Of a stretch of 64,000 bases of DNA, positions 1 to 64,000 are shown one piece after another. The notes below the pieces were generated by a model. The model had not been told where the DNA came from. It saw only the letters and a program-made list of their open reading frames with translations, and ran no database searches. Source of the DNA: a bacterium HR35 (GTDB lineage Bacteria > Patescibacteriota > Minisyncoccia > UBA6257 > HR35). How positions within the stretch are numbered: the stretch's first letter is position 1; each line of letters begins with the position of its first letter. The translations under genes and the position numbers were made by a program. The stretch spans positions 16,034 to 80,033 of the forward strand of contig BEIL01000001.1 of NCBI GenBank assembly GCA_002898235.1. Reading direction: 5' to 3'.

Positions 1-1072
1 AAATAATTCAAACTTTGTTTTTCCGTTTGAAAAAATTTTAGATTATTTAAAATCTTTCGATTATGTAGTTGCTAATTTAGAAGGACCAATTACAGATAAA
101 GGACAAAAAGTTGGAAGCAAGTATTCTTTTAAAATGAAGCCAGAAGTTGTTGAAGCCTTAATAGAATCTAACATAAACATTTTAAATTTGGCTAATAATC
201 ATATTTTCGATTATGGCAGAACGGGACTTGAAGAAACATTAAAAAATTTGGAAAAGAATAATATAGAATATTTTGGTAATAGTTATGATCCATTGATAAT
301 AGAAATCAATAATACTAAAATAGGTTTTTTAGGTTTTTCTGACTTTTTAAAACATTTAGATGCTGAAAAGAATAATAATGGAATAGCTGTAATAAATGAA
401 AATTTTGAAAATTCTGTTAAAAAAGCAAAAGAAAAAGTTGATATTTTAATTGTAAGTTTTCATTGGGGAGATGAATATAAAAAATTTGCCAATCAAAGAC
501 AACAGAAATTTGCTAGATTGGCAATTGATTCGGGTGTAGATTTAGTTGTAGGCCATCATCCTCATGTTATTCAAAATATAGAAAAATACAAAAATAAATA
601 TATTTTTTATTCTTTAGGTAATTTTATTTTTGATCAAAATTTTTCTGAAGATACAATGATTGGCGGAGGGGTCGAAGTTTATATTAAAAATAAAAAAATA
701 GATAGGATTTCTTTCCGAAAATTTTATTTAAATAATGACTTTCAAATAGAAAAAATAAGCGATCTATTATTACCCTATCAAATAAATAATAAGATTTATC
801 TTTTAAAAATTGCTGATGAACCATTAGAATGGGAAAGAGGTTTAATGTTTGTAAGAAAACCAATTGATTTTGATGGAATGATTTTTATTTTTCCTGATAA
901 ACAAATTAGATCGTTTTGGAATAAAAATACTCTTGTTGATTTAGATATTTATTGGTTAGATGATGATAAAATTATTGGCAAAGATTTTTTACCTTCAATT
1001 GAAAAAACAAAAGGAATTTATACAATTACCTCACCAGTTCCGGTGAATAAAGTGATTGAAATAATAAAATGA
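1..1072 (+). CDS. CapA-family metallophosphoesterase fused to a C-terminal DUF192 domain (5' partial)
   Basis: The reading frame is open from position 2 with no stop before the M at 134, so the gene starts upstream of the window. CapA/PgsA-like motifs FDYVVANLEGPIT, HWGDEY and GHHPHV are present. The C-terminal 100 aa carry DUF192-type motifs ERGLMF..DGMIFIF..FWNKNTLVDLDIYWLD. Confidence 0.6.
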   Translation, partial: NNSNFVFPFEKILDYLKSFDYVVANLEGPITDKGQKVGSKYSFKMKPEVVEALIESNINILNLANNHIFDYGRTGLEETLKNLEKNNIEYFGNSYDPLIIEINNTKIGFLGFSDFLKHLDAEKNNNGIAVINENFENSVKKAKEKVDILIVSFHWGDEYKKFANQRQQKFARLAIDSGVDLVVGHHPHVIQNIEKYKNKYIFYSLGNFIFDQNFSEDTMIGGGVEVYIKNKKIDRISFRKFYLNNDFQIEKISDLLLPYQINNKIYLLKIADEPLEWERGLMFVRKPIDFDGMIFIFPDKQIRSFWNKNTLVDLDIYWLDDDKIIGKDFLPSIEKTKGIYTITSPVPVNKVIEIIK

Positions 1073-1938
1073 ATTTAATAAAAAATAAATTTTTATTAAT
1101 AAGTTTTTCTTTGGTTTTAATCTTTGTGCTATTAATAATTTTGATTATTTATAATAAAAAGAATAATTTTTCTCAAGATATTCTTCAAAATATTTCTCAA
1201 AATTCTTCAGATATATTCATCTTTAGCCCTAAAGAAAATCAAAAAATTAAATCACCTTTGCTGATTCAAGGAAAAGCAAAAGGCAATTGGTTTTTTGAAG
1301 CAGAATTTACTTCTGAGCTTTACGATAGCGAAAATAATTTATTAGGTAAGGCAATTTTAAGAGCAAAGAGCGATTGGATGACAGAAGATTTTGTACCTTT
1401 TGAAGGTAAATTAAATTTTAAACAACCAAAAACTAAAACCGGTAAATTATTGTTTTTATCAGCTAATCCAAGCGGTATAGCAGAACATCAAAAAGTTTAT
1501 TCAGTTCCTGTTAAATTTGAAGAAATCAAATACCAGAAAGTTTTACTTTATTATTATAATCCAGAAAAAGATAAGGATGAAAATGGTAATATAAAATGTT
1601 CTGAAGATGGATTGGTGGCAATTGAAAGAGAAATACCTTTAAGTCAAACTCCTATTCAAGATACAATTAAGTTATTATTAAGAGGAAAAGAAAATTTAAC
1701 TCAAGAAGAAATAAATCAGGGTATTGAAACCGAATTTCCGCTTCGAGGTTTTGAATTAAAATCGGTTAATCTTAAAGAAGATGGAACTTTAATTTTAGGA
1801 TTTAATGATCCTTACTATCAAACTTTAGGTGGTTCTTGTCGGGTTAAAATATTATGGTTACAGATAGAAAAAACTGCACAACAATTTTCTCAAATAAAAG
1901 AAGTAGAATTTAAACCAGAATATCTTTTCCAACCATAG
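1069..1938 (+). CDS. membrane-anchored GerMN/Gmad2-like domain protein
   Basis: N-terminal TM helix. The C-terminal region (LLYYYNPEKD...GLVAIEREIP..QDTIKLLL..LKSVNLKEDGTLILGFN) resembles the GerMN sporulation/germination domain. Start overlaps the previous stop (ATGA). Confidence 0.4.
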   Translation: MNLIKNKFLLISFSLVLIFVLLIILIIYNKKNNFSQDILQNISQNSSDIFIFSPKENQKIKSPLLIQGKAKGNWFFEAEFTSELYDSENNLLGKAILRAKSDWMTEDFVPFEGKLNFKQPKTKTGKLLFLSANPSGIAEHQKVYSVPVKFEEIKYQKVLLYYYNPEKDKDENGNIKCSEDGLVAIEREIPLSQTPIQDTIKLLLRGKENLTQEEINQGIETEFPLRGFELKSVNLKEDGTLILGFNDPYYQTLGGSCRVKILWLQIEKTAQQFSQIKEVEFKPEYLFQP

Positions 1939-1967
1939 TTTTGATTTTGAAATATTAATAATAAAAT

Positions 1968-4610
1968 ATGATTTATCATTCTTGGGAGATAAAACGGGTA
2001 TTAGAAGAGTTTGAAACAGATTTTGTTGGTTTAACTACTGAAGAAGCTAAACAAAGACTTTTAAAATATGGGAAAAATTCTTTGCCAGAAGAAAAGGTTT
2101 CTTTAACCAGGATTTTTCTAAAGCAATTTAAAAATATCTTTAATTTAGTTTTATTTTTTGTTTTAATTTTGACTTTATATTTAGGTAAATTTGCTGACTC
2201 TTTTGTCGTTATTTTAATAATTTTAGTTAATGCTTTTATAGGTTTCTTTTTTGAATTACGAACAGAAAAAACTCTAAAGAAATTAAAAGAACTTTTAAAA
2301 CCCAAAGCTAAAGTTTTGAGAGATAAAGAATTGATTGAGATTAATGCTGAAAATTTAGTCCCGGGTGATATTGTTTTTGTTGAAGAAGGAGACATTATCC
2401 CCTCTGATTTAAGATTTTTTGAAATTGAAAATTTAAAAGTTGATGAATCAATTTTAACTGGAGAATCTTTACCTGTTGAAAAAGATATTAAAATCTTATC
2501 AGAGGATACACCAATATCTGAAATGAAAAATATTGGTTTTATGGGGAGTTATGTTGTTGAAGGAAAGGGGAAAGGAATTGTTGTAGCAACGGGTATTCAA
2601 ACTTATATAGGCTCAATCTACGAAAAATTTAAAAAAATAGAACAATTTGCACCTCATTTTGAAAAACTTTCTAAAGATTTAATTTTGAGAATGATTTTGA
2701 TCGCTGTTTCAACTTCAATCTTGATTTTTTATTTTGCTTTTCGAAAAAATTATAACTGGACAGAGACCTTGCTTTTTGTTTTATCGTCTTTTGTCTCTTC
2801 AATTCCTGAAGGATTGCCCGTGATTATAACTGTTCTTTTAGTAATCAGTGCTTATGCTTTATATAAGAAAAATATTTTAGTTAAAAATTTACAGGCAACT
2901 GAAAATTTATCAGTTATTAATCTTTTGCTTTCAGATAAAACTGGAACCTTAACTGAAAATATTATGACAGTAAGAAAAATATTTGTTAATAATGAAGAGA
3001 TTGAAATTACGGGAGAAGGTTATAATTTAGAAGGAAAATTTTTGAAAGATGGCAAAGAAATAAATATTTTAGAAAACTATCCCTTGATTAAACTTTTAAA
3101 TATTTGCGCTATCGTCAGTGAAGGCTCAATAATTAAAGATGGAGAATTTAAATTTAAAGGTAATCCTCGAGATATTGCTTTACTTATTTTGTTAGAAAAA
3201 TCTGGTTTTAAAAGAGAAGAAATCTTAGAAAAAGAAAAAATAAAGAAAAGAGAACCATTTTCAAGAATTAAAAAACATAAAAGAGTTATTGTTGAACATG
3301 AAAGGATTGAATCTTACTATTTAGGTGCTTTTGAGAAAATAATTAATGATTGCGATTATATTTTGACTTATGAAGGTGTAAAAGAATTTGAAAATAAAGA
3401 AGAAATTTTAAATAAAGCTCTTGAATATGCTAATAATGGTTTTACTATCTTAGCTGCTGCTTATAATGAAGGAGAAAGAGAAGAAAATTTAATTTTTGTT
3501 GGTTTGATTGCTTTGTATGATCCTCCGAAAAGAGGAATTAAAGAAACAATAGCTAAATTAAAATCAGCAGGAATAGATATTAGGATTTTGACAGGTGATC
3601 ATAAAGCAACAGCAGTTTATATTGCTAAAGAAATTGGTTTTGAAAATTTAAATGCAGTTGATGAGGAAGAAATTAAAGGTTTATCTGATGAAAAACTAAA
3701 AGAAGTATTAAAAAATACTTACATATTTGCTCGAATTACTCCTGAAACTAAATTAAAAATTTTAGAACTTTATCAAAAATTGGGTTATTCAGTTGCTTAT
3801 ATCGGTGATGGCGTTAACGATGTTTTAACTTTAAAAAAAGCAGAAGTCGGAGTTTGTATGGGAAAACGTGGTTCAGAAATTGCTAAATCAGCTAGTGATA
3901 TTATTTTAATTGATGATAATTTGGAAAGTTTACTTTCAGGTTTTATTGAGGGAAGAAAAATATTTAACAATCTTAAAAGAGTTGTTTTCTTTTTGGTTAC
4001 CACTAATGTTGCCGAAAGCTTAACGATTTTGGCTTCACTAATCTTAGGTTTTCCATTTATTTTAAAACCAACACATATTTTATTTTTAAATTTTGTAACT
4101 GATACTTTGGTTGGAACAGCTTTAGCTTTTGAAAAAGAACACGGTTATGAACTTCAATCAAAACCAAGAAACCCCAGAGAGTCGTTAATAAGCCTTGATT
4201 TATTGCCTTTTCTTTTAATGATGGCATCAATAATGATGATATTAACTGTTTTAATTTTTAGTGCTGAATATCTGTTTGACCTAAATAAAGCTAGAACTTA
4301 TGCATTTTTAGTTATGAGCTTAACTCAGCTTTATAATGCCTTAAATTTAAGATCATTAAATAGAAGTATATTTAGATTAAGTTTTAAACTAAATCCTTAC
4401 ATAATCGTTGAAATTATTTTATCATTGTTTTTACAATACTTTGTGATTTTTAATTCAACAGCGCGGTCAATTTTAGGCTTTAGTGAAATAAGTTTATTTG
4501 AATTTTTTGTTATTTTAATTTTAAGTTCTCTTGTATTGATAGTAGGTGAGTTATATAAGCTTATTAAAGGCAAATTTATTAAAATAAATAATAAATCTTA
4601 CTTTTCATAA
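1968..4610 (+). CDS. P-type cation-transporting ATPase (type II, Ca2+/Mg2+-like)
   Basis: DKTGTLT phosphorylation motif, PEGLPVII, TGDHKATA, and GDGVNDVLTLKKAEVGVCMG. About 10 TM segments flank the cytoplasmic domains. Confidence 0.85.
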   Translation: MIYHSWEIKRVLEEFETDFVGLTTEEAKQRLLKYGKNSLPEEKVSLTRIFLKQFKNIFNLVLFFVLILTLYLGKFADSFVVILIILVNAFIGFFFELRTEKTLKKLKELLKPKAKVLRDKELIEINAENLVPGDIVFVEEGDIIPSDLRFFEIENLKVDESILTGESLPVEKDIKILSEDTPISEMKNIGFMGSYVVEGKGKGIVVATGIQTYIGSIYEKFKKIEQFAPHFEKLSKDLILRMILIAVSTSILIFYFAFRKNYNWTETLLFVLSSFVSSIPEGLPVIITVLLVISAYALYKKNILVKNLQATENLSVINLLLSDKTGTLTENIMTVRKIFVNNEEIEITGEGYNLEGKFLKDGKEINILENYPLIKLLNICAIVSEGSIIKDGEFKFKGNPRDIALLILLEKSGFKREEILEKEKIKKREPFSRIKKHKRVIVEHERIESYYLGAFEKIINDCDYILTYEGVKEFENKEEILNKALEYANNGFTILAAAYNEGEREENLIFVGLIALYDPPKRGIKETIAKLKSAGIDIRILTGDHKATAVYIAKEIGFENLNAVDEEEIKGLSDEKLKEVLKNTYIFARITPETKLKILELYQKLGYSVAYIGDGVNDVLTLKKAEVGVCMGKRGSEIAKSASDIILIDDNLESLLSGFIEGRKIFNNLKRVVFFLVTTNVAESLTILASLILGFPFILKPTHILFLNFVTDTLVGTALAFEKEHGYELQSKPRNPRESLISLDLLPFLLMMASIMMILTVLIFSAEYLFDLNKARTYAFLVMSLTQLYNALNLRSLNRSIFRLSFKLNPYIIVEIILSLFLQYFVIFNSTARSILGFSEISLFEFFVILILSSLVLIVGELYKLIKGKFIKINNKSYFS

Positions 4611-4630
4611 AAGTATGATATAATGTAACT

Positions 4631-4876
4631 ATGGTTAAGAAAAATTTTAAAAAATTTGAAAAGAAATTCTATGGTTCAACTGTTTTGGGCGAGAAAGGAC
4701 AAGTTGTTATTCCTAAAGAAGCAAGAGATGATTTAAAGATTAAAAAAGGAGAAAAGTTATTGGTTTTTGGTATGAAGGGAATGATTACTTTAATGAAGTT
4801 TTCTGAAGTTAAAAAAATAATGTCGTATTTAGAAAAACAGCTAAAAGGTCTTCAAAAAATTGTGAAACAAAAATGA
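4631..4876 (+). CDS. AbrB/SpoVT-type (looped-hinge helix) small DNA-binding protein
   Basis: KGQVVIPKEARDDLKIKKGEKLLVF matches the SpoVT/AbrB swapped-hairpin motif. 81 aa. Overlaps the start of the downstream adaptor gene. Confidence 0.45.
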   Translation: MVKKNFKKFEKKFYGSTVLGEKGQVVIPKEARDDLKIKKGEKLLVFGMKGMITLMKFSEVKKIMSYLEKQLKGLQKIVKQK

Positions 4877-6540
4877 TTAAAAGAATTTTAAAAAATAAAA
4901 AATTGCTCTTTTTCGCGATCTTGATTTTAGTTGGCATTTTCTATTTTGCTTATTCAAAAATTAAAAATAATCAAATTAGCGAAGGTTATATTTTAGCTAA
5001 AGTTGAAAAGGGGACAATTCAAAAAAGCGTTTCTGGAACTGGTTACGTTACTTCAACTGATGTTTTTGAAATTAAACCTACTATTTCTGGAAAAATTTTA
5101 AATATCTACGTTAAAGAAGGCAATTATGTTAGCAAAGGACAACTTTTATTCGTTTTAGATGATTCAGATATTAAAAAACAAATCCGAGATTTAGAATTAG
5201 ATATTGAAAATTCAAAACTGAATTTAGCTAAAGCCAAAGATGATTATCAAAGGACTTTAAGAGGAGATGATTTGAAAAAAAGTTACGAAGATTTACTTAA
5301 AAATTTAAATGATATTTTTGTAAGTTATCCAGATGATTTAGAAAAAGTAAGAAAGGTTTATTTTGAAAAAGACTTAGATTCTACTATTTATAACATTGAT
5401 TATTATCTTTATTATTTTCCTCAAAGCTCAGTAAATTCTAATGACCTTCAGAAAACATACAATGAATTGAAAAATAATTTTGTTTTAATTTCCCAAAACC
5501 TTCAAACAGCAAAATTTAATACTCAAAATATTGATTATAATTTAGTTAGAGATTCTTATAATTTTCTTTTAAAAACTCAAGATTTTATTAAATCTGGATT
5601 AGATTTAATTAGAAGATTAAAAGAAGATCTAAGTTTAAGTCAGGCCTATCATACAAAACAAGAAATTATTGATAGACATTATAATGATTTAAATTCTATT
5701 TATGGAAAGTATAGTAATTATCTCGATTCTTTATCTTCATTAGTAAATAGTCTAAATAACTATCAAGATACACTTAGACAAAAAGAATATGATATTAAAT
5801 CTTTAGAGCTTGCTCTTCAACAAAAGGAAAATAAACTTAATGATTTAAAAGAAGATTTAAAAGACTATTATATTTATGCTCCAATAAATGGAATAATACA
5901 AGATGTAAATGTAAAAATAAATGATTATGTATCTTCTAATTCTGTTTTAGCCAAATTAGTTTCTAACGAAAAAATTGTTGAAGTTTCATTAAATGAAATT
6001 GATGCTGCTGAAGTTAAGATCGGGCAAAAGGCAATTATAACTTTCGATGCTTTACCTAATATTAAATTAAAAGGTAAGGTATTTTATATTTCACCAATCG
6101 GAGAAATCAACCAAGGAGTTGTTAATTATTTAGTTAAAGTAAGTATGGAAAATAATTCACAAGTGAAGATTGGAATGACTGCTAATGTTGAGATAATTAC
6201 TCAAACAAAAAATAATGTTTTAACAATACCCAATTCAGCAATTAAAAGTATAAATAATAGAAATTATGTTGAGGTTCCAGATGAAAGAGAAAATATAACC
6301 CAAGTAACCAATAGACCAATAAAATTAAATTATCCTCCCAAAAGAGTTTTTGTTAAGATAGGTCTCTCTGATAGTAATAATACAGAAATTTTGGAGGGCT
6401 TAAAAGAAAGAGATGTTGTGATAATTAAAAAGATTGAAAATAATAATAATAACCGACAATCTCAAGGTTTATTCCAAAGATTATTACCTAACCCGAGACA
6501 ATTTGCTCCTCAATCAAGACCTCAAAATATTCAAAGATAA
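4873..6540 (+). CDS. HlyD-family membrane-fusion/periplasmic adaptor protein (MacA-like)
   Basis: N-terminal TM anchor, a long coiled-coil region, and a C-terminal beta-barrel region (GQKAIITFDALPN..GKVFYISP). Located immediately upstream of the MacB-like ATPase and permease. Confidence 0.7.
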   Translation: MIKRILKNKKLLFFAILILVGIFYFAYSKIKNNQISEGYILAKVEKGTIQKSVSGTGYVTSTDVFEIKPTISGKILNIYVKEGNYVSKGQLLFVLDDSDIKKQIRDLELDIENSKLNLAKAKDDYQRTLRGDDLKKSYEDLLKNLNDIFVSYPDDLEKVRKVYFEKDLDSTIYNIDYYLYYFPQSSVNSNDLQKTYNELKNNFVLISQNLQTAKFNTQNIDYNLVRDSYNFLLKTQDFIKSGLDLIRRLKEDLSLSQAYHTKQEIIDRHYNDLNSIYGKYSNYLDSLSSLVNSLNNYQDTLRQKEYDIKSLELALQQKENKLNDLKEDLKDYYIYAPINGIIQDVNVKINDYVSSNSVLAKLVSNEKIVEVSLNEIDAAEVKIGQKAIITFDALPNIKLKGKVFYISPIGEINQGVVNYLVKVSMENNSQVKIGMTANVEIITQTKNNVLTIPNSAIKSINNRNYVEVPDERENITQVTNRPIKLNYPPKRVFVKIGLSDSNNTEILEGLKERDVVIIKKIENNNNNRQSQGLFQRLLPNPRQFAPQSRPQNIQR

Positions 6541-6551
6541 TTTCAAAGCCA

Positions 6552-7271
6552 ATGATTGAACTTCAAAATATTTCCAAGATTTATAAAAATGGAGAAATAG
6601 AAACTGTTGCTTTAAAGAATATTAATTTAAAGATTAATAAGGGAGAATTTATTTCAATTATGGGTCCATCTGGTTCAGGAAAATCTACCTTAATGCATAT
6701 TATTGGACTTTTAGACAGACCAACAAGCGGAACTTATATTTTAGATGGACAAGATGTTTCGAAATTAAAAGATGAAGAATTAGCTAAATTAAGAAATAAA
6801 AAGATTGGTTTTGTTTTTCAAGCCTTCTTTTTACTACCAAGAAAAAATGTTTTAGAAAATGTTATTTTGCCTTCGATTTATTCTGATTTAAATCCATCTC
6901 AAAAAAAAGAAAAAGCAATTGAATGCTTAAAAGAATCTGCCTTTCCTTTAGATTTTATTTATCATTATCCTAATCAACTTTCTGGTGGAATGATGCAAAG
7001 AGTGGCTATTGCTCGAGCTTTAATGAATGATCCAGAAATTATTTTAGCTGACGAACCTACTGGCAATTTAGATACTAAAACTGGAGAAGTGGTTTTACAT
7101 ACTTTTCAAAAATTAAACATTGAAAAAGGAATAACTGTTGTTTTAATTACTCATGAAGAGTATGTTGCCGAACATGCAGAGAAAATAATTAGAATTAGAG
7201 ATGGAGAATTAATTAGCGAAGAAAAAGTTAAAAATAGGAAGATTTTATATCATAACAATGAGAATAAATGA
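6552..7271 (+). CDS. ABC transporter ATP-binding protein (MacB/LolD-like)
   Basis: Walker [13 protein letters not shown] signature [15 protein letters not shown], Walker [12 protein letters not shown]. Confidence 0.85.
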
Positions 7272-8469
7272 TTTAATTCAAGAATCAATTGATTCATTAA
7301 AAAGTAATAAATTAAGAACAGGACTTACAATTTTAGGAATTATTATTGGTATTGCTGCTGTTATTTCGATGATTTCTTTAGGTGAAGGTTCAAAAGTTAG
7401 CATTCAAAGAAGCATTGAAAGCTTAGGTTCAAATAATTTAATTGTTTTTCCGGGTATTGTTCAGCCAGGAAGAGGCTTTGTTTCAAGTGGAAGAGGAGAG
7501 GCGCAAGTTTTGAAAAGAGATGATGTTGAAGAAATTAAAAAAATTGATAATATTGTTGCTATTTCTCCTGAAGTCCAAAGAAGATTTCAAGTTGTAGCAG
7601 AAACAGGAAATAATAGAAATACAACTGTTTTAGGGGTTGATATTGGTTTTTTTACGGTAAGAAATATGGAAATTGAAAATGGAAATTTATTTACCGATGA
7701 ACAAATAAGAAGTTATTCAAAAGTTGCTATTTTAGGAAATCAAATTGCTAAAGATTTATTTGGCGATGTTGATCCAATTGGTAAAAAGATTAAGATTAGA
7801 AATTTGACTTTTCGAGTTATTGGTATTTTAAAGGCTAAAGGCTCGACTGGTTTTGTAAGTTATGATGATTTTGTTATTATTCCTTATACTGTTATGCAAA
7901 AACAATTAGCGGGAACAGAATATTTTAATTCTATTGCTGTGAAAGTCGATTCAAAAGAAAATATTGAAAAAGTTAGAGAGGAAATTACAAATAGATTAAC
8001 GGTTTTACATCGAGTTGATGAACCTGATTTTACTGTTTTTTCTCAAGAAGATATTTTAAGTACTTTAACTTCAATTATTAATACTTTTACAATTTTTCTT
8101 TCCTTTATCGCTGGAGTTTCACTTTTGGTTGGTGGAATAGGGATTATGAACATGATGTTAACCAGCGTTACTGAAAGAACAAAAGAAATTGGACTTCGAA
8201 AGGCTGTTGGAGCAAGAAATAGTGATATTTTGAATCAAATATTATTAGAATCAGTTTTTATAACTTTGTTAGGTGGAATTTTCGGAATTTTATTAGGAAT
8301 TTTAATTTCTTATGGAGTAAGTAAGATTGCTAATATTACAACTTATATTTCATTAAAAGCAATCTTAATTTCAGTTATTGTTTCAACGGCTATTGGTTTA
8401 ATATTTGGCTATTATCCAGCAAAAAGAGCAAGTAATTTAGATCCTATTGTTGCTTTAAGATATGAGTAG
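7258..8469 (+). CDS. ABC transporter permease, FtsX/MacB family
   Basis: MacB_PCD-like N-terminal periplasmic domain followed by a 4-TM FtsX domain with a C-terminal DPIVALRYE-like tail. Confidence 0.8.
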   Translation: MRINDLIQESIDSLKSNKLRTGLTILGIIIGIAAVISMISLGEGSKVSIQRSIESLGSNNLIVFPGIVQPGRGFVSSGRGEAQVLKRDDVEEIKKIDNIVAISPEVQRRFQVVAETGNNRNTTVLGVDIGFFTVRNMEIENGNLFTDEQIRSYSKVAILGNQIAKDLFGDVDPIGKKIKIRNLTFRVIGILKAKGSTGFVSYDDFVIIPYTVMQKQLAGTEYFNSIAVKVDSKENIEKVREEITNRLTVLHRVDEPDFTVFSQEDILSTLTSIINTFTIFLSFIAGVSLLVGGIGIMNMMLTSVTERTKEIGLRKAVGARNSDILNQILLESVFITLLGGIFGILLGILISYGVSKIANITTYISLKAILISVIVSTAIGLIFGYYPAKRASNLDPIVALRYE

Positions 8470-8510
8470 GTTATAATTAATTTAAGGTCGCATTGGTTTT
8501 TAATTTTTAA

Positions 8511-8825
8511 ATGGCAGGCTTTGATCAATACCACGAACCACCAGAGGAATTGTCTCCAGAATTAAGAGATTTTGCTAGAATTATTGCTTCATTAGTTGAA
8601 GAAGCTGAGGCAATTAATTGGTATCAACAAAGAATAGCTGTCACTAAAGACCCAGAAGTCAGAGCTATTATGGAGCATGCTCAAGAAGAAGAATTTGAAC
8701 ATTTTGCTATTGATTTAGAGTGGCTAACAAGAAAATTACCTAAATGGCGAGAAGTTTTAAAAGCTATTCTTTTTAAAGAGGGCGACATTTTGGAAAATGC
8801 TGAAAAATGGGAGGAGGGGAAATAG
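8511..8825 (+). CDS. small ferritin-like (EncFtn-like) di-iron carboxylate protein
   Basis: 104 aa helical protein with a Glu cluster (EEAEAINWY) and an ExxH site (EEEFEHF) spaced as in encapsulated-ferritin-like proteins. No encapsulin shell gene is nearby. Slightly elevated GC3. Confidence 0.35.
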   Translation: MAGFDQYHEPPEELSPELRDFARIIASLVEEAEAINWYQQRIAVTKDPEVRAIMEHAQEEEFEHFAIDLEWLTRKLPKWREVLKAILFKEGDILENAEKWEEGK

Positions 8826-9250
8826 CAAAATTTAATTGGATAATTTTTGCTTTGCTTTCAGCTATTAGTGCAGCTTTAGTAGCTATTTTTGGTAAACTTG
8901 GTGTTTCTAATATTGATTCTACTTTAGCTACTACAGTAAGAGCAATTATTATGACATTGTTTTTGGTTATTGTTTCTTTAGTTTTGGGTAAATTTCAGTT
9001 ATTAAAAACAATAGATAATAAAGCATTATTATTTATCATTTTGGCTGGTGTTTCTGGAGCTTTATCTTGGTTTTTTTATTTTTTAGCTTTAAAATTAGGA
9101 CCAGCTTCAGGAGTTGCTGCTTTAGATAGATTAAGTGTTGTTTTTGTTTTAATTTTGTCAGTTTTATTTTTGGCTGAGAAATTAACTTTAAAATCAGCTT
9201 TAGGAGTAATTTTTATTACTCTGGGAGCTATTTTAATGGTTGTAAAATAA
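8807..9250 (+). CDS. EamA-like (DMT superfamily) small membrane transporter
   Basis: 147 aa with 4-5 TM helices and EamA-like spacing. The true start may be an internal Met; overlaps the previous gene by 19 nt. Confidence 0.45.
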   Translation: MGGGEIAKFNWIIFALLSAISAALVAIFGKLGVSNIDSTLATTVRAIIMTLFLVIVSLVLGKFQLLKTIDNKALLFIILAGVSGALSWFFYFLALKLGPASGVAALDRLSVVFVLILSVLFLAEKLTLKSALGVIFITLGAILMVVK

Positions 9251-9283
9251 AGTTGAAATTTTTAAATATATTTTTATAAAATA

Positions 9284-9757
9284 ATGGGAAAAAAATCAAT
9301 TTATATAGGTTTGATAACTGTTATGATAATTGTTGTTGGAGGTTTAGTTTTTTTTAAATTTACCAATAAAAAATCTCAAATTAATCATAATCAAGTATCT
9401 AATCAATTTTCGCTTCCATCTGCTATTTCTAATAATGATTTATTAGAAACTTTTGGTTCGACCTCAACTGAAATTTTAAATAATCAACAATTAGAGCAAA
9501 ATTCAGCTCAACCACAAGAAAAGCTTTATACGTTAGAAGAAGTAGCTCAACATAATTCTAAGGAAAGTTGCTGGACTGTTATTCGAGACAGAGTTTATGA
9601 TTTAACTCAGTGGATTGATAAACATCCAGGTGGTTCAGATAAAATTTCAGCTTTATGTGGCAAGGATGGTACTCAAGCATTTGAAAATAAACATGGAGGC
9701 GAAGAAAAACCAGAAAAAACTTTAGAACAATTTGAAATAGGTAAACTAAAACAATAA
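9284..9757 (+). CDS. membrane-anchored cytochrome b5-like heme-binding protein
   Basis: N-terminal TM helix. The C-terminal b5 domain carries EEVAQHNSKESCWTVIRDRVYDLTQWIDKHPGG...ALCGKDGTQAF with the HPGG heme-ligand motif. Confidence 0.7.
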   Translation: MGKKSIYIGLITVMIIVVGGLVFFKFTNKKSQINHNQVSNQFSLPSAISNNDLLETFGSTSTEILNNQQLEQNSAQPQEKLYTLEEVAQHNSKESCWTVIRDRVYDLTQWIDKHPGGSDKISALCGKDGTQAFENKHGGEEKPEKTLEQFEIGKLKQ

Positions 9758-10131
9758 TGGAAGATTACGGTAAATTAATTTTAAGAATAGGTTTAGGAAT
9801 TGTTTTTCTTTATTTTGGCATTAGCCAGTTAATTTTTCCTCAAAGATGGGTTGATTTAATTCCTGAAGTTAAGTTTGTTTATATGAATGATATTTTTAAG
9901 CAGAAGATAGTTTTGCTGAATGGTTTTTTAGATTGTTTAATTGGCATTTGTTTTATTTTGGGTATATTTGTTAAAATAGTTTCTCTTTTAGCCACTTTAC
10001 ATCTTATTTCAATTTTTCTTTTTTCTTTGGGCTTTACTCCTTCAGGTTTTCGTGATTTAGGTTTAGCTTTAGCTTCATTGTCTTTATATTTTTTAAGAGA
10101 AGGCAAGTTTAAAATAGGAATAAAAATATAA
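9757..10131 (+). CDS. DoxX-family membrane protein
   Basis: 4 TM helices with a DoxX-like N-terminus (LLRIGLGIVFLYFGISQL). Confidence 0.45.
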   Translation: MEDYGKLILRIGLGIVFLYFGISQLIFPQRWVDLIPEVKFVYMNDIFKQKIVLLNGFLDCLIGICFILGIFVKIVSLLATLHLISIFLFSLGFTPSGFRDLGLALASLSLYFLREGKFKIGIKI

Positions 10132-10137
10132 TAGTTA

Positions 10138-10470
10138 ATGATAAAAATTAGTAAAAGATTTATTAAACGTAGAGCAATTAAATTTGAGGTTTTTGATGGT
10201 AGAAAGAAGATTGGCAGGGCTTATCTATATTTAATTAAAAATGATTTACACAAAAAACCATACGGGTTATTAGAAGATATTTATATAGATGAAAAATATA
10301 GAGGACAGGGAATAGGCACAAAACTTTTAAATGAAGTCATTAAAAAAGCAAGAAGTTTAAAATGTTATAAGTTAATCGCTACAAGTAGGTTTGAAAGAAA
10401 GAATATTCATAATTGGTACTTAAAATCAGGTTTTAAAAAATATGGTTATGAATTTCGAATTGATTTATAA
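10138..10470 (+). CDS. GNAT family N-acetyltransferase
   Basis: Acetyl-CoA binding motif YRGQGIGTKLL within IYIDEKYRGQGIGTKLLNEVIKKA. Confidence 0.65.
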   Translation: MIKISKRFIKRRAIKFEVFDGRKKIGRAYLYLIKNDLHKKPYGLLEDIYIDEKYRGQGIGTKLLNEVIKKARSLKCYKLIATSRFERKNIHNWYLKSGFKKYGYEFRIDL

Positions 10471-10479
10471 TTAAACATA

Positions 10480-11700
10480 ATGCTATCAAGATTAAAATAC
10501 ATCATAATTTTTGCTTTGGTTTATTTCTTCTCGCCGAATGGTCTTTCATCTTTACCTAATCTTACTTTAAATTTTCTTTTAAAGGAATCATTAAAATTAA
10601 CTGCTACTCAACTCGCTTATTTTAGTGCTATAACAATTTTAGGTTGGGCGTTAAAACCTTTATGGGGTTTTATTTCTGACTTAATTCCTTTATTTGGTAG
10701 TAAAAGAAAAAATTATTTAATATTATCAAGTTTATTAGCTGCTTTTTGTTGGTTAATTTTAGCTTTAACTTCTAATTATAATGTTTGGTTTTTACTTTTG
10801 ATTTTAACTATTTCATCTTTTGCTTATGCTTTTCAAGATGTAGTTACTGATGCTTTAATGATAGAAATCGGTAAAAAAGAAAATAGATTGTCAGAATTTC
10901 AGTCATTTCAATGGTTAGCAGTTTATATTGCTCAAATAATTACTGGATTTGCTGGAGGTTTAGTAGCAGAAAAATTAAGAGCTCAAACAACTTTTGGAAT
11001 AGCATTTTTATTTCCTTTAATAGTAGCTCTTATTACAATTTTAATTTTAAGAAAAACCGAAGAGGAACCAGTTTTGAGATTTATGGAGTTTAAAAATTCA
11101 TTTAAAGAAGCAGTGTTGAATAAAGAATTTTTATTAGTGAATCTGTTTTTATTTTTATGGAGGTTTTCTCCTTCTTATGGTGCTCCAATGTTCTTTTATC
11201 AAGTAGATGTTTTAAAATTTTCAAAAATATTTTTAGGATCACTTGCCTCACTTAGCGCTATAAGTTCTGCTTTAGGAGCTATTTTCTTTAATTTTATATC
11301 AAAATCAATATCATTAAGAAAACTTTTAATCTTGACCGTAATTTTAGGAGGATTATCTACTTTTTGGAGTTTAATTTATCTCACTTCTTTTGTAAAGAAT
11401 AATTTATTAATTGCAAGAATTTTAGCAATCATTGATAGTTTAGTTTTCGGATTTTTAGGATCCATTTTCTTCTTAACAATGCTAACTTTTGCTGCAGAAA
11501 AAACTAATCCAAAACTTGCAGGTAGCGTTTTTGCTTTTATAACTTCTATTATGAATTTGGGACTTATGGGTTCAGAAGCTTTAGGTGGATATCTTTACTC
11601 AAAAATCGGTTTAGCACCGCTCATTATTGTTTCAGGTTTAACTTCATTAGCAATTTTAATTTTTATCCCCCTTTTAAAGATTGAAAACCAAAAAGCTTAA
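10480..11700 (+). CDS. MFS-type transporter
   Basis: 406 aa with about 12 TM helices and 6+6 organisation; possibly folate-biopterin-transporter-like. Confidence 0.55.
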   Translation: MLSRLKYIIIFALVYFFSPNGLSSLPNLTLNFLLKESLKLTATQLAYFSAITILGWALKPLWGFISDLIPLFGSKRKNYLILSSLLAAFCWLILALTSNYNVWFLLLILTISSFAYAFQDVVTDALMIEIGKKENRLSEFQSFQWLAVYIAQIITGFAGGLVAEKLRAQTTFGIAFLFPLIVALITILILRKTEEEPVLRFMEFKNSFKEAVLNKEFLLVNLFLFLWRFSPSYGAPMFFYQVDVLKFSKIFLGSLASLSAISSALGAIFFNFISKSISLRKLLILTVILGGLSTFWSLIYLTSFVKNNLLIARILAIIDSLVFGFLGSIFFLTMLTFAAEKTNPKLAGSVFAFITSIMNLGLMGSEALGGYLYSKIGLAPLIIVSGLTSLAILIFIPLLKIENQKA

Positions 11701-11786
11701 AAAATTCAAGTTTTCCACAATTCCAGCTTTTCCACAATTTTATTTTTTTTTAAAAAAATGTCGGTAATAATTTAAATAATTCAAAA

Positions 11787-14700
11787 ATGAAAAGAAAATA
11801 CTTTGGATTAACATTTTTGGTCTTAATTCCTTTGTTTTTTTCCATTTCTCAATCATCTCCTGTTTCTTTAATTAGTTCTTTTCCTAGTTCTGTTAGAGTT
11901 TACGAAAAATTTGAAATTAAATTTAATGTTAATACTGCAGCAGAAAATTATTTTTTTTCTTATGATGAAAATCCTCCTGCTGGAGTAAAACCTAAAATAG
12001 GTGTTAGTGTAGATGGTATTTTTTATCATGTAGAATCTGGAAAAACATATACTCAACCAGCCTTTTGGACAGTTGAAGTTATTCGAAGTGGATCGGGTAG
12101 AAATATGATTTTTGAGGAAACAAATAAATCTTATTGGGTTTTAAGATTTTCTCCACAAAAAACAGGAACTTATAAAGTGTCTATTAGAGTAAAGGATAAA
12201 AATCAAGATGTGACCACTTACATTGGTCAATTTACAGCTTTAACGCCGATTAGAAAAGGATTTATTGGTGTAAGCAAATCAGATCCAAGATACTTTGAAT
12301 TTTCTAACGGAGAATTATACTTTCCTATTGGGCCAGCTTGGTATGATAATAAATCTAGTAATCCGAATGCAAGTTTTGGTTATTCCCAATACATTGGAAC
12401 AGGATTGAATTATGAAAGAATATGGTTAGCTGGCATTGGAGCTTACTCTACTAATTTTGCTCGTTGGATAAGTTCAGCTGAAAGAATGGGTAATGAAGGT
12501 TATATGACTTTATTTGCTTATGATAATGGAACTGGAGAAAAAGTCCCCACCTATGGAGAGCTTTCTTATCCTCTTTTTTATCCAGATGGTTTTAGGTTTT
12601 GGCTAACAACTTGGGGCAATGAAATGTTAGGACCAAGATTGAAAGCTGGTCAAAAATATCGAGTAGAAATTGTTTATAAAACTTCTAATATTTCTGGTCC
12701 AAGAGTTTCTGGTTATCCTTATGGTTTTGTTGTAAAAGCAGGAACTCCTGATATTATGTGGCGCCAACACACGATTAGTGAATTTGAATCTTTTATGAGA
12801 AATTCTCCTAATCAAATTCTCTTTCCTTACGATAATCAAAATCATACTTGGCGAACTGCTACCTATGAATTTACGGCTACTCAAGGCTGGCAAAATATTT
12901 ATCTTTATTTAGATAATGTTTCGAATGGTCAAGTCTATATTTATAAATTTTCAATTAAACCAGTTTTGAGCGATGGTAGTTTAGGCGGTGAAGTTATTAG
13001 AAATCCAATAGCCGACCAACATACTTATGTTGATCCTCGGGGAGCAGCTTTTATTGATTGGTTAGTAGAAGAAGCAGAAAAGGCAGGAGTCTATCTTCAA
13101 TTAGTTGTTCATGATAAAAATGATGCTATTCAAAATAGACTCAAGATGGATGGCACTTGGACAGATATTTTTAAAGGAGATGGATATTACCAACCTGAAA
13201 ATACTAAAGCTAGGTGGCTCTTAAGACAATGGTATAGATATTTAGCAGCTAGGTGGGGATATTCACCAAATATTTTTGCTTGGGAATTAAACAACGAAGG
13301 ACCACCCGATGAAGATCCGCCAGGAAGCGGAACATCCCCTCACTGGAGAACAGCTCAAGCTTTTGCTCAGTTTATGCATACTGTTGATTCTCACCCTCAT
13401 TTAGCTTCTACTTCATTCTGGTGTTGTTGGCGACCTCAATTTTGGGGTAATAATACTTATTTCCCAGATATTAATTATGCCGATGTTCATGAATATACTA
13501 ACAATCCTCAAGTAGCTCCTCAAAATTATACTTATGATGAAGTTTCCTTTATTTACTCTTTAGGAGTTAATACTGCTAAAGATAATGTTGGCAAGCCAGT
13601 TCTTATAGGGGAGCATGGAATTAGTGGAAGCAATTGGATGCCTGTTTCTGAACTTCAACAACCTAATTCTGGTGTTTATTATCACAATATGCTTTGGGCT
13701 CAACTTAATTCTGCTCAAATTTTTGCTCCGGATTATTGGTATTCTGACCATTTGAGATATATTAATCGAGAAGAAATAAGTAAACCATTTGCTAAATTCG
13801 TAAGTAACCTTGATGTAAATAAAGGAGGTTATGTTAATTTGCAAGCCTCTGTTTCTAATTCTAAACTTAGAGTTTTAGGGCAAAAAAATCTTTACCTTAA
13901 TAAAGCTTATGGTTGGATTCAAAATACTGATTATACCTGGTACAACGCTTATCGAAATTACTATACTTATCAATCAGGTCAAGTTAGGATTAAATTAAAT
14001 CCAAATTATGATTATCTAATTGAATGGTGGGATACTTACACTGGAGTTACTTCGACTCAAACTCAAAGAAGCGATTACCAAGGATATGTCACTTTAAATA
14101 TTAATAATCTTAAAACCGATGTTGCTTTCAAAATTTATCCTCTTTCAGGTTCTACTCCTTCTTATCCTCCACTTTCTGTTTCTTGTTCAGCTTCTCCTAA
14201 TCCAGCTAATATCAATCAAACAGTAACCTTTACTGCTTCAGTTTCTGGAGGTACAGGTTCTTATACTTATTCTTGGTCAGGAGCTTGTTCTGGTTCTTCT
14301 TCAACTTGTTCAACTTCCTTCTCTTCAGCTGGAACTTATACTGCTAACTTAACTGTTACTTCAGGTTCAGAAACAAAATCAACTTCTTGTTCAGTAAATG
14401 TTCAAGTTCCTCAACCAGCACCTCTACCAACTGTTGATCTTAAAGTCAATAACTCTGATGGTCCAATTTCGATTACAGTTCCAACTTCAATTACTCTTAG
14501 CTGGACTTCTCAAAATGCTTCCTCTTGTACTGCTTCAGGTTCTTGGTCTGGTTCAAAATCAACTTCAGGTTCTCAATCAATCTCTCTTTCTTCAGCTGGA
14601 ACTTACAATTATACTTTAACTTGCACTAATTCTTCTGGTTCTGCTTCTGATTCAGTAACCGTTAATGCTCAATCAGCATCAATCATAATTAATCAAACAA

Positions 14701-17700
14701 CAACCACTGTTACTAAAGCTTATACGATTTCTAATACTAATCGAGATGCAGAATCAATTGGAACCAGAATCTATACTCTTCCTTCGTCAGCTCCTTGGGG
14801 CCAAATGTATTTAGGTTATGATAGATATACTTCCGGTAAAGTTTACGATGGCGGTTGGATTTTTGAAACTGATATACCCAAAGGAGCTAAAATTGTTTCT
14901 TCAACTTTAACTTTAACAGCTAATTCAGACAACTACGGACCAATTAAACTCACAGGTTATTGGTATGGTTATGCTACTAGTAATCCTCCTGATTTTGTTA
15001 ATGGTTATTCTGGAAAAAGAATCTCCACCATTTATCCTCGAACATCTAATTATGTTTACCAATCGTTTTATGTAGTTAGTCAAGGACAAAAAATTATCTC
15101 CTCTAATTTAGCTAAAATTGTTCAAGAAATAGTAAATAGACCAGACTTTAAGGGAAAAATAGGATTAACTTTTAGAACTACAAATTCAAGCAACGTTTGG
15201 CAATCCTGGATAGATTATTCAGATGATCCAGCAAATTCAGCTATTCTCACAGTAGTTTATGAGGTTACTTCTACTCCTTCTTATCCTCCACTTTCTGTTT
15301 CTTGTTCAGCTTCTCCTAATCCAGCTAATATCAATCAAACAGTAACCTTTACTTCTTCAGTTTCTGGAGGTACAGGTTCTTATACTTATTCTTGGTCAGG
15401 AGCTTGTTCTGGTTCTTCTTCAACTTGTTCAACTTCCTTCTCTTCAGCTGGAACTTATACTGCTAACTTAACTGTTACTTCAGGTTCAGAAACAAAATCA
15501 ACTTCTTGTTCAGTAAATGTTCAAGTTCCTCAACCAGCACCTCTACCAACTGTTGATCTTAAAGTCAATAACTCTGATGGTCCAATTTCGATTACAGTTC
15601 CAACTTCAATTACTCTTAGCTGGACTTCTCAAAATGCTTCCTCTTGTACTGCTTCAGGTTCTTGGTCTGGTTCAAAATCAACTTCAGGTTCTCAATCAAT
15701 CTCTCTTTCTTCAGCTGGAACTTACACCTATACTTTAACTTGCACTAATTCTTCTGGTTCTGCTTCTGATTCAGTGACTGTTAATGCTCAATCAGCACCT
15801 ACACCAACAACGACAACTTTTGAGGAATGGACTCAATTTGCTCATGATCCTATGAGAACCTCCTATACTCCTCAGTTTGTCTCACCTCCTTGGAAATGGA
15901 AATGGAGTTGGAATGGTCCAGATGCTAATGGTAATCCTGTACCAGGTAAATTTAGATTGCCAAGAAACTCTCAACCAATTACTGGAGGGGGAAGAGTTTA
16001 TATAGCTGCTGGTTCAAGAGGAGTTTATGCTCTTAATAATTCAAATGGTTCTGTTATTTGGAATGTAAATCCAGGTGGAGCTCGAATTGATTCAACTCCA
16101 GCTTATGACCCTCAAACAGATGCTCTTTTTGTTCTTTCTTCTAATGGAACACTTTATAAACTTAATGCTAGTAATGGCTCTATTTTAGCTTCTTATTCTT
16201 CAGGACAAACAATTCCTAAAGGAGAAACAAATTTTCAAGACCCTAATCAAACCCTTCCTTTGCCTCCTCTTCTTTACGGAAATAGAGTTTACTTTGTAGC
16301 TGGTACTAAAATGTTTGCTCTTGATAAAAATAATCTTTCGGTTGTTTGGTCCTATGATTCCGGTGGTTCTCCATTTGTTACTCCAGTTGCCTATTCTCCT
16401 TCCTATAATAGATTAGTAGCTGTTACTCGAGATTTATATGTCAATGCTGTTGATGCTAATAGTGGTTCGCTTGTTTGGAGAACTAAACCGACAATAAGAA
16501 ATTATGGTGATCCAGGAGAGAATAATCAAACTTTAGCTCAAGCTGAATATGGCTGGCCTGTTATTGCTGAAAGAACCGGTTTAGTACTAATCAAATATAG
16601 ATTAGATTGGAATGCTCTTTTTAATCCTTTTAGTCCCTGGCCAACTGATAATGCTACCATAAGAGCTGGTTTAGAACAAAATCCTCAATATCAAGCTTTG
16701 TTTGCTTTAAGACTTTCTGATGGTTCAAAAGCTTTTACTGCTAATATTGGTCACGGAGGTTGGGGAGATGGCGGTTATCTACCAATGGGAAATATTCCAG
16801 CAGTTAAAAGCTTTCCCGATGGCTCTGAAGTTGCTTATCTTGTTATCAGAGGTCATCAAGCAATGGATGGTCGTTGGGATTCACTTTACGGAGAATTAGT
16901 CTTAGACAATAGCAATTCCAACTTTCAACCAGGTTATGTTAGATGGATTCAATATGGAAATTATGGTTGGTATAATCCTCCATTAAGCAATATTATGGTA
17001 CCGCCTACTGACGAACAACCTTATGTCATTATAGCTGGTAATTATTTATTCGGAGGTCACTGGATATTAGGTCAAGCTTTAGAAATAAAAGACCGCTCTT
17101 CTAATCTTGGCACTTATACTAACCCAATTAAATCAGCACCTCTTCCACATATTGTTGAATCAACTAATTTAGTACCTTACAATAGTTCTCATTATTCAGA
17201 TAGTATGATTGCTGCTACTGCTGGAGGAACTGAGTGGCGAGCTGTTCCTTATGGTTTTTACATTTATAACGATTCAGTTGGAAAAATTTATGATCAATAT
17301 TGGTCTGGTTATGCTACTTGGATAGTTAGCAATAATACTATTTACTTTCTTTCTACTGATGGAGCTTTAGTAGCTTTGGAGCAAGGTAATCCCACCCAAT
17401 TAACCGAAACAAGAAAAATCGTAATAAACGAAAATCTAATAAAAAACATTTCTTCTCTTGCTTCCCGTTTATTAGCACAAATTTCTCCTTCTAAACCTAT
17501 AGAAATTCAACCAGAAGATATATCTAAAAATTTTACTGAACTTTTAAATAAAGAAGTACTTTTAAGAGGAAAAATAATAAAAGTGGTTGCTAACCATCAT
17601 GGAACATTTATAAAACTCCACCAAACTCCGTATTCACCAACAATAATCATCAAACCTGATGTTTATTCTGAATTTTCAAAACCACCTTTTGAAATTTTCA

Positions 17701-17798
17701 AACCAGGAATGAATATTAAAGTAAAAGGAATATTGACTTATTATCGCGGAGATCCAGCAATTTATATAACCAATCCATCTCAAATTCTTTCCGAATAA
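11787..17798 (+). CDS. giant secreted multidomain protein: N-terminal beta-sandwich, GH clan-A-like catalytic domain, two PKD/Ig-like module pairs, PQQ-like beta-propeller, C-terminal OB-like domain
   Basis: Signal peptide. Clan GH-A-like acid/base and nucleophile motifs (FAWELNNEGPP and VLIGEHG). Two copies of a PKD-like pair (SCSASPNPANINQTVTFT..GGTGSYTYSW). Repeated propeller blades (RVYIAAGSRGVYALNNSNGSVIW; NRVYFVAGTKMFALDKNNLSVVW; LYVNAVDANSGSLVW). 2003 aa. Confidence 0.6.
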   Translation: MKRKYFGLTFLVLIPLFFSISQSSPVSLISSFPSSVRVYEKFEIKFNVNTAAENYFFSYDENPPAGVKPKIGVSVDGIFYHVESGKTYTQPAFWTVEVIRSGSGRNMIFEETNKSYWVLRFSPQKTGTYKVSIRVKDKNQDVTTYIGQFTALTPIRKGFIGVSKSDPRYFEFSNGELYFPIGPAWYDNKSSNPNASFGYSQYIGTGLNYERIWLAGIGAYSTNFARWISSAERMGNEGYMTLFAYDNGTGEKVPTYGELSYPLFYPDGFRFWLTTWGNEMLGPRLKAGQKYRVEIVYKTSNISGPRVSGYPYGFVVKAGTPDIMWRQHTISEFESFMRNSPNQILFPYDNQNHTWRTATYEFTATQGWQNIYLYLDNVSNGQVYIYKFSIKPVLSDGSLGGEVIRNPIADQHTYVDPRGAAFIDWLVEEAEKAGVYLQLVVHDKNDAIQNRLKMDGTWTDIFKGDGYYQPENTKARWLLRQWYRYLAARWGYSPNIFAWELNNEGPPDEDPPGSGTSPHWRTAQAFAQFMHTVDSHPHLASTSFWCCWRPQFWGNNTYFPDINYADVHEYTNNPQVAPQNYTYDEVSFIYSLGVNTAKDNVGKPVLIGEHGISGSNWMPVSELQQPNSGVYYHNMLWAQLNSAQIFAPDYWYSDHLRYINREEISKPFAKFVSNLDVNKGGYVNLQASVSNSKLRVLGQKNLYLNKAYGWIQNTDYTWYNAYRNYYTYQSGQVRIKLNPNYDYLIEWWDTYTGVTSTQTQRSDYQGYVTLNINNLKTDVAFKIYPLSGSTPSYPPLSVSCSASPNPANINQTVTFTASVSGGTGSYTYSWSGACSGSSSTCSTSFSSAGTYTANLTVTSGSETKSTSCSVNVQVPQPAPLPTVDLKVNNSDGPISITVPTSITLSWTSQNASSCTASGSWSGSKSTSGSQSISLSSAGTYNYTLTCTNSSGSASDSVTVNAQSASIIINQTTTTVTKAYTISNTNRDAESIGTRIYTLPSSAPWGQMYLGYDRYTSGKVYDGGWIFETDIPKGAKIVSSTLTLTANSDNYGPIKLTGYWYGYATSNPPDFVNGYSGKRISTIYPRTSNYVYQSFYVVSQGQKIISSNLAKIVQEIVNRPDFKGKIGLTFRTTNSSNVWQSWIDYSDDPANSAILTVVYEVTSTPSYPPLSVSCSASPNPANINQTVTFTSSVSGGTGSYTYSWSGACSGSSSTCSTSFSSAGTYTANLTVTSGSETKSTSCSVNVQVPQPAPLPTVDLKVNNSDGPISITVPTSITLSWTSQNASSCTASGSWSGSKSTSGSQSISLSSAGTYTYTLTCTNSSGSASDSVTVNAQSAPTPTTTTFEEWTQFAHDPMRTSYTPQFVSPPWKWKWSWNGPDANGNPVPGKFRLPRNSQPITGGGRVYIAAGSRGVYALNNSNGSVIWNVNPGGARIDSTPAYDPQTDALFVLSSNGTLYKLNASNGSILASYSSGQTIPKGETNFQDPNQTLPLPPLLYGNRVYFVAGTKMFALDKNNLSVVWSYDSGGSPFVTPVAYSPSYNRLVAVTRDLYVNAVDANSGSLVWRTKPTIRNYGDPGENNQTLAQAEYGWPVIAERTGLVLIKYRLDWNALFNPFSPWPTDNATIRAGLEQNPQYQALFALRLSDGSKAFTANIGHGGWGDGGYLPMGNIPAVKSFPDGSEVAYLVIRGHQAMDGRWDSLYGELVLDNSNSNFQPGYVRWIQYGNYGWYNPPLSNIMVPPTDEQPYVIIAGNYLFGGHWILGQALEIKDRSSNLGTYTNPIKSAPLPHIVESTNLVPYNSSHYSDSMIAATAGGTEWRAVPYGFYIYNDSVGKIYDQYWSGYATWIVSNNTIYFLSTDGALVALEQGNPTQLTETRKIVINENLIKNISSLASRLLAQISPSKPIEIQPEDISKNFTELLNKEVLLRGKIIKVVANHHGTFIKLHQTPYSPTIIIKPDVYSEFSKPPFEIFKPGMNIKVKGILTYYRGDPAIYITNPSQILSE
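14155..14676 (+). repeat. copy 1 of a roughly 520 bp direct repeat (PKD/Ig module pair) inside the 2003 aa gene
   Basis: Near-identical to 15272-15793, with only about 5 substitutions. The copies are 1117 nt apart. The six-frame track shows the same minor ORF twice (14398-14619 and 15517-15738), differing by 1 aa. Confidence 0.85.
15272..15793 (+). repeat. copy 2 of the roughly 520 bp direct repeat
   Basis: See copy 1. Confidence 0.85.
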
Positions 17799-17880
17799 AA
17801 AAATAGTTGTACTCTAAAAATCAAAATTTTGATTGATATTATATTATTCATTTAAAATTTGTTAAAATTTAATTGAACAA

Positions 17881-20322
17881 ATGCCTCAAAATTATAAGGA
17901 AAAATTTTATGGGATATTAGAGGATATGTTTGTGGGAGATGCTGAGATAGAAGGTGGCGGAGGTTTTATTAATCTTTTAAAAATTAAGAAAAATTACTAT
18001 CAAAAAGCTTTTAAACCAAAACTTGAAGAAAAAGTAAATGAGGTTTTAAACAAATATCCAAATTTTGAAACAGAGCTTTTCGAAAAATTTTATACTTTCT
18101 TCTCTCGTTATTTTTCAGAATCAGGCTCAATTTATTTTGTTAATACTCCAGTATATCATCAAATTTATGAAAAAATTTACACCGACAAAGAAGATGTTAT
18201 TTTGTTCTGGAAGACAAGAGATCTTTATTACATTAAAACAGATAGAATCTTCAAAACTTTAGAAATTGAAATAGATAATTATAAATTTTATTTTGATGTC
18301 TCTAAACTTGAATACAAAAAAGCAAACGAAAAAAGAGAAGTAATTTATAAACTTGATGAAGAAAAAACAACAAAGGATAAAATTTATTTTTATGTTTATT
18401 ATTCAGAAAAAGGAAAAACAACAAAAATTGATGAGATATTAAAAGCACTCAAAAAGAAAAACATAAAAATTAATGAAGATATTTTAGAAAAAGCATTTAG
18501 AAGATTTGAACAACAATCAGAAGTAGATTATTTTATTCATAAAAACGCAAAAACCTTCTTAACAGAACAATTAAAACTTTACATTTATAACTATCTCTTT
18601 AAAGAAACTCAAGAATGGACAAGTGAAAGAATTGACCAAATAAATAAATTCAAAGAAACCGCTGAACTTATAATTGACTTTGTTTCAAAATTTGAAGATG
18701 AATTAGTTAAAATCTGGAATAAACCGAGATTTGTTTTAAATTCAAATTATGTAATAACTCTTGATAGAATAGTTAAACAAAATAAACAAAAAGGAATTGA
18801 AATTATAGAAAAAATAATTAATCATAAAAACTTTAATGAACAAGTGAAAGAATGGAAAGAACTTGGAATTATTGATGAAAATTTTAATAAAAATGAAATT
18901 ATTAAAAATGACTTAACAGGAGAAAATTTAAATCCAAAATATCAATTCTTACCAATTGATACAAAATACTTTAAAGATTTAGAAATTGAAATTTTAGAAC
19001 TTTTTGATGATTTAGATAATTCTCTTGATGGCTGGTTAATAAAAAGTGAAAATTATCAAGCATTAAATACAATCCTTCCAAAATTTAAAGAAAAAGTCCA
19101 AACAATTTATATCGATCCACCATTTAACAAAGAGCAAGATGCTGATTATCTATATAATGTCAAATACAAAGATTCTACCTGGATAACATTACTTGAAAAC
19201 AGATTAACATTAGCAAAAGATATATTAAAAGATACAGGAAGCATTTTTGTAAGATGTGATTATAACGGCAATATGTATGTAAGATTGTTGATGAATGAAA
19301 TTTTTGGAGAAGAGAATTTTAGAAATGAGATAGTGATAGCAAAAACTAAAGAGTTTTTTAAAACTATGACGCATATAAACAAGTTTTCTGAAGAATCTGA
19401 AAGCCTATTTTTCTTTTCAAAAACTTCTAATTTGCTATTTAATCTTGTTTACAGACAAAAAGAAGTACCTTCTAAATATGAACCTTTTCTGCCTGTAGGA
19501 GATAAAACATATCAAGATTCTAGAATTATTGATGGAAAAGAATATTATTCTCCTAAAGGAAGAAAATGGGGAGTGAAACAGGAAGATATTGATGAGTTAG
19601 TTAAAAGTGGGAGATTAATTTTTGAAAATGGTAAATGGTATTTAATTACATATGAAGAACCTCTAAAAAATGTTTGGACTGACAAACAAGGATATTCAAG
19701 ATATTGGAAATTTCCTACCGAAAACTCCGAAATCCTCCTCAAGCGTGTAATTGAATCCACTTCTAACGAAGGCGATTTAGTTATGGATTTCTTTTTAGGA
19801 AGTGGTACAACAACAGCAGTAGCACATAAACTTAAAAGAAAATGGATTGGTGTTGAGATGGGAGAGCATTTTTATAGTGTAGCTTTGCCAAGAATGAAAA
19901 AAGTTTTGGCTTATGATAAATCAGGAATTTCAAAAGAAAAAGATGTTAAAGAAAAATACAATGAAAATAATGCTGGAGGATTTTTCAAGTATTATGAACT
20001 TGAACAATATGAAGAAATTTTAAGAAAAGCAAAATATCAAGATATAAATGAGCCTAAAACATTATTTGATAAAGATTTTAATTACATTTTTATGCCTGAT
20101 GAAAAAATGTTATCAGCATTAGAAATTGATTACCAGAATAATAAAGTAAAAATTGATTTAAATAAAATTTATCCAAACATTGACATTGCTGAAACATTAT
20201 CAAACTTAAAAGGGAAATGGATAAAGAAAATTGCGAAAGATTATGTTGAATTTGAAGATGGAGAGAAGATAGATTTAAATAATTTAGATTTAAGGTCAAT
20301 TAAAAAATTAATATGGTGGTGA
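17881..20322 (+). CDS. mod: Type III restriction-modification methyltransferase (Mod), beta-class amino-methyltransferase with a roughly 400 aa N-terminal extension
   Basis: Motif IV IYIDPPFN precedes motif I FFLGSGTTTAVAHKL, the beta-class order. A DEAH-helicase Res gene lies downstream. Confidence 0.7.
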   Translation: MPQNYKEKFYGILEDMFVGDAEIEGGGGFINLLKIKKNYYQKAFKPKLEEKVNEVLNKYPNFETELFEKFYTFFSRYFSESGSIYFVNTPVYHQIYEKIYTDKEDVILFWKTRDLYYIKTDRIFKTLEIEIDNYKFYFDVSKLEYKKANEKREVIYKLDEEKTTKDKIYFYVYYSEKGKTTKIDEILKALKKKNIKINEDILEKAFRRFEQQSEVDYFIHKNAKTFLTEQLKLYIYNYLFKETQEWTSERIDQINKFKETAELIIDFVSKFEDELVKIWNKPRFVLNSNYVITLDRIVKQNKQKGIEIIEKIINHKNFNEQVKEWKELGIIDENFNKNEIIKNDLTGENLNPKYQFLPIDTKYFKDLEIEILELFDDLDNSLDGWLIKSENYQALNTILPKFKEKVQTIYIDPPFNKEQDADYLYNVKYKDSTWITLLENRLTLAKDILKDTGSIFVRCDYNGNMYVRLLMNEIFGEENFRNEIVIAKTKEFFKTMTHINKFSEESESLFFFSKTSNLLFNLVYRQKEVPSKYEPFLPVGDKTYQDSRIIDGKEYYSPKGRKWGVKQEDIDELVKSGRLIFENGKWYLITYEEPLKNVWTDKQGYSRYWKFPTENSEILLKRVIESTSNEGDLVMDFFLGSGTTTAVAHKLKRKWIGVEMGEHFYSVALPRMKKVLAYDKSGISKEKDVKEKYNENNAGGFFKYYELEQYEEILRKAKYQDINEPKTLFDKDFNYIFMPDEKMLSALEIDYQNNKVKIDLNKIYPNIDIAETLSNLKGKWIKKIAKDYVEFEDGEKIDLNNLDLRSIKKLIWW

Positions 20323-20326
20323 GAGG

Positions 20327-20791
20327 ATGAGCGAGGTTTTAAAAATAATTTTAAATAGTATCTTGCCATCTGTTTTGCTTTTTATATTATATAAATTTTT
20401 TGAAGAATTTATTTTAAAACCGTATCTAGAATATAAAAAAATACTAGCTAAAGTTGATCATTATTTAAAGTTTTATAATAATATAATTTTTAATATTAAT
20501 CCTCCTAACAGAATTAAAGCATATGAACCATTGCCTGAAGATTGGATAAAAGCAAAAGAAACATTTAGAAATTTATCGTGTGAGTTAGAATCTCATTATA
20601 AATCTATGATATGTAAATTATTTTTACCTAAAAAGGAGAATATATATACTTCAATAAAAGACTTGATGATATTATCAAATATAATCGGCATAGCCAATGA
20701 TTACAAAGGAAATTACCAAGAAAAAGCAATTCGATTAGAAGAGGAAATTAGGCGTTGTTTAAAAATACCTCAAATAAATAATGAAAAATAA
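20327..20791 (+). CDS. hypothetical small membrane-anchored protein within the R-M locus
   Basis: 154 aa with an N-terminal TM helix and no recognisable motifs. Confidence 0.25.
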   Translation: MSEVLKIILNSILPSVLLFILYKFFEEFILKPYLEYKKILAKVDHYLKFYNNIIFNINPPNRIKAYEPLPEDWIKAKETFRNLSCELESHYKSMICKLFLPKKENIYTSIKDLMILSNIIGIANDYKGNYQEKAIRLEEEIRRCLKIPQINNEK

Positions 20792-21554
20792 AAATTTATC
20801 ACATAGACAAAAACAAGAATTGATAAGAAAGAAAGCCTTGGAAATATTAGAAGAGCATAAAGAAGGAATAAAATATATGGATTTGGTTAGAAAAGTTAAG
20901 GAAAAATGTCCAGAAGTTAATCTAAATATAGTTAGATGGGAAGTATGGTATTTACCGAGAATATTCGAAGATGTAATAAAACCCGAAAGAGGACTTTTTA
21001 TTTTAAAAAAATATTATAAAGAAATTTCAAAAGGAGAAATAGATTTAAAAGAAAGGAGGATTTATAAAATAGATGAATCTGTTTTTTATCAATATTTTGC
21101 TGATTATTTAATGAATGAATTAGAAGAATGTACAAAAGCTATACCATTGGGAGGAAGTAGATTTCAAGATAAATGGGGAACACCAGATGTATTAGGAATA
21201 TATAAAATTTCTGAAACTGAGCCAATAAGACCTTTACCAGAAATAATAAGTGCCGAGATAAAAATTGATACTAATCAATTAATAACAGCTTTTGGCCAAG
21301 CTTGTGCTTATAAATTATTTAGCCATAAAGTTTATTTAGTTATACCTAAAAATGCTTCACCATTGGATTTGGGGAGATTAGAATCTTTATGTTTAAGATT
21401 TGGCATCGGTTTAATTACTTTTGATAGAAATAATTCTGAAAATCCAGATTTTAGAATAATAACAAGAGCAGTTAAAAGTGAACCAGATTATTTTTATGTT
21501 AATGAATATTTAAAAAGATTAGATAAAAAAGATTTAAAAGAGTTATTTGGATGA
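20781..21554 (+). CDS. putative winged-helix plus PD-(D/E)xK nuclease-like protein
   Basis: N-terminal wH-like region. The C-terminal region has a GTPDVLG....SAEIK arrangement compatible with a PD-(D/E)xK catalytic motif. Confidence 0.3.
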   Translation: MKNKNLSHRQKQELIRKKALEILEEHKEGIKYMDLVRKVKEKCPEVNLNIVRWEVWYLPRIFEDVIKPERGLFILKKYYKEISKGEIDLKERRIYKIDESVFYQYFADYLMNELEECTKAIPLGGSRFQDKWGTPDVLGIYKISETEPIRPLPEIISAEIKIDTNQLITAFGQACAYKLFSHKVYLVIPKNASPLDLGRLESLCLRFGIGLITFDRNNSENPDFRIITRAVKSEPDYFYVNEYLKRLDKKDLKELFG

Positions 21555-21558
21555 AATT

Positions 21559-21662
21559 ATGAATATAAAACTTATTTTAAAAAACATAGCAGAAAATATT
21601 GATTTTAATAATCTTCCATCTAATTGGCAGGGTTTTGATTTTGAGAGATTTTCTAATAATTA
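21559..21662 (+). pseudogene. duplicated 5' fragment of the res gene (34-codon relic ORF)
   Basis: Encodes MNIKLILKNIAENIDFNNLPSNWQGFDFERF, versus the Res N-terminus MNLRLILKNIAENIDFNNLPSNWQSFDFEGF. About 58 consecutive identical nt and 90 nt of overall similarity to 23177-23266. Confidence 0.7.
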
Positions 21663-21702
21663 AAAAATAAAAAGATTCAAGCCCTTGTGTTAAAATTAAA
21701 AT

Positions 21703-22695
21703 ATGATTAAGAATTTAAAGATTGAAAATTTTAAATCTATAAAAAGTGTTGAAATTGATTGTAAAAAAATTAATGTTTTTATAGGAGAACCTAATACTGG
21801 TAAGTCAAATATTTTAGAAGCTTTGGGGTTGATTTCTTTTGTACAATATTTTGGTAAATATATTGGGGGCAATAGTTCTGATGTGTTGAAAAAATTTGTA
21901 AGGTTTAAGTATATACAGGATTTATTTTTTAATAAAGATGTTTCGAAGGAAGTTATAGTTTCATTTCCGGAAGAAGTTTTTAAAATTAATCAAGTTTCAA
22001 TTTCATCTTTTGCTTTAACATTTAATAATCAAAATTTAGTTAGCTTTGATAATGTTGGAAACTTAAACTCACCTTTTCAACAATTTCAATCTAAATATGA
22101 TATTAAATTCTTCAGATATTTTTATAGAATAAATTTTCCTTCAAAGCTTTCAGGCGGACTTTTACCTCCGGATGGAGAAAATTTAGTTGAAGCTATTAGA
22201 ACAAATCCGGAACTTATGGATCTTATAGGGGAACTGTTAAGAGATTTTGGATATGAACTTTTATTAAGAGAGACAGAAGGAGAAATTGAAATAGTAAGAA
22301 AATTTAGAGCAACTTTATTAAGTTATCCATATAATTCAATTTCTGATACACTCCAAAGATTAATTTTTTATTTAACTGCTATAAAAACTAATAAAAATTC
22401 TGTTTTAGTTTTTGAAGAACCAGAAGCACATTCTTTTCCTTATTATGTAAGTAGTCTTTCAGAAATAATAGCCAACGACACAAATAACAATCAATATTTT
22501 ATTAGCACCCATAATCCATATTTTTTGATTTCTTTATTAGAAAAAACAGCTTATGAGGATATAAATGTATTTATCACAAAATTAGAGGAATATGAAACTA
22601 AATTGTTTAAAGTATCTGAAAAGGGTATAAAAGAAATGTTATCATTAGACAAAGATTTATTTTTAAATTTAGATGAATTTATAAATAAAAAATGA
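21703..22695 (+). CDS. AbiLi/RloA-like P-loop ATPase (AAA_21/OLD-family ABC-type ATPase)
   Basis: Walker A IGEPNTGKSN, Walker B/D-loop VLVFEEPEAHSFP, and H-loop ISTHNPYF. Confidence 0.6.
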   Translation: MIKNLKIENFKSIKSVEIDCKKINVFIGEPNTGKSNILEALGLISFVQYFGKYIGGNSSDVLKKFVRFKYIQDLFFNKDVSKEVIVSFPEEVFKINQVSISSFALTFNNQNLVSFDNVGNLNSPFQQFQSKYDIKFFRYFYRINFPSKLSGGLLPPDGENLVEAIRTNPELMDLIGELLRDFGYELLLRETEGEIEIVRKFRATLLSYPYNSISDTLQRLIFYLTAIKTNKNSVLVFEEPEAHSFPYYVSSLSEIIANDTNNNQYFISTHNPYFLISLLEKTAYEDINVFITKLEEYETKLFKVSEKGIKEMLSLDKDLFLNLDEFINKK

Positions 22696-23162
22696 TAACC
22701 TACGGCGAATGTAATACTGAATGTTTATTTTCTAAAGTTATTTTGGGACAAAAAGCAAAACATTTACAAGGTAAAGATAGAGTTGTTAAAAGGATAATGG
22801 ATGAGAATGGTGTATTGGGGATAATTGATTTAGATCCATCTAAACCTACAGGAAAATACTTAGAACAAATAAAGCGAATAGAACCTGTGTTTAATGAGAT
22901 TGATATAATTTTAAGAAAATTTAAATCTTCTTATTTGATTGAAATTTCTCCTTATTTTGAAGAATGGCTTGTAAATTTGTCAAGGAAAAGTAATGTGAGT
23001 CCAAAAGATTTTAATTTACCCGAAAATCCTAAAAAACTACACGAATTAATAAGCATTAAAGGAAGATTTGATAAATTAGAAGAAAGAATAGGAGGTCTTT
23101 TGGAAGCTATAATAAGCAAAAATAAAGAACACTTTAATAAATTAAAAAATAATATTAAATAA
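22692..23162 (+). CDS. AbiLii/RloB-like small protein (Toprim-like)
   Basis: N-terminus YGECNTECLF resembles the RloB cEGekTEpnYF motif, and GIIDLDP supplies a DxD. Translationally coupled to the ATPase (ATGA overlap). Confidence 0.4.
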   Translation: MITYGECNTECLFSKVILGQKAKHLQGKDRVVKRIMDENGVLGIIDLDPSKPTGKYLEQIKRIEPVFNEIDIILRKFKSSYLIEISPYFEEWLVNLSRKSNVSPKDFNLPENPKKLHELISIKGRFDKLEERIGGLLEAIISKNKEHFNKLKNNIK

Positions 23163-23176
23163 ATAAAATTTAATAA

Positions 23177-26044
23177 ATGAATTTAAGATTAATTTTAAAA
23201 AACATAGCAGAAAATATTGATTTTAATAATCTTCCATCTAATTGGCAGAGTTTTGATTTTGAAGGTTTTTCAAGGAGCAAAAAACTTTATGATTTTCAAA
23301 TTGAGGCTTTAGAAAACTTTTTAAAAGTTTTGTGGTTTTATTATGAGAAAGATTTTGATTATAGAGAAGGAGAAGGTTTAAATATTAATGACAAAAGGAA
23401 AGAAAAGTTATTTAAAGAATATTTAGATTATGATTTAAATCCAGAAGAGGTTTCTCTTAAATACAAAAAAGAAAAGAAAAATAAATTTATTTTTGAGTAT
23501 TATTTTTTAGAAAATGAAGAGATAAGTTTTAAACATTTTGTAAATAGAGCTGGATTTTGGATGGCAACAGGAAGCGGAAAAACATTAGTGATTATTAAAA
23601 TAATTGAATTTTTGAAAGAATTAATGAAGAGAAAGGAAATTCCTAATTTTGATATTTTATTTTTAACTCATAGAGAGGATTTAATAACACAATTTAAAAA
23701 ACATTTAGAGGAATTTAATGAGGGAAGGGAAAATAAAATTCAAGTTTATGATTTAAAAGATTATGAAAAACAAAAGCGGGGATTACTGAATGAAAATTTT
23801 ATTTTTTATTACCGAGCAGATTTATTTTCAGATGAAGAAAAAGAAAAAATTGTAGATTTTAAAAATTATTTTAATGATGGAAAGTGGTTTGTTATTTTAG
23901 ATGAAGCTCATAAAGGAGATACTGAAGAATCTGAAAGGCAACATATATTTTCTATTCTTTCGAAAAATGGATTTCTTTTTAATTTTTCAGCAACTTTTAG
24001 CGATGCTATTGATTTAATTACAACTTGCTTTGAATATAACCTATCAACATTTATTGAAAATGGTTATGGAAAGAAAATTTATATTTCTGATTATGAAGCA
24101 AAAGCTTTTAAAGAAGAATTTAAGCAAAAAGACAAACAAAAAATTATTTTAAAAGGGTTAATTCTTTTAACTTATATTAAAAAGGAGTTAAATAAAGTTA
24201 GAGAAAAAATCTCGAATGCTTATCATAATCCTTTACTTCTTGTTTTAGTAAATTCAGTAAATAAAGAAGATGCTGACTTGAAATTATTTTTTGAAGAAAT
24301 CAGAAATATAGCTGAAGGGAATTTTGATAAAAGTTTAATTGAAGAAGCAAAGGAAGAAATAAAAAAAGAATTTCAAGAAAAAGAAAATTTTGATATTCCA
24401 GGAGATGATAAATTAAAAATAGATTTTAATTTAGTCTCAAAAGTAACTTATAATGATATTTTGAAAAATGTTTTTAATTCTGATAGGCCGGGAAAGATAG
24501 AAATTTCTTATAGTCCTAAAGAAAAAGGAGAAGTGGCTTTTAAATTAAAAATCTCTGATTCACATTTTGCTTTAATGAAAACAGGAGATATGCCAGGTTG
24601 GCTTAAAGATTCTTTAAGTCAGTTTGAGGTTAATCATCTTTATGAAAATGAAAAATTTTTTGAAGAAATAAATAGTGATAGTTCTAAAATAAATATTTTA
24701 TTGGGATCAAGAGTTTTTTATGAAGGATGGGATTCAAATAGGCCAAATATTATTATGTTTATAAATATTGGAACACAAAAGGAAGCTAAAAAATTTGTTT
24801 TACAATCTGTAGGGAGAGGGATAAGAATTGAACCAATAAAAAATGAAAGAAAGAGGATTTTATATATTAAAGAAAAAATAGGAAAAGTTTTTGATGAGAT
24901 TAAAGATTATGTTTCTTCAATAGAAAGCTTGTTTATCTTTGGAACTAATAAAAGTGCCATTGAGACTATAATTACCGAAGTTAATGCAATTAAAGAAAAA
25001 ACATTTAAGGGTACAAAAATTTCTCTTTTCAAAAATATTGAAGCAATTAAAGAAAATGTCTTGTTAGTACCAAAATATAAAGAAGGAGAAAAAAGGATTT
25101 TTGAAGAAGAAGTTAGATATGGAATTTCTGAAGACGATTTTAAAAAGTTAAAGGAATTTAATGAATTTGTTAAAGATGATAGGGTTTTACTAGTAAATCT
25201 TGATACTGAACCTAAATTAGTTAAATATTTTAGAGAATCTTTACTTTATCAAAAACAATTAGTTAGTGGAAACTATTATAAAAAATCTGATTCAGAGAGA
25301 AACAATGTCGAGGTGATTTTAAGCGACCTTTTTAAGTTTTGGGGAACTAAGTTTCAAGATTTTGAAAAATTTAAGGAATTAGAGGATGAAATAAAGCATT
25401 TCGAAAATATTGTTATTGAAGAAGCTAAATTTAATGATTTTGAATCAATAAAAGAAGCAGTTATGGGTACAAAAAGGAGTTTGCCTTTTGAAAATTTGAA
25501 ATTAGAATATATAACTAATCATTATTATTTACCTCTTATTTTAAGTAAAGATGAAAAAATTGACTATATTAAGCACATAATTAAGACTAAAAGCGAAGTT
25601 GAATTCATAGAAAGGTTAGAAAATTATATAAATTTAAATAATAATAAATTTAAAAATTTTGATTGGTGGATGTTTAGCAAAATTGATGAAAGTTTAGATG
25701 AAGTTTATATTCCTTATTATGATGTTGAAAAAGGAGGTATAAGAGGGTTTAAACCAGATTTTATATTTTGGTTAAAGAAAGATAATAACTATTTTATTGT
25801 TTTTATTGATCCAAAATCAACAAAATTTACTGATTATGAAAATAAAATTTCTTGGTACAAAAGGTTATTTGAAGAGAATAACAAGCCGAGATTATTTAAA
25901 TATAAAAATTTAAATTGTTTTGTTTATTGCTTTTTATATACAGAAGATAAAGATAAAGTTATAAATTCTTCTTACAAAGATTACTGGTTTGAAAACATAG
26001 ATAAAGTGCTTGAAAAATTTGTCAATAAAAATAGGGGGCATTGA
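23177..26044 (+). CDS. res: Type III restriction enzyme Res subunit (SF2 DEAH helicase plus C-terminal nuclease)
   Basis: Walker A ATGSGKT, DEAH box ILDEAHKG, helicase motif VI-like QSVGRGIR, and a C-terminal PD..D/ExK-like region KPDFIFW...FIDPKS. Confidence 0.75.
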   Translation: MNLRLILKNIAENIDFNNLPSNWQSFDFEGFSRSKKLYDFQIEALENFLKVLWFYYEKDFDYREGEGLNINDKRKEKLFKEYLDYDLNPEEVSLKYKKEKKNKFIFEYYFLENEEISFKHFVNRAGFWMATGSGKTLVIIKIIEFLKELMKRKEIPNFDILFLTHREDLITQFKKHLEEFNEGRENKIQVYDLKDYEKQKRGLLNENFIFYYRADLFSDEEKEKIVDFKNYFNDGKWFVILDEAHKGDTEESERQHIFSILSKNGFLFNFSATFSDAIDLITTCFEYNLSTFIENGYGKKIYISDYEAKAFKEEFKQKDKQKIILKGLILLTYIKKELNKVREKISNAYHNPLLLVLVNSVNKEDADLKLFFEEIRNIAEGNFDKSLIEEAKEEIKKEFQEKENFDIPGDDKLKIDFNLVSKVTYNDILKNVFNSDRPGKIEISYSPKEKGEVAFKLKISDSHFALMKTGDMPGWLKDSLSQFEVNHLYENEKFFEEINSDSSKINILLGSRVFYEGWDSNRPNIIMFINIGTQKEAKKFVLQSVGRGIRIEPIKNERKRILYIKEKIGKVFDEIKDYVSSIESLFIFGTNKSAIETIITEVNAIKEKTFKGTKISLFKNIEAIKENVLLVPKYKEGEKRIFEEEVRYGISEDDFKKLKEFNEFVKDDRVLLVNLDTEPKLVKYFRESLLYQKQLVSGNYYKKSDSERNNVEVILSDLFKFWGTKFQDFEKFKELEDEIKHFENIVIEEAKFNDFESIKEAVMGTKRSLPFENLKLEYITNHYYLPLILSKDEKIDYIKHIIKTKSEVEFIERLENYINLNNNKFKNFDWWMFSKIDESLDEVYIPYYDVEKGGIRGFKPDFIFWLKKDNNYFIVFIDPKSTKFTDYENKISWYKRLFEENNKPRLFKYKNLNCFVYCFLYTEDKDKVINSSYKDYWFENIDKVLEKFVNKNRGH

Positions 26045-26074
26045 CGTGGGAGGAAACTTTTTGATAGTTTTTCG

Positions 26075-26103
26075 TTGACTGTTTATTATTTATTGCTATA
26101 ACA
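26075..26103 (+). promoter_or_regulatory. candidate sigma70-like promoter for the downstream phosphatase gene
   Basis: TTGACT at 26075-80, a 16 nt spacer, TATAAC at 26097-102, then ATG at 26109. Confidence 0.3.
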
Positions 26104-26108
26104 GAATA

Positions 26109-26633
26109 ATGAAAATTTATTTTGTTACACATTCGACAACGGTTGATAATGAGAAAAATATTGTTTCTGGATGGAATGATGTTGAGTTATCTGAAACTGG
26201 TAAAAAACAAGCAAAAGAAATTGCGAAAAGATTTGAAAATTTTAATTTGGATTTGATTTGCTGTTCTGATTTAAAAAGAGCAGTGGAGACAGTGAAAATT
26301 GCTTTCAATGATAAATACCCTGTTATTATTGATAAAAGATTAAGAGAAATAAATTATGGTGATTTTAGTGGTAAAGAAAAAACTTTCATTGATTCGATAA
26401 AACTCAATTATATAGAAAAACCATTTCCTAATGGAGAAAGTTTTAAAGACGCAATTGAAAGGGTGATTAATTTTTATAAAGAATTAAAAGAGAAATATAA
26501 TGATAAAGTTATTTTGATTGTTGGTCATCGAGCAACTCATTATGCTTTTGAAGTATTAATAAACAAGAAATTAATTGAAGAATGTTTAAAAATACCGTTT
26601 CAATGGCAGCCCTATTGGGACTATGAATTTTAA
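26109..26633 (+). CDS. histidine phosphatase (phosphoglycerate mutase-like) family protein
   Basis: N-terminus IYFVTHSTT...GW.D..LSETGKKQA and a later LIVGHRATH. The canonical Arg of RHG is replaced by Thr. Confidence 0.55.
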   Translation: MKIYFVTHSTTVDNEKNIVSGWNDVELSETGKKQAKEIAKRFENFNLDLICCSDLKRAVETVKIAFNDKYPVIIDKRLREINYGDFSGKEKTFIDSIKLNYIEKPFPNGESFKDAIERVINFYKELKEKYNDKVILIVGHRATHYAFEVLINKKLIEECLKIPFQWQPYWDYEF

Positions 26634-26641
26634 TAAAAGTT

Positions 26642-27178
26642 ATGTTAGATAAGTTTAAAGTGATTAAACGAAAAGTAAAGTATATTCGATTGGAAATTAA
26701 AGATTTTGGGGTGAGGGTGGTTGTGCCGGAGGGTTTTAATGGAGATGTTGAGAAAGTTATTGAGAGGCATAGAAGATGGTTGGAGAAAAAGCTTGCTTTG
26801 TTGAATGAGATAAAAAGCTTGAGTGAGAGATTGGAAATTTATAATCATAAAAATTTAGAAGAAATTGTTAGTGAATATATAAATGAAATTAGTCAGATTT
26901 TGAAGGTAAAACCAAAAGGAATTTATTTTAGGAATATGAAGGTAAGATGGGGAAGTTGTACTTTTGATGGAAGGTTGATTTTTAATAAAAAGTTAAAGTT
27001 TTTGCCAAAAGAATTAATAAGATATGTTGCTGTTCATGAAATGTGTCATTTGTTAATTAAAAATCATCGAAAAGAATTTTGGTTATTAGTTAAAAAATTA
27101 TGTCCAGAGTTTAAAAATTATCAAAAATTGTTGGCTTCCTATAGAATTAAAATATATAGCGATTATTCACTTAACTGA
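26642..27178 (+). CDS. YgjP-like metal-dependent hydrolase (DUF45/M48-like)
   Basis: RWGSCT motif and HEMCHLLIKNHRKEFW (HExxH...NH..FW). Confidence 0.65.
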   Translation: MLDKFKVIKRKVKYIRLEIKDFGVRVVVPEGFNGDVEKVIERHRRWLEKKLALLNEIKSLSERLEIYNHKNLEEIVSEYINEISQILKVKPKGIYFRNMKVRWGSCTFDGRLIFNKKLKFLPKELIRYVAVHEMCHLLIKNHRKEFWLLVKKLCPEFKNYQKLLASYRIKIYSDYSLN

Positions 27179-27187
27179 TAAGATGTA

Positions 27188-29182
27188 ATGAAAAAGAAAG
27201 TGTTTTTGCCTTTAATAATTTTATTAGGAATATTTGTTTTATTAATATTACAGAATTATGAAAATTTAAGTATCAAAGAAAAGTTGAATATTAAATTAAA
27301 AACAAGAGAAGCTCTTAAGATTTGCGATAATCTTTCAGAAGAACAAAAAGAAAGCTGTTATTGGAATCTTGCTAAATCTAAACAAAATTTATCGATTTGT
27401 GACAAGATTCAAAGAGAATGGATAAAAAATATCTGTTATTTGGATGTTGCTGAAGAAAAACAAGATTTATCTATTTGCGATAGAATACAGGATAAGACTA
27501 AAAAGGACTATTGTTATTTAAAAATTGCTGAGATGAAAAGGGACCCATCTATCTGTAACAAAATTCAAAATGAGGAAGAGGAAAGCTATGACGGAGATAA
27601 TAAGTATTTTAAAGATAATTGTTATTTAAAAATTGCACAAGCTAAACAAGATTTATCCATTTGTGATAGAATAAAGAATTCTTCCGTAAAAGATGATTGT
27701 TATAAATTACTTGCTATAATTAAACAAGATTTATCCATTTGTGATAAGTTATATTATTCAAATGAAAAAGACTATTGTTATTCAAGAGTTGCGCAAGTTA
27801 AACAAGATCCATCTATTTGCAATAAGATTGTTTGTAGTGAAATAAGTTCGTGGGATTGGTGTTTTAAAGATTTTTGTTATCAAAATATTGCTCAAACTAA
27901 AAAAGATGTATCTTTTTGTGAAAATATTAGAAATTTTTTATATGGAAAAAGTTTTTGCTATCAGGTAATAGGCGAAATTACTCAGAATTTATCTATTTGT
28001 GACAAAATTAGGGATGAAGAAAGAAGAGGATGGTGTTATCGATCAATTGCTGTTCTTCAACAAAATGCCTCTCTTTGCGAAAAGATAAACAATGAATACA
28101 TAAGAGATTATTGTTATTGGGACATTGCTTTAAATAATCAGAATCCACTTTTTTGTGAAAAATTGCACAATGAGAAAAATAAAAATCTTTGTTATTTAAA
28201 TGTTACCGAAGCTAAAAAAGAGACAAATTTATCAGAATATTCTAAGATAATTCAAAATTCGTTAGCAGATCAATTTATTGAAATAAGATTGGAAGATTTA
28301 AAAGAAGGGAAAAATAAGATAGGAGGTTTAACGATTGAACGAAAATTTATAACTACTTTAAGAGATGGATATAAGTTTATTATAAATAATTTAAAATATA
28401 TTATTAATTCAACAGGTTTAAACTGCGGTGCCTATCAATGTGGTGAAAGTTTTGAATTAAATATAGTAAAAAATGAAAACGATGATCAATCTCGAGTATT
28501 AAATTTCTGGATATCTGATTATGGAGGAGAAGTTTATTTTTTTAAATATCTAGATTTTATATATTTTATTGGAAGCACCATTGCAAAACCGAGAGGGCTT
28601 TGTTATCCTATTGAAGAGTCTATAATTTATTCAGCTTACAAAGATATGGTCGAAGATGAACAAGGTTTAAGACATACCCCATTATTAATAAAAAAGAATG
28701 GTAAGTTGTATCTTAAAGCAGAGAAAAATTTTTGTTATGAAGATTTTTGCGATTCAGTTTTAGAAAATATTGAGTCTTTAAAAAAAGAAGAGGATTTCTA
28801 TACACCTAAAAATCAGCGTTTTAGATGTTTTTGTTATGATTTTGACGAAACAGCACCCTGTGTTGATGAATATTATTTAATAGACAATGGCAAATTTATA
28901 GAAAGAAATCAAGATTTTAAATCAGAATATCTTGAAAAAGCAGAAAAATTTAAAAAAGAACTTCAGGAAAAACATTGGCAAAATGGTGATTGGATTTTGA
29001 CATTATTAAATAAAACACTAAACTTAATCTTTGCTGGTGAAGAAGAAAAGGCCTGGAGAGAATTTTTTGAAGATTTCCAGAGTCTTTCTCAAGCCTATCC
29101 TTTTGAAGGTATTGAAAAAATAAATCCTGATAAAATAAAAGAAGAAATTCAAAAAAATATAGCTAGAGAAAGTGGGTTTTGA
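27188..29182 (+). CDS. secreted protein with about 11 tandem roughly 30 aa Cys-containing repeats (LSICDKI...DYCY...A..KQD) plus a Cys-rich C-terminal domain
   Basis: Signal peptide. Repeats of the pattern KQ(D/N)LSICD(K/R)I(x7-9)(D/N)xCYxx(I/V)Axx between aa 40 and 330. Confidence 0.5.
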   Translation: MKKKVFLPLIILLGIFVLLILQNYENLSIKEKLNIKLKTREALKICDNLSEEQKESCYWNLAKSKQNLSICDKIQREWIKNICYLDVAEEKQDLSICDRIQDKTKKDYCYLKIAEMKRDPSICNKIQNEEEESYDGDNKYFKDNCYLKIAQAKQDLSICDRIKNSSVKDDCYKLLAIIKQDLSICDKLYYSNEKDYCYSRVAQVKQDPSICNKIVCSEISSWDWCFKDFCYQNIAQTKKDVSFCENIRNFLYGKSFCYQVIGEITQNLSICDKIRDEERRGWCYRSIAVLQQNASLCEKINNEYIRDYCYWDIALNNQNPLFCEKLHNEKNKNLCYLNVTEAKKETNLSEYSKIIQNSLADQFIEIRLEDLKEGKNKIGGLTIERKFITTLRDGYKFIINNLKYIINSTGLNCGAYQCGESFELNIVKNENDDQSRVLNFWISDYGGEVYFFKYLDFIYFIGSTIAKPRGLCYPIEESIIYSAYKDMVEDEQGLRHTPLLIKKNGKLYLKAEKNFCYEDFCDSVLENIESLKKEEDFYTPKNQRFRCFCYDFDETAPCVDEYYLIDNGKFIERNQDFKSEYLEKAEKFKKELQEKHWQNGDWILTLLNKTLNLIFAGEEEKAWREFFEDFQSLSQAYPFEGIEKINPDKIKEEIQKNIARESGF

Positions 29183-29244
29183 AGATGATATTTTTATGTT
29201 TAAGAGTGCGTTTTTTATTTTCAAAAATTATTATTTGATTTTTT

Positions 29245-29300
29245 TTCCAATACAAAACATTCTAACATTCTATAGAATGTTAGAATATTGTTTGGTATTA
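29245..29300. other. long palindrome (26 nt perfect core 29259-29285, TTCTAACATTCTA|TAGAATGTTAGAA, with imperfect extensions)
   Basis: Reverse-complement symmetry read directly. Lies between two plus-strand genes, preceded by a T-run and followed by an A-run. Could be a terminator-like hairpin or a protein-binding site. Confidence 0.4.
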
Positions 29301-29413
29301 AAAAAGATAAATAAAACGAGAATCAATGTAGTGATGCAGGATGTTTTGAGATTTTGATAATGTGCTTAATTAAAATTAATTTAATATGATATAATATAAT
29401 AGTTAATAATAGC

Positions 29414-29737
29414 ATGAAATTTTTTAGGATTTTGCGTAGGTTATTTAGTTTTCTTTCTTTAGCAAGTCTAGTTGTTTCTATTTTTCTTTTCTTTGGTGTT
29501 GGAATAAAGATTTCGCAAACTGAAAGTACAGGAACTTTGGATTTAAGAGGATTGGCTTATATTTTGCCATTTCTTTTTGTTGCTTTAAGTGTTGTCTTTT
29601 TAATACTTACTCTTATTTTTAGTTTAATAAAAAAGGATTCAAAATGGTCATTTGGAAAATTTTTCATTCGTTGGCTAATTCTTTTTATAGTTTCTTTAAT
29701 TAGTTTTGGTTTGTCTATATTAATAGCAAAAAGTTAG
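29414..29737 (+). CDS. small membrane protein (3 TM)
   Basis: 107 aa, hydrophobic, no motifs. Confidence 0.3.
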   Translation: MKFFRILRRLFSFLSLASLVVSIFLFFGVGIKISQTESTGTLDLRGLAYILPFLFVALSVVFLILTLIFSLIKKDSKWSFGKFFIRWLILFIVSLISFGLSILIAKS

Positions 29738-29746
29738 AAACATATT

Positions 29747-29818
29747 TGGGCGCAGGAGGATTTGAACCTCCGACCTCCTCGATGTGAACGAGGCGTTCTG
29801 CCACTGAACTATGCGCCC
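29747..29818 (-). tRNA. tRNA-Val (anticodon CAC)
   Basis: Reverse complement folds as a cloverleaf: acceptor GGGCGCA/TGCGCCC, D-stem GTTC/GAAC, anticodon stem CCTCG/CGAGG with loop TTCACAT, T-arm GGAGGTTCAAATCCTCC. Confidence 0.8.
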
Positions 29819-29866
29819 CTAAACATTTTTGTTTTTTTTGAATATCATTTAAAATATAAAATTGAA

Positions 29867-30556
29867 ATGATTACTTTAAAACCAGAAATAATTTTTGAAA
29901 ACGAATTTTTTAAACTATCTAATACTCTTTTAGCCGGTTTTATTACTGTTTTAATTTTAACAGCTTTTTCTTTGTTTTTTAAAGATAAACTAAAAGAAGA
30001 ACCATCAAAAATTCAGGTAATTATAGAAACTATTTTTGAATCAATTTATAATTTTTGGTACAATCTTACTGAGATTAAAAATCTTAAAATTTTTGCTTTT
30101 TGTTTTGCTTTCTTTATTTATATTCTATTGAGTAACTGGCTAGGTATTTTCCCTGGTTTTGGAAGCGTTTATCTTAAACACCATGAAGAAAAAATTCACC
30201 TTTTAAGGACTGCTTATTCTGATTTAAACATGACCTTAGCTTTATCTTTTATTTCAGTAGTTGGAATTAATTTAATAGCCTTATTTAAACAAGGCTTTCA
30301 TTATCTTAAAAAATTTCTAAACCCTATTGGAATCTTGGAATTAGTTTCTGAATTTTCTAAAATTATTTCTTTTAGTTTCAGACTTTTTGGCAATATTTTA
30401 GCTGGTGAGATTTTGATTTTAATTATTAATTTTATTTTACCCCTTTTAGCACCATTGCCTTTTATGTTTTTAGAAATTTTTGTTGGATTTGTTCAAGCTT
30501 TAATCTTCTTTACTTTAACTAGTATATTTTTGAAGGTCGCTTTAAGTGAACATTAA
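29867..30556 (+). CDS. atpB: F0F1 ATP synthase subunit a
   Basis: Multi-TM protein with FRLFGNILAGEILI (conserved Arg-containing helix). The start is taken at the Met downstream of the tRNA, because the track ORF at 29762 overlaps tRNA-Val. Confidence 0.8.
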   Translation: MITLKPEIIFENEFFKLSNTLLAGFITVLILTAFSLFFKDKLKEEPSKIQVIIETIFESIYNFWYNLTEIKNLKIFAFCFAFFIYILLSNWLGIFPGFGSVYLKHHEEKIHLLRTAYSDLNMTLALSFISVVGINLIALFKQGFHYLKKFLNPIGILELVSEFSKIISFSFRLFGNILAGEILILIINFILPLLAPLPFMFLEIFVGFVQALIFFTLTSIFLKVALSEH

Positions 30557-30562
30557 TTAAAA

Positions 30563-30790
30563 ATGAATCCTGAAATTTTAAAAACTATTGTTCCTTCACT
30601 AACTATTGTTTTGGGCGTAATTTTTCCAGCTTTAATGATTGGTAAAATCGGAACCGAAGCAATGAAAGCTATTGGTCGAAATCCTGAAGCAGCCTCTAAA
30701 ATCCAGACAGCTATGATTTTAGCTATTGCTTTTGCTGAAGCTATAGCTATTTATGTTTTAGTTATGTCATTAATTATTAAATTTACCTAA
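30563..30790 (+). CDS. atpE: F0F1 ATP synthase subunit c
   Basis: 75 aa, two TM helices, AIAFAEAIAIY with the conserved carboxylate. Confidence 0.85.
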   Translation: MNPEILKTIVPSLTIVLGVIFPALMIGKIGTEAMKAIGRNPEAASKIQTAMILAIAFAEAIAIYVLVMSLIIKFT

Positions 30791-31278
30791 TGGAAAAGCT
30801 ATTTGAAGCTTTTGGAATTGATTTAAAGATTTTAATTTCTCAAGCTATTAATTTTTTTATAGTTTTCTTTGTTATTTATAAATTTTTTGTTAAACCATTA
30901 AATCAAGTTATTGAAGAAAGAAAGAGAAAAATTGAAGAAGGTTTAAAACTTCGAAAAGAAGCCGAAAAATTATTAAAAAAAATTAAACTTATAAGAAAGA
31001 AAAACCAAGAAAAAATTTTTGAGGAAAAAAGACAAGCTAAGGAAGAAATTGAAAATTTTAGAAAAGAAAAAATTGCTGAAATTTTAAAAGAAACAGAAGA
31101 ATTAAGAAATAAAATGATGATGGAAATTGAAGAAGAAAGAAAAAGAAAAAGAGAAGAATTTTACCAACAACTTGAAAGAGAAACTCCTCAAATTATGCTT
31201 AATTTAGCCAAAAAAATTTTTGGTAAAGAGGAATTAAACGAAAAATTTATTATTAATAGTTTAAAAAATGACAGATAA
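30790..31278 (+). CDS. atpF: F0F1 ATP synthase subunit b
   Basis: N-terminal TM helix then a long charged coiled coil, positioned between the c and delta subunit genes. Confidence 0.7.
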   Translation: MEKLFEAFGIDLKILISQAINFFIVFFVIYKFFVKPLNQVIEERKRKIEEGLKLRKEAEKLLKKIKLIRKKNQEKIFEEKRQAKEEIENFRKEKIAEILKETEELRNKMMMEIEEERKRKREEFYQQLERETPQIMLNLAKKIFGKEELNEKFIINSLKNDR

Positions 31279-31639
31279 AGTTAAAGTTTTGGGTGAAGCT
31301 ATGATAAATTTAGCTAAAAAGAATAAATGGCGATTAATTGATTTGTTTTTAGAAAGAATTCAAGAAGAGAAAAATCCTTATCTTTTACTTGAATTAAAAG
31401 AATATCTTAAAAAAAGAAAAATTCAATTAGCTAATTATGAACCAGCAAAACTCTTTTTGGCTTTTGATTTTGATGAAAAAAAAATTGAAGAGTTGATTGA
31501 AAAGAAATTCAAATTAAAAATAAAAATTGAAGAGAAAAAATTTGATAAAGATTTAATTTTGGGCGGTAAAATAAAAACCGAAGATTTTTTAATTGATTTC
31601 TCTTTGAGGCAATTAATTTTGGAAATTTTTAAAGACTAA
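31268..31639 (+). CDS. atpH: F0F1 ATP synthase subunit delta (short form)
   Basis: Position in the operon; 123 aa OSCP-like helical protein. Confidence 0.5.
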   Translation: MTDKVKVLGEAMINLAKKNKWRLIDLFLERIQEEKNPYLLLELKEYLKKRKIQLANYEPAKLFLAFDFDEKKIEELIEKKFKLKIKIEEKKFDKDLILGGKIKTEDFLIDFSLRQLILEIFKD

Positions 31640-33143
31640 TGGAAGATTTAAGCTTTTTGATTGAAAAATTAGAAAAAGAAATTGAAAATTTAGAAGTTAC
31701 TCCAGAACTTGAAGAAGTTGGAGAAGTAATAAGGGTTGGTGATGGAGCTGCTTGGATTAGCGGGTTGAAGAATACTTTTGTTTCTGAAATATTATTTATT
31801 GAAGAGAAAAATATTTTACTTTTAGCTTTGAATTTGGAAGAAGGTTTAGTTGGAGCAGTTGCTTTGAATGATTTTGATAAAATTAAACAGAGTGATTTAG
31901 TTAAAAGAACAAAAAAAATTATTCAAGTGCCAGTTGGTGAGGAATTAATAGGTAGGGTTATTGATCCTTTGGGTAGACCTTTAGATGATTTACCTCCAAT
32001 CAAAGCTAATTCTTATTTACCTTTAGAAAGAAAAGCTCCGAATGTATTTGAAAGAGAACCAGTTAATACTCCTTTACATACAGGAATTAAAATTATTGAT
32101 GCTTTAATTCCTATTGGTCGAGGCCAAAGAGAGCTTATTTTGGGTGATAGACAAACAGGTAAAACCTCAATAGCTTTAGATGTCATTTTAAATCAAAAAA
32201 ATGATACTTATCGGACTCCTATTTGTATTTATGTAGCTATTGGTCAAAAAATGTCAAAAATTAGGAGAATGTATGAGATTTTAAAAAAAGAAGGAGCTTT
32301 AGATTATACCATTATTGTGGCTACGACTCCTGAAGATCCGCCTATTTTACTTTACTTAGCTCCTTATGCTGGTTGTAGTATCGGTGAATATTTTCGAGAT
32401 AAAGGAAGGGATGCTTTAGTAATCTATGATGATTTAACTAAACATGCTTGGTCTTGGCGAGAAATTTCTTTGCTTTTAAAAAGGCCAGTAGGACGAGAAG
32501 CTTATCCAGGTGATATTTTCTATACTCATTCACGACTTTTGGAAAGAGCAGCTAAGCTTAAAAATGGAGGTAGTTTGACAGCTTTACCTATTTGCGAAAC
32601 TCAATTAGGAGATGTTTCAGCTTATATTCCAACTAATTTAATTTCTATTACTGATGGTCAAATTTATTTATCTAACGATCTCTTCAAAGCCAATTTTCGA
32701 CCAGCAATTAATATTGGACTTTCAGTTTCTCGTGTTGGTTCAAAAGCACAAACAAAGATAATGAAAAAAGTTGCTGGTAAATTAAAACTTGATTTAGCTC
32801 AATATAGGGAATTGGAAGAATTTGCTAAATTGTCAGCTGAACTTCCAGAAGATATTGCTAAAAAATTAAAAAGAGGAAAAATATTAATGGAAATTCTTAA
32901 ACAGGAAAATTTAAGACCGTTAACCTTTGAGAAAATTGCAATTTTAATTTATGCTGCTAATAATGGTTTTTTTGATGATTTTGAAATTGAAAAAATAAAA
33001 GAAATTGAAATAAAACTTTTGGAATATTTTGAATTAGAAAAAAAAGAAGTTTTAACTGAAATTATAAATCAAAAAGATTTAACTGATGAAGTTGAAGCAA
33101 AATTAAAAGAGGCACTTATTTACTTTTTCGAAAATTATAAAAA

Positions 33144-33147
<4 letters not shown>
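31639..33147 (+). CDS. atpA: F0F1 ATP synthase subunit alpha
   Basis: GDRQTGKTSIAL P-loop and the ...YPGDIFYTHSRLLERAAK region. Confidence 0.9.
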
Positions 33148-35639
<2,492 letters not shown>

Positions 35640-36170
35640 ATGAAAATATCTATTTCCGGATTAGCAGCTTCAGGAAAATCAAGTTTAGCTAAAGAGCTAG
35701 CTAAATTTTTTGAATTGGAGTTTTATTCAGCTGGTAAAATTTTTAGGGAAATAGCTGAAGAAAAAAATTTAGATTTGGAAACTTTAAGCAAAATTGCTGA
35801 TCCGGCTATTGATGAATTGGTTGATAAAAAAACTCAAGAAATTTGTTTAATTAAAGAAAAATTTGTAATTGAAGGTAGATTAGCTATTTATTTTTGTCCT
35901 AACTCATATAAAATCTTTCTAACTGCTTCTCAAGAAGTGAGAGCTCAAAGGTTAGCTTTTAGAGAAAATTTAAATTTTTCTCAAGCTTTAGAGATGATAA
36001 TAGAAAGAGATAAAAATGATTTAGAAAGATATAAAAAAATTTATGGAATAGAGAATTATGATGAAGAAATGAAAAAATTGGCTGATTTGGTAATTGACAA
36101 CTCTTTAATAACTTTAGAAGAAACATTTGAATTGGCTAAAAAGAAAATATTGGCTGTTTATAAAAAATAA
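35640..36170 (+). CDS. P-loop nucleotide kinase, archaeal-type cytidylate kinase-like
   Basis: N-terminus MKISISGLAASGKSSLAKELA (Walker A); 176 aa. Confidence 0.5.
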   Translation: MKISISGLAASGKSSLAKELAKFFELEFYSAGKIFREIAEEKNLDLETLSKIADPAIDELVDKKTQEICLIKEKFVIEGRLAIYFCPNSYKIFLTASQEVRAQRLAFRENLNFSQALEMIIERDKNDLERYKKIYGIENYDEEMKKLADLVIDNSLITLEETFELAKKKILAVYKK

Positions 36171-36230
36171 GACAAAAATTTATGGTAAAATAAAATTATA
36201 TATTATTTGAAGTTTTTTAATAAATAACAT

Positions 36231-36301
36231 TGCGGGGTGGTGGAGTAGGACCACGCGGGTCTCATAAGCCCGAGACGTCGGTGCAAATCCGACCCCCGCA
36301 A
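36231..36301 (+). tRNA. tRNA-Met (anticodon CAT; elongator Met or lysidine Ile2)
   Basis: Acceptor TGCGGGG/CCCCGCA, D-stem GTGG/CCAC, anticodon stem CGGGT/GCCCG with loop CTCATAA, T-arm GTCGGTGCAAATCCGAC. The T-loop has G at position 55, which is atypical. Confidence 0.6.
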
Positions 36302-36323
36302 CAAATTTTTATTTTTTAAACAA

Positions 36324-37604
36324 ATGAAAAAACAAATAGTAATTTTAGGAGGAGGATTTGGTGGTGTTTATACTTTAAAATATTTGCATAAATTTTTTCA
36401 TAAACGCGGACTAAGGCAGACTGAACGCGGACTTACGCAGACAAGTATTAAATTAGTATTGGTGAATAGAAAAAATTATTTTATTTTTACGCCCTTGCTT
36501 CATGAAGTTGTTACTGGTGGAGTTTCAATTGATAATGCTTTAGAACCAATAAGAGAAATTATTAAATGCTGTGATTTTGATTTTATTCATGGAGAAGTTG
36601 AGAAAATTAATTTAGAAAATAAAATTGTTTATATTAATAAAGAAAAAGAAAATTATAAAGTTAATTATGATTATTTAGTTATTGCTTTAGGTTCAAAAAC
36701 AAATTATTATAATATTCCCGGTGCTAAAGAATATACTTTTTCGTTAAAAACAATTGATGATGCTATCAGATTGAAAAATCATTTTGTTCATATGTTTGAA
36801 TTAGCGAGTATATCGCAGAGTGAAGCAGCGATTAATAAATATTTAACTTTTGTAATCGTTGGGGGAGGAGCAACTGGAGTTGAGCTTGCTGGTGAAATGA
36901 GTGATTTGTTTTATAAAACTTTTAGCAAATTTTACCCACCAGCTTTAATTTCTCAAGTTAAAATCATCTTAGTTGAAAAGGGTAAAGAATTGATTCCTCA
37001 ATTTTCTCCCAAATTAAGACAAAAAGCATTAGAAAGATTAAAAAAATTAAAAGTTGATGTTAGATTAGAAAGAGGAGTTGTTGAAGTTGGTGAAGATTTT
37101 ATTAAACTTGATGATGGTAATATTATTGAAACAAAAACAGTTATTTGGGCAGCAGGAGTTGAACCAAATTTACCAGAAATCATTGGCAATGTTGAAAAAG
37201 ACAGTAGAGGGAGATTGGTTTTGAATGAATATTTACAAGTAAAAAATTATAATGATGTTTTTGCTATTGGTGATGTTTGTTGTTTTATTCAGGATCAAAA
37301 ACCTTTACCTCAATTAGCTCAAGTTGCAGTTAGACAAGCAAAAACAGTTGCTTTAAATATTAAAAACTCAATTGAAAATAAACCATTAGAAAAGTTTATC
37401 TACAAGCACACAGGCGACTTAATTTCAGTTGGTAGATTTTATGCTCTGGGTGAAATTAAAGGAATTGAATTTTCAGGTTTAATCAGTTGGTTTATTTGGA
37501 AAGGAGTTTATTTAACTAAAATGATTTCCTTTAGGGATCAAGTAAAAACATTTATTGATTGGTTTTTAAACCTATTTTTACCAAGAGATATAACTGAACT
37601 CTAA
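36324..37604 (+). CDS. ndh: type II NADH dehydrogenase / FAD-dependent pyridine-nucleotide-disulfide oxidoreductase
   Basis: Two Rossmann motifs, VILGGGFGGVY and IVGGGATGVELAGE. Contains a roughly 14 aa atypical insert RGLRQTERGLTQTS just after the first motif. Confidence 0.75.
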   Translation: MKKQIVILGGGFGGVYTLKYLHKFFHKRGLRQTERGLTQTSIKLVLVNRKNYFIFTPLLHEVVTGGVSIDNALEPIREIIKCCDFDFIHGEVEKINLENKIVYINKEKENYKVNYDYLVIALGSKTNYYNIPGAKEYTFSLKTIDDAIRLKNHFVHMFELASISQSEAAINKYLTFVIVGGGATGVELAGEMSDLFYKTFSKFYPPALISQVKIILVEKGKELIPQFSPKLRQKALERLKKLKVDVRLERGVVEVGEDFIKLDDGNIIETKTVIWAAGVEPNLPEIIGNVEKDSRGRLVLNEYLQVKNYNDVFAIGDVCCFIQDQKPLPQLAQVAVRQAKTVALNIKNSIENKPLEKFIYKHTGDLISVGRFYALGEIKGIEFSGLISWFIWKGVYLTKMISFRDQVKTFIDWFLNLFLPRDITEL

Positions 37605-37629
37605 ATGAATTATTGATTTTCAATTAATA

Positions 37630-38430
37630 ATGCCAGAACTACCTGAGGTTGAAACAATTAAAAAATATTTAGAAAGAAAAATTGTCAAGCAAAAAATTCA
37701 AGATATCAAAATTTTTGACCGCAAAGGATTTAAAGGTGAAAAAAATAAAGTCATTGGAACAAAAATTTTAAAAATTAAACGAAAAGGTAAATTTTTAATT
37801 TTTATTTTAAATAACAGTTATAATTTACTTTTTCATTTAAAAATGACAGGACAAATTTTATTTTTCAATTTCTTGAGAAATTCAGAAATTAATAAAGCAA
37901 CAAAAGTTATTTTTGTTTTGAATAATGGTTATCTAATTTTTAATGATGTTAGAAGATTTGGTTGGGTAAAAGTTGTTGCCGAAAAAAATCTAAAAGAAGA
38001 GATAAAAAATTTGGGAATTGATGCTTTAAATTTAACTTTTGACGATTTAAAAGAAATTTTAAGTAAGACTAAAAGACCAATAAAACTCGTTTTAATGGAT
38101 CAAAGGAGAATTGCTGGTATAGGGAATATTTATGCAAACGAAGCTTTATTTTTAGCAAAAATTAATCCTTTAAAGCCAGCCAATTCTCTTAAAAATGAAG
38201 AAATAAAAGAACTTCTTGAAGCAATAAAAATTGTTTTAAAAAAAGCAATTAATTATGGTGGTTCAAGTATTAGTTCTTATGTTAAACCAGATAAAAGAAA
38301 AGGAAAATATCAAGAAAAATTTTTGGTTTATCGAAGAGAAGGGGAAAAATGTAAAAATTGTAAAACAGTTATAGAAAAAATAAAATTAGGAGGAAGAAGC
38401 ACTTTTTATTGTAAAAATTGCCAAAAGTAA
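37630..38430 (+). CDS. mutM: formamidopyrimidine-DNA glycosylase
   Basis: N-terminal MPELPEVE, H2TH region, C-terminal zinc finger CKNCKTV...YCKNCQ. Confidence 0.8.
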   Translation: MPELPEVETIKKYLERKIVKQKIQDIKIFDRKGFKGEKNKVIGTKILKIKRKGKFLIFILNNSYNLLFHLKMTGQILFFNFLRNSEINKATKVIFVLNNGYLIFNDVRRFGWVKVVAEKNLKEEIKNLGIDALNLTFDDLKEILSKTKRPIKLVLMDQRRIAGIGNIYANEALFLAKINPLKPANSLKNEEIKELLEAIKIVLKKAINYGGSSISSYVKPDKRKGKYQEKFLVYRREGEKCKNCKTVIEKIKLGGRSTFYCKNCQK

Positions 38431-38457
38431 ATTAAAATACAATCTATCATTTGAAAA

Positions 38458-39363
38458 ATGGAGGGGTTAGTTCTCTTTAATAAACCAAGTGGTTTAACTT
38501 CAACACAAATTGTAAATTATTTTAAGAAAATAACCAAAAAGAAAGTAGGACATGGAGGGACCTTAGATCCTTTGGCTAATGGGCTTTTAATACTAGGAAT
38601 AGGAGAATTTACTAAAGAATTAACGAAGTTTTTAAAAGAAAGTACCAAAACCTATATAGCTGAGATTGTTTTAGGAGCAAAATCAAATACATATGATAAA
38701 GAAGGAAAAATTGAAGTTGTAAGCTCAAAAAAAGTAGAATTAGAAGAAATAGAAAAAACCTTAAATGAATTTTTAGGAGAAATAGAACAAAGCCCGCCGC
38801 CATTTTCAGCTGTTAAGATTAAAGGTAAGCCGGCTTATCAATATGCTCGCTTAAGAGAAAAGATTGATTTAAAACCAAGAAAAGTAAAGATTTATGAAAT
38901 TAGAATTATAAATTACAATTGGCCTAATCTTAAACTTGAATTAACAGTCTCTTCTGGAGCTTATATTAGGTCATTGGCTAATGATTTAGGAGAAAAATTG
39001 GGTGTTGGAGCTTATTTGAATGGTTTAGTTAGAACAAAAATCGATGAATTTAACTTAGACGAAGCTCTTACTTTTGAAGATTTGAAAAATAATTATCTGG
39101 AATTTTTAGCTAAAGTTTATGGACGAGTTCAGGGTGTTGGTTTTAGATTTTTTTGTTATAACTGGGCTAAAAATTTAAAAATTTTTGGTTATGCAAAAAA
39201 TTTAAATGATGGTAGCGTTGAAATTTTAGCTCAAGGCAGAGAAGAGAATTTGCAAAAATTTTTAGAAAAGATAAAACAAGGACCAAAATTAGCTAAAATT
39301 GAAAAACTCGAAGTTGTCTGGAGAAAAGCAAAAAATAAAGTTTTTAACTTTGAAACTCTTTAA
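38458..39363 (+). CDS. truB: tRNA pseudouridine(55) synthase TruB fused to a C-terminal acylphosphatase domain
   Basis: TruB motif GHGGTLDPLANGLLILGIG. The C-terminal 90 aa carry acylphosphatase signatures VYGRVQGVGFRFF and GYAKNLNDGSVEI. Confidence 0.8.
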   Translation: MEGLVLFNKPSGLTSTQIVNYFKKITKKKVGHGGTLDPLANGLLILGIGEFTKELTKFLKESTKTYIAEIVLGAKSNTYDKEGKIEVVSSKKVELEEIEKTLNEFLGEIEQSPPPFSAVKIKGKPAYQYARLREKIDLKPRKVKIYEIRIINYNWPNLKLELTVSSGAYIRSLANDLGEKLGVGAYLNGLVRTKIDEFNLDEALTFEDLKNNYLEFLAKVYGRVQGVGFRFFCYNWAKNLKIFGYAKNLNDGSVEILAQGREENLQKFLEKIKQGPKLAKIEKLEVVWRKAKNKVFNFETL

Positions 39364-39390
39364 AATAGTTTTATAATTTAATCAAGAAAA

Positions 39391-40254
39391 ATGATTGAGG
39401 AGTTACACGATAAAAAAGTAAAATTTTTAGAGGAAAAAGCAAACGAAATCCGACAATTAATTATTGATATGCTTTTAGAAGCAGGCTCTGGGCATTCTGC
39501 TGGACCATTGGGAATGGCTGATATTTTTTCAGCTTTTTATTTTCATATTTTGCGTCATGATCCCCAAAATCCTGATTGGCCTGATCGAGATAGATTAATT
39601 TTATCTAATGGTCATATTTGTCCTGTTCGTTATGCTGCTATGGCGCTTGCTGGTTATTTTCCAGTTGAAGAATTAAAAACATTAAGAAAAATTAATACTC
39701 GTCTTCAAGGCCATCCTCATCGAACAACACTTCCAGGAGTTGAAACTTCTTCTGGCCCTTTAGGTGAAGGAATTTCTCAAGCAATCGGCATTGCTTATGC
39801 TGGAATTTTAGATAAAAAAGATTATCATGTTTATTGTATTACTTCTGATGGCGAGCATCAAGAAGGAAATACTTGGGAAGCTTATATGTGGCTTGGTAAA
39901 AATCCTTTACCGAATTTAACAATTATTATTGATCGAAATTACATTCAAATTGATGGAGTAACAGAAGACGTTATGCCCCTTGAACCATTAAAACAAAAAT
40001 TAGAAGCTTTTGGTCTTCATGTTTTAGAAGTTGATGGTCATAATATCAGAGCTTTTGTTGATGCAGTTAGAACAGCAAGGTCAGAATGGAGAAGGACCTC
40101 GGTTATTATTGCTTATACAATTCCAGGTAAAGGAGTAAGTTTTATGGAAAAGAAATTTGAATGGCACGGCAAACCACCAAACAAAGAAGAAGCCAAAAAA
40201 GCCTTAGATGAACTAAGAACATTAGGAGGAAAAATAACTAGTGAGCATCAATAA
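39391..40254 (+). CDS. transketolase, N-terminal (TPP-binding) subunit of a split enzyme
   Basis: SGHSAGPLGMADIF, GPLGEGIS, and HQEGNTWEAY. 287 aa. Confidence 0.8.
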   Translation: MIEELHDKKVKFLEEKANEIRQLIIDMLLEAGSGHSAGPLGMADIFSAFYFHILRHDPQNPDWPDRDRLILSNGHICPVRYAAMALAGYFPVEELKTLRKINTRLQGHPHRTTLPGVETSSGPLGEGISQAIGIAYAGILDKKDYHVYCITSDGEHQEGNTWEAYMWLGKNPLPNLTIIIDRNYIQIDGVTEDVMPLEPLKQKLEAFGLHVLEVDGHNIRAFVDAVRTARSEWRRTSVIIAYTIPGKGVSFMEKKFEWHGKPPNKEEAKKALDELRTLGGKITSEHQ

Positions 40255-40267
40255 TTCAATAACATTA

Positions 40268-40311
40268 TAGTAATTCAATAGTAATACAATAGTAATACAG
40301 TAGTAATCAAA
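40268..40311. repeat. 11 bp tandem repeat, four copies (TAGTAAT[T/A]CA[A/G])
   Basis: tagtaattcaa tagtaatacaa tagtaatacag tagtaatcaaaa, directly after the tktN stop. Confidence 0.8.
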
Positions 40312-40342
40312 ATATTTTTTAGAAGTGGTAAAATTAAAATAA

Positions 40343-41632
40343 ATGAGTTGGCTTATGGAAAAAAAGTATATTTTGATAGTATTATTTTTGCTTTTCTTGG
40401 GGCTAGTTTTAATTAAGCAAACAAAAATTAGAGCAGAAATCGCTTATTTTTATCCTCAAAGTTGTTTAGGAAGTTTTATTAATCCTGAAAAAGCCCAAGG
40501 AAAGCCCGAAGTTGATAATCCTGATTTAATAAATGAATCAAATTCTGCTGTTTATTTAGGCGGTTTTAAAGAAATTTATTGTGGAAATTTTCAAGGACCA
40601 GAAGTACAAGGCGAAATAAAGAAAATAACATTACATTTTAATTGGATTGTTACTAAAGAAAGGAGAGAAGCAGTTCTAACTGAACCAACCTCAACAAACG
40701 ATTCAAATATTTTAGAAAAAATTATTCCTCCGAAAACAATAGAAATAATACCAGCAACTCCAACAACTGAAACAGCACCTTTACCAAATACCACTCCAAC
40801 ACCAGAAGCAACCTCGACACCTCAGTCATCTTTTAACACGGATTCACGCGGATTATTATTACACGGATATACACGGAAATTATTTAACCTAGATAAAAAT
40901 TATCTAGATATCTTATTTTGGTGGAAAACAACTTTTGCTGAAGAAATGGCAACACCAATAGAATCGACAACACCTACAACCTTAACAACAACTCCATCAG
41001 AAGCTCAAAATCAATCAACTGAAACTCAATCAATAATAATTACAACAACTCCTACATCTACAGAAAATCAAACCGAAACAACCTCTTCTACTACAAGTAC
41101 TGAAGCATTGACTACTCCAACAACCTCAGAAACAACTTCATTAACAACCTCAACTCCTCCTAAAACTCTATTTGAAGTCCATTACACTTTGGATGGTGAA
41201 AATTGGACTTATCTTGGAGATATTAAAACGCAGACTAACGCAGACAACACGCAGACTAACGCAGACAACTATTTTATTCCCGATGTTTCTTTTGAAATAC
41301 CAGTAAATAATTGGCTTGATATTTCAAAAATTCAAATAAAAATCAATTCTTTACCTGATACTGACTACTATCTTTATTTAGAATCAATGTGGTTTGAAGT
41401 TGAATATGAACTTCCGCAAGCAACATCAACTATTTCAGAAATAACAAATTTTGTTGGTGGCACTATAAGTTCTTTAACAGAAAATTTTTCTAATGATACT
41501 TCTACATTGTCAGAAACCTCAACATCTTATGGCGAAGATGATGAAGAAATTTTAACTCCAACAAATTTAGAAAATGCTACTCCTACTCCTCATTACCTCC
41601 TCTTAAACAAAGAAAATATACTAAAGAAATAA
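40343..41632 (+). CDS. secreted Thr/Ser/Pro-rich (mucin-like) surface protein
   Basis: N-terminal signal anchor and long T/S/P low-complexity linkers. Contains in-frame short repeats (40836-40878 and 41228-41269). Confidence 0.4.
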   Translation: MSWLMEKKYILIVLFLLFLGLVLIKQTKIRAEIAYFYPQSCLGSFINPEKAQGKPEVDNPDLINESNSAVYLGGFKEIYCGNFQGPEVQGEIKKITLHFNWIVTKERREAVLTEPTSTNDSNILEKIIPPKTIEIIPATPTTETAPLPNTTPTPEATSTPQSSFNTDSRGLLLHGYTRKLFNLDKNYLDILFWWKTTFAEEMATPIESTTPTTLTTTPSEAQNQSTETQSIIITTTPTSTENQTETTSSTTSTEALTTPTTSETTSLTTSTPPKTLFEVHYTLDGENWTYLGDIKTQTNADNTQTNADNYFIPDVSFEIPVNNWLDISKIQIKINSLPDTDYYLYLESMWFEVEYELPQATSTISEITNFVGGTISSLTENFSNDTSTLSETSTSYGEDDEEILTPTNLENATPTPHYLLLNKENILKK

Positions 41633-41988
41633 AAATTCAAAATCCTGACAATATTTCTTGTAAAATAGAGCCATTTTCAATTGAAGTTAAAGAAGAAGAA
41701 ACAAAAACAGCCAATTTAATAATTTCAGCAAATAACACAAAAAACATTGAAATCGGAAGCTTGCCTTCAGGAATAGACATTCAATTAGAAAATAATAATT
41801 ACGAAATGCAAACATCAAATAATTCAATTCAACTAAAAATATATCGTCAACAAGGTTCAGACAAAGGCAACTTCAATATTCCAATAATCCTTTCCTCAGG
41901 CAATTCAACAATAATTTGTCAAATGAATATCATAGCATTTTAGTAGCTAGTAGCTAGTAATTAGTATCTAGTAGCTAGTAGTAGTAAG

Positions 41989-42336
41989 ATGAAAACAAAA
42001 TCTTTTAAGGAATTAATAGTTTGGCAAAGAGCAAAAGAATTAGCAATAGAAGTATATAAATTAACATCAAAATTTCCAAAGTCAGAGCTTTTTGGATTAA
42101 CAAACCAAATGAGAAGAGCTTCAATTTCTATTTCTTCAAATATTGCTGAAAGTTATCATCGCTTCCATTCTAAAGAGAAAAAACAATTTTTAGCAGTTGC
42201 CTTTGGCTCTGGAGCAGAATTAGAAAGCCAAATTGAAATTGCTAAATCACTTTTTCCAAATTTAGATTATTCAAAAGTAGAAACATTACTTGCAGATATA
42301 ATGAAAATTTTAAATAAAATTATTAATAAAAAATGA
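41989..42336 (+). CDS. four-helix-bundle protein of the 23S rRNA intervening-sequence protein / Avd family
   Basis: WQRAKELAIEVYKLTSKFPKSELFGLTNQMRRASISISSNIAEG is the characteristic motif of this family. The stop overlaps the next start (ATGA). Confidence 0.7.
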   Translation: MKTKSFKELIVWQRAKELAIEVYKLTSKFPKSELFGLTNQMRRASISISSNIAESYHRFHSKEKKQFLAVAFGSGAELESQIEIAKSLFPNLDYSKVETLLADIMKILNKIINKK

Positions 42337-45300
42337 AAAAAAATCATCCAAAATTATCTACTAGATTCTACTTACTATCTACTAGATTCTTAGTTTTATT
42401 ACTTTTAATTTCAATGTTCTTTTTCGGTTATCCTGTTATTTGGAAAAATCCAAGAATACCACCAAAGATTAAGGAAGCACAGGCGGCAATTAGTTTTATT
42501 GGAAGCGTTGAAGGATCAGCAGCAAACGGCGGCGATGTCACGCTTAGCCTTTCCGGTCTTGGACTCCAAGAAGGCGACCTCGTCATCGTGGCCTATGCCA
42601 TTGGAGATAATGATAACGTGAATTTCAACATGGCAATACTATCGCCAGCTGGTTATACCGAGGTTGCCGACTTACATTCCGATGATACACAAGATGTTGA
42701 TCTCGGTGTTTACTGGAAAGTTATGGGAGCCACACCAGACACATCTGTTACGGTAGATGGTTTAGGAGGAACTGATGCTTCAGTGGCAGCAGTGGCAATG
42801 GCTTTCCGGGGTGTTGATCCCGCAACTCCAATGGATGTGATTCCAACTACGGCAACTGGCATTAATACTATGCATCCCAATCCCCCAGCAATAGACTATG
42901 TAAGCACCGGTGTCTGGACAGTTATTGCGGGAGCAAGTGGGCATGCGCTTAATTTAGCTAATACTAACAATCCCTATACTTTCCCATCAGGATATACAAC
43001 AGATAATGTTCAACGACCTGAAAATGATACAAGCGATGTGACAGTTGGATTGGGATACAGAACAAATCCCGCTGATCCCGAGGATCCTGGCGTTATGACA
43101 CACAGCGGAACTGACAGCACAAGTTACTCGTGGGCTGCAGTTACAATTGCTTTAAGACCCAAACCACCTTCTACTTTTAATCAATCAGCTTATAGATTTT
43201 TTAATAATCTTGATTCAACTGATGTTGGTTCTCCTTTAGCCAATCAAAATACTCCAGCAAGCTTAACTTCAGCTGGTCAAGCATTTAGATTGAGATTACT
43301 TATTCATGTAGGAACATCAAATCTGTTGGAAAATGAACAAAGTTTCAAACTTCAATTTGGTACCTCTACTGGTTCATCTTGTACTTCTTCACCACCTGCT
43401 TCTTGGGCTGATGTTACAACTTCAACACCAATAGCTTTTAATGACAACCCAACACCAGCTGATGGTGCTACTTTAACTGCTAATACTAATGACCCAACTC
43501 ATGGAGCTGATATTATTGTCAATCAAACCTATGAAGAATTAAATAATTTTACAAACTCTGTCTCTTCAATTAACGCTGGCGAAGATGGTAAATGGGACTT
43601 TTCATTAAAAGATAATGGTGCTCCAGCTGGTACTACTTATTGTTTAAGAGTTGTAAAAGCTGATGGAACTTTATTAGATACTTATTCAGTTATTCCTCAA
43701 ATTACAACCGCCGCAGCTCCAATTTTATCAGCTTATAGATTTTTTAATAATTTAGATTCAACTGATGTTGGTTCTCCTTTAGCTAATCAAGATACAGCTG
43801 CAACTTTAACTTCAGCTGGTCAAGCTTTTAGATTAAGACTTTTACTTCATTTACCCTCGGGTTTAAATTTCAATTCTCCCACTTCTTCAAATAATTTAAT
43901 AGAATCTGGATTAATTCCAGCTGGCTCTGGTGGTGGTAGAATTAGAATAGCTGCGCCTACTCCCAATAGATTATACTTGGTTTATTATGATATGACTAAT
44001 CTAGATTTAAGATTCTGTCGAAGTACTAATGGTGGAGTGAGTTGGAGTTGTAATGCAATTGAATCGACTGGTGATGTAGGCGTAACTCCGGATATTTATG
44101 CTCTTGATGAAAACAATATATTTATTACTCATAGAGATGCAACAAATGGTAATTTAAGATTTTGTAAAAGTAGTAATGGTGGTTTAAATTTTTCTTGTTC
44201 TATTCTTGAAGCTGGTTGGCAGGGGTTTGATTCTTCTATTAAAGCTATTTCAACTTCAACAATTTTTGTTTCTTACGCTCCAGCTCCAGCAAATTTTAGC
44301 TATTCAATTTTGAGATTTTGCCGAACAACTGATGGTGGTAACACCTGGAATTGCTCAGATGTTGAAGGAAATACAACAACTCAATATGGTTGGTATTCAT
44401 CTTTAGATGCAGTTGATTCTAATAATATTTATATTGCCCACTATGATGGGATCAATTTAGATTTAAGATTTTGTCGGACTTCAAACGGTGGAACAACTTG
44501 GAATTGTGGTGTAATTGAAACTACAGGTGATATAGGAAGAAAACCATCTATAAAAGCTTTTAACAATAATTATATTTATATAGCACATCGAGACGAAACA
44601 AATAATCAATTAAGATTTTGTCGAACTACAGATGGAGGAACTAGTTGGAATTGTAATGCAATAGAAATCGGAGGTTTTTCTTCTTCTTTAAAAATAGTTG
44701 ATAAAGATGTAGTTTATATAGCCCATTTTGATTTTACAAATGCTTCTATAAGACTTTGTAATACTAATAATGGTGGACAAACTTGGAGCTGTTCTACAAT
44801 TGCTAATGCTCCCCCTACTCTTACTTCTGGTGAAAATTTAAGTCTTTCTTTAGATTTACTTGATCCTTATATGATTTATGTAGCTTATGGTTTTACTACT
44901 GATTCTTCTAATGAGGTAAGATTGTATAAATATACAGGGAATGATTTTTTTAAACTTCAATATTCAGTTATGTCTGGAACTTGTGATACTTCATTTTCTG
45001 GTGAAGTTTATAATGATGTAGGTTTCGATACCCCTATTGCTTTTTATAATAATAACACTACAAGTGATGCCTCGACTCCAACTACTAACACCAATGATCC
45101 AACTCATGGTACTGATACAATTGTTTATCAAACTTATAAAGAAAAAAAATTTTTTACAAATAGAACGAACATTTTTTCGGGAAGTGATGGTTTATGGGAT
45201 TTTGTTTTGAGAGATAATAACGCTCCTTCAAATACAACTTATTGTTTAAGAGTTGTAAAAGCAGATGGAAGCTTACTTCAGGGTTACAATGTTATCCCTC

Positions 45301-45797
45301 AAATTACAACTGCAGCAGCTGCACCGATTACTTGTACTTTTTCAGCAACTTCAACTTCATTTTCAAGTTTATCTCCTTCAGCTGTTTCAACTTCTTCTCC
45401 TGATATAACTATTACTGTTACTTCTTCAGCTGGTTTTATAATTTCTGTAAATGATGCAGGTAATGGAACTAACCCAGGTCTTTATAAATCAACCTCGCCA
45501 ACATATCTAATTCCTTCTCCAAATTCTTCTTATACAGCAACTGCTACTTTAGTGGCTGGGGTAGATGGTTATGGAATTCAAGCAACAACTACAAATTCAA
45601 ATATAAGTATTAATCCAAGATACAATGTTAGTGGAGATACTGTTGGAGGACTAACTACAACAACTATTACTTTGGCAAGTTCTTCAGTTGCTGTTTCTTC
45701 GGCTCAAATTACAATTAAACATAAAGCAGCAGTTTCAAGTTTAGCACCAACAGGCAATTATCAAGATACAATAACATATAGCTGTACAAGTCCATAG
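42333..45797 (+). CDS. large surface protein with N-terminal signal anchor, a compositionally atypical N-terminal domain, duplicated YRFFNNLDSTDVGSPLANQ segments, a BNR/Asp-box beta-propeller and a C-terminal domain shared with the next gene
   Basis: Six BNR-like blades (LRFCRSTNGGVSWSC, LRFCKSSNGGLNFSC, LRFCRTTDGGNTWNC, LRFCRTSNGGTTWNC, LRFCRTTDGGTSWNC, IRLCNTNNGGQTWSC). 1154 aa. Confidence 0.55.
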   Translation: MKKNHPKLSTRFYLLSTRFLVLLLLISMFFFGYPVIWKNPRIPPKIKEAQAAISFIGSVEGSAANGGDVTLSLSGLGLQEGDLVIVAYAIGDNDNVNFNMAILSPAGYTEVADLHSDDTQDVDLGVYWKVMGATPDTSVTVDGLGGTDASVAAVAMAFRGVDPATPMDVIPTTATGINTMHPNPPAIDYVSTGVWTVIAGASGHALNLANTNNPYTFPSGYTTDNVQRPENDTSDVTVGLGYRTNPADPEDPGVMTHSGTDSTSYSWAAVTIALRPKPPSTFNQSAYRFFNNLDSTDVGSPLANQNTPASLTSAGQAFRLRLLIHVGTSNLLENEQSFKLQFGTSTGSSCTSSPPASWADVTTSTPIAFNDNPTPADGATLTANTNDPTHGADIIVNQTYEELNNFTNSVSSINAGEDGKWDFSLKDNGAPAGTTYCLRVVKADGTLLDTYSVIPQITTAAAPILSAYRFFNNLDSTDVGSPLANQDTAATLTSAGQAFRLRLLLHLPSGLNFNSPTSSNNLIESGLIPAGSGGGRIRIAAPTPNRLYLVYYDMTNLDLRFCRSTNGGVSWSCNAIESTGDVGVTPDIYALDENNIFITHRDATNGNLRFCKSSNGGLNFSCSILEAGWQGFDSSIKAISTSTIFVSYAPAPANFSYSILRFCRTTDGGNTWNCSDVEGNTTTQYGWYSSLDAVDSNNIYIAHYDGINLDLRFCRTSNGGTTWNCGVIETTGDIGRKPSIKAFNNNYIYIAHRDETNNQLRFCRTTDGGTSWNCNAIEIGGFSSSLKIVDKDVVYIAHFDFTNASIRLCNTNNGGQTWSCSTIANAPPTLTSGENLSLSLDLLDPYMIYVAYGFTTDSSNEVRLYKYTGNDFFKLQYSVMSGTCDTSFSGEVYNDVGFDTPIAFYNNNTTSDASTPTTNTNDPTHGTDTIVYQTYKEKKFFTNRTNIFSGSDGLWDFVLRDNNAPSNTTYCLRVVKADGSLLQGYNVIPQITTAAAAPITCTFSATSTSFSSLSPSAVSTSSPDITITVTSSAGFIISVNDAGNGTNPGLYKSTSPTYLIPSPNSSYTATATLVAGVDGYGIQATTTNSNISINPRYNVSGDTVGGLTTTTITLASSSVAVSSAQITIKHKAAVSSLAPTGNYQDTITYSCTSP

Positions 45798-45957
45798 TTA
45801 GTAGCTAGTAATTAGTAATTAGTAACTAATAGTAATGCAATAAAAAAATTTTTTTGACAAAATATGATATAATTTTAGTAAAATAAGCTCGCCCTGTAGT
45901 GAAACGAATTTTCTACTACAGGGGTAGAAGGGTCGAAAATTAAATAAAAAAAATCAA

Positions 45958-46593
45958 ATGGAAAAGGAAAATCAAACACAAAATTTAATTCTTTTGATAG
46001 GCATATTTTTAACTATTTATTTTGTTTATGAACTTTTTATTCTACCATCAGGACTTTTAAGAGCACAAACTAATGTGACGGTTACAGCAACCGTAACAAC
46101 AACTGTAACTTGTAATCCTGCAACAACTACTACTAATTTTGGCACTATTGATGCAAGTGCTGTTTATACTTCTTCTCCTAATGTAATTACCACTGTTTCT
46201 TGTAATCCTGCAGCAGGATGTAATGTTACTATTAGGGATCAAGGTTCAGGAACTCAACCAGGTTTATGGAATTCAACAGCTTCTTATCTAATTCCTTCAC
46301 CAAATGCTTCTTTTTCAGCAACAGCAACTTTAGTAGCTGGAACAGAAGGTTATGGAATTCAAGCAACAACAACTTCAGCTGGCTCAGGAGGAACTCTTTC
46401 TTTAAATTCAAGATATGTTCAAACAGGAAATACTGTCGGAGGATTGACAACAACCACAATTCAATTAGCTTCTTCAACCGAGCCAGTAGCAAATAGAGAA
46501 ATTGTTGTTACTCATAAAGTAGCAATCTCAGGTTTAACCAGAGCAGGTAATTATCAAGACATAATTACATATAGCTGTGCAAGTAATTTTTAG
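45958..46593 (+). CDS. secreted paralog of the C-terminal domain of the preceding 1154 aa protein
   Basis: Signal anchor. About 60% aa identity to the last roughly 170 aa of ORF 42333-45797 (shared PGLWNST..YLIPSPN..ATATLVAG..GYGIQATTT..TVGGLTTTTI..GNYQDxITYSC). Confidence 0.45.
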   Translation: MEKENQTQNLILLIGIFLTIYFVYELFILPSGLLRAQTNVTVTATVTTTVTCNPATTTTNFGTIDASAVYTSSPNVITTVSCNPAAGCNVTIRDQGSGTQPGLWNSTASYLIPSPNASFSATATLVAGTEGYGIQATTTSAGSGGTLSLNSRYVQTGNTVGGLTTTTIQLASSTEPVANREIVVTHKVAISGLTRAGNYQDIITYSCASNF

Positions 46594-46655
46594 TATCTAG
46601 TAGTTAGAATTTAGTAAATAGCAATGAATCAAAAAAGTAAAGAAAAAAATTAAAA

Positions 46656-47534
46656 ATGAAAAAATATCTCTTATTTATTTTTTTACTAGCTTCTATTTTA
46701 TATTTACTAGTTACTAATTCTGTTTTTGCTTTAACTGTTGGACCTGCTAAATTAGAATTTACAACTGATCCGGGGCAAGTTTTAGAATTTAGTTTGTTTG
46801 TTAGAAATGATAGTGATTATGATTCTAAGTATCAAATTATTGTTGAAGGGTTTACTGAAGAAAATGGAGAAAGAAAATATATTACCAATCCGCCTGAAGC
46901 AAGTTGGGTTGAAGCACCAAAGGATATTTTTATTAAAGCCAAAGAAGATACAAATGTTCCTATAAAAATTAATGTTCCTAAAGATGCTCCGCCAGGAGGT
47001 CATTTTTTAGTTTTATGGGTAAGCACTAAACCTGAGGGAGGTCAGGTTGCAATTGTTACCAGAGTTGGAGCTTTAGTTTTTATTAATGTTTCAGGAAAGG
47101 CTATTTATAAGGCTTATATTAGTGAGCTAAAAGCACCAAAAATTGCTTTTGATTTTCCAGTAAAATTTTCTTATGTAATCAAAAATGAAGGCAACACCTA
47201 TATAACACCTAAAGGCAATATTGAAATTAAAAATATTTTCGGAAGATTAATTGCTGATTTGCCTATAAATCCAAGGGAATTACAGCTTTTACCCAATACC
47301 TCAAAAAATTTTGAACAAGAATGGAAAGCACCGTTTGCTTTTGGAATTTATAAAGCTATTTTTAATTTAGAATATGCCAATTCAAGAAACTCTTTGAATT
47401 ATTGGTTTGTTTTTATTCATCTTAAAGCATTAATTATTTTGATGATTATCTTTGTTTTTGTTGTTTTTGTTTTACCAAGATTAATTAAAAAATATAATGA
47501 ATGGGTAATTAAAAGATATATGCAAAATAAATGA
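46656..47534 (+). CDS. secreted beta-sandwich protein with C-terminal TM anchor
   Basis: Signal peptide, predicted beta-rich ectodomain, C-terminal hydrophobic helix followed by basic residues (LPRLIKKYNEW). Confidence 0.35.
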   Translation: MKKYLLFIFLLASILYLLVTNSVFALTVGPAKLEFTTDPGQVLEFSLFVRNDSDYDSKYQIIVEGFTEENGERKYITNPPEASWVEAPKDIFIKAKEDTNVPIKINVPKDAPPGGHFLVLWVSTKPEGGQVAIVTRVGALVFINVSGKAIYKAYISELKAPKIAFDFPVKFSYVIKNEGNTYITPKGNIEIKNIFGRLIADLPINPRELQLLPNTSKNFEQEWKAPFAFGIYKAIFNLEYANSRNSLNYWFVFIHLKALIILMIIFVFVVFVLPRLIKKYNEWVIKRYMQNK

Positions 47535-48581
47535 ATGAATTTAAAAAATTTTTTCAATGTTGTTTTAATAATTTTCTTCTCGTTTTTATTACTTTATGCT
47601 TTTAATTATTTAAAATCTGCAGGTGTAACTATTAAAGCTTTTGTGCCTGGAGTTTGTGGCAATAATCTTAAAGAACCAGGAGAAGAATGTGATGGTCCTG
47701 ATTTAGGAGGTCAAAGCTGCGTTTCTTTAGGTTATTCAGGAGGAACTTTGTCTTGTAATTCTAATTGTACTTTTAATGCTTCACAATGCACTATCTCCCC
47801 GCCAAGTGGAGGAGGCGGAGGCGGTGGAGCATATATACCTCCTTATGGAACAGTTATTCTTTCAGGAAGAGCCCAACCAAATTCTGATGTTACTTTAATT
47901 TCAGATGGCCAAATAAGAACAATTATCAAAGCTGATACTGATGGAAAATTTAAATTTACTCTTTCCAACCTAACCCCAGGCAATTATATTTTTACTTTAT
48001 ATGCTGAAGATACTGAGGGAAGAAGGACAAGCTTACATTCAGTTCCAGCAGTAGTTACCGCAGGTCTTACAATTGAAATAGGTAATATTTTTCTTTCACC
48101 AACAATTGATATTGATAAAATACAAGTTAAGCGTGGAGATATTTTAAGAATTTTTGGTCAAACAGCTCCTGATTCTAATGTTTTGATTGTTGTTTCTTCT
48201 GAAGAAGAATTATATTTTCAAACTCAAGCAGAAAAAGATGGAAGTTATTTATATGCCTTAGATACTACAATTTTAGATTATGGCCAGCATTTTACAAAAT
48301 CAAGATCAATTTTAGCCAATCAATTAGTTAGTTCTTTTTCAAAAGCTTTAGCATTTCAGGTTTCAACAACTTCGGTAGTTAAAAAACCAACAAAATGTCC
48401 ATTAAAAGGTGATTTAAACAATGATTGCAGAGTAAATTTGATTGATTTTTCAATTGCTGCTTATTGGTATAAAAGAAAATTAAGTCCAAATTTTGCTAAA
48501 ATTGAAAAAGAGAAATTAAACGGAGATGGAAAGGTCGATTTGGTTGATTTTAGTATTATGGCGTATTGGTGGACGGGATAA
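47535..48581 (+). CDS. dockerin-containing surface protein (N-terminal signal anchor, Cys-rich repeat, Gly linker, Ig-like region, C-terminal dockerin)
   Basis: Two dockerin-type Ca-binding segments, DLNNDCRVNLIDFSIAAYW and LNGDGKVDLVDFSIMAYW. A CGNNLKEPGEECDGPDLGGQSC Cys-rich repeat. Confidence 0.55.
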   Translation: MNLKNFFNVVLIIFFSFLLLYAFNYLKSAGVTIKAFVPGVCGNNLKEPGEECDGPDLGGQSCVSLGYSGGTLSCNSNCTFNASQCTISPPSGGGGGGGAYIPPYGTVILSGRAQPNSDVTLISDGQIRTIIKADTDGKFKFTLSNLTPGNYIFTLYAEDTEGRRTSLHSVPAVVTAGLTIEIGNIFLSPTIDIDKIQVKRGDILRIFGQTAPDSNVLIVVSSEEELYFQTQAEKDGSYLYALDTTILDYGQHFTKSRSILANQLVSSFSKALAFQVSTTSVVKKPTKCPLKGDLNNDCRVNLIDFSIAAYWYKRKLSPNFAKIEKEKLNGDGKVDLVDFSIMAYWWTG

Positions 48582-48584
48582 TAG

Positions 48585-48800
48585 ATGTTTCGCGAGTTGG
48601 CTTTTATATATCGCACACACGCCTATGAGCACCGGCACTCAACTTCCTCCAGCGGCAAGTTGGTGCCTCGTGGTCTCGGCTCAAAAACTTTGCCATCTGC
48701 TGAAAGCAGACTGGCAAAGACCAAGCTTTTTAAGCCTCCGACACGTGCTCTACGGCGTGGTGCTCGACAAAATGTCTGCGTCAGTCTGCGTTTTATACAA
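48585..48800. other. 220 bp GC-rich (about 50% GC) intergenic element with internal inverted repeats
   Basis: Sharp composition jump versus flanks. Hairpin potential in GGCACTCAACTT...AAGTTGGTGCC and GCAGACTG...CAGTCTGC. Ends with GTCTGCGTCAGTCTGCGTT, the reverse complement of the ACGCAGAC motif seen in in-frame insertions elsewhere. Confidence 0.5.
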
Positions 48801-48802
48801 AA

Positions 48803-49621
48803 ATGGCAAAAATTTATTTACAAATAGATAAGGAAGTGAATACTAATTATTTCACAGTTCCTATTTATCTTGACACCGAAGGTGAATCAGTTAATGCTTT
48901 TGAAGTGAAGATAAAAACATCTAACAATTTGATTTTTAGAGATTATTTAGAAAAAGATTCAATTATTAGTTATTGGATTGAAAAACCTTCAATTAAAGAA
49001 AATATTTTGTCATTTTCAGGAATTACTCCAGGTGGTTATATTGGTAAAAAGGGTTTGTTGGTAAATTTAATTTTTGAAGCTAAACAAAACGGACAAGCTT
49101 TTATTGAAATTTTACCTTCATCACAAATTTTACTAAACGATGGTTTAGGAACTAAGGCAGGATTAAAAACAGATAGATATGAATTTTTGTTAAATATTAC
49201 TCAAACTCAAAAAATAAGCATTGAAGACCGTTATCCTCCAGAACCATTTAAAATTTATCCTCAAAGAAATAAGGAAATTTTTAACAATAAGTATTACATT
49301 ATTTTTGAGGCTAAAGATAAACAATCAGGTATAGCTTATTATGAAGCTGCTGAAGTTCCTATCTGTATAAATCTAGGTTTAACCTGCGAAAATCCTCGTT
49401 TTGAAAAAGTCTCATCTCCATATCTTTTAAAAGATCAATCTTTAAGAAGCTATATTTATGTTAAAGCAGTTGATCGAGCAGGAAATGAAAGAATTGAAAT
49501 TTTAAAACCACAAAGATTGTTTTTAGCTGAAGAAATTTTGTTTTTCTTTATTTTTAGTAGTTTGTTTATTTTAGGAATCATTTTTTATAATAAAATTAAA
49601 TGGCATTTAAGAATAAAATAA
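48803..49621 (+). CDS. cohesin-like domain protein with C-terminal TM anchor; N-terminal signal peptide apparently missing
   Basis: Cohesin-like N-domain aligns with that of the next gene (AKIYLQIDKEVNTNYFTVPIYLDT vs ASIYLSPAQKTVNVGDSFSIVVYVES, then LVNLIFEAKQNGQAFIEIL...LLNDGLG). An Ig-like ...SGIAYY...VDRAGN domain. The ORF begins exactly at the mature-domain boundary, immediately after the GC-rich element. Confidence 0.45.
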   Translation: MAKIYLQIDKEVNTNYFTVPIYLDTEGESVNAFEVKIKTSNNLIFRDYLEKDSIISYWIEKPSIKENILSFSGITPGGYIGKKGLLVNLIFEAKQNGQAFIEILPSSQILLNDGLGTKAGLKTDRYEFLLNITQTQKISIEDRYPPEPFKIYPQRNKEIFNNKYYIIFEAKDKQSGIAYYEAAEVPICINLGLTCENPRFEKVSSPYLLKDQSLRSYIYVKAVDRAGNERIEILKPQRLFLAEEILFFFIFSSLFILGIIFYNKIKWHLRIK

Positions 49622-51303
49622 TTTTATTTTTAGGGATATTAAACTTTTTAGTTTTTAAAGGAGTTTTCGCTGCCTCAATTTATCTTTCTCCAGCACAAAA
49701 AACAGTTAATGTCGGTGATAGTTTTAGTATTGTTGTTTATGTTGAATCTTCTGATCAAGCAATGAATGCTGTTTCTTTTAGATTAAGCTTTCCTAAGGAT
49801 TTACTTAAGGTTAATAATGTTTCTAAGGCTGGAAGTATTATTAATTTTTGGGTTCAAGAACCTCAAGTTTCAGCTGAAGAAATTTTTACTGAAGGAGTAG
49901 TTTTAAATCCTGGTTATCAAGGAAGTGCTGGAAAAATTTTAACAATTAATTTTAAAGCTTTAAAAGAGGGAACTGCTGATTTAAATTTTATTTCTGGTAG
50001 CGTTTTAGCTAATGATGGGCAGGGAACAAATATTTTAAAAAGTTTAAATTCAGCAACAATTAAAATTAGACCTAAAGTAAAAGAAGAAAAAACAAAAGAT
50101 GTTTTTCAACAAACTTCTTTTATCCCAGCTCCAATAATTATTTCTCCAACGCATCCTAGCCAAAATAAATGGTATAACATAAAAGAAGCCAAGTTAGTAT
50201 GGAATTTACCAGAAAATATTAACGAAGTAAGAACCTTACTTGGACAAAATCCAAATGCTTATCCTCAAGTAAGTTATATTCCACCAATAAATTCGAAAGA
50301 TGTTACTACCCCCTATGATGGTGTTTGGTATTTTTCTCTTCAATTTTGTAATGAAACTAGTTGTTCAGATATAGGAAGATATAAACTCCAAATAGATACA
50401 ACACCTCCAACTGTAAATTTGAAAGAAATTCAGAGAGAAGATTTAACTGACCCAAGAGTAAAAATTTATATTGATGCTAAAGACGATCTTTCTGGAATTG
50501 ATTATTATTTAATAAATATAAATGGAAAAACTGAAAAATGGATTGATGATGGTACTCATATTTATCAACTAAAAGATTTAAAACCTGGTCAATATGAAAT
50601 TTCAGTTAAAGTTTTTGACAAAGCAGGGAATAATAATGAGGCTAAATTAAGTTTTGAAATAAAACCATTAGAACCACCAGAAATTACTGATTATCCAAAA
50701 GAAGTTGTTTTGGGTGAACCAGTTATTATTAAAGGAAGAACAAAGTATCCAAATGTCGATGTTTATGTTTATTTAGAGCATCAAAAGGGCGCAAAAGTTG
50801 TTAATAATACTAAAACAAAAGAAAATGGTGAATTTGAAATAATGGTTAATAATTTATCAGCTGGAGTTTATAAAGCTTATGCTCAATTTAGGGATGAAAT
50901 AGGTCGAGAGTCTTTGCCGAGTGATTATGTAAATATTGTTGTAAGAGTGCCTTATCTTATTGAAGTTTTTGGCTTGAAAATAAATATATTTAATGTTCTT
51001 ATTCTGTTTATTAGTTTAATCATAGTTTTAATCCTAGGAATCACATATTATCTTAGAAAACTTAATCAAATAAGAGAAAGAGTAGAAAAAGAAACAAAAG
51101 ATTTGCATAATGCAATCCATAATTTTATAAAATATCTTCATTCAAGATTTGAAGAACAAATAAAACTTTTACAAGAAACAAAGAATAAAAGAGAATTAAC
51201 CGAAGAAGAAAACAAAATTCTACATGAGCTTGAAGAAAAATTAGATAAATTAAATAAGTATTTACATAAAGAAATTAAAGATATTGAAGAGATTTTTAAG
51301 TAA
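49600..51303 (+). CDS. cohesin-like domain surface protein with signal peptide, Ig-like domains, C-terminal TM anchor and cytoplasmic coiled coil
   Basis: Cohesin pattern TVNVGDSFSIVVYVES..AVSFRLSFPKDLLKV..GKILTINFKALKEGTADLNFISGSVLANDGQG. A later LSGIDYY...FDKAGN Ig-like motif. TM helix ILFISLIIVLILGI near the C-terminus. Confidence 0.55.
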   Translation: MAFKNKIILFLGILNFLVFKGVFAASIYLSPAQKTVNVGDSFSIVVYVESSDQAMNAVSFRLSFPKDLLKVNNVSKAGSIINFWVQEPQVSAEEIFTEGVVLNPGYQGSAGKILTINFKALKEGTADLNFISGSVLANDGQGTNILKSLNSATIKIRPKVKEEKTKDVFQQTSFIPAPIIISPTHPSQNKWYNIKEAKLVWNLPENINEVRTLLGQNPNAYPQVSYIPPINSKDVTTPYDGVWYFSLQFCNETSCSDIGRYKLQIDTTPPTVNLKEIQREDLTDPRVKIYIDAKDDLSGIDYYLININGKTEKWIDDGTHIYQLKDLKPGQYEISVKVFDKAGNNNEAKLSFEIKPLEPPEITDYPKEVVLGEPVIIKGRTKYPNVDVYVYLEHQKGAKVVNNTKTKENGEFEIMVNNLSAGVYKAYAQFRDEIGRESLPSDYVNIVVRVPYLIEVFGLKINIFNVLILFISLIIVLILGITYYLRKLNQIRERVEKETKDLHNAIHNFIKYLHSRFEEQIKLLQETKNKRELTEEENKILHELEEKLDKLNKYLHKEIKDIEEIFK

Positions 51304-51322
51304 TTAATTTATAATATAAATA

Positions 51323-52480
51323 ATGCTTAATCCAGAATTAAAATTGAATCCAAAAATTTTTGATGAAGATATTGAGCAAAAGCCAATTAGAGATGGTTAT
51401 AGTGATGCTTTGGTTGAGCTTGGAGAAAAAAATCCTGATGTTGTTGTTTTAACTGCTGATTTAGCTGAATCAACCAGAGCTCATAAATTTGCCGAAAAAT
51501 TTCCTGAAAGATTTATTGAATGCGGAGTGGCTGAACAAAATATGGCTGGTATTGCTGCTGGTTTAGGTGTAAGTGGTAAAATTGCTTTTATTTCCTCTTA
51601 TGCAACTTTTTCTCCTGGCAAAAATTGGGAAACAATTAGAACAACAATAATTTATAATGATTCAAATGTAAAAATTGCCGGTCATCATTCAGGAATTGTT
51701 ACTGGTCCTGATGGTGCCACTCATCAAGCAACCGAAGATATAGCTATTATGAGATGCTTACCGAATGTTAGAATAATTTCTCCTTGTGACTTTTGGGAAG
51801 CAAAAAAAGCAACTTTATATTCAGCAGAAGTTTATGGTCCTTTTTATATTAGATATGTAAGAGATAAAACACCTATAATAACAACAGAAGAAACACCTTT
51901 TAGATTTGGAAAAATTGAAGAATTCTGGATACCAAACACAGACCATACACGGACTATACACGGACAGAACAGACAAAATAATAAGTCCGAACAGTCTGAG
52001 TCTAGTCCGAATCAGTCCGTGTTAAGTCCAAACAAGTCCGTGTCTAGTCCGAACAAGTCCGTGAGTATGCAGAATAACGCAGATAAAAATATAGTTGCTA
52101 TTTTTGCAACTGGACATCTAGTTTATCAGGCACTTTTGGCTGCTAAAGAATTAGAAGAGGAGGGAATAGATGTTTATGTTTTGAATGTTCATACAATAAA
52201 ACCACTTGATGTTGAAAAAATTTTTGAAATTGCAAAAAAAGTTAGAGGAATAGTTACTTTAGAAGACCACCAAGTTCAAGGAGGAATGGGAAGCGCAATT
52301 AGTGAAGCTTTAATGAATATTGATTTTCAAAAACAATATGGCCTTTTTTCTGTTCCTCCGATTAAATTTTTAGGACTTCAAAATACTTTTGGTGAATCGG
52401 GCAAACCCAATGAATTAATTCAAAAATATGGAATGGATAAAGAGGCAGTAAAAAAGGCGGTTTATGAGTTTCTTAAATGA
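51323..52480 (+). CDS. transketolase, C-terminal subunit of a split enzyme, with a roughly 50 aa low-complexity in-frame insertion
   Basis: Pyrimidine-binding and C-terminal transketolase domains (FIECGVAEQNMAGIAAG, GPDGATHQATEDIAIMR). Insertion PNTDHTRTIHGQNRQNNKSEQSESSPNQSVLSPNKSVSSPNKSVSMQNNADKN at nt 51935-52090. Confidence 0.8.
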   Translation: MLNPELKLNPKIFDEDIEQKPIRDGYSDALVELGEKNPDVVVLTADLAESTRAHKFAEKFPERFIECGVAEQNMAGIAAGLGVSGKIAFISSYATFSPGKNWETIRTTIIYNDSNVKIAGHHSGIVTGPDGATHQATEDIAIMRCLPNVRIISPCDFWEAKKATLYSAEVYGPFYIRYVRDKTPIITTEETPFRFGKIEEFWIPNTDHTRTIHGQNRQNNKSEQSESSPNQSVLSPNKSVSSPNKSVSMQNNADKNIVAIFATGHLVYQALLAAKELEEEGIDVYVLNVHTIKPLDVEKIFEIAKKVRGIVTLEDHQVQGGMGSAISEALMNIDFQKQYGLFSVPPIKFLGLQNTFGESGKPNELIQKYGMDKEAVKKAVYEFLK

Positions 52481-53172
52481 AAATTGACGAAAAAACTAAA
52501 ATTATTCTGCTTAATATTGACAAAAAATTCAAATTTTTAAAAGCAAACCTTAAAGATAATGTTTTAGTTATTTTACCTCTAAAAAAAATTCTAAGCTATT
52601 TTGATCAAAAGGAAAAAATAATCTTAAAAAAATTCTTAAAATTAAAACCTAAAAATAAATTAACTTATTTAGGTGATGTTAGAAAAAAATATAAGTTTAT
52701 TATTCTTAAAAACGAAACATATTATCGAGACGGAAAAAGGATTAAACTTTATGCTCGCTATTTACCAACTCATGTTTACAGAGCTTTTAATTTAATGAGA
52801 AAAGCAATTAAAAAAGAAATTGGAAAAGAAATTGTTTTAGAATCAGGCTATCGATCGTTAGGTTACCAACTTTTAATTTTAATTCAAGAATTAATTAAGG
52901 ATAACTTTAATTTGAAAAAAACTTTAAAGAAAATAGCTCTACCTGGTTATAGTGAGCATAATGATTATTTTAAAACTGCCATTGATGTTATTACTAAAAA
53001 TGGAATTCCTTTAAACGAAAAAGAAACAAAAATTTTTATTAAAACAGATGAATATAATTGGTTAATTAAAAATGCTGAAAAGTTTGGTTTTTATCAAAGT
53101 TTTTCAATTAATAACAAACATTACATTTTCGAACCTTGGCATTGGCGTTATTTAGGTAATGGAAACAATTAA
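52477..53172 (+). CDS. D-alanyl-D-alanine carboxypeptidase-like peptidase (M15B/VanY family)
   Basis: SGYRSLGYQ and ALPGYSEHNDYFKTAIDV (SxHxxGxAxD-like Zn-binding) motifs, followed by a later EPWHW. Confidence 0.6.
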   Translation: MKIDEKTKIILLNIDKKFKFLKANLKDNVLVILPLKKILSYFDQKEKIILKKFLKLKPKNKLTYLGDVRKKYKFIILKNETYYRDGKRIKLYARYLPTHVYRAFNLMRKAIKKEIGKEIVLESGYRSLGYQLLILIQELIKDNFNLKKTLKKIALPGYSEHNDYFKTAIDVITKNGIPLNEKETKIFIKTDEYNWLIKNAEKFGFYQSFSINNKHYIFEPWHWRYLGNGNN

Positions 53173-54430
53173 AATAACCTTTGAAAAAATAGGACATAAC
53201 GGCGTAAGTATAGGAAAATTCGAAAATAAAATCGTTTTTGCTTATGGGATTTTACCAGGTGAAGAAGCTTTAGTTAAAGTAATTAAAAATAAAAAAAATT
53301 TTATTGAAGCAGAAGTTTTGGAAATTTTAAATAAATCACCTTATAGAGTTGAAGCTAAAGAAAATCATTATCTTTCTTGCTCTCCCTGGCAAACTTTTTC
53401 TTATGATTGGCAAGTAAAAATTAAAAAAGACCTTCTTAAAGAAATTTATTTAAAGTTTGCTAATATTGAAATTGAACTAAAAAATTTTAATAGAGCAAAA
53501 GAAATCTTTGGTTATCGAACTAAAATTGAATATAGCTTTTTAGAAGAAAATGAGAAAAACTGGTTTGCTTTTTATAAGAGAGGAAGTTTTAAAGAAAAGA
53601 TAAAATTAGAAAATGGTTGTTTATTAATGGATGAACAAGCTAATTATTTAGCTTTAGAGGTTTTAAAAGAAATAAACAAGAAAAGATTAAAAAATCTTAA
53701 AAGTTTAATTATTAGAAAAGCTAAAAGAACTTCTGATATTCATATTTCTGTACTGACAAAAGACAAAGATCAATCATTTGTTTATAAAAATGATAAACTT
53801 TCTGGTTTTGTATTTGCTTTTTCTAATCCTAAAAGTCCGGCTAGTCGGTTTGATAAAGTTTTAAATTCTTGGGGCAGAGAATATTTAAAAGAAAAAATAT
53901 TAAATCTTGAAATTCTCTATCCTTATAATTCTTTTTTTCAAAACAATATTGAACTATTTGAAGAAGCTTTAAGAGTGATGATTGAAAATAGTGAGGATTT
54001 TAAAAAAGTAGTTGATTTGTATTCTGGAGTTGGAGTTATTGGTTTAAGTTTAAAAGAAAAGGCAAAAGAAATTTTAGCTGTTGATATTGACAAAAGTTCT
54101 ATTAGTTATGCTAAACTAAATGCTGAAATTAATGGTATTAATAACTTTAAAGCTTTGGTTTTGCCTTCTGAAAAAATTTCATCTGAATTATTAGAAAAAG
54201 TTGATTTATTAATTTTAGATCCGCCACGAGCTGGCCTCCATAAAAAATTAATTGATTTAATTTTAAAAACTAAACCAGAAAATATCTTTTATCTTTCTTG
54301 TAATCCAATAACCCAAGCTCGAGATTTTAATTTTTTAAAAAATGAGTATAAAATTAAAGGAGTTTATGGTTTTGATTTTTATCCCAATACTCCTCATTTA
54401 GAATGCCTTCTTATTTTAAAAAGGAAATGA
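53159..54430 (+). CDS. RNA (uracil-5-)-methyltransferase, RumA/RlmD/TrmA family
   Basis: N-terminal TRAM-like domain. SAM motifs VVDLYSGVGVIGL and ILDPPRAGL. Confidence 0.75.
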   Translation: METIKITFEKIGHNGVSIGKFENKIVFAYGILPGEEALVKVIKNKKNFIEAEVLEILNKSPYRVEAKENHYLSCSPWQTFSYDWQVKIKKDLLKEIYLKFANIEIELKNFNRAKEIFGYRTKIEYSFLEENEKNWFAFYKRGSFKEKIKLENGCLLMDEQANYLALEVLKEINKKRLKNLKSLIIRKAKRTSDIHISVLTKDKDQSFVYKNDKLSGFVFAFSNPKSPASRFDKVLNSWGREYLKEKILNLEILYPYNSFFQNNIELFEEALRVMIENSEDFKKVVDLYSGVGVIGLSLKEKAKEILAVDIDKSSISYAKLNAEINGINNFKALVLPSEKISSELLEKVDLLILDPPRAGLHKKLIDLILKTKPENIFYLSCNPITQARDFNFLKNEYKIKGVYGFDFYPNTPHLECLLILKRK

Positions 54431-55104
54431 AACCAATAAAAATTTCTCGGTCAAAAATAGAATTATTTTTAGATTGTCCAAGATGTTTTTGGTTAGAAGT
54501 AAAGAAGAAAATTAAAAGACCAGAAAAATTTACGGCTACTCATCTAGGCAATAAATATGATCCATTTCTCAAAAAAGTTTTTGATGAATATCGAAGACAA
54601 AATAAAAAACCAAAAGAGTTGGAAGAATTCGATTTCGAACTTTATAAAGATTATCAGAAATTGGAAATTTGGCGGAAGAAAGGAGTTGAATATTTCCATC
54701 CTAAGCATAAAATAATTTACTATGGCGAAATTGATGATTTGCTTATAAAAGAAAATAAATATTTAATTCCTTTTGATTTTAAAACAACTCTTAGTAAAGA
54801 ATTTCAGGTTTATGAGAGTTATAAAAGGCAGCTAGAGATTTATGGTTATCTCTTAAAAAAACAAGGAGAAGAAGTTTTAAATTTAGGAGTCTTTTATGTA
54901 GTTAGGGTTGATATTAATGAAAATTTTGAAAAAATAGAAGAAAGAAAAATAGTTATCTTAGAAAATTTGAATTACGAAATTTACGACGAGGTTTTAGAAA
55001 AATTAAAAGAGACCTATTTTAGCCTTCAAGAGCCAGAACCAAGCGAAAACTGTCCTTTTTGTTTAAGAGATTTTCAAATTAAAAACTTATATAAAAATGA
55101 ATAA
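54403..55104 (+). CDS. PD-(D/E)xK nuclease superfamily protein, Cas4/RecB-like (standalone)
   Basis: N-terminal LFLDCPRCFW, RecB-type motif GEIDDLLIKENKYLIPFDFKTT, and C-terminal Cys pair ENCPFC. Confidence 0.5.
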   Translation: MPSYFKKEMKPIKISRSKIELFLDCPRCFWLEVKKKIKRPEKFTATHLGNKYDPFLKKVFDEYRRQNKKPKELEEFDFELYKDYQKLEIWRKKGVEYFHPKHKIIYYGEIDDLLIKENKYLIPFDFKTTLSKEFQVYESYKRQLEIYGYLLKKQGEEVLNLGVFYVVRVDINENFEKIEERKIVILENLNYEIYDEVLEKLKETYFSLQEPEPSENCPFCLRDFQIKNLYKNE

Positions 55105-55423
55105 TTTTTTAGAAGAATTTTTGAATAATTTTAAATTTGAGGAATTAATTAATGAAATTTTTAAATTTAAATTTAGTTTATTTAATTTTCAAAGCCTTCC
55201 TTATCAGCTTAAATTTATAATTAATTACGCTTCTTCAACTAATATTATTTTCTTTCTAATTGTTTTTTTCTTCCTTTTCTTTTTGGTAAGAATATTTTTG
55301 AAAGTTGTCCAACATATTTTAAATTTAATTGTTACTTTTTGGCTAACAATTTTAGTTTTTTATTTTTTAATCAGAACTGGTTTGGTAGATGAATTTTTCA
55401 AACTTTTCCAGCGGTTCTTTTAA
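55097..55423 (+). CDS. small hydrophobic protein (hypothetical)
   Basis: Two TM helices; its 3' end overlaps the NUDIX gene on the opposite strand. Confidence 0.2.
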   Translation: MNNFLEEFLNNFKFEELINEIFKFKFSLFNFQSLPYQLKFIINYASSTNIIFFLIVFFFLFFLVRIFLKVVQHILNLIVTFWLTILVFYFLIRTGLVDEFFKLFQRFF

Positions 55424-55858
55424 CCAAGGAAAAACTTTTTCTTTTGCTTCTTCCAAGTTAAAATAACTCATTTTGTCAACTTCAGGAATTTTTATAAAAT
55501 TTTTACTTTTATGAGGAAATTCAATCTCAATTAAATTGCTTTGAGGAATTAGATTATCTCCAAAATCTTTCTCAATGACGAAAAAATAAATTGTTTTTTT
55601 ATCACTCTTTCTAGTAAAACTTTCAAAAAATTTTATTTTTTCTAAATCATTTGAGGAGAATTTTAAACCTGTTTCTTCTTCGAATTCCCTTAAAGCTGCT
55701 TGAAGAGGACTTTCATTTTCTTTAAATTCACCTTTAGGAATATCCCAGAAACCCTTATCTTTGTTTTTGTAAAACGGTCCGCCAGGATGAACTAATAGAA
55801 TTTCAATAAAATTATTCTTTTTTCTATAGACAATAAAACCGGCGCTTCTTTTTTTCAT
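55367..55858 (-). CDS. NUDIX hydrolase
   Basis: Nudix box GEFKENESPLQAALREFEEETGL. Confidence 0.75.
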   Translation of the reverse strand: MKKRSAGFIVYRKKNNFIEILLVHPGGPFYKNKDKGFWDIPKGEFKENESPLQAALREFEEETGLKFSSNDLEKIKFFESFTRKSDKKTIYFFVIEKDFGDNLIPQSNLIEIEFPHKSKNFIKIPEVDKMSYFNLEEAKEKVFPWLKEPLEKFEKFIYQTSSD

Positions 55859-56008
55859 TTTTTTATTTTAAAATATTTTAAAGAAATGATTAAGAAAATT
55901 AAAGACCTGTTAATAAATAAACTTAAAGAAATTAGAAAAAAAGGAATAATTTTAAGACCAGCAAGATTAAAACCTATTGTTCAGAAGTTAAAAATTAAAA
56001 AAAGATAA

Positions 56009-56272
56009 ATGGCTTTAGCTGAAAAGATAAAAGAATTGACCCAAGAAACAATCGAAGATCTTGGTTATAAAATAAAAAAAATTGAAATAGGCAGAGAAGG
56101 AAGTAAAAGAACGGTGACTATTTATATCACTAAAGATGAAGGCTATATAAGCATTAATGATTGTGTTATCGTTTCCCGAGCTGTTGATCCTATTTTAGAA
56201 AAAGCTGACCTTATTAAAGAAAAATGGATTTTAATCGTTTCTTCTCCTGGAGAAGATGAAAAAGAAAGTTAA
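56009..56272 (+). CDS. RimP-like ribosome maturation factor (N-terminal domain only)
   Basis: 87 aa ending ...WILIVSSPGEDE, like the RimP EVSSPG motif. Confidence 0.4.
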   Translation: MALAEKIKELTQETIEDLGYKIKKIEIGREGSKRTVTIYITKDEGYISINDCVIVSRAVDPILEKADLIKEKWILIVSSPGEDEKES

Positions 56273-56930
56273 AGAAACAAAAAATTTGGAAAAAAGAAAA
56301 AAAATATTTGAAATTATCAATAAAGAACTTAAAAGACTTTTTCCTCAAGCTAAAATTGCTTTAAATTTTTCCAATCCGTGGGAACTTTTAGTTGCTGTAA
56401 TTTTATCAGCTCAAACAACTGACAAGAAAGTAAATGAAATTACTGAAAAACTTTTTAAAAAATATAAAACACTCGAAGATTATGCTAAAGCTAATTTAAA
56501 AGAATTTCAAGAGGATATTAGGGGAGTTAATTATTATAAAAATAAAGCTAAGTTCATTTTAGAAAATGCAAAAATAATTAAAGAAAAATTTAATGGTCAA
56601 GTACCAAAAACAATGGAGGAATTGCTGCAACTTAAAGGAGTTGCTCGCAAAACTGCTAATATTGTTCTTTCAGTTGCTTATAATATTTATGAAGGCATTG
56701 CTGTAGATACTCATGTTAAAAGACTTTCGAAACTTTTAGGATTAACTAAAGAAACTAAACCTGAAAAAATAGAAAAAGATTTGATGGCAATTATTCCAAA
56801 AGGACCAGAATGGCGCGATTTTCCTTTGAGATTAATTCAATATGGAAGAGAATATTGTCCAGCGAGAAAACACAATCATAATAATTGCCCTCTTAATTTA
56901 GCTTTAAAAAGAGCCAGAATAAAAATTTAG
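56256..56930 (+). CDS. nth: endonuclease III-like HhH-GPD DNA glycosylase
   Basis: HhH LLQLKGVARKTANIVL with the catalytic Lys, and VDTHVKRL with the Asp. Only a partial Cys cluster at the C-terminus. Confidence 0.7.
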   Translation: MKKKVKETKNLEKRKKIFEIINKELKRLFPQAKIALNFSNPWELLVAVILSAQTTDKKVNEITEKLFKKYKTLEDYAKANLKEFQEDIRGVNYYKNKAKFILENAKIIKEKFNGQVPKTMEELLQLKGVARKTANIVLSVAYNIYEGIAVDTHVKRLSKLLGLTKETKPEKIEKDLMAIIPKGPEWRDFPLRLIQYGREYCPARKHNHNNCPLNLALKRARIKI

Positions 56931-57199
56931 AGATTTTGAGATAGTTTTTGAGAAATTTGAGTCAAAAAAGAATTAAGCTCCTCCTCAGGGAAAAGTGTTT
57001 TTAATTTTTCATAATAATAAATAATGATTTCTTGAAGCTGACTAAAGTCTTGAAGATTTTTACTTTCAGCTAATTTCAAAACTTCCTCTTTTATTTTAGC
57101 TAAGTTTTGTATATTATCTGGATTAGGAAATTTTTCATTTAATTCTTTATTAACCATATCCAAAAATTCATTCAAATAACCAATTAAAATTTTATTCAT
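56927..57199 (-). CDS. hypothetical small helical protein
   Basis: 90 aa, no motifs. Confidence 0.2.
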   Translation of the reverse strand: MNKILIGYLNEFLDMVNKELNEKFPNPDNIQNLAKIKEEVLKLAESKNLQDFSQLQEIIIYYYEKLKTLFPEEELNSFLTQISQKLSQNL

Positions 57200-57207
57200 T
57201 TTAATTA

Positions 57208-59196
57208 CTATCTAAATTCGACCTTTAATTTATTTTCTAATATATTTTTTATTTTTTCAATTTCTGAATTAACTTCTTCTTCGGTTAAAGTTCTTTCTTT
57301 ACTTTGAAAAATAAATCTAAAAGTGAATGATTTCTTTTGAGGATTGAGAAAATAAATATCTAAAAGAATTATCTCTTTTAAAAAACTAATTGACAGCGAA
57401 GCAAATATATTTTTAATTTCTTGATATTTGACTTGAGAATCAACAACAAAAGAAAGGTCTCTAATTACTTCTGGAAAATCTCCCCAAAAAACAAATTTTT
57501 TGTAATCATTAGTTAGTTCTTTAATAGATTGAAGATTAATCTCTAAGATTCCTATTTCTTTTTCAAGGTCGTAAAAAGTTTTTATTTTTTCATTTAATAA
57601 ACCCAAAAATCCTATTTCTTTATTATCCAAAACAATTTTAGCTCCTTTGGCTAAAAAGCTAAGATTAATCTCTTCAAACTTGTCTTCAATATCTATTTTT
57701 AAACCTTTTTTTATAATTTGCCAAATGGTTTTTAGTTCAATAAGGAGATTGGTTTTATCTTTTTGAGTAAGAGTTAAGGCTAAATTATAATTTTCTTTTA
57801 TTTTTTCATTTTCCAAAAAAGCAACCCGCTCAATTCTAAAAATTTTTAAATCTTTAATAATTTTTTGATTTAAACTTAAACCTTTTAATAAATTAGGTAA
57901 AAGAGAAAATTCATAAAATTTTAAATTTTCACTTAAGGGGTTAGCTAATTCAATTGGTTGCTGATTTTCTTTCAACACATCTTTAAATAATTCTTCATCT
58001 TTTTGGCTAAAAAGAGAGTAAGAATAAATTTCAGAAAAGCCAAAATTTTTTAAAATTTCCCTTAAACGAAAATTAAAAAGGAAATTTTCATCAATTAAAG
58101 AAGGATGATAAGCCGACTCAAAATTTTCCTTGACATTATTAACTCCATAAATTCTTAAAATTTCTTCGTAAATATCTTCCTTTATTTGTAAATCATTCCG
58201 ATCAAGAGGTGGATAAACTTCAAGAATACCACTTTTTTCTTTAAAATTAAAATTCAATTTTTTCAAGAAAAATTTTATTTGACTGAAATTAAAATTCGTT
58301 CCTAAAAATTTATTCATTTCATCAATTTTTATTTCTATTTTTTTAGTTGATGGTAATTTTCCATAAGCAATTTTTCCTTTTAATACCTCTCCTTTAGCAA
58401 ATTTTTTAATTAAAAAACTAATTCTTTCTAAAGCTTCTAAAGCCCTATAAGGATTAACATTTCTTTCAAATCTTAAGCTCGCTTCTGTTTTCAGATTATG
58501 AATTCTTGAAGTTTGATATATAGTTGTCGGATCAAAAACTGCTGCTTCGATGAAAATATTTTTAGTTTGTAAATTAACTTCAGCTAATTTGCTTCCTTTA
58601 ATTCCAGCTAAAGCTAAAATTTTTTCTCTATCACTAATAACTATTTCTCCTCCTCTTAATTCGTACTCTTTGTCTTCTAAAGAAATAAATTTTTCTCCTT
58701 TCTTAGCTTCTCTAACAATTATTTCTTTTTGAAAAATTTTGTCAAGATCAAAAATATGAAGAGGCGCTCCATATTCAAACATCACTAAATTAGCTAAATC
58801 AACAATTAAGTTAATTGAATTTAAACCATAAAACTCTAATATTTCTTTTAGCCAATCAGGTGAAGGTTGGTTTTTTAGATTTAAAATTACTCTACCAAAA
58901 TAAAAAGGAGTTTTAGGGGTTTTGACTTGAACTTTAATGAATTGAATGATTTTTTTATTACTTTCTTTAAATTTTGTTTGAGGAGCTTTGAATTTTAAAT
59001 TTGAAAGAAGGCTAATTTCTTTGGCAATTCCAATAAAAGAGGCTGAATCAGAAAAACGATTATAAAGAATATCGACATCTAAAATTCCATTTTCGTAGCT
59101 TGATTCAAACGATTTAAGAGTAAGAGTTTCTGCTATTTTTTTGCCGTCTAAATTTCCTTCTAAGTAATTTTTTAAATCTTTTAATCTAAATTTCAT
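57208..59196 (-). CDS. pheT: phenylalanine--tRNA ligase beta subunit (short form lacking the N-terminal tRNA-binding domain)
   Basis: B3/4 and B5 domains plus a C-terminal catalytic-like domain. Overlaps pheS upstream on the same strand. Confidence 0.8.
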   Translation of the reverse strand: MKFRLKDLKNYLEGNLDGKKIAETLTLKSFESSYENGILDVDILYNRFSDSASFIGIAKEISLLSNLKFKAPQTKFKESNKKIIQFIKVQVKTPKTPFYFGRVILNLKNQPSPDWLKEILEFYGLNSINLIVDLANLVMFEYGAPLHIFDLDKIFQKEIIVREAKKGEKFISLEDKEYELRGGEIVISDREKILALAGIKGSKLAEVNLQTKNIFIEAAVFDPTTIYQTSRIHNLKTEASLRFERNVNPYRALEALERISFLIKKFAKGEVLKGKIAYGKLPSTKKIEIKIDEMNKFLGTNFNFSQIKFFLKKLNFNFKEKSGILEVYPPLDRNDLQIKEDIYEEILRIYGVNNVKENFESAYHPSLIDENFLFNFRLREILKNFGFSEIYSYSLFSQKDEELFKDVLKENQQPIELANPLSENLKFYEFSLLPNLLKGLSLNQKIIKDLKIFRIERVAFLENEKIKENYNLALTLTQKDKTNLLIELKTIWQIIKKGLKIDIEDKFEEINLSFLAKGAKIVLDNKEIGFLGLLNEKIKTFYDLEKEIGILEINLQSIKELTNDYKKFVFWGDFPEVIRDLSFVVDSQVKYQEIKNIFASLSISFLKEIILLDIYFLNPQKKSFTFRFIFQSKERTLTEEEVNSEIEKIKNILENKLKVEFR

Positions 59197-60190
59197 TGGT
59201 TCTTAAATCGGCTGAATGAAGAAGACGAATATCGTTAATCTCGTATTTTAGCATAATCAATCTCTCCAAGCCGGTACCAAAAGCATAACCTTGGAACTTA
59301 TTGGGGTCTATTTTGGCTTGTTTTAGAACAAAAGGATGAATCATTCCTGCTCCAGCTACTTCTAACCAGCCAGAAAATTTACAAACCAAACAACCTTTAC
59401 CCTGACAAAGGAGACAGCTTAAATCAACCTCAACGCTTGGTTCAGTGAAAGGAAAATAGCTTGGTCGAAAACGAATTTCTAAGTTCTTCTCAAAGTATCT
59501 TTTAAAAAATTCTTTAAAAATAAATCTTAAATGAGAAAAATTTGAATTTTCACTTACAGAAATTCCTTCAATCTGATAAAACTCAAAATCATGACGAGCA
59601 TCAGTAGCTTCAAATCTAAAAACTTTTCCTGGAACAATTCCTCTAACTGGTGGTTTAAATTTTAAAAGAAAAGGTACTTGAAAAGCGCTAGTATGAGTTC
59701 TTAAGAGATATTTGTTTGGTTTTTTTAACCAGATAGTATCCCACATATCTCTGGCAGGATGATAGGGAGGCATATTTAAGGAATCAAAGTTTTCATATTC
59801 AGAAACTAAATAATTAGAATCAATTACATAAAAACCTAAATCGCGAAAAATATCGATAATTCTTTTTAAATTAGTTTGAATTAAAGGTAAAGAAGGGAAA
59901 GAGAATTTACTGCCCGGATGGTCAAAATCAAATAAAACCTCTATTTTTTGAGATAACTCTTCTTTTTTATTTTGATAAAGAGTTTCAAGTTCAGTTTTTA
60001 TTTGATTATAAAATGAACCAATCCTTACTTTTTCTTCTGGAGAGAGGTTTTTAAATTGCTTAGGAAAATTAGCTAAAAAACTTTTTCTTCCCAAAAAATT
60101 AACTCGCCACTTTTCTAAATCATCCAAATTTTTTACTGAATTTAATTCTTTAAGAGCTGATTTTTTAATTTTCTCCAATTCTTCAATCAT
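59186..60190 (-). CDS. pheS: phenylalanine--tRNA ligase alpha subunit
   Basis: Class II motifs, including ...FRPSYFPFTEPS... and GAGMIHP. Confidence 0.9.
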   Translation of the reverse strand: MIEELEKIKKSALKELNSVKNLDDLEKWRVNFLGRKSFLANFPKQFKNLSPEEKVRIGSFYNQIKTELETLYQNKKEELSQKIEVLFDFDHPGSKFSFPSLPLIQTNLKRIIDIFRDLGFYVIDSNYLVSEYENFDSLNMPPYHPARDMWDTIWLKKPNKYLLRTHTSAFQVPFLLKFKPPVRGIVPGKVFRFEATDARHDFEFYQIEGISVSENSNFSHLRFIFKEFFKRYFEKNLEIRFRPSYFPFTEPSVEVDLSCLLCQGKGCLVCKFSGWLEVAGAGMIHPFVLKQAKIDPNKFQGYAFGTGLERLIMLKYEINDIRLLHSADLRTNEI

Positions 60191-60780
60191 TATTTCCTTT
60201 GTTCTAAAGCTGATTTTAATGTTTCTGGATCAGTAAATTCAATTTCTCCTCCAGCCGGTATTCCTTTGGCTAATTTTGTTATTTTAATTTTACTATATTT
60301 TTTTAAAATGTTTTCTAAAAATTTAATTGTTGGTTCAGCTTCCCTAGTAAAAGGTAAGCCAATTATAACTTCTTTAATTTTATTTTCCTTAAGTCTTGTT
60401 TCTAAAAATTTTATTCTTTCTTTAATTAAGGATTTTTCTTCAAAAGGTAAGATTAAACCACCCAAAATAAAATACTTACCTTTAAAAATTTTAGTAGTTT
60501 CTAAAGTTAAAACATCAGTTTCCCGAGCAACTATCATTAAAATTTCTTCGTTTCTTTTAGGATTAGAACAAATAGAGCATACTTCTTCTAAAGAGGGAAA
60601 GAAACAATATTTACAAAACTTAACACTTTCTATCAAAACTTTCAAACTTTCTAAAAATTCTTTCTTATTTTCCTCCGGTTGTTTAACTAACCAAAAAAAC
60701 AATCTTAAAGCTTGTCGAGGTCCAATTTCTGGAAACCGATTAAAAAAATTAATGATTTTTTTAAATAATGGTGGAAGCAT
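60190..60780 (-). CDS. recR: recombination protein RecR
   Basis: HhH FPEIGPRQALRL, C4 zinc finger CKYC...CSIC, Toprim region VIIGLPFTREAE. Confidence 0.75.
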   Translation of the reverse strand: MLPPLFKKIINFFNRFPEIGPRQALRLFFWLVKQPEENKKEFLESLKVLIESVKFCKYCFFPSLEEVCSICSNPKRNEEILMIVARETDVLTLETTKIFKGKYFILGGLILPFEEKSLIKERIKFLETRLKENKIKEVIIGLPFTREAEPTIKFLENILKKYSKIKITKLAKGIPAGGEIEFTDPETLKSALEQRK

Positions 60781-62132
60781 TAGTAAAATTCAATTTCTTG
60801 AAGAGATTCTTCAATCGAATAAAAACTGACAGTTTCAGGATCAAATAGAAGTTCGATTGCTCCTATAGGACCATTTCGATGTTTAGCAATAATTATTTGA
60901 ACTTGATTGGATGGTAAGGAAACTCCTGCTTCTTTTGGTCGATGAATAAACAAAACAACATCTGCATCTTGCTCTAAACTTCCGCTTTCTCTTAAATCAC
61001 TCAGTTTAGGGATTGAAGAAACTCTCTTTTCTGGTTCTCGAGAAAGTTGAGAGATAGCTAAAACCGGGATTTCTAACTCTCTAGCTAATTCTTTTAAGCT
61101 TTTTGAAATTTCTGTTACTTCCTGAACTCGACTTTCATAATTTCGACTACCTTTAACTAATTGAAGATAGTCAATAATTAAAAGTCCCAATTCTCCGATT
61201 TCGTGTTTTAATTTACGAGCCATTGTTCTTATTTGAATATTATTCAAACTAGGAGTATCATCAATAAATATAGGAGATTTTTTAAGCCTTTCAGCTGCTT
61301 CATAAATTAATGCCATTTCATCAACATCTCCTTCGCTCATCAACTTTCCTGTTCTCAATTTCCAAAGACTTACCCCTGCTTCAGCCGCTAAAAGTCTGTC
61401 AATAATTTGATCTTTAGACATTTCCAGGGAAAAAATACCAACAGGAATTTTTTCTCTCACAGCCACATAACGAGCAATTGACAAAGCCAAAGCTGTTTTT
61501 CCTTGAGAAGGTCTAGAAGCTAAAATTATTAAATCTGATTTTTGAAGACCTCCTAAATATTCATCAAGCTTTTCAAAACCCGTTGGAATACCCCTGATAA
61601 TTTTACCTGCTTGAAGGTCTTCAATTCTTTTTAAGTTTTCCTCAATTAAAGTATCAATTGAAGAAAATTCGTAGGGATAAACACGATCAGCTATTTTGAA
61701 AATATTTTTTTCTACTTCATCAATCAGTTTTTCAGCATCATATCCAGGATTTTGAATTAAATCCTTAATTCTCACTGAAAGTTCTAAAAGATCGAGTTTA
61801 GCTTTATTAGTTTTGATAATTTTGGCATAACTTAAAACATTGGTAATAGTTGGCGCTCGATGAATAAGATAAATCAATTTTTCTTGGCCACCAATTTTTT
61901 CTAATAAGCTCTTTTCTCGAAGAATATTTGATAAAGTAATAAGATCAATGCCTATTCTTTTTTCAAAGAGTTCATAAATATTTTCGTAAATTATTCTATT
62001 TTCGGGAAAATAAAAATCTTCTGGTTTTAGAAAATCAATAACTTTCAAAATAGCTTCATCATCAATGATTAAAGCCCCTAAAAGAGATTCTTCTATTTCT
62101 TTAATATTGGAATTAATAAATGTCTCTTCCAT
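60780..62132 (-). CDS. dnaB: replicative DNA helicase DnaB
   Basis: Walker A ASRPSQGKTALAL, Walker B LIIDYLQL, and the N-terminal DnaB domain. Confidence 0.9.
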   Translation of the reverse strand: MEETFINSNIKEIEESLLGALIIDDEAILKVIDFLKPEDFYFPENRIIYENIYELFEKRIGIDLITLSNILREKSLLEKIGGQEKLIYLIHRAPTITNVLSYAKIIKTNKAKLDLLELSVRIKDLIQNPGYDAEKLIDEVEKNIFKIADRVYPYEFSSIDTLIEENLKRIEDLQAGKIIRGIPTGFEKLDEYLGGLQKSDLIILASRPSQGKTALALSIARYVAVREKIPVGIFSLEMSKDQIIDRLLAAEAGVSLWKLRTGKLMSEGDVDEMALIYEAAERLKKSPIFIDDTPSLNNIQIRTMARKLKHEIGELGLLIIDYLQLVKGSRNYESRVQEVTEISKSLKELARELEIPVLAISQLSREPEKRVSSIPKLSDLRESGSLEQDADVVLFIHRPKEAGVSLPSNQVQIIIAKHRNGPIGAIELLFDPETVSFYSIEESLQEIEFY

Positions 62133-62239
62133 GTCTCAAAATAATTATAAATTGTCTTTGGTAAAGAAGTAAATAATAAAAAGTTGTTAATCAGTTGTGA
62201 AAAATTTTAAAATTGGTTAAAATTATTAAAAAGGATCAA

Positions 62240-62311
62240 GGCCCCGTCGTCTAACGGCTAGGACACCGCTCTTTCAAGGCGGAAATACGGGTTCGACTCC
62301 CGTCGGGGCCA
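62240..62311 (+). tRNA. tRNA-Glu (anticodon TTC)
   Basis: Acceptor GGCCCCG/CGGGGCC, anticodon stem CCGCT/GGCGG with loop CTTTCAA, T-arm ACGGGTTCGACTCCCGT. Confidence 0.8.
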
Positions 62312-62315
62312 AATA

Positions 62316-62389
62316 GGGCCCGTAGCTCAGTTGGCCAGAGCGCCGGTTTTGCACACCGGAGGTCAGGGGTTCGACTCCCCTCGGGTCCA
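62316..62389 (+). tRNA. tRNA-Ala (anticodon TGC)
   Basis: Acceptor GGGCCCG/CGGGTCC with the G3:U70 Ala identity pair, anticodon loop TTTGCAC, T-arm AGGGGTTCGACTCCCCT. Confidence 0.8.
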
Positions 62390-62400
62390 AAAACTTATCA

Positions 62401-62471
62401 GCCCCCATAGCTCAACGGAAGAGCGTGGCCCTGCGGAGGCCAAGATGGAGGTTCGATTCCTCCTGGGGGCA
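62401..62471 (+). tRNA. tRNA-Arg (anticodon read as GCG)
   Basis: Acceptor GCCCCCA/TGGGGGC, D-stem GCTC/GAGC, anticodon stem TGGCC/GGCCA with loop CTGCGGA, T-arm GGAGGTTCGATTCCTCC. Confidence 0.65.
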
Positions 62472-62475
62472 AAAA

Positions 62476-63300
62476 ATGAATCTTAAAGAATTAATTTATT
62501 TTTTAACTAAAAACCAAGCAATTCTCCACTATAATATTTCAACCTTGGAGCAGATAAAAGCAGGAATTTTAGCAGTTAAAGAAACTAAAATTCCTTTGAT
62601 TTTTGGTGTTTCTGAAGGTGAAAGAAATTATTTAGATCCTGCTTTGGTTAAAGATATAATTGATTTTTATAAAAAAGAGCTGCCAATATTTTTAAATGCT
62701 GACCATTCAAAAAGTTTAGAGACAGCTAAACAAGCAATCGATTTAAATTATGATGCAGTTTTATTTGATGGCAGTGAGCTTGATTTGACTGAAAATATAA
62801 AAATGACAAAAGAATTAATTAATTATCGAGGAGATAGAAATATTTTGATTGAAGGTGAGGTTGGTAAAATTGAAGGCAAATCAGAAATTCAAAAAGAAGT
62901 TGAAATTAAGAAAGAAAATTTAACTAAAGTTGAAGAAGCAGTAAAATTTGTTGAGGAAACAAAAGTTGATTTATTAGCAGTTTCCATTGGTAATATTCAT
63001 GGGATAACTGAACAAGAACCGGAACTTGATTTTGAAAGGGGTAGGGAAATAGCTCGAGCAGTAAAGATTCCTTTGGTTTTACATGGCGCTTCAGGATTAT
63101 CGTTAGAAAAAATAAAAAAATGTGTTGAAATTGGTTTTAAAATTATTCATTTTAATACTGAATTTCGAAAAATTTGGAAAGAAAAATTAACAGAAGAATT
63201 GAAAAAGGAAACTGTTACTCCTTATAAGATTTTGGAACCAGTTGTTGAAGAAATAAAAAAGAAAATTGTTTATTATCAATTTCAATTTTTTGAAAAATAA
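62476..63300 (+). CDS. class II fructose/tagatose-bisphosphate aldolase family protein
   Basis: NADHSKS (His-containing), PLVLHGASG, and IHFNTEF motifs. The start is taken at MNLKEL, downstream of tRNA-Arg, because the track ORF start at 62425 overlaps the tRNA. Confidence 0.65.
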   Translation: MNLKELIYFLTKNQAILHYNISTLEQIKAGILAVKETKIPLIFGVSEGERNYLDPALVKDIIDFYKKELPIFLNADHSKSLETAKQAIDLNYDAVLFDGSELDLTENIKMTKELINYRGDRNILIEGEVGKIEGKSEIQKEVEIKKENLTKVEEAVKFVEETKVDLLAVSIGNIHGITEQEPELDFERGREIARAVKIPLVLHGASGLSLEKIKKCVEIGFKIIHFNTEFRKIWKEKLTEELKKETVTPYKILEPVVEEIKKKIVYYQFQFFEK

Positions 63301-63339
63301 AATCAAAAGATTATTAATTAGGACTTAAAGTTTTATTAT

Positions 63340-64000
63340 TTAGTCAAACTTTCTTTTTATTATACCTCCACCTAAAACTAAATCATCTTTATAAAAGACA
63401 ATTGATTGGCCAGGGGCTATCATTTTTTGAGGTTCAAGAAATTCTACATACGCAGACTTAACTGAACTATTCTGTAAGTTTTGTTTTAGTTCTATAAATT
63501 CTGTATTATTTGTTAGAATAAGCTTTGCTTTGACTAGTGGTTGACGATAACGAAACCGAACATCAAAAATTTCTTCTTTTTCTAAAATTTCTTTTTCCAA
63601 AATATTAATTTCAGTAATTTCAATTCTTTTAGTATAAAGTACTGGTTCTCCTTCTTTAGCAACAACAATTAAATTCTCTTCTGGTATTTTTTTTACTACA
63701 TAATAAGGCCCTCCGCCAATTTTTATGTTTAATCCATGTCTTTGTCCTTCAGTAAAATAAAAATAACCAGGATGTTTGCCTAAAATATTCCCTTTAGTAT
63801 CAATAATCAAACCCTCTTTAGGTTTTAAATAGTTGTTTAAAAATTCTCTTAATTTAACTGGACCAACAAAACAAATTCCAGAACTTCCTTTTTTAAAAGC
63901 GTTAGGAAAATTATTTTCTGAAGCAATTTTTCTTACTTCCTCTTTGGTTAATTCTCCTATAGGAAAAATTATTTTTTCCAATTTATCTTTTTTAATTTTC
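63340..64000 (-). CDS. mnmA: tRNA-specific 2-thiouridylase MnmA (C-terminal part; N-terminus lies beyond the window end)
   Basis: Central and C-terminal MnmA domains, including ...GICFVGP... and PGQSIVFYKDDLVLGGGII. The ORF runs open to the window edge. Confidence 0.7.
   Translation of the reverse strand, partial: KIKKDKLEKIIFPIGELTKEEVRKIASENNFPNAFKKGSSGICFVGPVKLREFLNNYLKPKEGLIIDTKGNILGKHPGYFYFTEGQRHGLNIKIGGGPYYVVKKIPEENLIVVAKEGEPVLYTKRIEITEINILEKEILEKEEIFDVRFRYRQPLVKAKLILTNNTEFIELKQNLQNSSVKSAYVEFLEPQKMIAPGQSIVFYKDDLVLGGGIIKRKFD

Follow-up and report, generated by a model that had tools for sequence, protein, structure and literature searches.

The TAG-rich repeats in this 64 kb stretch of DNA (the window) are members of the class of intergenic heptanucleotide repeats. 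The best explanation, to which we assign a probability of about 0.6, is that they are heptamer arrays of which one inverted pair forms the arms of a swappable cassette, similar to the intervening sequences (IVS) of 23S rRNA and placed between protein genes. This IVS-like cassette of 450 nt separates the stop codon of the protein gene before it from the body of the gene that follows (Table 1). A design described for protein-coding inserts of 23S rRNA is here placed between ordinary genes and recurs in several bacterial phyla. An earlier sequence-only reading missed this central point: two of the repeat copies that it listed are the inverted arms of the gene that it called 'Avd-like', the whole being an IVS-like cassette.

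Table 1. Coordinates of the repeat arrays, the cassette and the adjoining genes (TRF, Tandem Repeats Finder)
Feature	Position	Strand	Remarks
Unpaired array, 11-nt unit TAGTAATACAA	40267..40311	+	Downstream of the transketolase N-terminal gene (tktN), beginning 13 nt past its stop codon; TRF 40267-40307, period 11, 3.7 copies, 93% matches
Upstream gene, 3' end	41635..41943	+	Its stop codon TAG (41941-41943) opens the first unit of the 5' arm
5' arm of cassette	41941..41987	+	Units TAGTAGC/TAGTAAT/TAGTATC, 6.7 units; reaches to within 1 nt of the four-helix-bundle ATG; TRF 41941-41986, period 7, 6.7 copies, unit TAGTAGC
Replaceable block (arm, gene, arm), 450 nt	41944..42393	.	blastn break points against relative L201
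Four-helix-bundle gene, 115 aa	41989..42336	+	PF05635 23S_rRNA_IVP / TIGR02436
Downstream surface-protein gene (ORF 42333), BNR-like repeats	42333..45797	+	Frame crosses the 3' arm before the membrane anchor
3' arm of cassette	42355..42393	-	Heptamer family of the 5' arm, reversed; within the 5' end of ORF 42333; TRF 42357-42390, reverse orientation
Unpaired heptamer array	45795..45840	+	TAGTAGC/TAGTAAT, last unit of the 11-nt type TAGTAATGCAA; first TAG is the ORF 42333 stop; TRF 45798-45825, period 7, 4 copies
Unpaired heptamer array	46589..46624	+	First TAG is the ORF 45958 stop codon; TRF 46589-46616, period 7, 4 copies

The sequence-only reading had placed related repeats at five sites, and all five were found there. 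They are not 35-50 bp repeat units, as had been proposed, but tandem arrays. Four of them are built of a 7-nt unit (TAGTANN), and the one after tktN is built of an 11-nt unit. The pattern TAGTANNTAGTA had 11 matches in the window, all confined to 41941-46716, compared with a mean of 0.07 and a maximum of 1 in 100 dinucleotide-preserving shuffles, indicating that the arrays are not AT-rich low complexity. The array sites were also the densest TAG windows in the whole 64 kb, with 10, 7 and 6 TAGs per 40 nt, and in three cases (41941, 45795 and 46591) the stop codon of the preceding ORF was the first TAG of the array. The suggestion that the repeats mark gene boundaries across the surface island was too broad, as no array was found at the junctions from 46.7 to 51.3 kb or at the remaining gene junctions of the window. 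A sixth look-alike on the minus strand (46684-46716) was rejected as signal-peptide coding sequence, conserved as such in a syntenic relative (L201).

The array at 41941-41987 and the inverted one at 42355-42393 were the two strongest copies and are 83% complementary. The best inverted repeat within 40000-47000 joined the 5' arm to 42355-42390 (36 nt, 83% complementary), and the two arms paired in both the minimum free energy (MFE) and the centroid fold, with 31 flank-to-flank pairs in the MFE structure; the fold energy of the whole cassette was unexceptional (z -1.26). Stops occupy all three frames of the 5' arm, which also supplies the stop codon of the upstream gene. The 3' arm contains no stop in the frame of ORF 42333 but is closed in all three frames of the opposite strand; the ATG of this ORF shares bases with the four-helix-bundle stop codon (ATGA). 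The reverse copy at 42357-42393, previously described as translated within the 5' end of this ORF, is indeed read there as LSTRFYLLSTRF. A role as insulator applies in a narrow sense only, in that the arrays close all three frames to ribosomes arriving from outside.

The gene between the arms matched Pfam family PF05635 (E 8.7e-32, 110 bits) and scored 110.6 bits against TIGR02436 (cut-off 24). Its product is 100% identical to HRbin35_00060 of 'bacterium HR35'. To our knowledge, the four-helix bundle contains no HUH or other catalytic motif. The gene could instead be the Avd of a diversity-generating retroelement (DGR) that diversifies the adjacent surface protein, with the repeats forming part of the system. 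The fold family of DGR Avd is a homologous four-helix bundle (PMC10053308), the gene product weakly resembles bAvd (PF22296, E 6.9e-06), and the adjoining gene encodes a large surface protein rich in repeats (72-87% internally). However, the gene scored 24.3 bits against the DGR Avd equivalog, for which the cut-off is 80, and the TR/VR mutagenesis of such a system would need a reverse transcriptase, which is missing from the window, i.e. within 20 kb either side. A DGR is scarcely credible here.

Comparison with syntenic relatives showed that the arms delimit a unit of exchange. Homology between the window and L201 stops exactly at 41943 and resumes at 42394 (blastn), which are the outer edges of the arms. 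At the orthologous junction L201 has a 514 nt block containing a different four-helix-bundle gene, and both of its arms are built of the 11-nt unit TAGTAATACAA; the two four-helix-bundle proteins are 31% identical, compared with 87% for a neighbouring protein. A third relative carries a third four-helix-bundle homologue, BLAST-unrelated, with other heptamer arms, while in L203 there is no insert and the downstream protein begins MDFDKFLKIFIVFLLVF.... The identical junction in L204 and L205 holds a RAYT-like Y1 transposase between GC-rich palindromes. Since homology breaks at the arm edges and the inner gene is divergent, arms and gene act as one replaceable module, and this arm-gene-arm block is exchanged as a single unit among the relatives. 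The earlier proposal that the repeats lie at cassette junctions is thus supported: everything from the outer limit of one inverted array to that of the other is exchanged en bloc, and in other relatives the same junction holds either a different four-helix-bundle cassette or the transposase.

An integron-type gene-cassette array with attC-like recombination sites, one of the earlier suggestions, would also account for repeats that separate the genes of a variable surface-protein island and bound an exchangeable gene-sized unit, and one segment here is block-exchanged. We consider it extremely unlikely, as no tyrosine recombinase or integron integrase was found in the 64 kb, the 7-nt tandem arrays lie inverted on both sides of a small gene instead of forming one imperfect palindrome at the 3' end of each cassette, two of the solo arrays are no more stably folded than their shuffles, the solo copies show no attC-type single-stranded fold, and the large surface genes on both sides keep their order in five relatives. 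The other parallel that had been drawn was with REP elements. On this reading the arrays would be DNA hairpins of the REP/REPIN type that a Y1 (RAYT-type) transposase, with its gene at another place in the genome, mobilises in trans. REP/REPIN elements resemble the present arrays in that inverted, hairpin-forming repeats bracket a small gene and many gene-less copies occupy operon intergenic spacers. The RAYT-like gene and REP-like palindromes at this very junction in L204 and L205 point in the same direction, as does the frequency of empty short-loop heptamer hairpins. REPs carry a conserved GTAG, which is present in TAGTAGC arrays too, a lead and not a test. Nevertheless, such an origin is very unlikely. 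The bracketed gene of the window is a four-helix bundle, and no Y1 transposase was found in the window or at any of 80 four-helix-bundle loci; the window repeats are tandem arrays and not short, GC-rich, single imperfect palindromes; the palindromes of the relatives belong to a distinct sequence family; and the possession by each cassette in a genome of its own unit argues against one sequence-specific enzyme.

To place the cassette in a wider context, 80 loci with homologues of the four-helix-bundle gene were surveyed. Of these 80 loci, 59 had an array of period 7, 14 or 21 no more than 100 nt upstream of the gene and 56 had one equally close downstream; arrays with other periods numbered 0-7. 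The loci are the best matches to one protein subfamily, so that the frequencies may not hold family-wide. The arrays flank the gene in inverted orientation, and the own-locus inverted-repeat score exceeded the 99th percentile of shuffles in 49 of 73 loci. By phylum, the flanking pattern was found in 31 of 43 Patescibacteria and 9 of 15 Bacteroidota/Balneolales/Ignavibacteria, and also in some Acidobacteriota and Nitrospirota. In the predicted MFE structures the two flanks formed a median of 26 base pairs with each other, compared with 6 for chimeric controls. The unit varies among loci, and between two cassettes of one genome, with the arms remaining complementary, which amounts to compensatory change. 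Stops in all three frames were found in the sense strand of 45 of 59 5' arms and the antisense strand of 15, and the 3' arm was the mirror image (sense 8 of 55, antisense 37 of 55). TAG accounted for 174 of the 251 stops, and TAGNNNN phasing was seen in 36 of 59 5' arms. The upstream ORF ended in or at the array in 34 of 46 loci; beyond the 3' arm, the next ORF started within 20 nt in 21 of 44 loci and read through the arm in eight.

The position of the arrays relative to start codons raises another possibility, that they are translation signals in which stop pads release ribosomes and sites for S1 or another factor drive re-initiation. The arrays are purine-rich, close all three frames with stops and lie directly before start codons, 1 nt from the ATG here and a median of 10 nt in 46 surveyed loci, of which 36 had no Shine-Dalgarno-like motif before the gene. 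TAACTGA repeats likewise end 1 nt before start codons where a ribosome binding site is rare, and a role as translation signal has been proposed for them (PMC4679880). As a full explanation this is distinctly unlikely. The solo arrays of the window lie 31-120 nt from the next start codon, and the mirror-image 3' arm and the replacement of the block are left unaccounted for; a translational function is, moreover, compatible with the cassette model and does not exclude it.

The closest known things to the window cassette and its repeats are ORF-bearing 23S rRNA IVS and the intergenic stop-rich heptamer repeats (TAACTGA, GGGAATC). The IVS of Coxiella burnetii and Leptospira (PMC4990558) have the same S23p/PF05635 gene of ~115-125 aa in the loop of a long stem of terminal inverted repeats (a predicted fold in our case), with tandem heptamers that form the 5' part of the stem and reach the start codon, and a poor or absent ribosome binding site; such IVS are held to be selfish elements that move horizontally. 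In Coxiella the terminal stem measures 28 bp and includes tandem heptamers (GACAGAT) immediately ahead of the S23p ORF; RNase III cleaves at the first of these repeats (PMC4990558). The window element differs in lying among operon-like protein genes and not in helix 45, 25 or 9 of 23S rRNA (no rRNA was found in the window), and in its TAGNNNN stop-phased arms, which serve at once as the stop codon of the preceding gene and as coding sequence of the following one. Cleavage by RNase III was shown for Coxiella, whereas for the window cassette it is a prediction by analogy. On the model of the Coxiella and Leptospira IVS, the arms would pair in the polycistronic transcript as a stem of ~30-36 bp that RNase III would cut, and the cut may free the mRNA of the small gene almost leaderless and uncouple the flanking genes. 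Replication slippage would lengthen, shorten and homogenise the arrays, and a recombination process would move or replace the cassette. The window itself contains no identifiable gene for RNase III and no integrase or transposase; the lack of an integrase had been observed previously. Mismatches in 60 arm alignments comprised 62 that were G:U-compatible in sense RNA and 60 of the strand-mirror A:C type, with no RNA-specific signature. As these counts are near equal, the complementarity of the arms fits a DNA-level inverted repeat equally well.

The three unpaired arrays, for which there is no inverted partner in the window, are of the same repeat family and are lineage-specific insertions on or just after stop codons. 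The post-tktN array has stops in all three frames and no self-structure (z -0.42), and is absent after tktN in L204-L206. The array at 45795..45840 is 81-82% identical to the 5' arm (D14/D15), and the junction after ORF 42333 has TGA/TAA stops with other repeats or nothing in relatives. The array at 46589..46624, also without self-structure (z +0.92), is kept in L201 within an 82.5%-identical block and is absent from L204-L206. The genes preceding the arrays at 45795 and 46591 are paralogous at their 3' ends (D8/D9, spacing 781-793 nt), so these two arrays may not be independent. Most probably the unpaired arrays are half-elements or copies that were seeded locally, and they are probably tolerated at stops because the stop-rich orientation survives only at a gene end.

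Intergenic heptamer repeats of this kind include TAACTGA in Beggiatoaceae, cyanobacteria and Bacteroidetes (PMC4679880), GGGAATC/GGGGATT in Xanthomonas and Nostoc (PMC4692102), and the Calothrix STRR. They share with the window arrays the tandem 7-nt units (2 to tens of copies), the placement between co-oriented genes, the frequent overlap with an upstream stop or close approach, to a few nt, to a start codon without a ribosome binding site, and a forward orientation that closes all frames with a reverse one translatable in ORFs. In Xanthomonas the repeats often form convergent (inverted) pairs. The window differs in its unit, TAGTANN, and in that one repeat pair demonstrably bounds an exchangeable gene cassette. 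No link to four-helix-bundle genes was found in PMC4692102 or PMC4679880 ('23S', 'S23' and 'intervening' being absent from the texts searched). Bacterial genomes are known to contain an excess of heptamer repeats, usually ascribed to slippage (PMC4692102, PMC4679880), so that the arrays could be neutral by-products of replication slippage, with selection merely filtering where they persist, as MacGregor argued for TAACTGA (PMC4679880). On this view the stop-rich orientation would persist only past gene ends and the open one in tolerant coding sequence (N-terminal tails). In its favour, the solo arrays lack partners in the window and in two cases structure of their own, and at these junctions relatives have other repeat families or, in L204-L206, no such arrays. 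We regard this explanation as unlikely, although worth serious consideration. It does not account for why arrays pair in inverted orientation around a single gene family, why the arms of a cassette co-vary or why TAG is conserved in phase with four free positions, and is opposed by the 11-nt unit common to a window solo array and the L201 cassette arms and by the conservation of one solo array in L201.

The cassette model also has to accommodate arrays beyond this gene family. When the repeats are taken as the starting point, their association with the gene is weak: among 92 metagenome TAGTANN arrays with room to judge, only two to three adjoined a four-helix-bundle gene, and 28 had an inverted partner, mostly across loops of 11-230 nt without an ORF. 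This indicates that the arrays are a wider class for which the four-helix-bundle gene is a frequent but optional cargo.

The TAG-rich repeats of this region are best classed as an intervening sequence (IVS)-like four-helix-bundle cassette with heptamer arms, together with unpaired members of the same repeat family, lying between protein genes of a member of the Patescibacteria. Five arrays were found, confined to 6.4 kb of the 64 kb window, and their sites are the TAG-richest windows of the entire 64 kb. The heptamer pattern TAGTANNTAGTA gave 11 matches, all within 41941-46716, whereas shuffles that kept the dinucleotide composition averaged 0.07 and never exceeded 1, so the repeats that the sequence-only reading had located in 40255-46625 are present far above expectation. 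One minus-strand match, at 46705-46716, was rejected as an array arm and represents conserved signal-peptide coding sequence. The further claim that these repeats mark gene boundaries across the surface-protein island holds in part: the first TAG of three arrays (41941, 45795 and 46591) is the stop codon of the preceding ORF, but such arrays are absent from every other gene junction of the window, including the rest of the island at 46.7-51.3 kb. Each of the four plus-strand arrays closes all three reading frames, and the reverse copy leaves the frame of the downstream surface-protein gene (ORF 42333) open and closes the opposite strand. The arrays at 45795 and 46591 follow paralogous gene ends (D8/D9) and may therefore share one origin. 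A scan of 39300-47600 detected 27 promoter-like sites (34.7 expected from shuffles) and five terminator-like sites (4.1 expected), indicating that the arrays are neither intrinsic terminators nor obvious promoters. Rfam at gathering thresholds detected five tRNAs in the whole window and nothing else.

Coordinates of repeat arrays in the window and of related hairpins and transposase inserts in other loci
Feature	Location	Strand	Unit or content	Basis
Period-11 array	40267-40307		ATAGTAATACA, 3.7 copies, 93 % matches	Tandem Repeats Finder (TRF)
Period-7 array	41941-41986		TAGTAGC, 6.7 copies	TRF
Reverse-orientation array	42357-42390	minus	period 10 (68 % matches)	TRF; TAGTANNTAGTA matched on minus strand
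Period-7 array	45798-45825			TRF
Period-7 array	46589-46616			TRF
GC-richer tandem arrays in coding regions (second class)	36403-36442; 40836-40884; 41227-41269; 51931-51965; 51983-52063		period 10/11/21; units AACGCAGACT, ACACGGA.., AAGTCCGAACAAGTCCGTGTC	
'Empty' heptamer-array hairpins	L022 881-1102, 1983-2081; L056 1361-1443; L054 2778-2919		loops of 11-160 nt, no ORF	
RAYT-like Y1 transposase in relatives	L204 3300-4070; L205 3260-4080; L206 4040-4060		GGGACGTGCGACGTCCC-type palindromes	

The longest inverted repeat of 40000-47000 joins 41942-41977 with 42355-42390 (36 nt, 83 % complementary, 377 nt apart); the downstream arm contains the reverse-orientation array, which is 83 % complementary to the 5′ arm despite being called as period 10. 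The gene between the arms (41989-42336, 115 aa) matched PF05635, '23S rRNA intervening sequence protein' (E 8.7e-32), and TIGR02436, 'four helix bundle protein' (110.6 bits against a cut-off of 24). Its product is identical to HRbin35_00060 of 'bacterium HR35', and Patescibacteria hold hundreds of relatives at 70-78 % identity. In the predicted RNA fold of 41920-42420 the arms were paired in both the MFE and the centroid structures, with an unremarkable overall fold energy (z -1.26). The 6.7 heptamers of the 5′ array stop one base short of the four-helix-bundle ATG, and at the other end the ATG of ORF 42333 overlaps the stop of the small gene (ATGA), and the 3′ array is translated within ORF 42333 as LSTRFYLLSTRF, ahead of the membrane anchor.

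Five syntenic contigs were reached through homologues of ORF 42333, a search that returned mainly domain-level matches and of which the four or five syntenic contigs were the useful part. The closest relative, L201, is a Parcubacteria bin whose neighbouring 292-aa protein is 87 % identical. Nucleotide homology between the window and L201 extends up to 41943 and resumes from 42394, positions that correspond to the outer edges of the arms. The L201 sequence between these break points is 514 nt long and holds another four-helix-bundle gene, 31 % identical to that of the window. Inverted arrays of an 11-nt unit, TAGTAATACAA, lie on either side of the L201 gene, and the window's unpaired array after tktN, the transketolase N-terminal gene, is built of this unit too. 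A third four-helix-bundle homologue, with no BLAST similarity to the window's protein and with AAAATNC-type heptamer arms, is present in L206. At the same junction L204 and L205 hold a RAYT-like Y1 transposase between GC-rich REP-like palindromes, and L203 has no insert, its surface protein beginning MDFDKFLKIFIVFLLVF. One GGGACGTGCGACGTCCC-type palindrome contributes translated residues (SGRATS / GRATS) to the surface protein's N-terminal tail. The breaks in homology at the arm edges and the different inserts in the relatives show that arm, gene and arm together behave as a discrete, exchangeable module. The junction, in the cytoplasmic tail before the membrane anchor of the surface protein, tolerates several kinds of hairpin-bracketed selfish genes.

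The same architecture recurred in a sample of 80 genomic loci encoding relatives of the window's four-helix-bundle protein. Arrays of period 7 (or 14/21) were found within 100 nt upstream of the gene in 59 of 80 loci and downstream in 56, while arrays of period 5, 6, 8, 9, 10, 11 or 12 in the 100-nt flanks numbered 0-7. Upstream and downstream arrays are reverse complements of each other. For 49 of 73 loci, pairing a locus's own flanks gave an inverted-repeat score above the 99th percentile of shuffles, and the predicted folds had a median of 26 flank-to-flank base pairs, compared with six in chimeras that joined the 5′ flank of one locus to the gene and 3′ flank of another. Units are locus-specific (TAGAAAA, TAGAATC, TAGGATT, TAGCTTA, TAGTGAG, TAATGGT, CATGAAT and others), and two cassettes within one genome carry different units. 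The arms of each pair remain complementary despite the changing unit, a compensatory change at the level of the whole arm. The pattern was observed in 31 of 43 loci from Patescibacteria, in 9 of 15 from Bacteroidota/Balneolales/Ignavibacteria and in some from Acidobacteriota and Nitrospirota.

The two arms differ in coding properties. Stops in all three sense frames were found in 45 of 59 5′ arms and in 8 of 55 3′ arms; for the antisense frames the numbers were 15 of 59 and 37 of 55, respectively. TAG comprised 174 of 251 stops, and TAGNNNN phasing, in which the last four positions are free and A-rich, was detected in 36 of 59 5′ arms. In 34 of 46 loci the upstream ORF terminates at the array or inside it. 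Distances from array end to the ATG of the small gene were short (median 10 nt, 46 loci), and a Shine-Dalgarno-like motif was missing in 36 of these 46. Of 44 next ORFs, 21 begin within 20 nt of the 3′ arm and eight read through it; in several loci a signal peptide takes its hydrophobic core, e.g. FLFSIFYFLFS, from this pyrimidine-rich arm. In three loci (L025 2983-4251, L026 2986-4266 and L030 2980-4254) the four-helix-bundle frame apparently stays open across the 3′ arm and forms a single long ORF with the following gene. A gene fusion, a stop that was missed or an error in sequencing could account for this.

Two known classes of element share features with this locus. S23p-type IVSs are located in the 23S rRNA gene (helix 9, 25 or 45), whereas the element described here lies between two protein-coding genes. 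Three other features agree: terminal inverted repeats that form a long stem (36 nt, 83 %; MFE and centroid), an internal S23p/PF05635 ORF and, as in Coxiella, tandem heptamers in the 5′ part of the stem beside the start codon. By analogy, the element would work like an S23p-type IVS without the 23S rRNA location that defines the class. The second class comprises the intergenic heptanucleotide repeats (TAACTGA, GGGAATC and STRR), with which the heptamer arrays of the window share a head-to-tail 7-nt unit in at least three copies. The placement is shared as well: the ORFs on the two sides are co-oriented, sense-strand arrays are at the upstream stop or no more than 50 nt from it, and the reverse orientation is found near or in the 5′ end of the ORF that follows. 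TAACTGA repeats close all frames, overlap upstream stops, are translatable in reverse and abut start codons that lack ribosome binding sites (PMC4679880). GGGAATC and GGGGATT repeats lie up to 50 nt after stops on the sense strand, often as convergent pairs (PMC4692102). The four-helix-bundle family is mentioned in neither paper, and the literature searched contained no account of four-helix-bundle genes bracketed by heptamer arrays outside rRNA.

Other candidates were rejected. The sequence-only reading had likened the placement of the repeats at cassette junctions to recombination or insulator sites (attC-like or REP-like), with no integrase in sight. A cassette junction is indeed present, as the block exchange among relatives indicates, and a Pfam scan of every window ORF of at least 90 aa confirmed that no integrase (tyrosine recombinase) is found within the window. 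The attC interpretation is unsupported, both on this ground and because the repeats are tandem rather than a single self-folding imperfect palindrome at the 3′ end of each cassette. Two of the solo arrays have no fold of their own (z -0.42 and +0.92); the remaining arrays show modest self-pairing (z -2.1 and -2.5) owed to CTAG palindromes. The REP/REPIN-RAYT interpretation fares no better: tblastn with the RAYT-like proteins of L204 and L205 found nothing in the window or the 80 loci, in agreement with Pfam scans that placed no Y1 transposase in the window, and the unit is a 7-nt tandem repeat, not an imperfect palindrome of ~20-40 nt. The REP-like palindromes of the relatives also differ in appearance from the window arrays. 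Assignment of the small gene as a DGR accessory Avd was rejected on the basis of a score of 24.3 bits for the NF033474 equivalog (cut-off 80) and of Pfam scans that found no reverse transcriptase in the window.

The arms are complementary and co-vary, the block they enclose is exchanged, the 5′ arm supplies a stop and the 3′ arm is read through; confidence in this anatomy and in the comparative pattern is high. A two-step processing proposal follows from the precedent of the Coxiella burnetii IVS, which encodes a protein of the same family and possesses a 28-bp terminal stem. Tandem GACAGAT heptamers separate its weak ribosome binding site from the start codon, and RNase III cleaves it at the first of these heptamers (PMC4990558). 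By analogy, the arms would pair in a polycistronic transcript to give a stem of ~30-36 bp, and RNase III would then cut this stem, uncoupling the flanking genes and leaving a small, nearly leaderless mRNA. A wobble test for an RNA-level stem showed no bias, with 62 G:U and 60 strand-mirror A:C mismatches between arms. An inverted repeat acting at the DNA level, through a cruciform or hairpin-templated homogenization, fits the arm mismatches equally well. The proposal also gains no support from the 64 kb window, where no RNase III gene was found, or from the promoter-like and terminator-like sites, which show no enrichment. Confidence in the putative RNase III step is moderate to low, and the same grade applies to any function of the solo arrays.

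No inverted partner was found for the three unpaired arrays of the window, including a search for the reverse complement of the 11-nt array after tktN. These arrays are lineage-specific. Those after tktN and ORF 42333 are missing in L204-L206, and these junctions hold repeats of different families (ACGAAT/ATTCGT, ACACGAAA) in L201 and L203. The array that follows the 211-aa gene (ORF 45958) is common to the window and L201 only, inside an 82.5 %-identical block. Among the arrays of the window and the 80 loci, 95 flank a four-helix-bundle gene, 32 belong to other inverted pairs and 65 are solo. The other inverted pairs are frequently short 'empty' hairpins, and those of L022, L056 and L054 adjoin four-helix-bundle cassettes and have units that differ from the arms of the same locus. 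Metagenomes were also scanned from the side of the repeat, for TAGTANN × 3.4. With an HMM built from one subfamily, which could miss distant homologues, a four-helix-bundle gene was found to adjoin two or three of 92 arrays with enough flanking sequence, and the idea that every array is a cassette arm was dropped on this count. An inverted partner was detected for 28 of the 92, with loops mostly of 11-230 nt, the majority too short for a gene. Contig G+C ranged from 31 to 73 %. On these counts the arrays form a broader class, with the four-helix-bundle gene as frequent yet optional cargo.

Two puzzles have stood apart for some thirty years: the nature of the protein-coding IVSs of 23S rRNA with their 'S23p' genes, and the role of intergenic heptanucleotide repeats, which are abundant in cyanobacteria, Xanthomonas, Beggiatoaceae and others. 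The present locus and the 80 loci of its relatives join the two: outside rRNA, inverted heptamer arrays typically stand on both sides of this gene family, and among close relatives the enclosed block is swapped as a whole. A joint reading, to which we assign a probability of roughly one in four, is that PF05635/TIGR02436 genes with inverted, self-complementary heptamer arms are widespread mobile cassettes that colonize gene boundaries in many phyla. The 23S rRNA IVS would then be the special case noticed first, gene-less hairpins and solo arrays (including the STRR, TAACTGA and GGGAATC types) would be non-autonomous relatives or footprints, and the protein would be a dedicated partner of the repeat that binds, processes or propagates it, as RAYT does for REPINs. 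If the link between the two puzzles holds, it would give both questions a concrete, testable object (arm pairing, RNase III cutting, binding of a pentameric protein to its own arms), would account for odd N-terminal peptides of annotated CPR proteins (LSTRFYLLSTRF, FLFSIFYFLFS) and would call for caution in annotation, as stops and start regions at such junctions come from repeat DNA. Should the arrays reflect merely neutral slippage around a passenger gene, the annotation rule would still be useful and the interest modest.

Several neighbouring features were also observed. Transketolase is split into an N-terminal gene (39391-40254) and a pyrimidine-binding/C-terminal gene (51323-52480), separated by a surface-protein island of ~11 kb (cohesin, dockerin, Ig-like and BNR-like genes); tktN lies directly left of the island in L204-L206 too. 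Within the island, ORFs 40343-41632 and 41635-41943 look like one gene broken near 41630, and a single 617-aa ORF of L201 aligns to both; the break may reflect pseudogene formation, recoding or an A-run that was misread in sequencing. Among the second, GC-richer class of arrays, to which AGTCTGCGT arrays of L201 are related, two that lie in the inter-domain linker of transketolase are inverted relative to each other and are translated as HTRTIHG...SPNKSVSSPNKSV. Upstream of the 211-aa gene (45850-45957; L201 8860-9024) a promoter-like TTGACA...TGATATAAT is followed by a hairpin, CCCTGTAGTGAAAC...TTCTACTACAGGG, present in 2.3 tandem copies in L201, and the window, L201 and L204-L206 all retain GGTCGAAATTAA immediately ahead of the ATG; the region had no Rfam match and is a possible leader RNA element. 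Further away, a defence-like cluster (17881-26044) encodes an N6/N4 DNA methylase fusion protein, an AAA_15/AbiEii-like ATPase, a ResIII/SNF2-type helicase and several ORFs without a Pfam match. A 78-nt tandem repeat (27611-27828, 2.8 copies, 73 % matches) lies within a 664-aa ORF that also has no Pfam match. Finally, the TTG listed as the start of the ATP synthase A-chain ORF (29762-30556) falls within a minus-strand tRNA-Val gene (29747-29818), and the true start of this ORF is therefore probably further downstream.

What the first reader, a model, noticed from the sequence alone, without database searches (positions are those of the whole stretch)
40836..41269. Two further in-frame short tandem repeats of the same family in the mucin-like surface protein gene
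40836-40878 reads acacggattcacgcggattattattacacggatatacacggaaa. 41228-41269 is a perfect 2x tandem of acgcagactaacgcagacaac, encoding TQTNADN twice. Copy-number variable in-frame repeats in a surface protein suggest phase or antigenic variation by slipped-strand mispairing.
Basis: seen in the sequence. Interest (0 to 1): 0.5.

Follow-up and report, generated by a model that had tools for sequence, protein, structure and literature searches.

The report
Dispersed GC-rich decamer repeats inside genes
The two short repeats are real, but they belong to a GC-rich 10-11-base repeat family that also sits in frame inside housekeeping enzymes of this tiny bacterium and, in its relatives, brackets a nuclease-like gene inserted into those same enzymes, so they look like footprints of a poorly known selfish DNA element rather than a switch for varying a surface protein.

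Summary
Both repeats exist as described. 41228-41269 is a perfect 2x21 bp repeat. Each array is really four units of an 8-nt GC-rich core (ACRCRGAY) spaced 10-11 bp (10/15/10 in the first array). The core is about 50-fold over-represented in this AT-rich window, which comes from Parcubacteria 'bacterium HR35'. It is not specific to the surface-like protein. The same units sit in frame in NDH-2 and in transketolase-C, where they form forward plus reverse-complement arms (a hairpin), and upstream of another gene. In relatives, the same enzyme sites carry a complete GxxExxY (PDDEXK_3) nuclease-like domain in frame, bracketed by forward and reverse-complement unit arrays. Host genes include transketolase, NDH-2 and RecG. 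ORF-less arrays occur in UvrA and IF-2. Orthologues of the finding's gene lack array 2. Array 1 is an older insertion shared with a paralogue. Both encode low-confidence segments of the AlphaFold model. The best reading is ORF-less remnants of an insertion-prone, probably mobile, repeat/nuclease element tolerated in loops. Copy number of such arrays does vary between near-identical strains, seen in transketolase. For these two arrays an independent assembly shows the same copy number. Phase or antigenic variation is not supported. I found no description of this element family in the searchable literature.

The parts
41228..41269 (+). Array 2: four forward units ACGCAGAC spaced 10/11/10 bp (a perfect 2x21 bp repeat), encoding TQTNADN twice. 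It is an HR35-specific insertion in a loop of the conserved beta domain.
   Evidence: Orthologues have NENNWQN at this position. The encoded segment is the low-pLDDT loop 295-301 between strands of the model.
40836..40878 (+). Array 1: four forward units (ACACGGAT, ACGCGGAT, ACACGGAT, ACACGGAA) spaced 10/15/10 bp, encoding NTDSRGLLLHGYTR. It is an older, decaying insertion in the disordered T/S-rich linker.
   Evidence: The paralogue in L160 has a homologous insert at the same site, sharing 'tcatcttttaa...ttcacgNggattatta', and still has a reverse-complement arm. The syntenic orthologue P0122 has no insert.
40343..41943 (+). Host gene: a Parcubacteria-specific protein with an N-terminal TM helix, T/S-rich linkers and beta-sandwich domains. 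In the window it reads as ORF 40343..41632 because of a 1-bp deletion near 41589. The intact product is 529 aa.
36404..36442 (+). Same-family array (ACGCGGAC, AGGCAGAC, ACGCGGAC, ACGCAGAC; spacing 10/11/10) in frame in NDH-2, encoding RGLRQTERGLTQT directly after the GGGFGG Rossmann motif region.
   Evidence: Orthologues are either empty or carry other unit inserts at this site.
51936..51976 (+). Forward arm (ACACAGAC, ACACGGAC x2, ACAGAC; period 11) of an ORF-less hairpin-type insert in the inter-domain linker of transketolase-C.
51983..52063 (+). Reverse-complement arm (GTCCGTGT/GTCCGAAC units; TRF period 21 x3.9) of the same transketolase insert. Forward and reverse arms fold as a hairpin.
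   Evidence: Fold z-scores are -3.6 (DNA) and -4.5 (RNA). Relatives carry a GxxExxY domain between equivalent arms at exactly this site.
48774..48791 (-). Two units ACGCAGAC (read on the minus strand), 10 bp apart, just upstream of the ATG at 48803. This position is syntenic with the downstream arm of a free-standing GxxExxY gene in relatives.

Best explanation
The two repeats are ORF-less arrays of a dispersed repeat family. The family is built from a GC-rich 8-nt core (ACRCRGAY) repeated about once per DNA helical turn. Spacing is 10 bp in non-coding DNA. In three of this window's coding arrays it is 10/11/10 (21 bp per pair of units) and in the transketolase arms it is period 11 or 21. In related Patescibacteria, a forward array and a reverse-complement array form the two ends of a cassette that carries a GxxExxY (PDDEXK_3, PD-(D/E)XK-fold) gene. 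These cassettes, their ORF-less hairpin derivatives, and single arms are found inserted in frame, without stop codons, into loops and linkers of unrelated genes. The copies seen in coding DNA are those that purifying selection tolerates. I infer that the element is selfish and insertion-prone, with the GxxExxY protein as the candidate enzyme that recognises its own arrays, by analogy with RAYT and REPINs. Arrays then decay or expand locally by slippage. The perfect 2x21 bp of array 2 would be a recent duplication of this kind. The encoded TQTNADN and NTDSRG peptides are passengers in a loop and a disordered linker, with no demonstrated function. Shown: family membership, dispersal, in-frame insertion polymorphism, association with GxxExxY, and array copy-number change between strains. 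Inferred: mobility, the mobilising enzyme, and the neutrality of the peptides.
For: The core is over-represented in the window: 10 occurrences against 0.19 expected and 10 against 1.17. All clustered copies fall into five arrays, in three genes and one intergenic site. Transketolase-C orthologues are normally about 330 aa. Many relatives carry variable inserts at the HR35 site. About 40 cluster representatives carry a PDDEXK_3 domain there, flanked by RINADTTQMNAD (forward units) and NPRQSALNRRSSV (reverse units). NDH-2 orthologues show four insertion hot spots, including HR35's. P0239 has the full domain flanked by TQTNADN... and ...SLQKSAS. RecG carries the domain between its DEAD and Helicase_C domains with the same kind of flanks. 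UvrA and IF-2 of other Patescibacteria carry ORF-less arrays, and the IF-2 peptide TQTNADN is identical to the finding's. Of 23 non-redundant GxxExxY copies, 17 share at least 3 inverted 8-mers between the 200 nt upstream and the 200 nt downstream. The mean is 7.1, against 1.3 for cross-copy controls. The two syntenic relatives have a free-standing GxxExxY gene where the window keeps only two reverse units. Array 2 is absent from all 17 aligned orthologues. Array 1 is shared with a paralogue that still has the reverse arm. Both arrays encode low-confidence segments of the model. Catalytic-type residues of the inserted domain (G..E..Y, D, E.K) are invariant across nine diverse copies. In genome loci from several phyla, 28 of 130 arrays have at least 2 reverse-complement units within 120 nt, against 0 of 126 for arrays of permuted control units. 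Eight assemblies occur at least twice among the 80 listed loci, where about 0.02 coincident pairs would be expected. Near-identical alleles differ by a 48-bp array duplication.
Against: No transposition event, target-site duplication or excision footprint was demonstrated. The 64-kb window has no GxxExxY gene, and I could not examine the rest of the genome. The two arrays of the finding have no reverse-complement partner, so their link to the cassette rests on the shared unit, spacing and insertion behaviour. Unit sequences differ between copies (ACGCAGAC, ACACGGAT, ACACGAAT, ACGCGAAC). This could mean several families, or local generation rather than spread. Raw database counts of three-unit arrays are no higher than for permuted control units in viral contigs: 37 against 19, 57 and 47. 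The cross-phylum claim therefore rests on the inverted-partner and multi-copy statistics, not on counts. Translation of the inserts is inferred from open frames only.
Confidence: 0.68

Rival explanations
1. Contingency locus. The in-frame repeats change copy number by slipped-strand mispairing, to vary or switch a surface antigen.
For: The host protein is plausibly surface-exposed. Array 2 is a perfect tandem duplication. Arrays of this family do vary in copy number between near-identical strains.
Against: The same units sit in cytoplasmic enzymes and in intergenic DNA and flank a nuclease-like gene in relatives. There are only two copies of the 21-bp repeat. A 21-bp step keeps the frame, so nothing is switched. 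Two assemblies have the same copy number. Orthologues show presence/absence rather than a copy-number series. The observed copy-number variant is in transketolase, not in a surface protein.
Confidence: 0.07
2. Host-functional DNA sites. The helically phased arrays are binding sites for a host protein (a regulator, nucleoid protein or recombination factor), and the copies in coding DNA are incidental or exploit that protein.
For: Spacing of 10 bp (274 of 301 spacings) places the cores on one face of the helix. Many non-CPR arrays are intergenic, just before genes. One viral contig has five same-strand arrays, each directly upstream of a ribosome-binding-like site and a start codon.
Against: Insertion into the middle of conserved enzymes at several independent sites, presence/absence polymorphism among orthologues, and paired inverted arms around a nuclease-like ORF are typical of selfish insertions rather than operators. 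Unit sequence differs from copy to copy within one genome.
Confidence: 0.12
3. RNA-level element. The inverted arrays form a transcribed stem that is processed, like the RNase III stems of 23S rRNA intervening sequences, which can encode the related four-helix-bundle proteins. This would regulate or fragment the host transcript.
For: The transketolase insert folds far better than shuffles as RNA (z = -4.5). The GxxExxY and four-helix-bundle (23S_rRNA_IVP) gene families share this kind of flanking array. An IVP gene lies next to the finding's gene.
Against: Every coding insertion examined keeps the frame, is free of stop codons and retains an intact domain. That would be unnecessary if the segment were excised, and cleavage without religation would destroy essential mRNAs. 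The two arrays of the finding have no partner arm with which to pair.
Confidence: 0.08
4. Independent local microsatellite-like expansions that resemble each other only because of composition or mutational bias.
For: Tandem decamer arrays of arbitrary sequence are common in databases (controls). Unit sequences are not identical between loci.
Against: A GC-rich, CpG-containing core recurs in five places in a 27% GC window, with 0 of 100 shuffles matching. The same spacers and peptides (TRTIHGQN...SEQSVLSPKKS; TQTNADN) recur in different genes of different genomes. Inverted partner arms occur in 22% of real arrays and 0% of control arrays.
Confidence: 0.04

Closest known systems
Rickettsia palindromic elements (RPEs) and other intragenic MITEs such as Coxiella QMITEs
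   Same: Short, dispersed, palindromic repeats inserted in frame into unrelated, often essential, protein genes. They encode a passenger peptide at positions compatible with the fold (review PMC10969869). Here that applies to transketolase, NDH-2, IF-2, UvrA, RecG and the finding's gene.
   Different: There is no sequence or taxonomic relation to RPEs. These arms are built from tandem 10-11-bp units rather than a unique 100-150-bp consensus. A full-length version carries a PD-(D/E)XK-fold gene that is itself translated in frame with the host protein. No TIR/TSD signature was established.
REP/REPIN sequences with their RAYT transposase (own knowledge: Nunvar 2010; Bertels and Rainey 2011)
   Same: An enzyme gene is flanked by inverted copies of its own short repeat. 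Many ORF-less palindromic copies are dispersed in the genome. The repeat variant is specific to each gene copy.
   Different: The associated protein is GxxExxY/PDDEXK_3, not an HUH Y1 transposase. The repeats are tandem arrays. REPINs are extragenic, whereas these are often intragenic and in frame.
Simple-sequence contingency loci (phase variation by slipped-strand mispairing)
   Same: Tandem repeats lie inside a gene for a probable surface protein. Copy-number change was seen in this repeat family.
   Different: The step size keeps the frame. There are only two to four units. The same repeats lie in housekeeping genes and non-coding DNA. No heterogeneity was seen for these arrays.
Inteins and homing-endonuclease insertions
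   Same: A nuclease-fold domain is inserted in frame into conserved sites of essential proteins (RecG, transketolase, NDH-2).
   Different: No Hint or splicing domain was detected (one search finds only PDDEXK_3 plus the host domains). The junctions are repeat-encoded peptides, not Cys/Ser...His-Asn. Many different target sites are used rather than one homing site.
23S rRNA intervening sequences encoding four-helix-bundle proteins (PF05635/TIGR02436)
   Same: A small ORF is bracketed by inverted repeats and inserted into a conserved gene. A member of that protein family lies immediately downstream of the finding's gene and has its own flanking unit arrays.
   Different: The hosts here are protein-coding genes and the insert is read through in frame. 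The IVP gene next to the finding is syntenically conserved and is not inside an rRNA gene.
Yeast mitochondrial GC clusters (own knowledge)
   Same: GC-rich palindromic mobile clusters in a very AT-rich genome, sometimes in frame within coding sequence (var1).
   Different: They occur in an organelle, have a different sequence organisation, have no associated nuclease-domain cassette and are not built from decamer arrays.

Membership tests
Contingency locus (SSR-mediated phase/antigenic variation) | A change of repeat number switches or alters expression, by frameshift or promoter spacing. | tested here: not met
   The perfect repeat is 21 bp (7 codons). Gain or loss keeps the frame.
Contingency locus (SSR-mediated phase/antigenic variation) | Repeat-number heterogeneity between reads, assemblies or strains at this locus. 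| tested here: inconclusive
   Two consensus assemblies are identical at both arrays. No read-level data or same-species strains were available. A related array in transketolase does vary.
Contingency locus (SSR-mediated phase/antigenic variation) | The repeats are restricted to surface or virulence genes. | tested here: not met
   The same units lie in NDH-2, in transketolase-C and in intergenic DNA.
In-frame selfish palindromic repeats (RPE/MITE-like) | Multi-copy and dispersed within a genome. | tested here: met
   There are five arrays in 64 kb, with the core about 50-fold over expectation. Eight other assemblies have at least 2 loci each.
In-frame selfish palindromic repeats (RPE/MITE-like) | In-frame, stop-free insertion into unrelated genes, with presence/absence among orthologues. 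| tested here: met
In-frame selfish palindromic repeats (RPE/MITE-like) | Palindromic (inverted-arm) structure. | tested here: inconclusive
   Met for the transketolase insert and for 22% of arrays in other genomes. Not met for the two arrays of the finding, which are forward-only.
In-frame selfish palindromic repeats (RPE/MITE-like) | Terminal inverted repeats with target-site duplications, and derivation from an IS transposase. | not tested
   No sufficiently close empty/filled site pairs were available. The associated ORF is PDDEXK_3, not a known transposase.
REPIN-RAYT system | The associated gene is an HUH Y1 (IS200/IS605-like) transposase. | tested here: not met
   The flanked ORF hits only PDDEXK_3 / TIGR04256 GxxExxY.
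Intein | A Hint splicing domain with conserved junction residues. | tested here: not met
   Pfam finds only PDDEXK_3 plus host domains in P0033, P0239 and the L140 RecG. The junction peptides are repeat-encoded.
GxxExxY-cassette with decamer-array ends (family as delineated here) | Units of an ACRCRGAY-type core with 10-11-bp spacing. | tested here: met
   Both arrays. The same spacing is seen in arrays flanking GxxExxY genes.
GxxExxY-cassette with decamer-array ends (family as delineated here) | A GxxExxY ORF lies between the arms. | tested here: not met
   There is no GxxExxY gene anywhere in the window. The window's copies are ORF-less.
Diversity-generating retroelement (considered because of the adjacent bAvd-like gene) | A reverse transcriptase and a TR/VR repeat pair near the Avd gene. 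| tested here: not met
   The adjacent gene fits 23S_rRNA_IVP/TIGR02436 far better than Avd (1e-32 against 7e-6 and 3e-5). No RVT domain is among the called genes within 10 kb in the syntenic loci L124, L125, L126 and L160.

The most novel reading that the evidence does not exclude
The arrays are the non-autonomous form of an undescribed class of mobile element. In this class a PD-(D/E)XK-fold GxxExxY nuclease gene is bounded by inverted arrays of helically phased 10-bp units. The element inserts into essential genes and survives there by being translated straight through as an extra domain, with no splicing. Relatives of the same unit array are dispersed across many bacterial phyla.
Probability: 0.4. 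Interest if true: 0.85.

Novelty: new variant of a known kind. Interest (0 to 1): 0.62.

Why it matters
GxxExxY (PDDEXK_3/TIGR04256) and the four-helix-bundle '23S rRNA IVS' proteins are large, widespread families with no known function. The only classification I found lists PDDEXK_3 as 'Unknown' (PMC3424549). The anatomy seen here gives a concrete, testable hypothesis: the GxxExxY protein acts on its own flanking arrays. That anatomy is inverted decamer arrays around the gene, ORF-less hairpins and single arms scattered in frame through essential genes of genome-reduced Patescibacteria, and presence/absence at the same sites among relatives. There is also a practical consequence. Such inserts inflate and fragment gene calls in CPR genomes, create apparent 'low-complexity' regions and domain fusions (transketolase annotated as 'GxxExxY protein'), and could mislead repeat-based inferences of phase variation.

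Tried and rejected
1. Rfam. The gathering scan of the window finds only five tRNAs. An E-value scan of 48540-48830 finds nothing meaningful.
2. I asked whether the GC-rich intergenic segment 48583-48770 is a decayed GxxExxY gene. tblastn gave no hit.
3. A PDB sequence search with the GxxExxY profile gave only non-significant hits: BpuSI at E = 0.19 and T7 endonuclease I at E = 0.4.
4. A DGR reading of the neighbouring bAvd-like gene was rejected (see the membership test).
5. I used database counts as evidence for a cross-phylum family. My arithmetic null of about 1 expected match proved useless, because permuted-unit controls gave similar counts in viral contigs. I replaced it with inverted-partner and same-genome-recurrence statistics.
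6. I looked for a conserved tail after the arrays (GGAAGGAT). It is present in only 14 of 184 arrays, mostly in a few viral contigs and cyanobacteria.
7. I tried to walk along the HR35 contig to look for a GxxExxY gene. Three look-ups found no record.
9. Literature searches for the unit sequence, GxxExxY and PDDEXK_3 found no description of these arrays.
Full report
**The observation**

Tandem Repeats Finder reports 41228-41269 as a perfect two-copy repeat of 21 bp, and also as 3.9 copies of a 10-bp unit. It reports 40836-40884 as an imperfect two-copy repeat of about 25 bp.

Read closely, each is an array of four copies of an 8-nt GC-rich core followed by a short spacer:
- Array 2 is ACGCAGAC-TA, ACGCAGAC-AAC, repeated twice, with spacing 10/11/10.
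- Array 1 is ACACGGAT, ACGCGGAT, ACACGGAT, ACACGGAA, with spacing 10/15/10.

Both are in frame and encode TQTNADNTQTNADN and NTDSRGLLLHGYTR.

The window has 24-37% GC, so a CpG-containing core stands out. ACGCRGAC occurs 10 times against 0.19 expected, and no shuffle reached 10. ACRCGGA occurs 10 times against 1.17 expected.

**The repeats are not specific to this gene**

The clustered copies of the core fall into five arrays:
- the two arrays of the finding;
- 36404-36442, in frame in an NDH-2 gene, inserting RGLRQTERGLTQT just after the N-terminal Rossmann motif;
- 51936-52063, in frame in the linker between the pyrimidine-binding and C-terminal domains of a transketolase C-terminal subunit;
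- two units on the opposite strand at 48774-48791, just upstream of a start codon.

The transketolase insert has a forward arm (period 11) followed by a reverse-complement arm (period 21, 3.9 copies). It folds as a hairpin much better than shuffled sequence, with z = -3.6 as DNA and -4.5 as RNA.

**Source organism and the host gene**

The transketolase, NDH-2 and host proteins are 100% identical to proteins of 'bacterium HR35', a Parcubacteria (CPR/Patescibacteria) metagenome-assembled genome.

An independent Logan assembly of run DRR101367 matches the window over 12,561 bp. The only difference is one missing T near 41589 in the window. That deletion truncates the host ORF. The intact protein has 529 residues and ends at 41943. 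All arrays have the same copy number in both assemblies.

The host protein belongs to a Parcubacteria-specific family with no Pfam or NCBIfam match. An AlphaFold model built from 59 homologues shows the following:
- an N-terminal transmembrane helix;
- a beta domain split by a long disordered T/S-rich linker;
- a second disordered linker;
- a C-terminal Ig-like beta sandwich.

Structure matches are to generic Ig-like adhesin and S-layer domains. 'Mucin-like surface protein' is therefore a reasonable but unproven label.

**What orthologues show**

In an alignment of 18 family members, array 2 is present only in HR35. The others have NENNWQN at that place in a conserved domain. In the model the insert is the low-confidence loop between two strands.

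Array 1 lies in the disordered linker. The syntenic orthologue has nothing there. A paralogue in a relative (L160) has a homologous insert at the same site, with shared flanking and internal sequence, and it still carries a reverse-complement arm of GTCTGCGT-type units. Array 1 is therefore an older insertion that has lost one arm.

Transketolase-C orthologues are normally about 330 residues. Many relatives have variable inserts at HR35's site and at a second site, with recurring peptides (QTNAD, RINAD, NTDIS, SEQSVLSPKKS) that are translations of the same DNA units.

NDH-2 orthologues show four such hot spots. HR35's site is occupied in relatives by different unit inserts. One of these has the same ACACGGAC/GTCCGTGT units and AT-rich loop as HR35's transketolase insert.

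**The link to a nuclease-like gene**

About 40 transketolase-C cluster representatives of 484-571 residues carry a PDDEXK_3 (GxxExxY) domain in frame at exactly the HR35 insertion site. An aligned subset shows it preceded by forward-unit peptides (RINADTTQMNAD) and followed by reverse-unit peptides (NPRQSALNRRSSV, DPHESVSYPNKSV). The DNA confirms forward ACGCGGAT-type units on the left and ATCCGCGT units on the right.

The same arrangement occurs in frame in two more host genes:
- in NDH-2 of a close relative (P0239);
- in RecG of a different, 43-46% GC lineage, between the DEAD and Helicase_C domains.

The two syntenic relatives have a free-standing GxxExxY gene, flanked by ACACGAAT/ATTCGTGT units, in the intergenic space where HR35 keeps only two reverse units.

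A metagenome scan recovered 33 GxxExxY loci. Of 23 non-redundant copies, 17 share at least three inverted 8-mers between their upstream and downstream 200 nt. The mean is 7.1, against 1.3 when flanks of different copies are paired. The unit sequence differs between copies, but the left and right arms of one copy agree.

The G..E..Y, D and E.K positions are invariant across nine diverse copies, including in-frame ones. This argues that the inserted domain is under selection as a protein.

The 64-kb window itself contains no GxxExxY gene.

**Beyond this lineage**

ORF-less arrays of the same units sit in frame in UvrA and in the G domain of IF-2 of other Patescibacteria. The IF-2 insert begins with the very peptide TQTNADN and continues with a reverse arm.

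A scan of one genome per species for three consecutive units returned at least 120 loci from many phyla. Permuted-unit controls in the viral collection gave counts similar to the real unit: 19, 57 and 47 against 37. I therefore do not treat the count as evidence.

Two features do discriminate:
- In the genome loci, 28 of 130 arrays have at least two reverse-complement units within 120 nt, against 0 of 126 for control arrays. Spacing is 10 bp in 274 of 301 cases.
- Eight assemblies recur among the 80 listed loci, where about 0.02 coincident pairs would be expected.

Three of these loci have a GxxExxY gene between the arms.

In this window's coding arrays the spacing is 10/11/10 (NDH-2 and array 2), period 11 or 21 (transketolase arms) or 10/15/10 (array 1). 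The 10/11 alternation also occurs in the IF-2 and UvrA arrays. It is not universal: spacing in the L002 transketolase array is 10/10/10.

**Copy-number change**

Two metagenome populations carry transketolase-C alleles that are identical over all 511 aligned residues. The only difference is a 48-bp tandem duplication of the left array. Arrays of this family therefore do expand and contract. The example is in a cytoplasmic enzyme and the change is in frame.

**Interpretation**

The simplest account is that the two repeats are ORF-less pieces of an insertion-prone repeat/nuclease element that is tolerated in a loop and a disordered linker. The closest analogies are Rickettsia palindromic elements and other intragenic MITEs, which insert in frame into unrelated genes (PMC10969869), and the REPIN/RAYT arrangement of an enzyme gene flanked by its own repeats.

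The element fails the defining tests of several known families. There is no HUH transposase, no Hint domain, no reverse transcriptase, and no TIR/TSD evidence.

Mobility, the role of GxxExxY as the mobilising enzyme, and the neutrality of the encoded peptides are inferences.

- the 21-bp step cannot switch the frame;
- the family is not tied to surface proteins;
- the two assemblies agree on copy number;
- orthologues differ by presence or absence of the insert.

**Literature**

Full-text searches found three papers mentioning GxxExxY, of which I read the single GxxExxY passage in one; that passage does not concern these arrays. One paper lists PDDEXK_3 with unknown function, and none contain the array sequence. 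Searches on CPR insertions and 23S IVS proteins did not turn up this phenomenon. Absence from the held library is not proof that the element is undescribed.

Noticed in passing
window 41585-41595 (versus L126 11221-11240): The window lacks one T (CTCC-TCATT against CTCCTTCATT) relative to an independent assembly that is otherwise identical over 12,561 bp. This truncates the host gene at 41632. The downstream frame to 41943 encodes the conserved C-terminal Ig-like domain. It is probably an assembly error or a minor variant.
   Followed up: yes
window 48583-48770: A GC-rich intergenic segment of about 190 nt folds very stably on either strand (z = -5.0 and -5.3) and has no Rfam match. It sits exactly where two syntenic relatives carry a free-standing GxxExxY gene, and it is followed by two reverse units. 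It is a candidate structured RNA or alternative cargo. It was not found in any other fetched locus.
   Followed up: partly
window 41989-42336, with 41941-41986, 45798-45825 and 40267-40307; L160 7855-7920 and 8290-8390; L125 15720-15775 and 16140-16230: A four-helix-bundle gene (23S_rRNA_IVP/TIGR02436) lies directly downstream of the finding's gene in HR35, L124 and L160; in L125 a 1307-aa gene lies between them. These genes are bracketed by their own AT-rich tandem units (TAGTAGC; GTAATACAATA, period 11) with reverse-complement copies downstream. The array at 40267-40307 upstream of the finding's gene uses the same unit as the L160 IVP arm. The GxxExxY and IVP genes thus seem to share one style of flanking array.
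   Followed up: partly
L171 (IMG/VR contig, 63% GC), arrays at rc positions 3262, 4700, 6645, 7072 and 7902: Five same-strand arrays of ACGCRGAT-ga units each end in cggaaggat and are followed within a few bases by the start codon of the next gene. The same tail follows some cyanobacterial arrays (L005, L033). This suggests a regulatory or translational role in that context.
   Followed up: partly
L063 2714-4342 (IF-2) and L039 1-1566 (UvrA, minus strand): Other Patescibacteria carry the same units in frame inside the G domain of IF-2 (TQTNADNTRNYADSPRESALSPRESAS, between G2 and G3) and inside UvrA (NADYTQTDAD).
   Followed up: yes
L140-L142 (metagenome contigs, 43-46% GC): RecG helicase has a complete PDDEXK_3 domain inserted in frame between the DEQH box and the TATPIPR motif, flanked by TDADKTQKNAD and SKSASHLQKSAS.
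   Followed up: yes
L124 and L160 (both GCA_026004515.1): The relative KatS3mg095 has two copies of the module (host-family gene, IVP gene, BNR-like gene, 209-aa and 291-aa genes) on different contigs. This is either a segmental duplication or two strains binned together.
   Followed up: no
window 63450-63457: A single isolated ACGCAGAC core lies inside a minus-strand gene. It is probably a chance occurrence.
   Followed up: no

What the first reader, a model, noticed from the sequence alone, without database searches (positions are those of the whole stretch)
41989..42336. Avd/IVS-family four-helix-bundle gene translationally coupled to a large variable surface protein, but no reverse transcriptase or template repeat in the window
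This family includes the accessory variability determinant of diversity-generating retroelements, which are common in CPR. Here it overlaps the start of a surface protein whose C-terminal domain has a diverged paralog next door. However, the internal repeats at 43183-43310 versus 43730-43860 differ at all base types, not adenine-specific as a DGR would produce, and no RT gene is present. This is either a standalone IVS-type protein or a remnant or partner of a DGR located outside the window.
Basis: partly seen in the sequence, partly recalled or inferred. Interest (0 to 1): 0.5.

Follow-up and report, generated by a model that had tools for sequence, protein, structure and literature searches.

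The report
IVS-type hairpin gene cassette, not DGR
The small four-helix-bundle gene is not part of a diversity-generating retroelement. It sits in the loop of a long hairpin built from inverted arrays of 7-base repeats, wedged exactly between two genes. This is the same design as the intervening sequences of ribosomal RNA, and it recurs around this protein family across many bacterial phyla.

Summary
The ORF 41989-42336 is real and is a clear PF05635/TIGR02436 four-helix-bundle (S23p/IVS) protein. It falls below the Avd model cut-offs. The window holds no reverse transcriptase motif, and its repeats show no adenine-biased mismatches, so a DGR role is unsupported.

The gene is bracketed by inverted arrays of about five 7-nt units (41941-41988 and 42355-42390). 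The 5' array starts at the upstream gene's stop codon. The 3' array encodes residues 8-20 of the 1154-aa surface protein, whose ATG overlaps the 4HB stop.

All 39 close homologues tested have the same layout. So do distant ones with different heptamers:
- Xanthomonas, between accB and accC, with GGGAATC
- Azospirillum, inside 23S rRNA
- Coxiella, from the literature

Only period 7 is enriched in the flanks. A sister genome carries the cassette at another junction of the same cluster, where the window keeps a lone array.

The best reading is an IVS-type hairpin cassette co-transcribed with a surface-protein operon. I infer that the conserved, basic protein, presumably a pentamer, binds the heptamer arrays. 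This is a new variant of a known kind. The mechanism is inferred, not shown.

The parts
40343..41943 (+). Upstream gene, homologue of the 508-aa protein of L001. It is split by a 1-nt frameshift in this assembly, and its stop codon TAG 41941-41943 is the first TAG of the 5' array.
   Evidence: tblastn matches two frames, 40343..41593 and 41599..41940. An independent assembly of the same sample has one extra T near 41586 and a 529-aa intact gene.
41941..41988 (+). 5' arm: six-plus tandem heptamers (TAGTAGC TAGTAGC TAGTAAT TAGTATC TAGTAGC TAGTAGT AGTAAG) running from the upstream stop codon to the 4HB start codon.
   Evidence: Arm 41942-41977 pairs with 42355-42390 at 83%.
41989..42336 (+). Four-helix-bundle (S23p / 23S rRNA IVS protein family) gene, 115 aa, pI 9.8. 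It is the cargo in the loop of the hairpin.
   Evidence: PF05635 E=8.7e-32 and TIGR02436 110 bits. 2GSC E=3.4e-16. dN about 0.2 with dS saturated, dN/dS about 0.1 across relatives.
42333..42335 (+). Start codon of the large surface protein. It overlaps the 4HB stop (ATGA) and lies inside the loop.
   Evidence: It is the only in-frame start that keeps the conserved transmembrane segment. Eleven of 36 related cassettes have the same ATGA overlap.
42355..42390 (+). 3' arm: the inverted heptamer array (reverse complement TAGAATC TAGTAGA TAGTAAG ...). It is translated as residues 8-20 (KLSTRFYLLSTRF) of the surface protein.
   Evidence: The arms-only fold is -30.9 kcal/mol, z=-3.3. The cassette-free orthologue in L038 has an unrelated N-terminal segment before the same TM helix.
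42333..45797 (+). 1154-aa membrane-anchored surface protein with six BNR-like repeats, internal duplications and a C-terminal pilin-like domain.
45799..45834 (+). Lone 5-unit heptamer array directly after the surface-protein stop. The sister genome L038 carries a whole (decayed) cassette at this site.
   Evidence: No inverted partner was found.
45958..46593 (+). Pilin-like paralogue of the surface protein's C-terminal domain.
   Evidence: 54% identity, E=2e-46. There is a weak NF058581 CPR_Pam_pilin_C hit, 19 bits against a cut-off of 55.
46591..46709 (+). ORF-less mini version. A 5-unit array (46591-46625) begins at the pilin stop codon. The start codon of the next gene (46656) lies in the loop. 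A degenerate inverted partner (46682-46709, 71% complementary) lies in that gene's signal-peptide coding region.
   Evidence: Clearer ORF-less hairpins occur in L012, L014, L030 and L038.

Best explanation
The gene is the cargo of an IVS-type hairpin cassette inserted at a junction between two co-directional genes of a CPR surface-protein/pilus-like operon. It is not a DGR accessory gene.

Shown:
- Anatomy: upstream stop codon | about 5-6 tandem heptamers | 4HB ORF | the same heptamers inverted | downstream start region.
- The two arrays are complementary in mirrored unit order.
- The layout is conserved around this protein family while the heptamer sequence changes between lineages.
- The layout is identical in a copy that lies inside a 23S rRNA gene.
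- The protein is under strong purifying selection and is basic.
- The 3' arm is translated as the N-terminal segment, or the signal-peptide core, of the downstream secreted protein.

Inferred:
- The cassette has no promoter of its own and is transcribed with the host operon.
- In the RNA the arms pair into a stem of about 35 bp. The stem brings the upstream stop and the downstream start region together and isolates the insert.
- As in rRNA IVSs, the stem is a likely RNase III substrate. Because the start codon or early codons of the next gene lie in or next to it, the stem also gates that gene's translation.
- The 4HB protein (a homopentameric ring in its solved relative) binds the arrays of about five heptamers, one unit per subunit. 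That binding would control whether the stem forms.
- Cassettes decay to ORF-less hairpins and lone arrays, both of which are present in this window.
For: Window anatomy.

Family membership.

Architecture in relatives:
- All 39 CPR homologues (at least 55% identity) with complete flanks have inverted flanking arrays. The mean IR score is 41, against 16 for flanks of 228 other small ORFs in the same loci (Mann-Whitney p=4e-23), and every case exceeds the control 95th percentile.
- Arm length has a median of 34 nt, and the modal array has 5 units.
- Among periods 4-11, only period 7 is enriched: 70% of 70 genes against 4.7% of 447 controls.

Placement: in 33 of 35 cases the 5' arm begins -23 to +15 nt from an upstream same-strand stop. 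In 35 of 36 cases a same-strand ORF starts in the loop (16) or 3-15 nt after the 3' arm (19).

Covariation:
- Own-locus arm pairing scores 26-60 (31-60 in all but one of 13 lineages), against 10-27 between unrelated lineages with different heptamers.
- Two paralogues 3 kb apart in one genome use TCACATA and TAGAAAG.
- Unit order is mirrored: observed score 44.4 against 35.3 after permuting units, p=2e-9.

Same design elsewhere:
- Xanthomonas, between the accB stop and the accC start, with GGGAATC.
- Azospirillum, inside 23S rRNA.
- Coxiella IVS: a 28-bp stem, RNase III excision and tandem heptamers GACAGAT (PMC4990558).

Mobility or decay: the sister genome L038 has a pseudogenised cassette at a different junction of the same cluster, where the window has a lone array. 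ORF-less hairpins exist.

Protein: dN/dS is about 0.1 with dS saturated, and pI is 9.2-9.8. The relative 2GSC is described as a homopentameric toroid (PMC4990558).
Against: - Mismatches in the arms show no preference for G:U (43) over A:C (44). So nothing marks the stem as selected specifically in the plus-strand RNA; a DNA-level hairpin or concerted evolution of the arms would fit as well.
- The full 486-nt RNA folds only marginally better than shuffles (z=-1.55), although the arms do pair in the MFE and centroid structures.
- In the window, RNase III cleavage of the stem would cut the surface-protein mRNA between its start codon and codon 20. Simple 'excision' cannot therefore be harmless here.
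- One homologue (Pseudanabaena, between cas6 and cas4) has long heptamer arrays in direct orientation, not inverted. The arrays, rather than the stem, may be the essential feature.
- No experiment or transcriptome was available.
- Protein-heptamer binding and the 5-unit/pentamer match are inference only.
- No transposase and no target-site duplication were identified.
Confidence: 0.6

Rival explanations
1. Domesticated trans-acting regulator. The heptamer-array hairpins are host regulatory elements placed at the start regions of secreted, pilin and adhesin genes. The 4HB protein is their dedicated binding factor, encoded within one of its own target hairpins and therefore autoregulated. Under this reading the cassette is not a selfish insertion.
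For: - ORF-less hairpins with the next gene's ATG in the loop and the 3' arm translated as a prepilin leader or signal peptide occur in L030, L038 and weakly at window 46591-46709.
- Thirteen of 16 'start-in-loop' neighbours belong to one cohesin-like secreted family that is also present in this window.
- The arm sequence consensus (TAG[A/T]A..) is kept although synonymous sites are saturated.
- Xanthomonas has about 186 GGGAATC arrays, 70 of them as inverted pairs, and its 4HB gene is flanked by that same heptamer (PMC4692102).
- Precedent: the H. influenzae hmw1A heptamer-repeat 5'-UTR hairpin is processed by RNase III and controls an adhesin (PMC12721329).
Against: - Cassettes also sit next to housekeeping genes with no secretion link: EF-G, accBC, SOD, thioredoxin reductase, tRNA genes and rRNA.
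- Pseudogenised copies and presence/absence differences between sister genomes look like an element rather than a fixed regulator.
- No binding data exist.
Confidence: 0.2
2. DNA-level mobile element. The inverted arrays are terminal inverted repeats of a small transposable or recombination-driven cassette (MITE-like when ORF-less). The 4HB protein is its mobility or maintenance factor, and any RNA stem is incidental.
For: - G:U equals A:C among arm mismatches.
- The cassette sits at different junctions in sister genomes, and the conserved unit runs exactly from arm to arm.
- Some genomes carry several copies.
- ORF-less derivatives and lone arrays exist.
- IVP ORFs are scattered over several rRNA insertion sites in CPR and over cas operons.
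- The idea that the IVS ORF serves mobility is old (Ralph and McClelland 1993, as cited in PMC4990558).
Against: - The protein has no recognisable nuclease or recombinase domain.
- dS is saturated between copies, so there is no sign of recent spread.
- Placement is precise with respect to stop and start codons and always co-directional with the neighbours. That points to function or selection at the transcript level.
Confidence: 0.13
3. Remnant or partner of a diversity-generating retroelement (an Avd whose RT and TR lie outside the window) that diversifies the adjacent surface protein.
For: PF05635 is the superfamily that contains Avd. There are weak sub-threshold hits to bAvd and NF033474. 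DGRs are common in CPR (general knowledge).
Against: - The protein scores below both Avd cut-offs.
- There is no YxDD in the window, and no RT-like ORF within 5 kb of about 70 homologues.
- Repeat mismatches are not A-specific and fall mostly at codon positions 1 and 3.
- The cassette architecture is shared with copies in rRNA and in housekeeping operons.
Confidence: 0.04
4. Contingency locus. Slippage of the heptamer repeats in the leader-coding 3' arm or in the 5' array switches the surface protein on and off (phase variation). The 4HB gene would be a passenger.
For: Seven-nt units in a coding leader would shift the frame. Heptamer number varies between Coxiella strains. The H. influenzae hmw heptamer SSR is phase-variable.
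Against: - Units are heterogeneous, with a 21-nt in-frame super-period in the window, which disfavours slippage.
- Four assemblies of one population from different samples are 100% identical across both arms.
- An independent assembly of this very sample has identical arms.
Confidence: 0.03

Closest known systems
23S rRNA intervening sequences (IVS) carrying an S23p ORF (Coxiella burnetii, Leptospira, Brucella, Xanthomonas; here also Azospirillum lipoferum plasmid AZO_p2)
   Same: - A homologous PF05635 ORF lies in the loop.
- Terminal inverted repeats form a stem of about 28-45 bp.
- Tandem heptamers lie next to the start codon (GACAGAT in Coxiella, CAGAGGA/CGGATGA in Azospirillum).
- There is no good Shine-Dalgarno sequence.
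- The sense strand is co-transcribed with the host gene.

   Different: - The host site is a junction between protein-coding genes, not helix 25 or 45 of 23S rRNA.
- The 3' arm is translated as part of the downstream protein.
- The protein is under strong purifying selection here, whereas the Coxiella ORF is reported as decaying and probably untranslated.
- RNase III excision is untested, and in this setting it would cut a coding region.
Avd, the accessory variability determinant of diversity-generating retroelements (NF033474, PF22296)
   Same: Same four-helix-bundle superfamily. Both are small and basic, and a pentameric ring is expected. Avd is a nucleic-acid/RT-binding scaffold (my own knowledge of the Bordetella phage system).
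   Different: - The protein scores below both Avd model cut-offs.
- There is no RT, and no TR/VR pair with adenine-specific differences.
- The gene is flanked by heptamer arrays, which are not a described DGR feature.

Genome-wide heptanucleotide tandem repeats: GGGAATC in Xanthomonas and GGGGA(C/T)T (STRR-type) in Anabaena/Nostoc (Rehm et al. 2015, PMC4692102)
   Same: These are arrays of imperfect 7-nt units, mostly intergenic and often in convergent inverted pairs. They are transcribed and conserved in position between species. The Xanthomonas 4HB gene is flanked by exactly this GGGAATC repeat.
   Different: The paper treats the repeats as G-quadruplex-forming DNA, and its main text never mentions S23p/4HB. 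The CPR units (TAGAAAA, TAGTAGC) are A/T-rich and cannot form G4. Here the arrays bracket a gene.
hmw1A 5'-UTR heptamer-repeat hairpin of Haemophilus influenzae (PMC12721329)
   Same: A tandem 7-nt array forms one arm of a long hairpin upstream of a surface adhesin gene, is processed by RNase III and controls expression.
   Different: The right arm there is a G-rich region, not an inverted array. No gene lies in the loop and no 4HB protein is involved. That array is a perfect SSR with phase variation, which is not seen here.
23S_rRNA_IVP genes noted inside cas operons and in CPR rRNA insertions
   Same: The same family is found wedged between operon genes (for example cmr3 and cmr2, or cas6 and cas4) and in 16S and 23S insertions of CPR.
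   Different: Those reports treat the gene as a possible cas-associated function or as an rRNA insertion ORF. The passages read do not describe flanking heptamer arrays or the stop/start-abutting hairpin.

Membership tests
PF05635 / TIGR02436 four-helix-bundle (S23p, 23S rRNA IVS protein) | Sequence matches the family HMMs above the curated cut-offs | tested here: met
   PF05635 scores 110 bits against 33.8, and TIGR02436 scores 110.6 against 24.
PF05635 / TIGR02436 four-helix-bundle (S23p, 23S rRNA IVS protein) | Four-helix bundle assembling into a homopentameric ring | not tested
   There is only sequence similarity to the pentameric 2GSC chain (E=3.4e-16 over residues 7-88). No structure prediction or oligomer test was run.
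DGR accessory protein Avd | Matches the Avd-specific models above cut-off | tested here: not met
   NF033474 scores 24.3 bits against 80, and PF22296 scores 27 against 40.
DGR accessory protein Avd | Adjacent reverse transcriptase gene | tested here: not met
   No YxDD in the six frames of the 64-kb window. No RT-like ORF in 712 kb of related loci.
DGR accessory protein Avd | TR/VR repeat pair with adenine-specific mismatches in a target gene | tested here: not met
   Five repeat pairs in 42333-46600 have mismatches at all bases.
DGR accessory protein Avd | RT or TR elsewhere in the same genome | not testable with these tools
   Only 64 kb of the 247,965-bp contig is available.
rRNA intervening sequence (IVS) element | S23p ORF enclosed by terminal inverted repeats that form a long stem | tested here: met
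   The arms are 36 nt and 83% complementary, and they pair in the MFE and centroid folds. The same holds in all 39 close homologues tested.
rRNA intervening sequence (IVS) element | Tandem heptamers adjoining the ORF (reported for Coxiella) | tested here: met
   Six-plus units lie upstream and 4-5 inverted units downstream. Enrichment is specific to period 7.
rRNA intervening sequence (IVS) element | Inserted in helix 25 or 45 of 23S rRNA | tested here: not met
   Both flanks are protein-coding genes. Rfam finds only tRNAs in the window.
rRNA intervening sequence (IVS) element | Excised from the transcript by RNase III | not testable with these tools
   No transcript data are available. Strand-specific wobble analysis was neutral: G:U 43 against A:C 44.
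Phase-variable simple-sequence-repeat contingency locus | Near-perfect tandem units whose number varies between close isolates | tested here: not met
   Units are heterogeneous. Arms are identical in an independent assembly of the same sample and in four assemblies of a related population.
IS / MITE-type transposable element | Terminal inverted repeats plus a transposase (autonomous), or TIRs plus target-site duplication (MITE) | tested here: inconclusive
   TIR-like arms are present, and a presence/absence difference with L038 is seen. No transposase-like domain was found. Target-site duplications were not examined systematically.

The most novel reading that the evidence does not exclude
S23p/four-helix-bundle proteins are the cognate partners of bacterial heptanucleotide tandem arrays in general. 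Each pentameric ring would recognise about five copies of its own lineage-specific 7-mer, in RNA or single-stranded DNA. The gene sits between two arrays of its own target, and the many ORF-less arrays in the same genome are its further targets or its decayed copies. Those arrays include CPR TAGAAAA-type hairpins at pilin and adhesin start sites, the roughly 186 GGGAATC arrays of Xanthomonas, and perhaps cyanobacterial STRRs. This would give a function to two long-unexplained features at once, the IVS ORF and the heptamer repeats. It would also suggest where the DGR protein Avd came from.
Probability: 0.3. Interest if true: 0.85.

Novelty: new variant of a known kind. Interest (0 to 1): 0.62.

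Why it matters
The IVS ORF (S23p) has had no known function since the early 1990s. Heptanucleotide arrays in Xanthomonas, cyanobacteria and other bacteria are equally unexplained.

This window and about 70 related loci show that the two go together as one unit: inverted 7-mer arrays around a strongly conserved, basic, presumably pentameric protein. The unit appears in rRNA, tRNA operons, housekeeping operons, cas operons and CPR surface-protein clusters.

That turns a vague annotation ('four helix bundle protein') into a testable hypothesis of RNA-protein recognition and of insertion that the host operon tolerates. It also warns annotators on three points:
- Such genes next to variable surface proteins in CPR are not evidence for a DGR.
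- IVP genes inside cas operons may be junction insertions rather than cas components.
- The N-terminal signal sequences of many CPR secreted proteins are encoded by one arm of these hairpins.

Tried and rejected
- Strand-specific wobble test. G:U (43) against A:C (44) mismatches in 39 arm pairs gave no RNA-versus-DNA signal.
- Shine-Dalgarno analysis. SD-like motifs are rare even in control genes (12%), so their absence at cassette-adjacent starts (0 of 35) says little.
- Promoter and terminator consensus scans of 39.3-49.0 kb. Hits were no more frequent than in shuffles, so transcription units cannot be read from them.
- PADLOC defence models gave no hit.
- Rfam on the window found only tRNAs, with nothing for the arms or the GC-rich island.
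- Phase variation. No unit-number polymorphism was seen.
- More GGGAATC arrays in the four 6-kb Xanthomonas loci. None was found beyond the pair flanking the gene, so the genome-wide figure rests on the published count.
- The repeat at 40268-40305 first looked like a fourth array. It has an 11-nt period and was dropped.
- Recent horizontal spread as an explanation for 70-78% identity across CPR classes. This was rejected because synonymous sites are saturated.
- The whole-cassette RNA fold is not significantly more stable than shuffles (z=-1.55). Only the arms-only construct is.

Full report
**The observation**

The window is 28.5% G+C and comes from 'bacterium HR35', locus tag HRbin35_00060, on a contig of 247,965 bp. 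ORF 41989..42336 (+, 115 aa) is real. It matches PF05635 (23S_rRNA_IVP) at E=8.7e-32 and TIGR02436 'four helix bundle protein' at 110 bits. It falls below the cut-offs of both Avd-specific models: NF033474 scores 24 bits against 80, and PF22296 scores 27 against 40. The only solved structure found by sequence is 2GSC (Xanthomonas XCC0516, E=3.4e-16). The Coxiella IVS paper describes that protein as a homopentameric toroid of four-helix bundles (PMC4990558).

The TGA of the ORF overlaps the ATG of ORF 42333..45797 (1154 aa) as ATGA.
- No Y-x-D-D motif occurs in any frame of the window.
- The repeats 43184-43310 and 43727-43853 exist at 87% identity. Their mismatches are spread over all bases, as in four other repeat pairs.
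- The C-terminal domain of the large protein is 54% identical to the next gene.

The gene is bracketed by inverted repeats, 41942-41977 and 42355-42390, of 36 nt and 83% complementarity. Each arm is a tandem array of heptamers. The 5' arm reads TAGTAGC TAGTAGC TAGTAAT TAGTATC TAGTAGC TAGTAGT and runs from 41941 to the start codon. The 3' arm is the inverted equivalent. The motif has 7 matches in the window against 0 in 100 shuffles. The arms pair in the MFE and centroid folds of the whole cassette. An arms-only construct folds at -30.9 kcal/mol, z=-3.3.

The first TAG of the 5' array (41941-41943) is the stop codon of the upstream gene. That gene looks frameshifted in this assembly. An independent assembly of the same sample has one more T near 41586 and an intact 529-aa gene.

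The 3' arm lies inside the large ORF and encodes residues 8-20 (KLSTRFYLLSTRF). No other in-frame start would keep the conserved transmembrane helix, so the arm is translated.

**Is this a property of the family?**

I collected 7 loci by exact-protein look-up and 68 by a genome scan. All 39 homologues of at least 55% identity with complete flanks have inverted flanking arrays.
- Their IR score averages 41.1. The flanks of 228 other 80-200-aa ORFs from the same loci average 16.3. Every 4HB case exceeds the control 95th percentile (Mann-Whitney p=4e-23).
- The median arm is 34 nt. The modal number of TAG units at exact 7-nt spacing is five on both sides.
- When periods 4 to 11 are scanned, only period 7 is enriched: 70% of 70 genes against 4.7% of 447 controls. 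Both flanks are positive in 59% against 0.9%. A few high-GC members use period 8.

Placement is precise.
- In 33 of 35 cases the 5' arm begins -23 to +15 nt from the stop of an upstream same-strand ORF.
- In 35 of 36 cases a same-strand ORF follows. It starts either inside the loop (16 cases, 11 with the same ATGA overlap) or 3-15 nt after the 3' arm (19 cases).
- When the next ORF starts in the loop, the 3' arm encodes the hydrophobic core of a Sec signal peptide (for example ..FSIFYFLFS..AxA). Thirteen of these 16 neighbours belong to one cohesin-like secreted family that is also present in the window at 48803..49621.

**Covariation**

Distant members keep the design with other heptamers:
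- TCACATA in a second paralogue 3 kb from a TAGAAAG copy in the same genome
- GTGAACA in Fervidobacterium
- AGACTTT in a Brocadiaceae genome
- CCAGAAG in a Phycisphaerae genome
- GCAGTAA in Chryseobacterium
- GTTCGAG, ACATTTG and others

In a 13 x 13 matrix, a 5' flank pairs with its own 3' flank at scores of 26-60 (31-60 in all but one locus). It pairs with flanks of unrelated lineages at background scores of 10-27. Within arms the order of variant units is mirrored: the observed score is 44.4, against 35.3 after permuting units (Wilcoxon p=2e-9). So the arrays are true palindromes, not merely two arrays of one motif.

The test that could have tied the stem to RNA was neutral: arm mismatches are G:U 43 times and A:C 44 times. 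One exception to the inverted layout was seen. A Pseudanabaena plasmid copy between cas6 and cas4 has long arrays in direct orientation.

**Links to known systems**

1. A homologue on Azospirillum lipoferum plasmid AZO_p2 lies inside a 23S rRNA gene (Rfam LSU, 1032 bits). It has inverted heptamer arms CAGAGGA/CGGATGA. A bona fide rRNA IVS therefore has the same anatomy.
2. The Coxiella IVS has a 28-bp stem, is excised by RNase III, and carries two or three tandem GACAGAT heptamers before the S23p start codon (PMC4990558).
3. In Xanthomonas, the homologue of the crystallised protein sits between the accB stop and the accC start. It is flanked by GGGAATC GGGAGTG GAGAATC GGGAATC and its inverse: 30 nt, 87% complementary, with an arms-only fold of -43.5 kcal/mol, z=-7. 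GGGAATC is the heptamer repeat that Rehm et al. counted about 186 times per Xanthomonas genome, 70 of them as inverted pairs. They studied it as a G-quadruplex former, and their main text does not mention this protein (PMC4692102).
4. 23S_rRNA_IVP ORFs have been noted in CPR rRNA insertions and wedged inside cas operons.

In the held library I found no paper that connects the protein family with flanking heptamer arrays beyond the Coxiella description. Literature outside that library could not be checked.

**Evolution**

The protein is strongly constrained. Across 26 CPR copies dN is about 0.2 while dS is saturated, giving dN/dS of about 0.1. The pI is 9.2-9.8. It is therefore made and functional, and the 70-78% identity across CPR classes is not due to recent transfer. 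The arm consensus (TAG[A/T]A..) is also kept at this divergence, which argues for selection on the heptamer sequence itself.

The cassette is nevertheless not fixed in place. The syntenic relative L001 has it at the same junction as the window. In the sister genome L038 (Parcubacteria KatS3mg094), a copy 91% identical over residues 1-88, but carrying an in-frame stop and an indel, lies between the stop of the large protein and the pilin promoter. The L038 large protein has no cassette upstream and has an unrelated N-terminal segment before the homologous TM helix. At that pilin-proximal site the window has only a lone five-unit array (45799-45834).

ORF-less hairpins (5' array, short loop holding the next gene's ATG, inverted array translated as leader or signal peptide) occur in L012, L014, L030 and L038. 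A weak one occurs in the window at 46591-46709.

**Interpretation**

The DGR reading is rejected as far as these data reach.

The best-supported reading is an IVS-type hairpin cassette at an operon junction. I infer, but have not shown, four things:
- It is co-transcribed with its neighbours.
- The RNA stem juxtaposes the upstream stop and the downstream start region.
- The stem is a substrate for RNase III or a gate for translation of the next gene.
- The presumably pentameric protein binds the array of about five units.

In this window, cleavage within the stem would separate the surface protein's start codon from the rest of its mRNA. The stem is therefore more likely a control point than a harmless excision signal. 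The H. influenzae hmw1A heptamer-repeat hairpin, which is cut by RNase III and controls an adhesin, is a useful functional precedent.

Three rivals remain: a domesticated trans-acting regulator of such hairpins, a DNA-level mobile element, and phase variation. Phase variation is disfavoured by heterogeneous units and by the absence of unit-number variants.

**Verdict**

The finding as written is ordinary: a PF05635 gene without a DGR. The structure around the gene is not ordinary. It is a new variant of the IVS kind. It points to a general, testable association between S23p-family proteins and heptanucleotide arrays.

Noticed in passing
window 48585-48800: A GC-rich island (49-54% G+C against 28% for the window) holds only short overlapping ORFs. 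It lies between the dockerin/Big_6 gene and the cohesin-like gene. It folds far better than shuffles on both strands (-83 kcal/mol, z=-5.6, and -89 kcal/mol, z=-5.5). It has no Rfam match and no copy in the fetched loci. It occupies the position, upstream of a cohesin-like gene, where other CPR genomes carry the 4HB cassette, and the cohesin-like ORF here lacks the usual signal peptide. It may be an unannotated structured RNA or a foreign insert.
   Followed up: partly
window 41586-41600: There is a one-base difference between this assembly and an independent assembly of the same sample (CTCCTCATT against CTCCTTCATT). In the window it splits the upstream 529-aa gene into two frames, so it is an assembly error or a population variant.
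   Followed up: yes
window 45846-45925; L038 5465-5545: The pilin-like gene is preceded by an extended -10-like TGATATAAT and then a conserved hairpin (CCCTGTAGT...ACTACAGGG) in its 5' leader. Both are kept in the sister genome although the cassette is inserted just upstream there.
   Followed up: no
window 40268-40305: A tandem repeat with an 11-nt period (ATAGTAATACA, about 3.5 copies) follows directly after the transketolase-N gene stop. It resembles the heptamer arrays in composition (TAGTAA) but not in period.
   Followed up: no
L030 6766-6880 and 7858-7990: In a CPR type IV pilin operon, the prepilin leader peptides (MNKILDSRFQILDSRRG|FTLMETL and MKNLKTTSIFYFLDSRFSNKG|FTLIEVV) are encoded by inverted heptamer arrays. 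These arrays are complementary to arrays placed right after the preceding stop codon, so the start codon sits in a hairpin loop.
   Followed up: partly
L072 2600-3200: In a Latescibacterota contig the 4HB cassette, with TAGCAAA-type arms, appears to lie between two tRNA genes, judged by eye from tRNA-like sequence on both sides. That would be a stable-RNA operon other than rRNA.
   Followed up: no
L085 (Pseudanabaena galeata plasmid pPg_01, 45565-47225): A 4HB gene between cas6 and cas4 is flanked by very long direct arrays, not inverted ones: (AAAAGCT)x14 upstream and (AAAAGCC)x12 downstream. This is the only clear exception to the inverted layout.
   Followed up: partly
window 44007-44804: The large surface protein holds six copies of a unit of about 50 aa (LRFCR[TS]xxGGxxWxC, spacing 138-156 nt) with a weak BNR_2 match. 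The same protein has two further internal duplications of about 130 nt, 1.6 kb apart.
   Followed up: no
arms-only folds (window, L001, L076): Mismatches in the predicted stems recur every 7 nt, giving 5-6 paired bases and then 1-2 unpaired. The stems are therefore regularly interrupted helices rather than plain duplexes.
   Followed up: no
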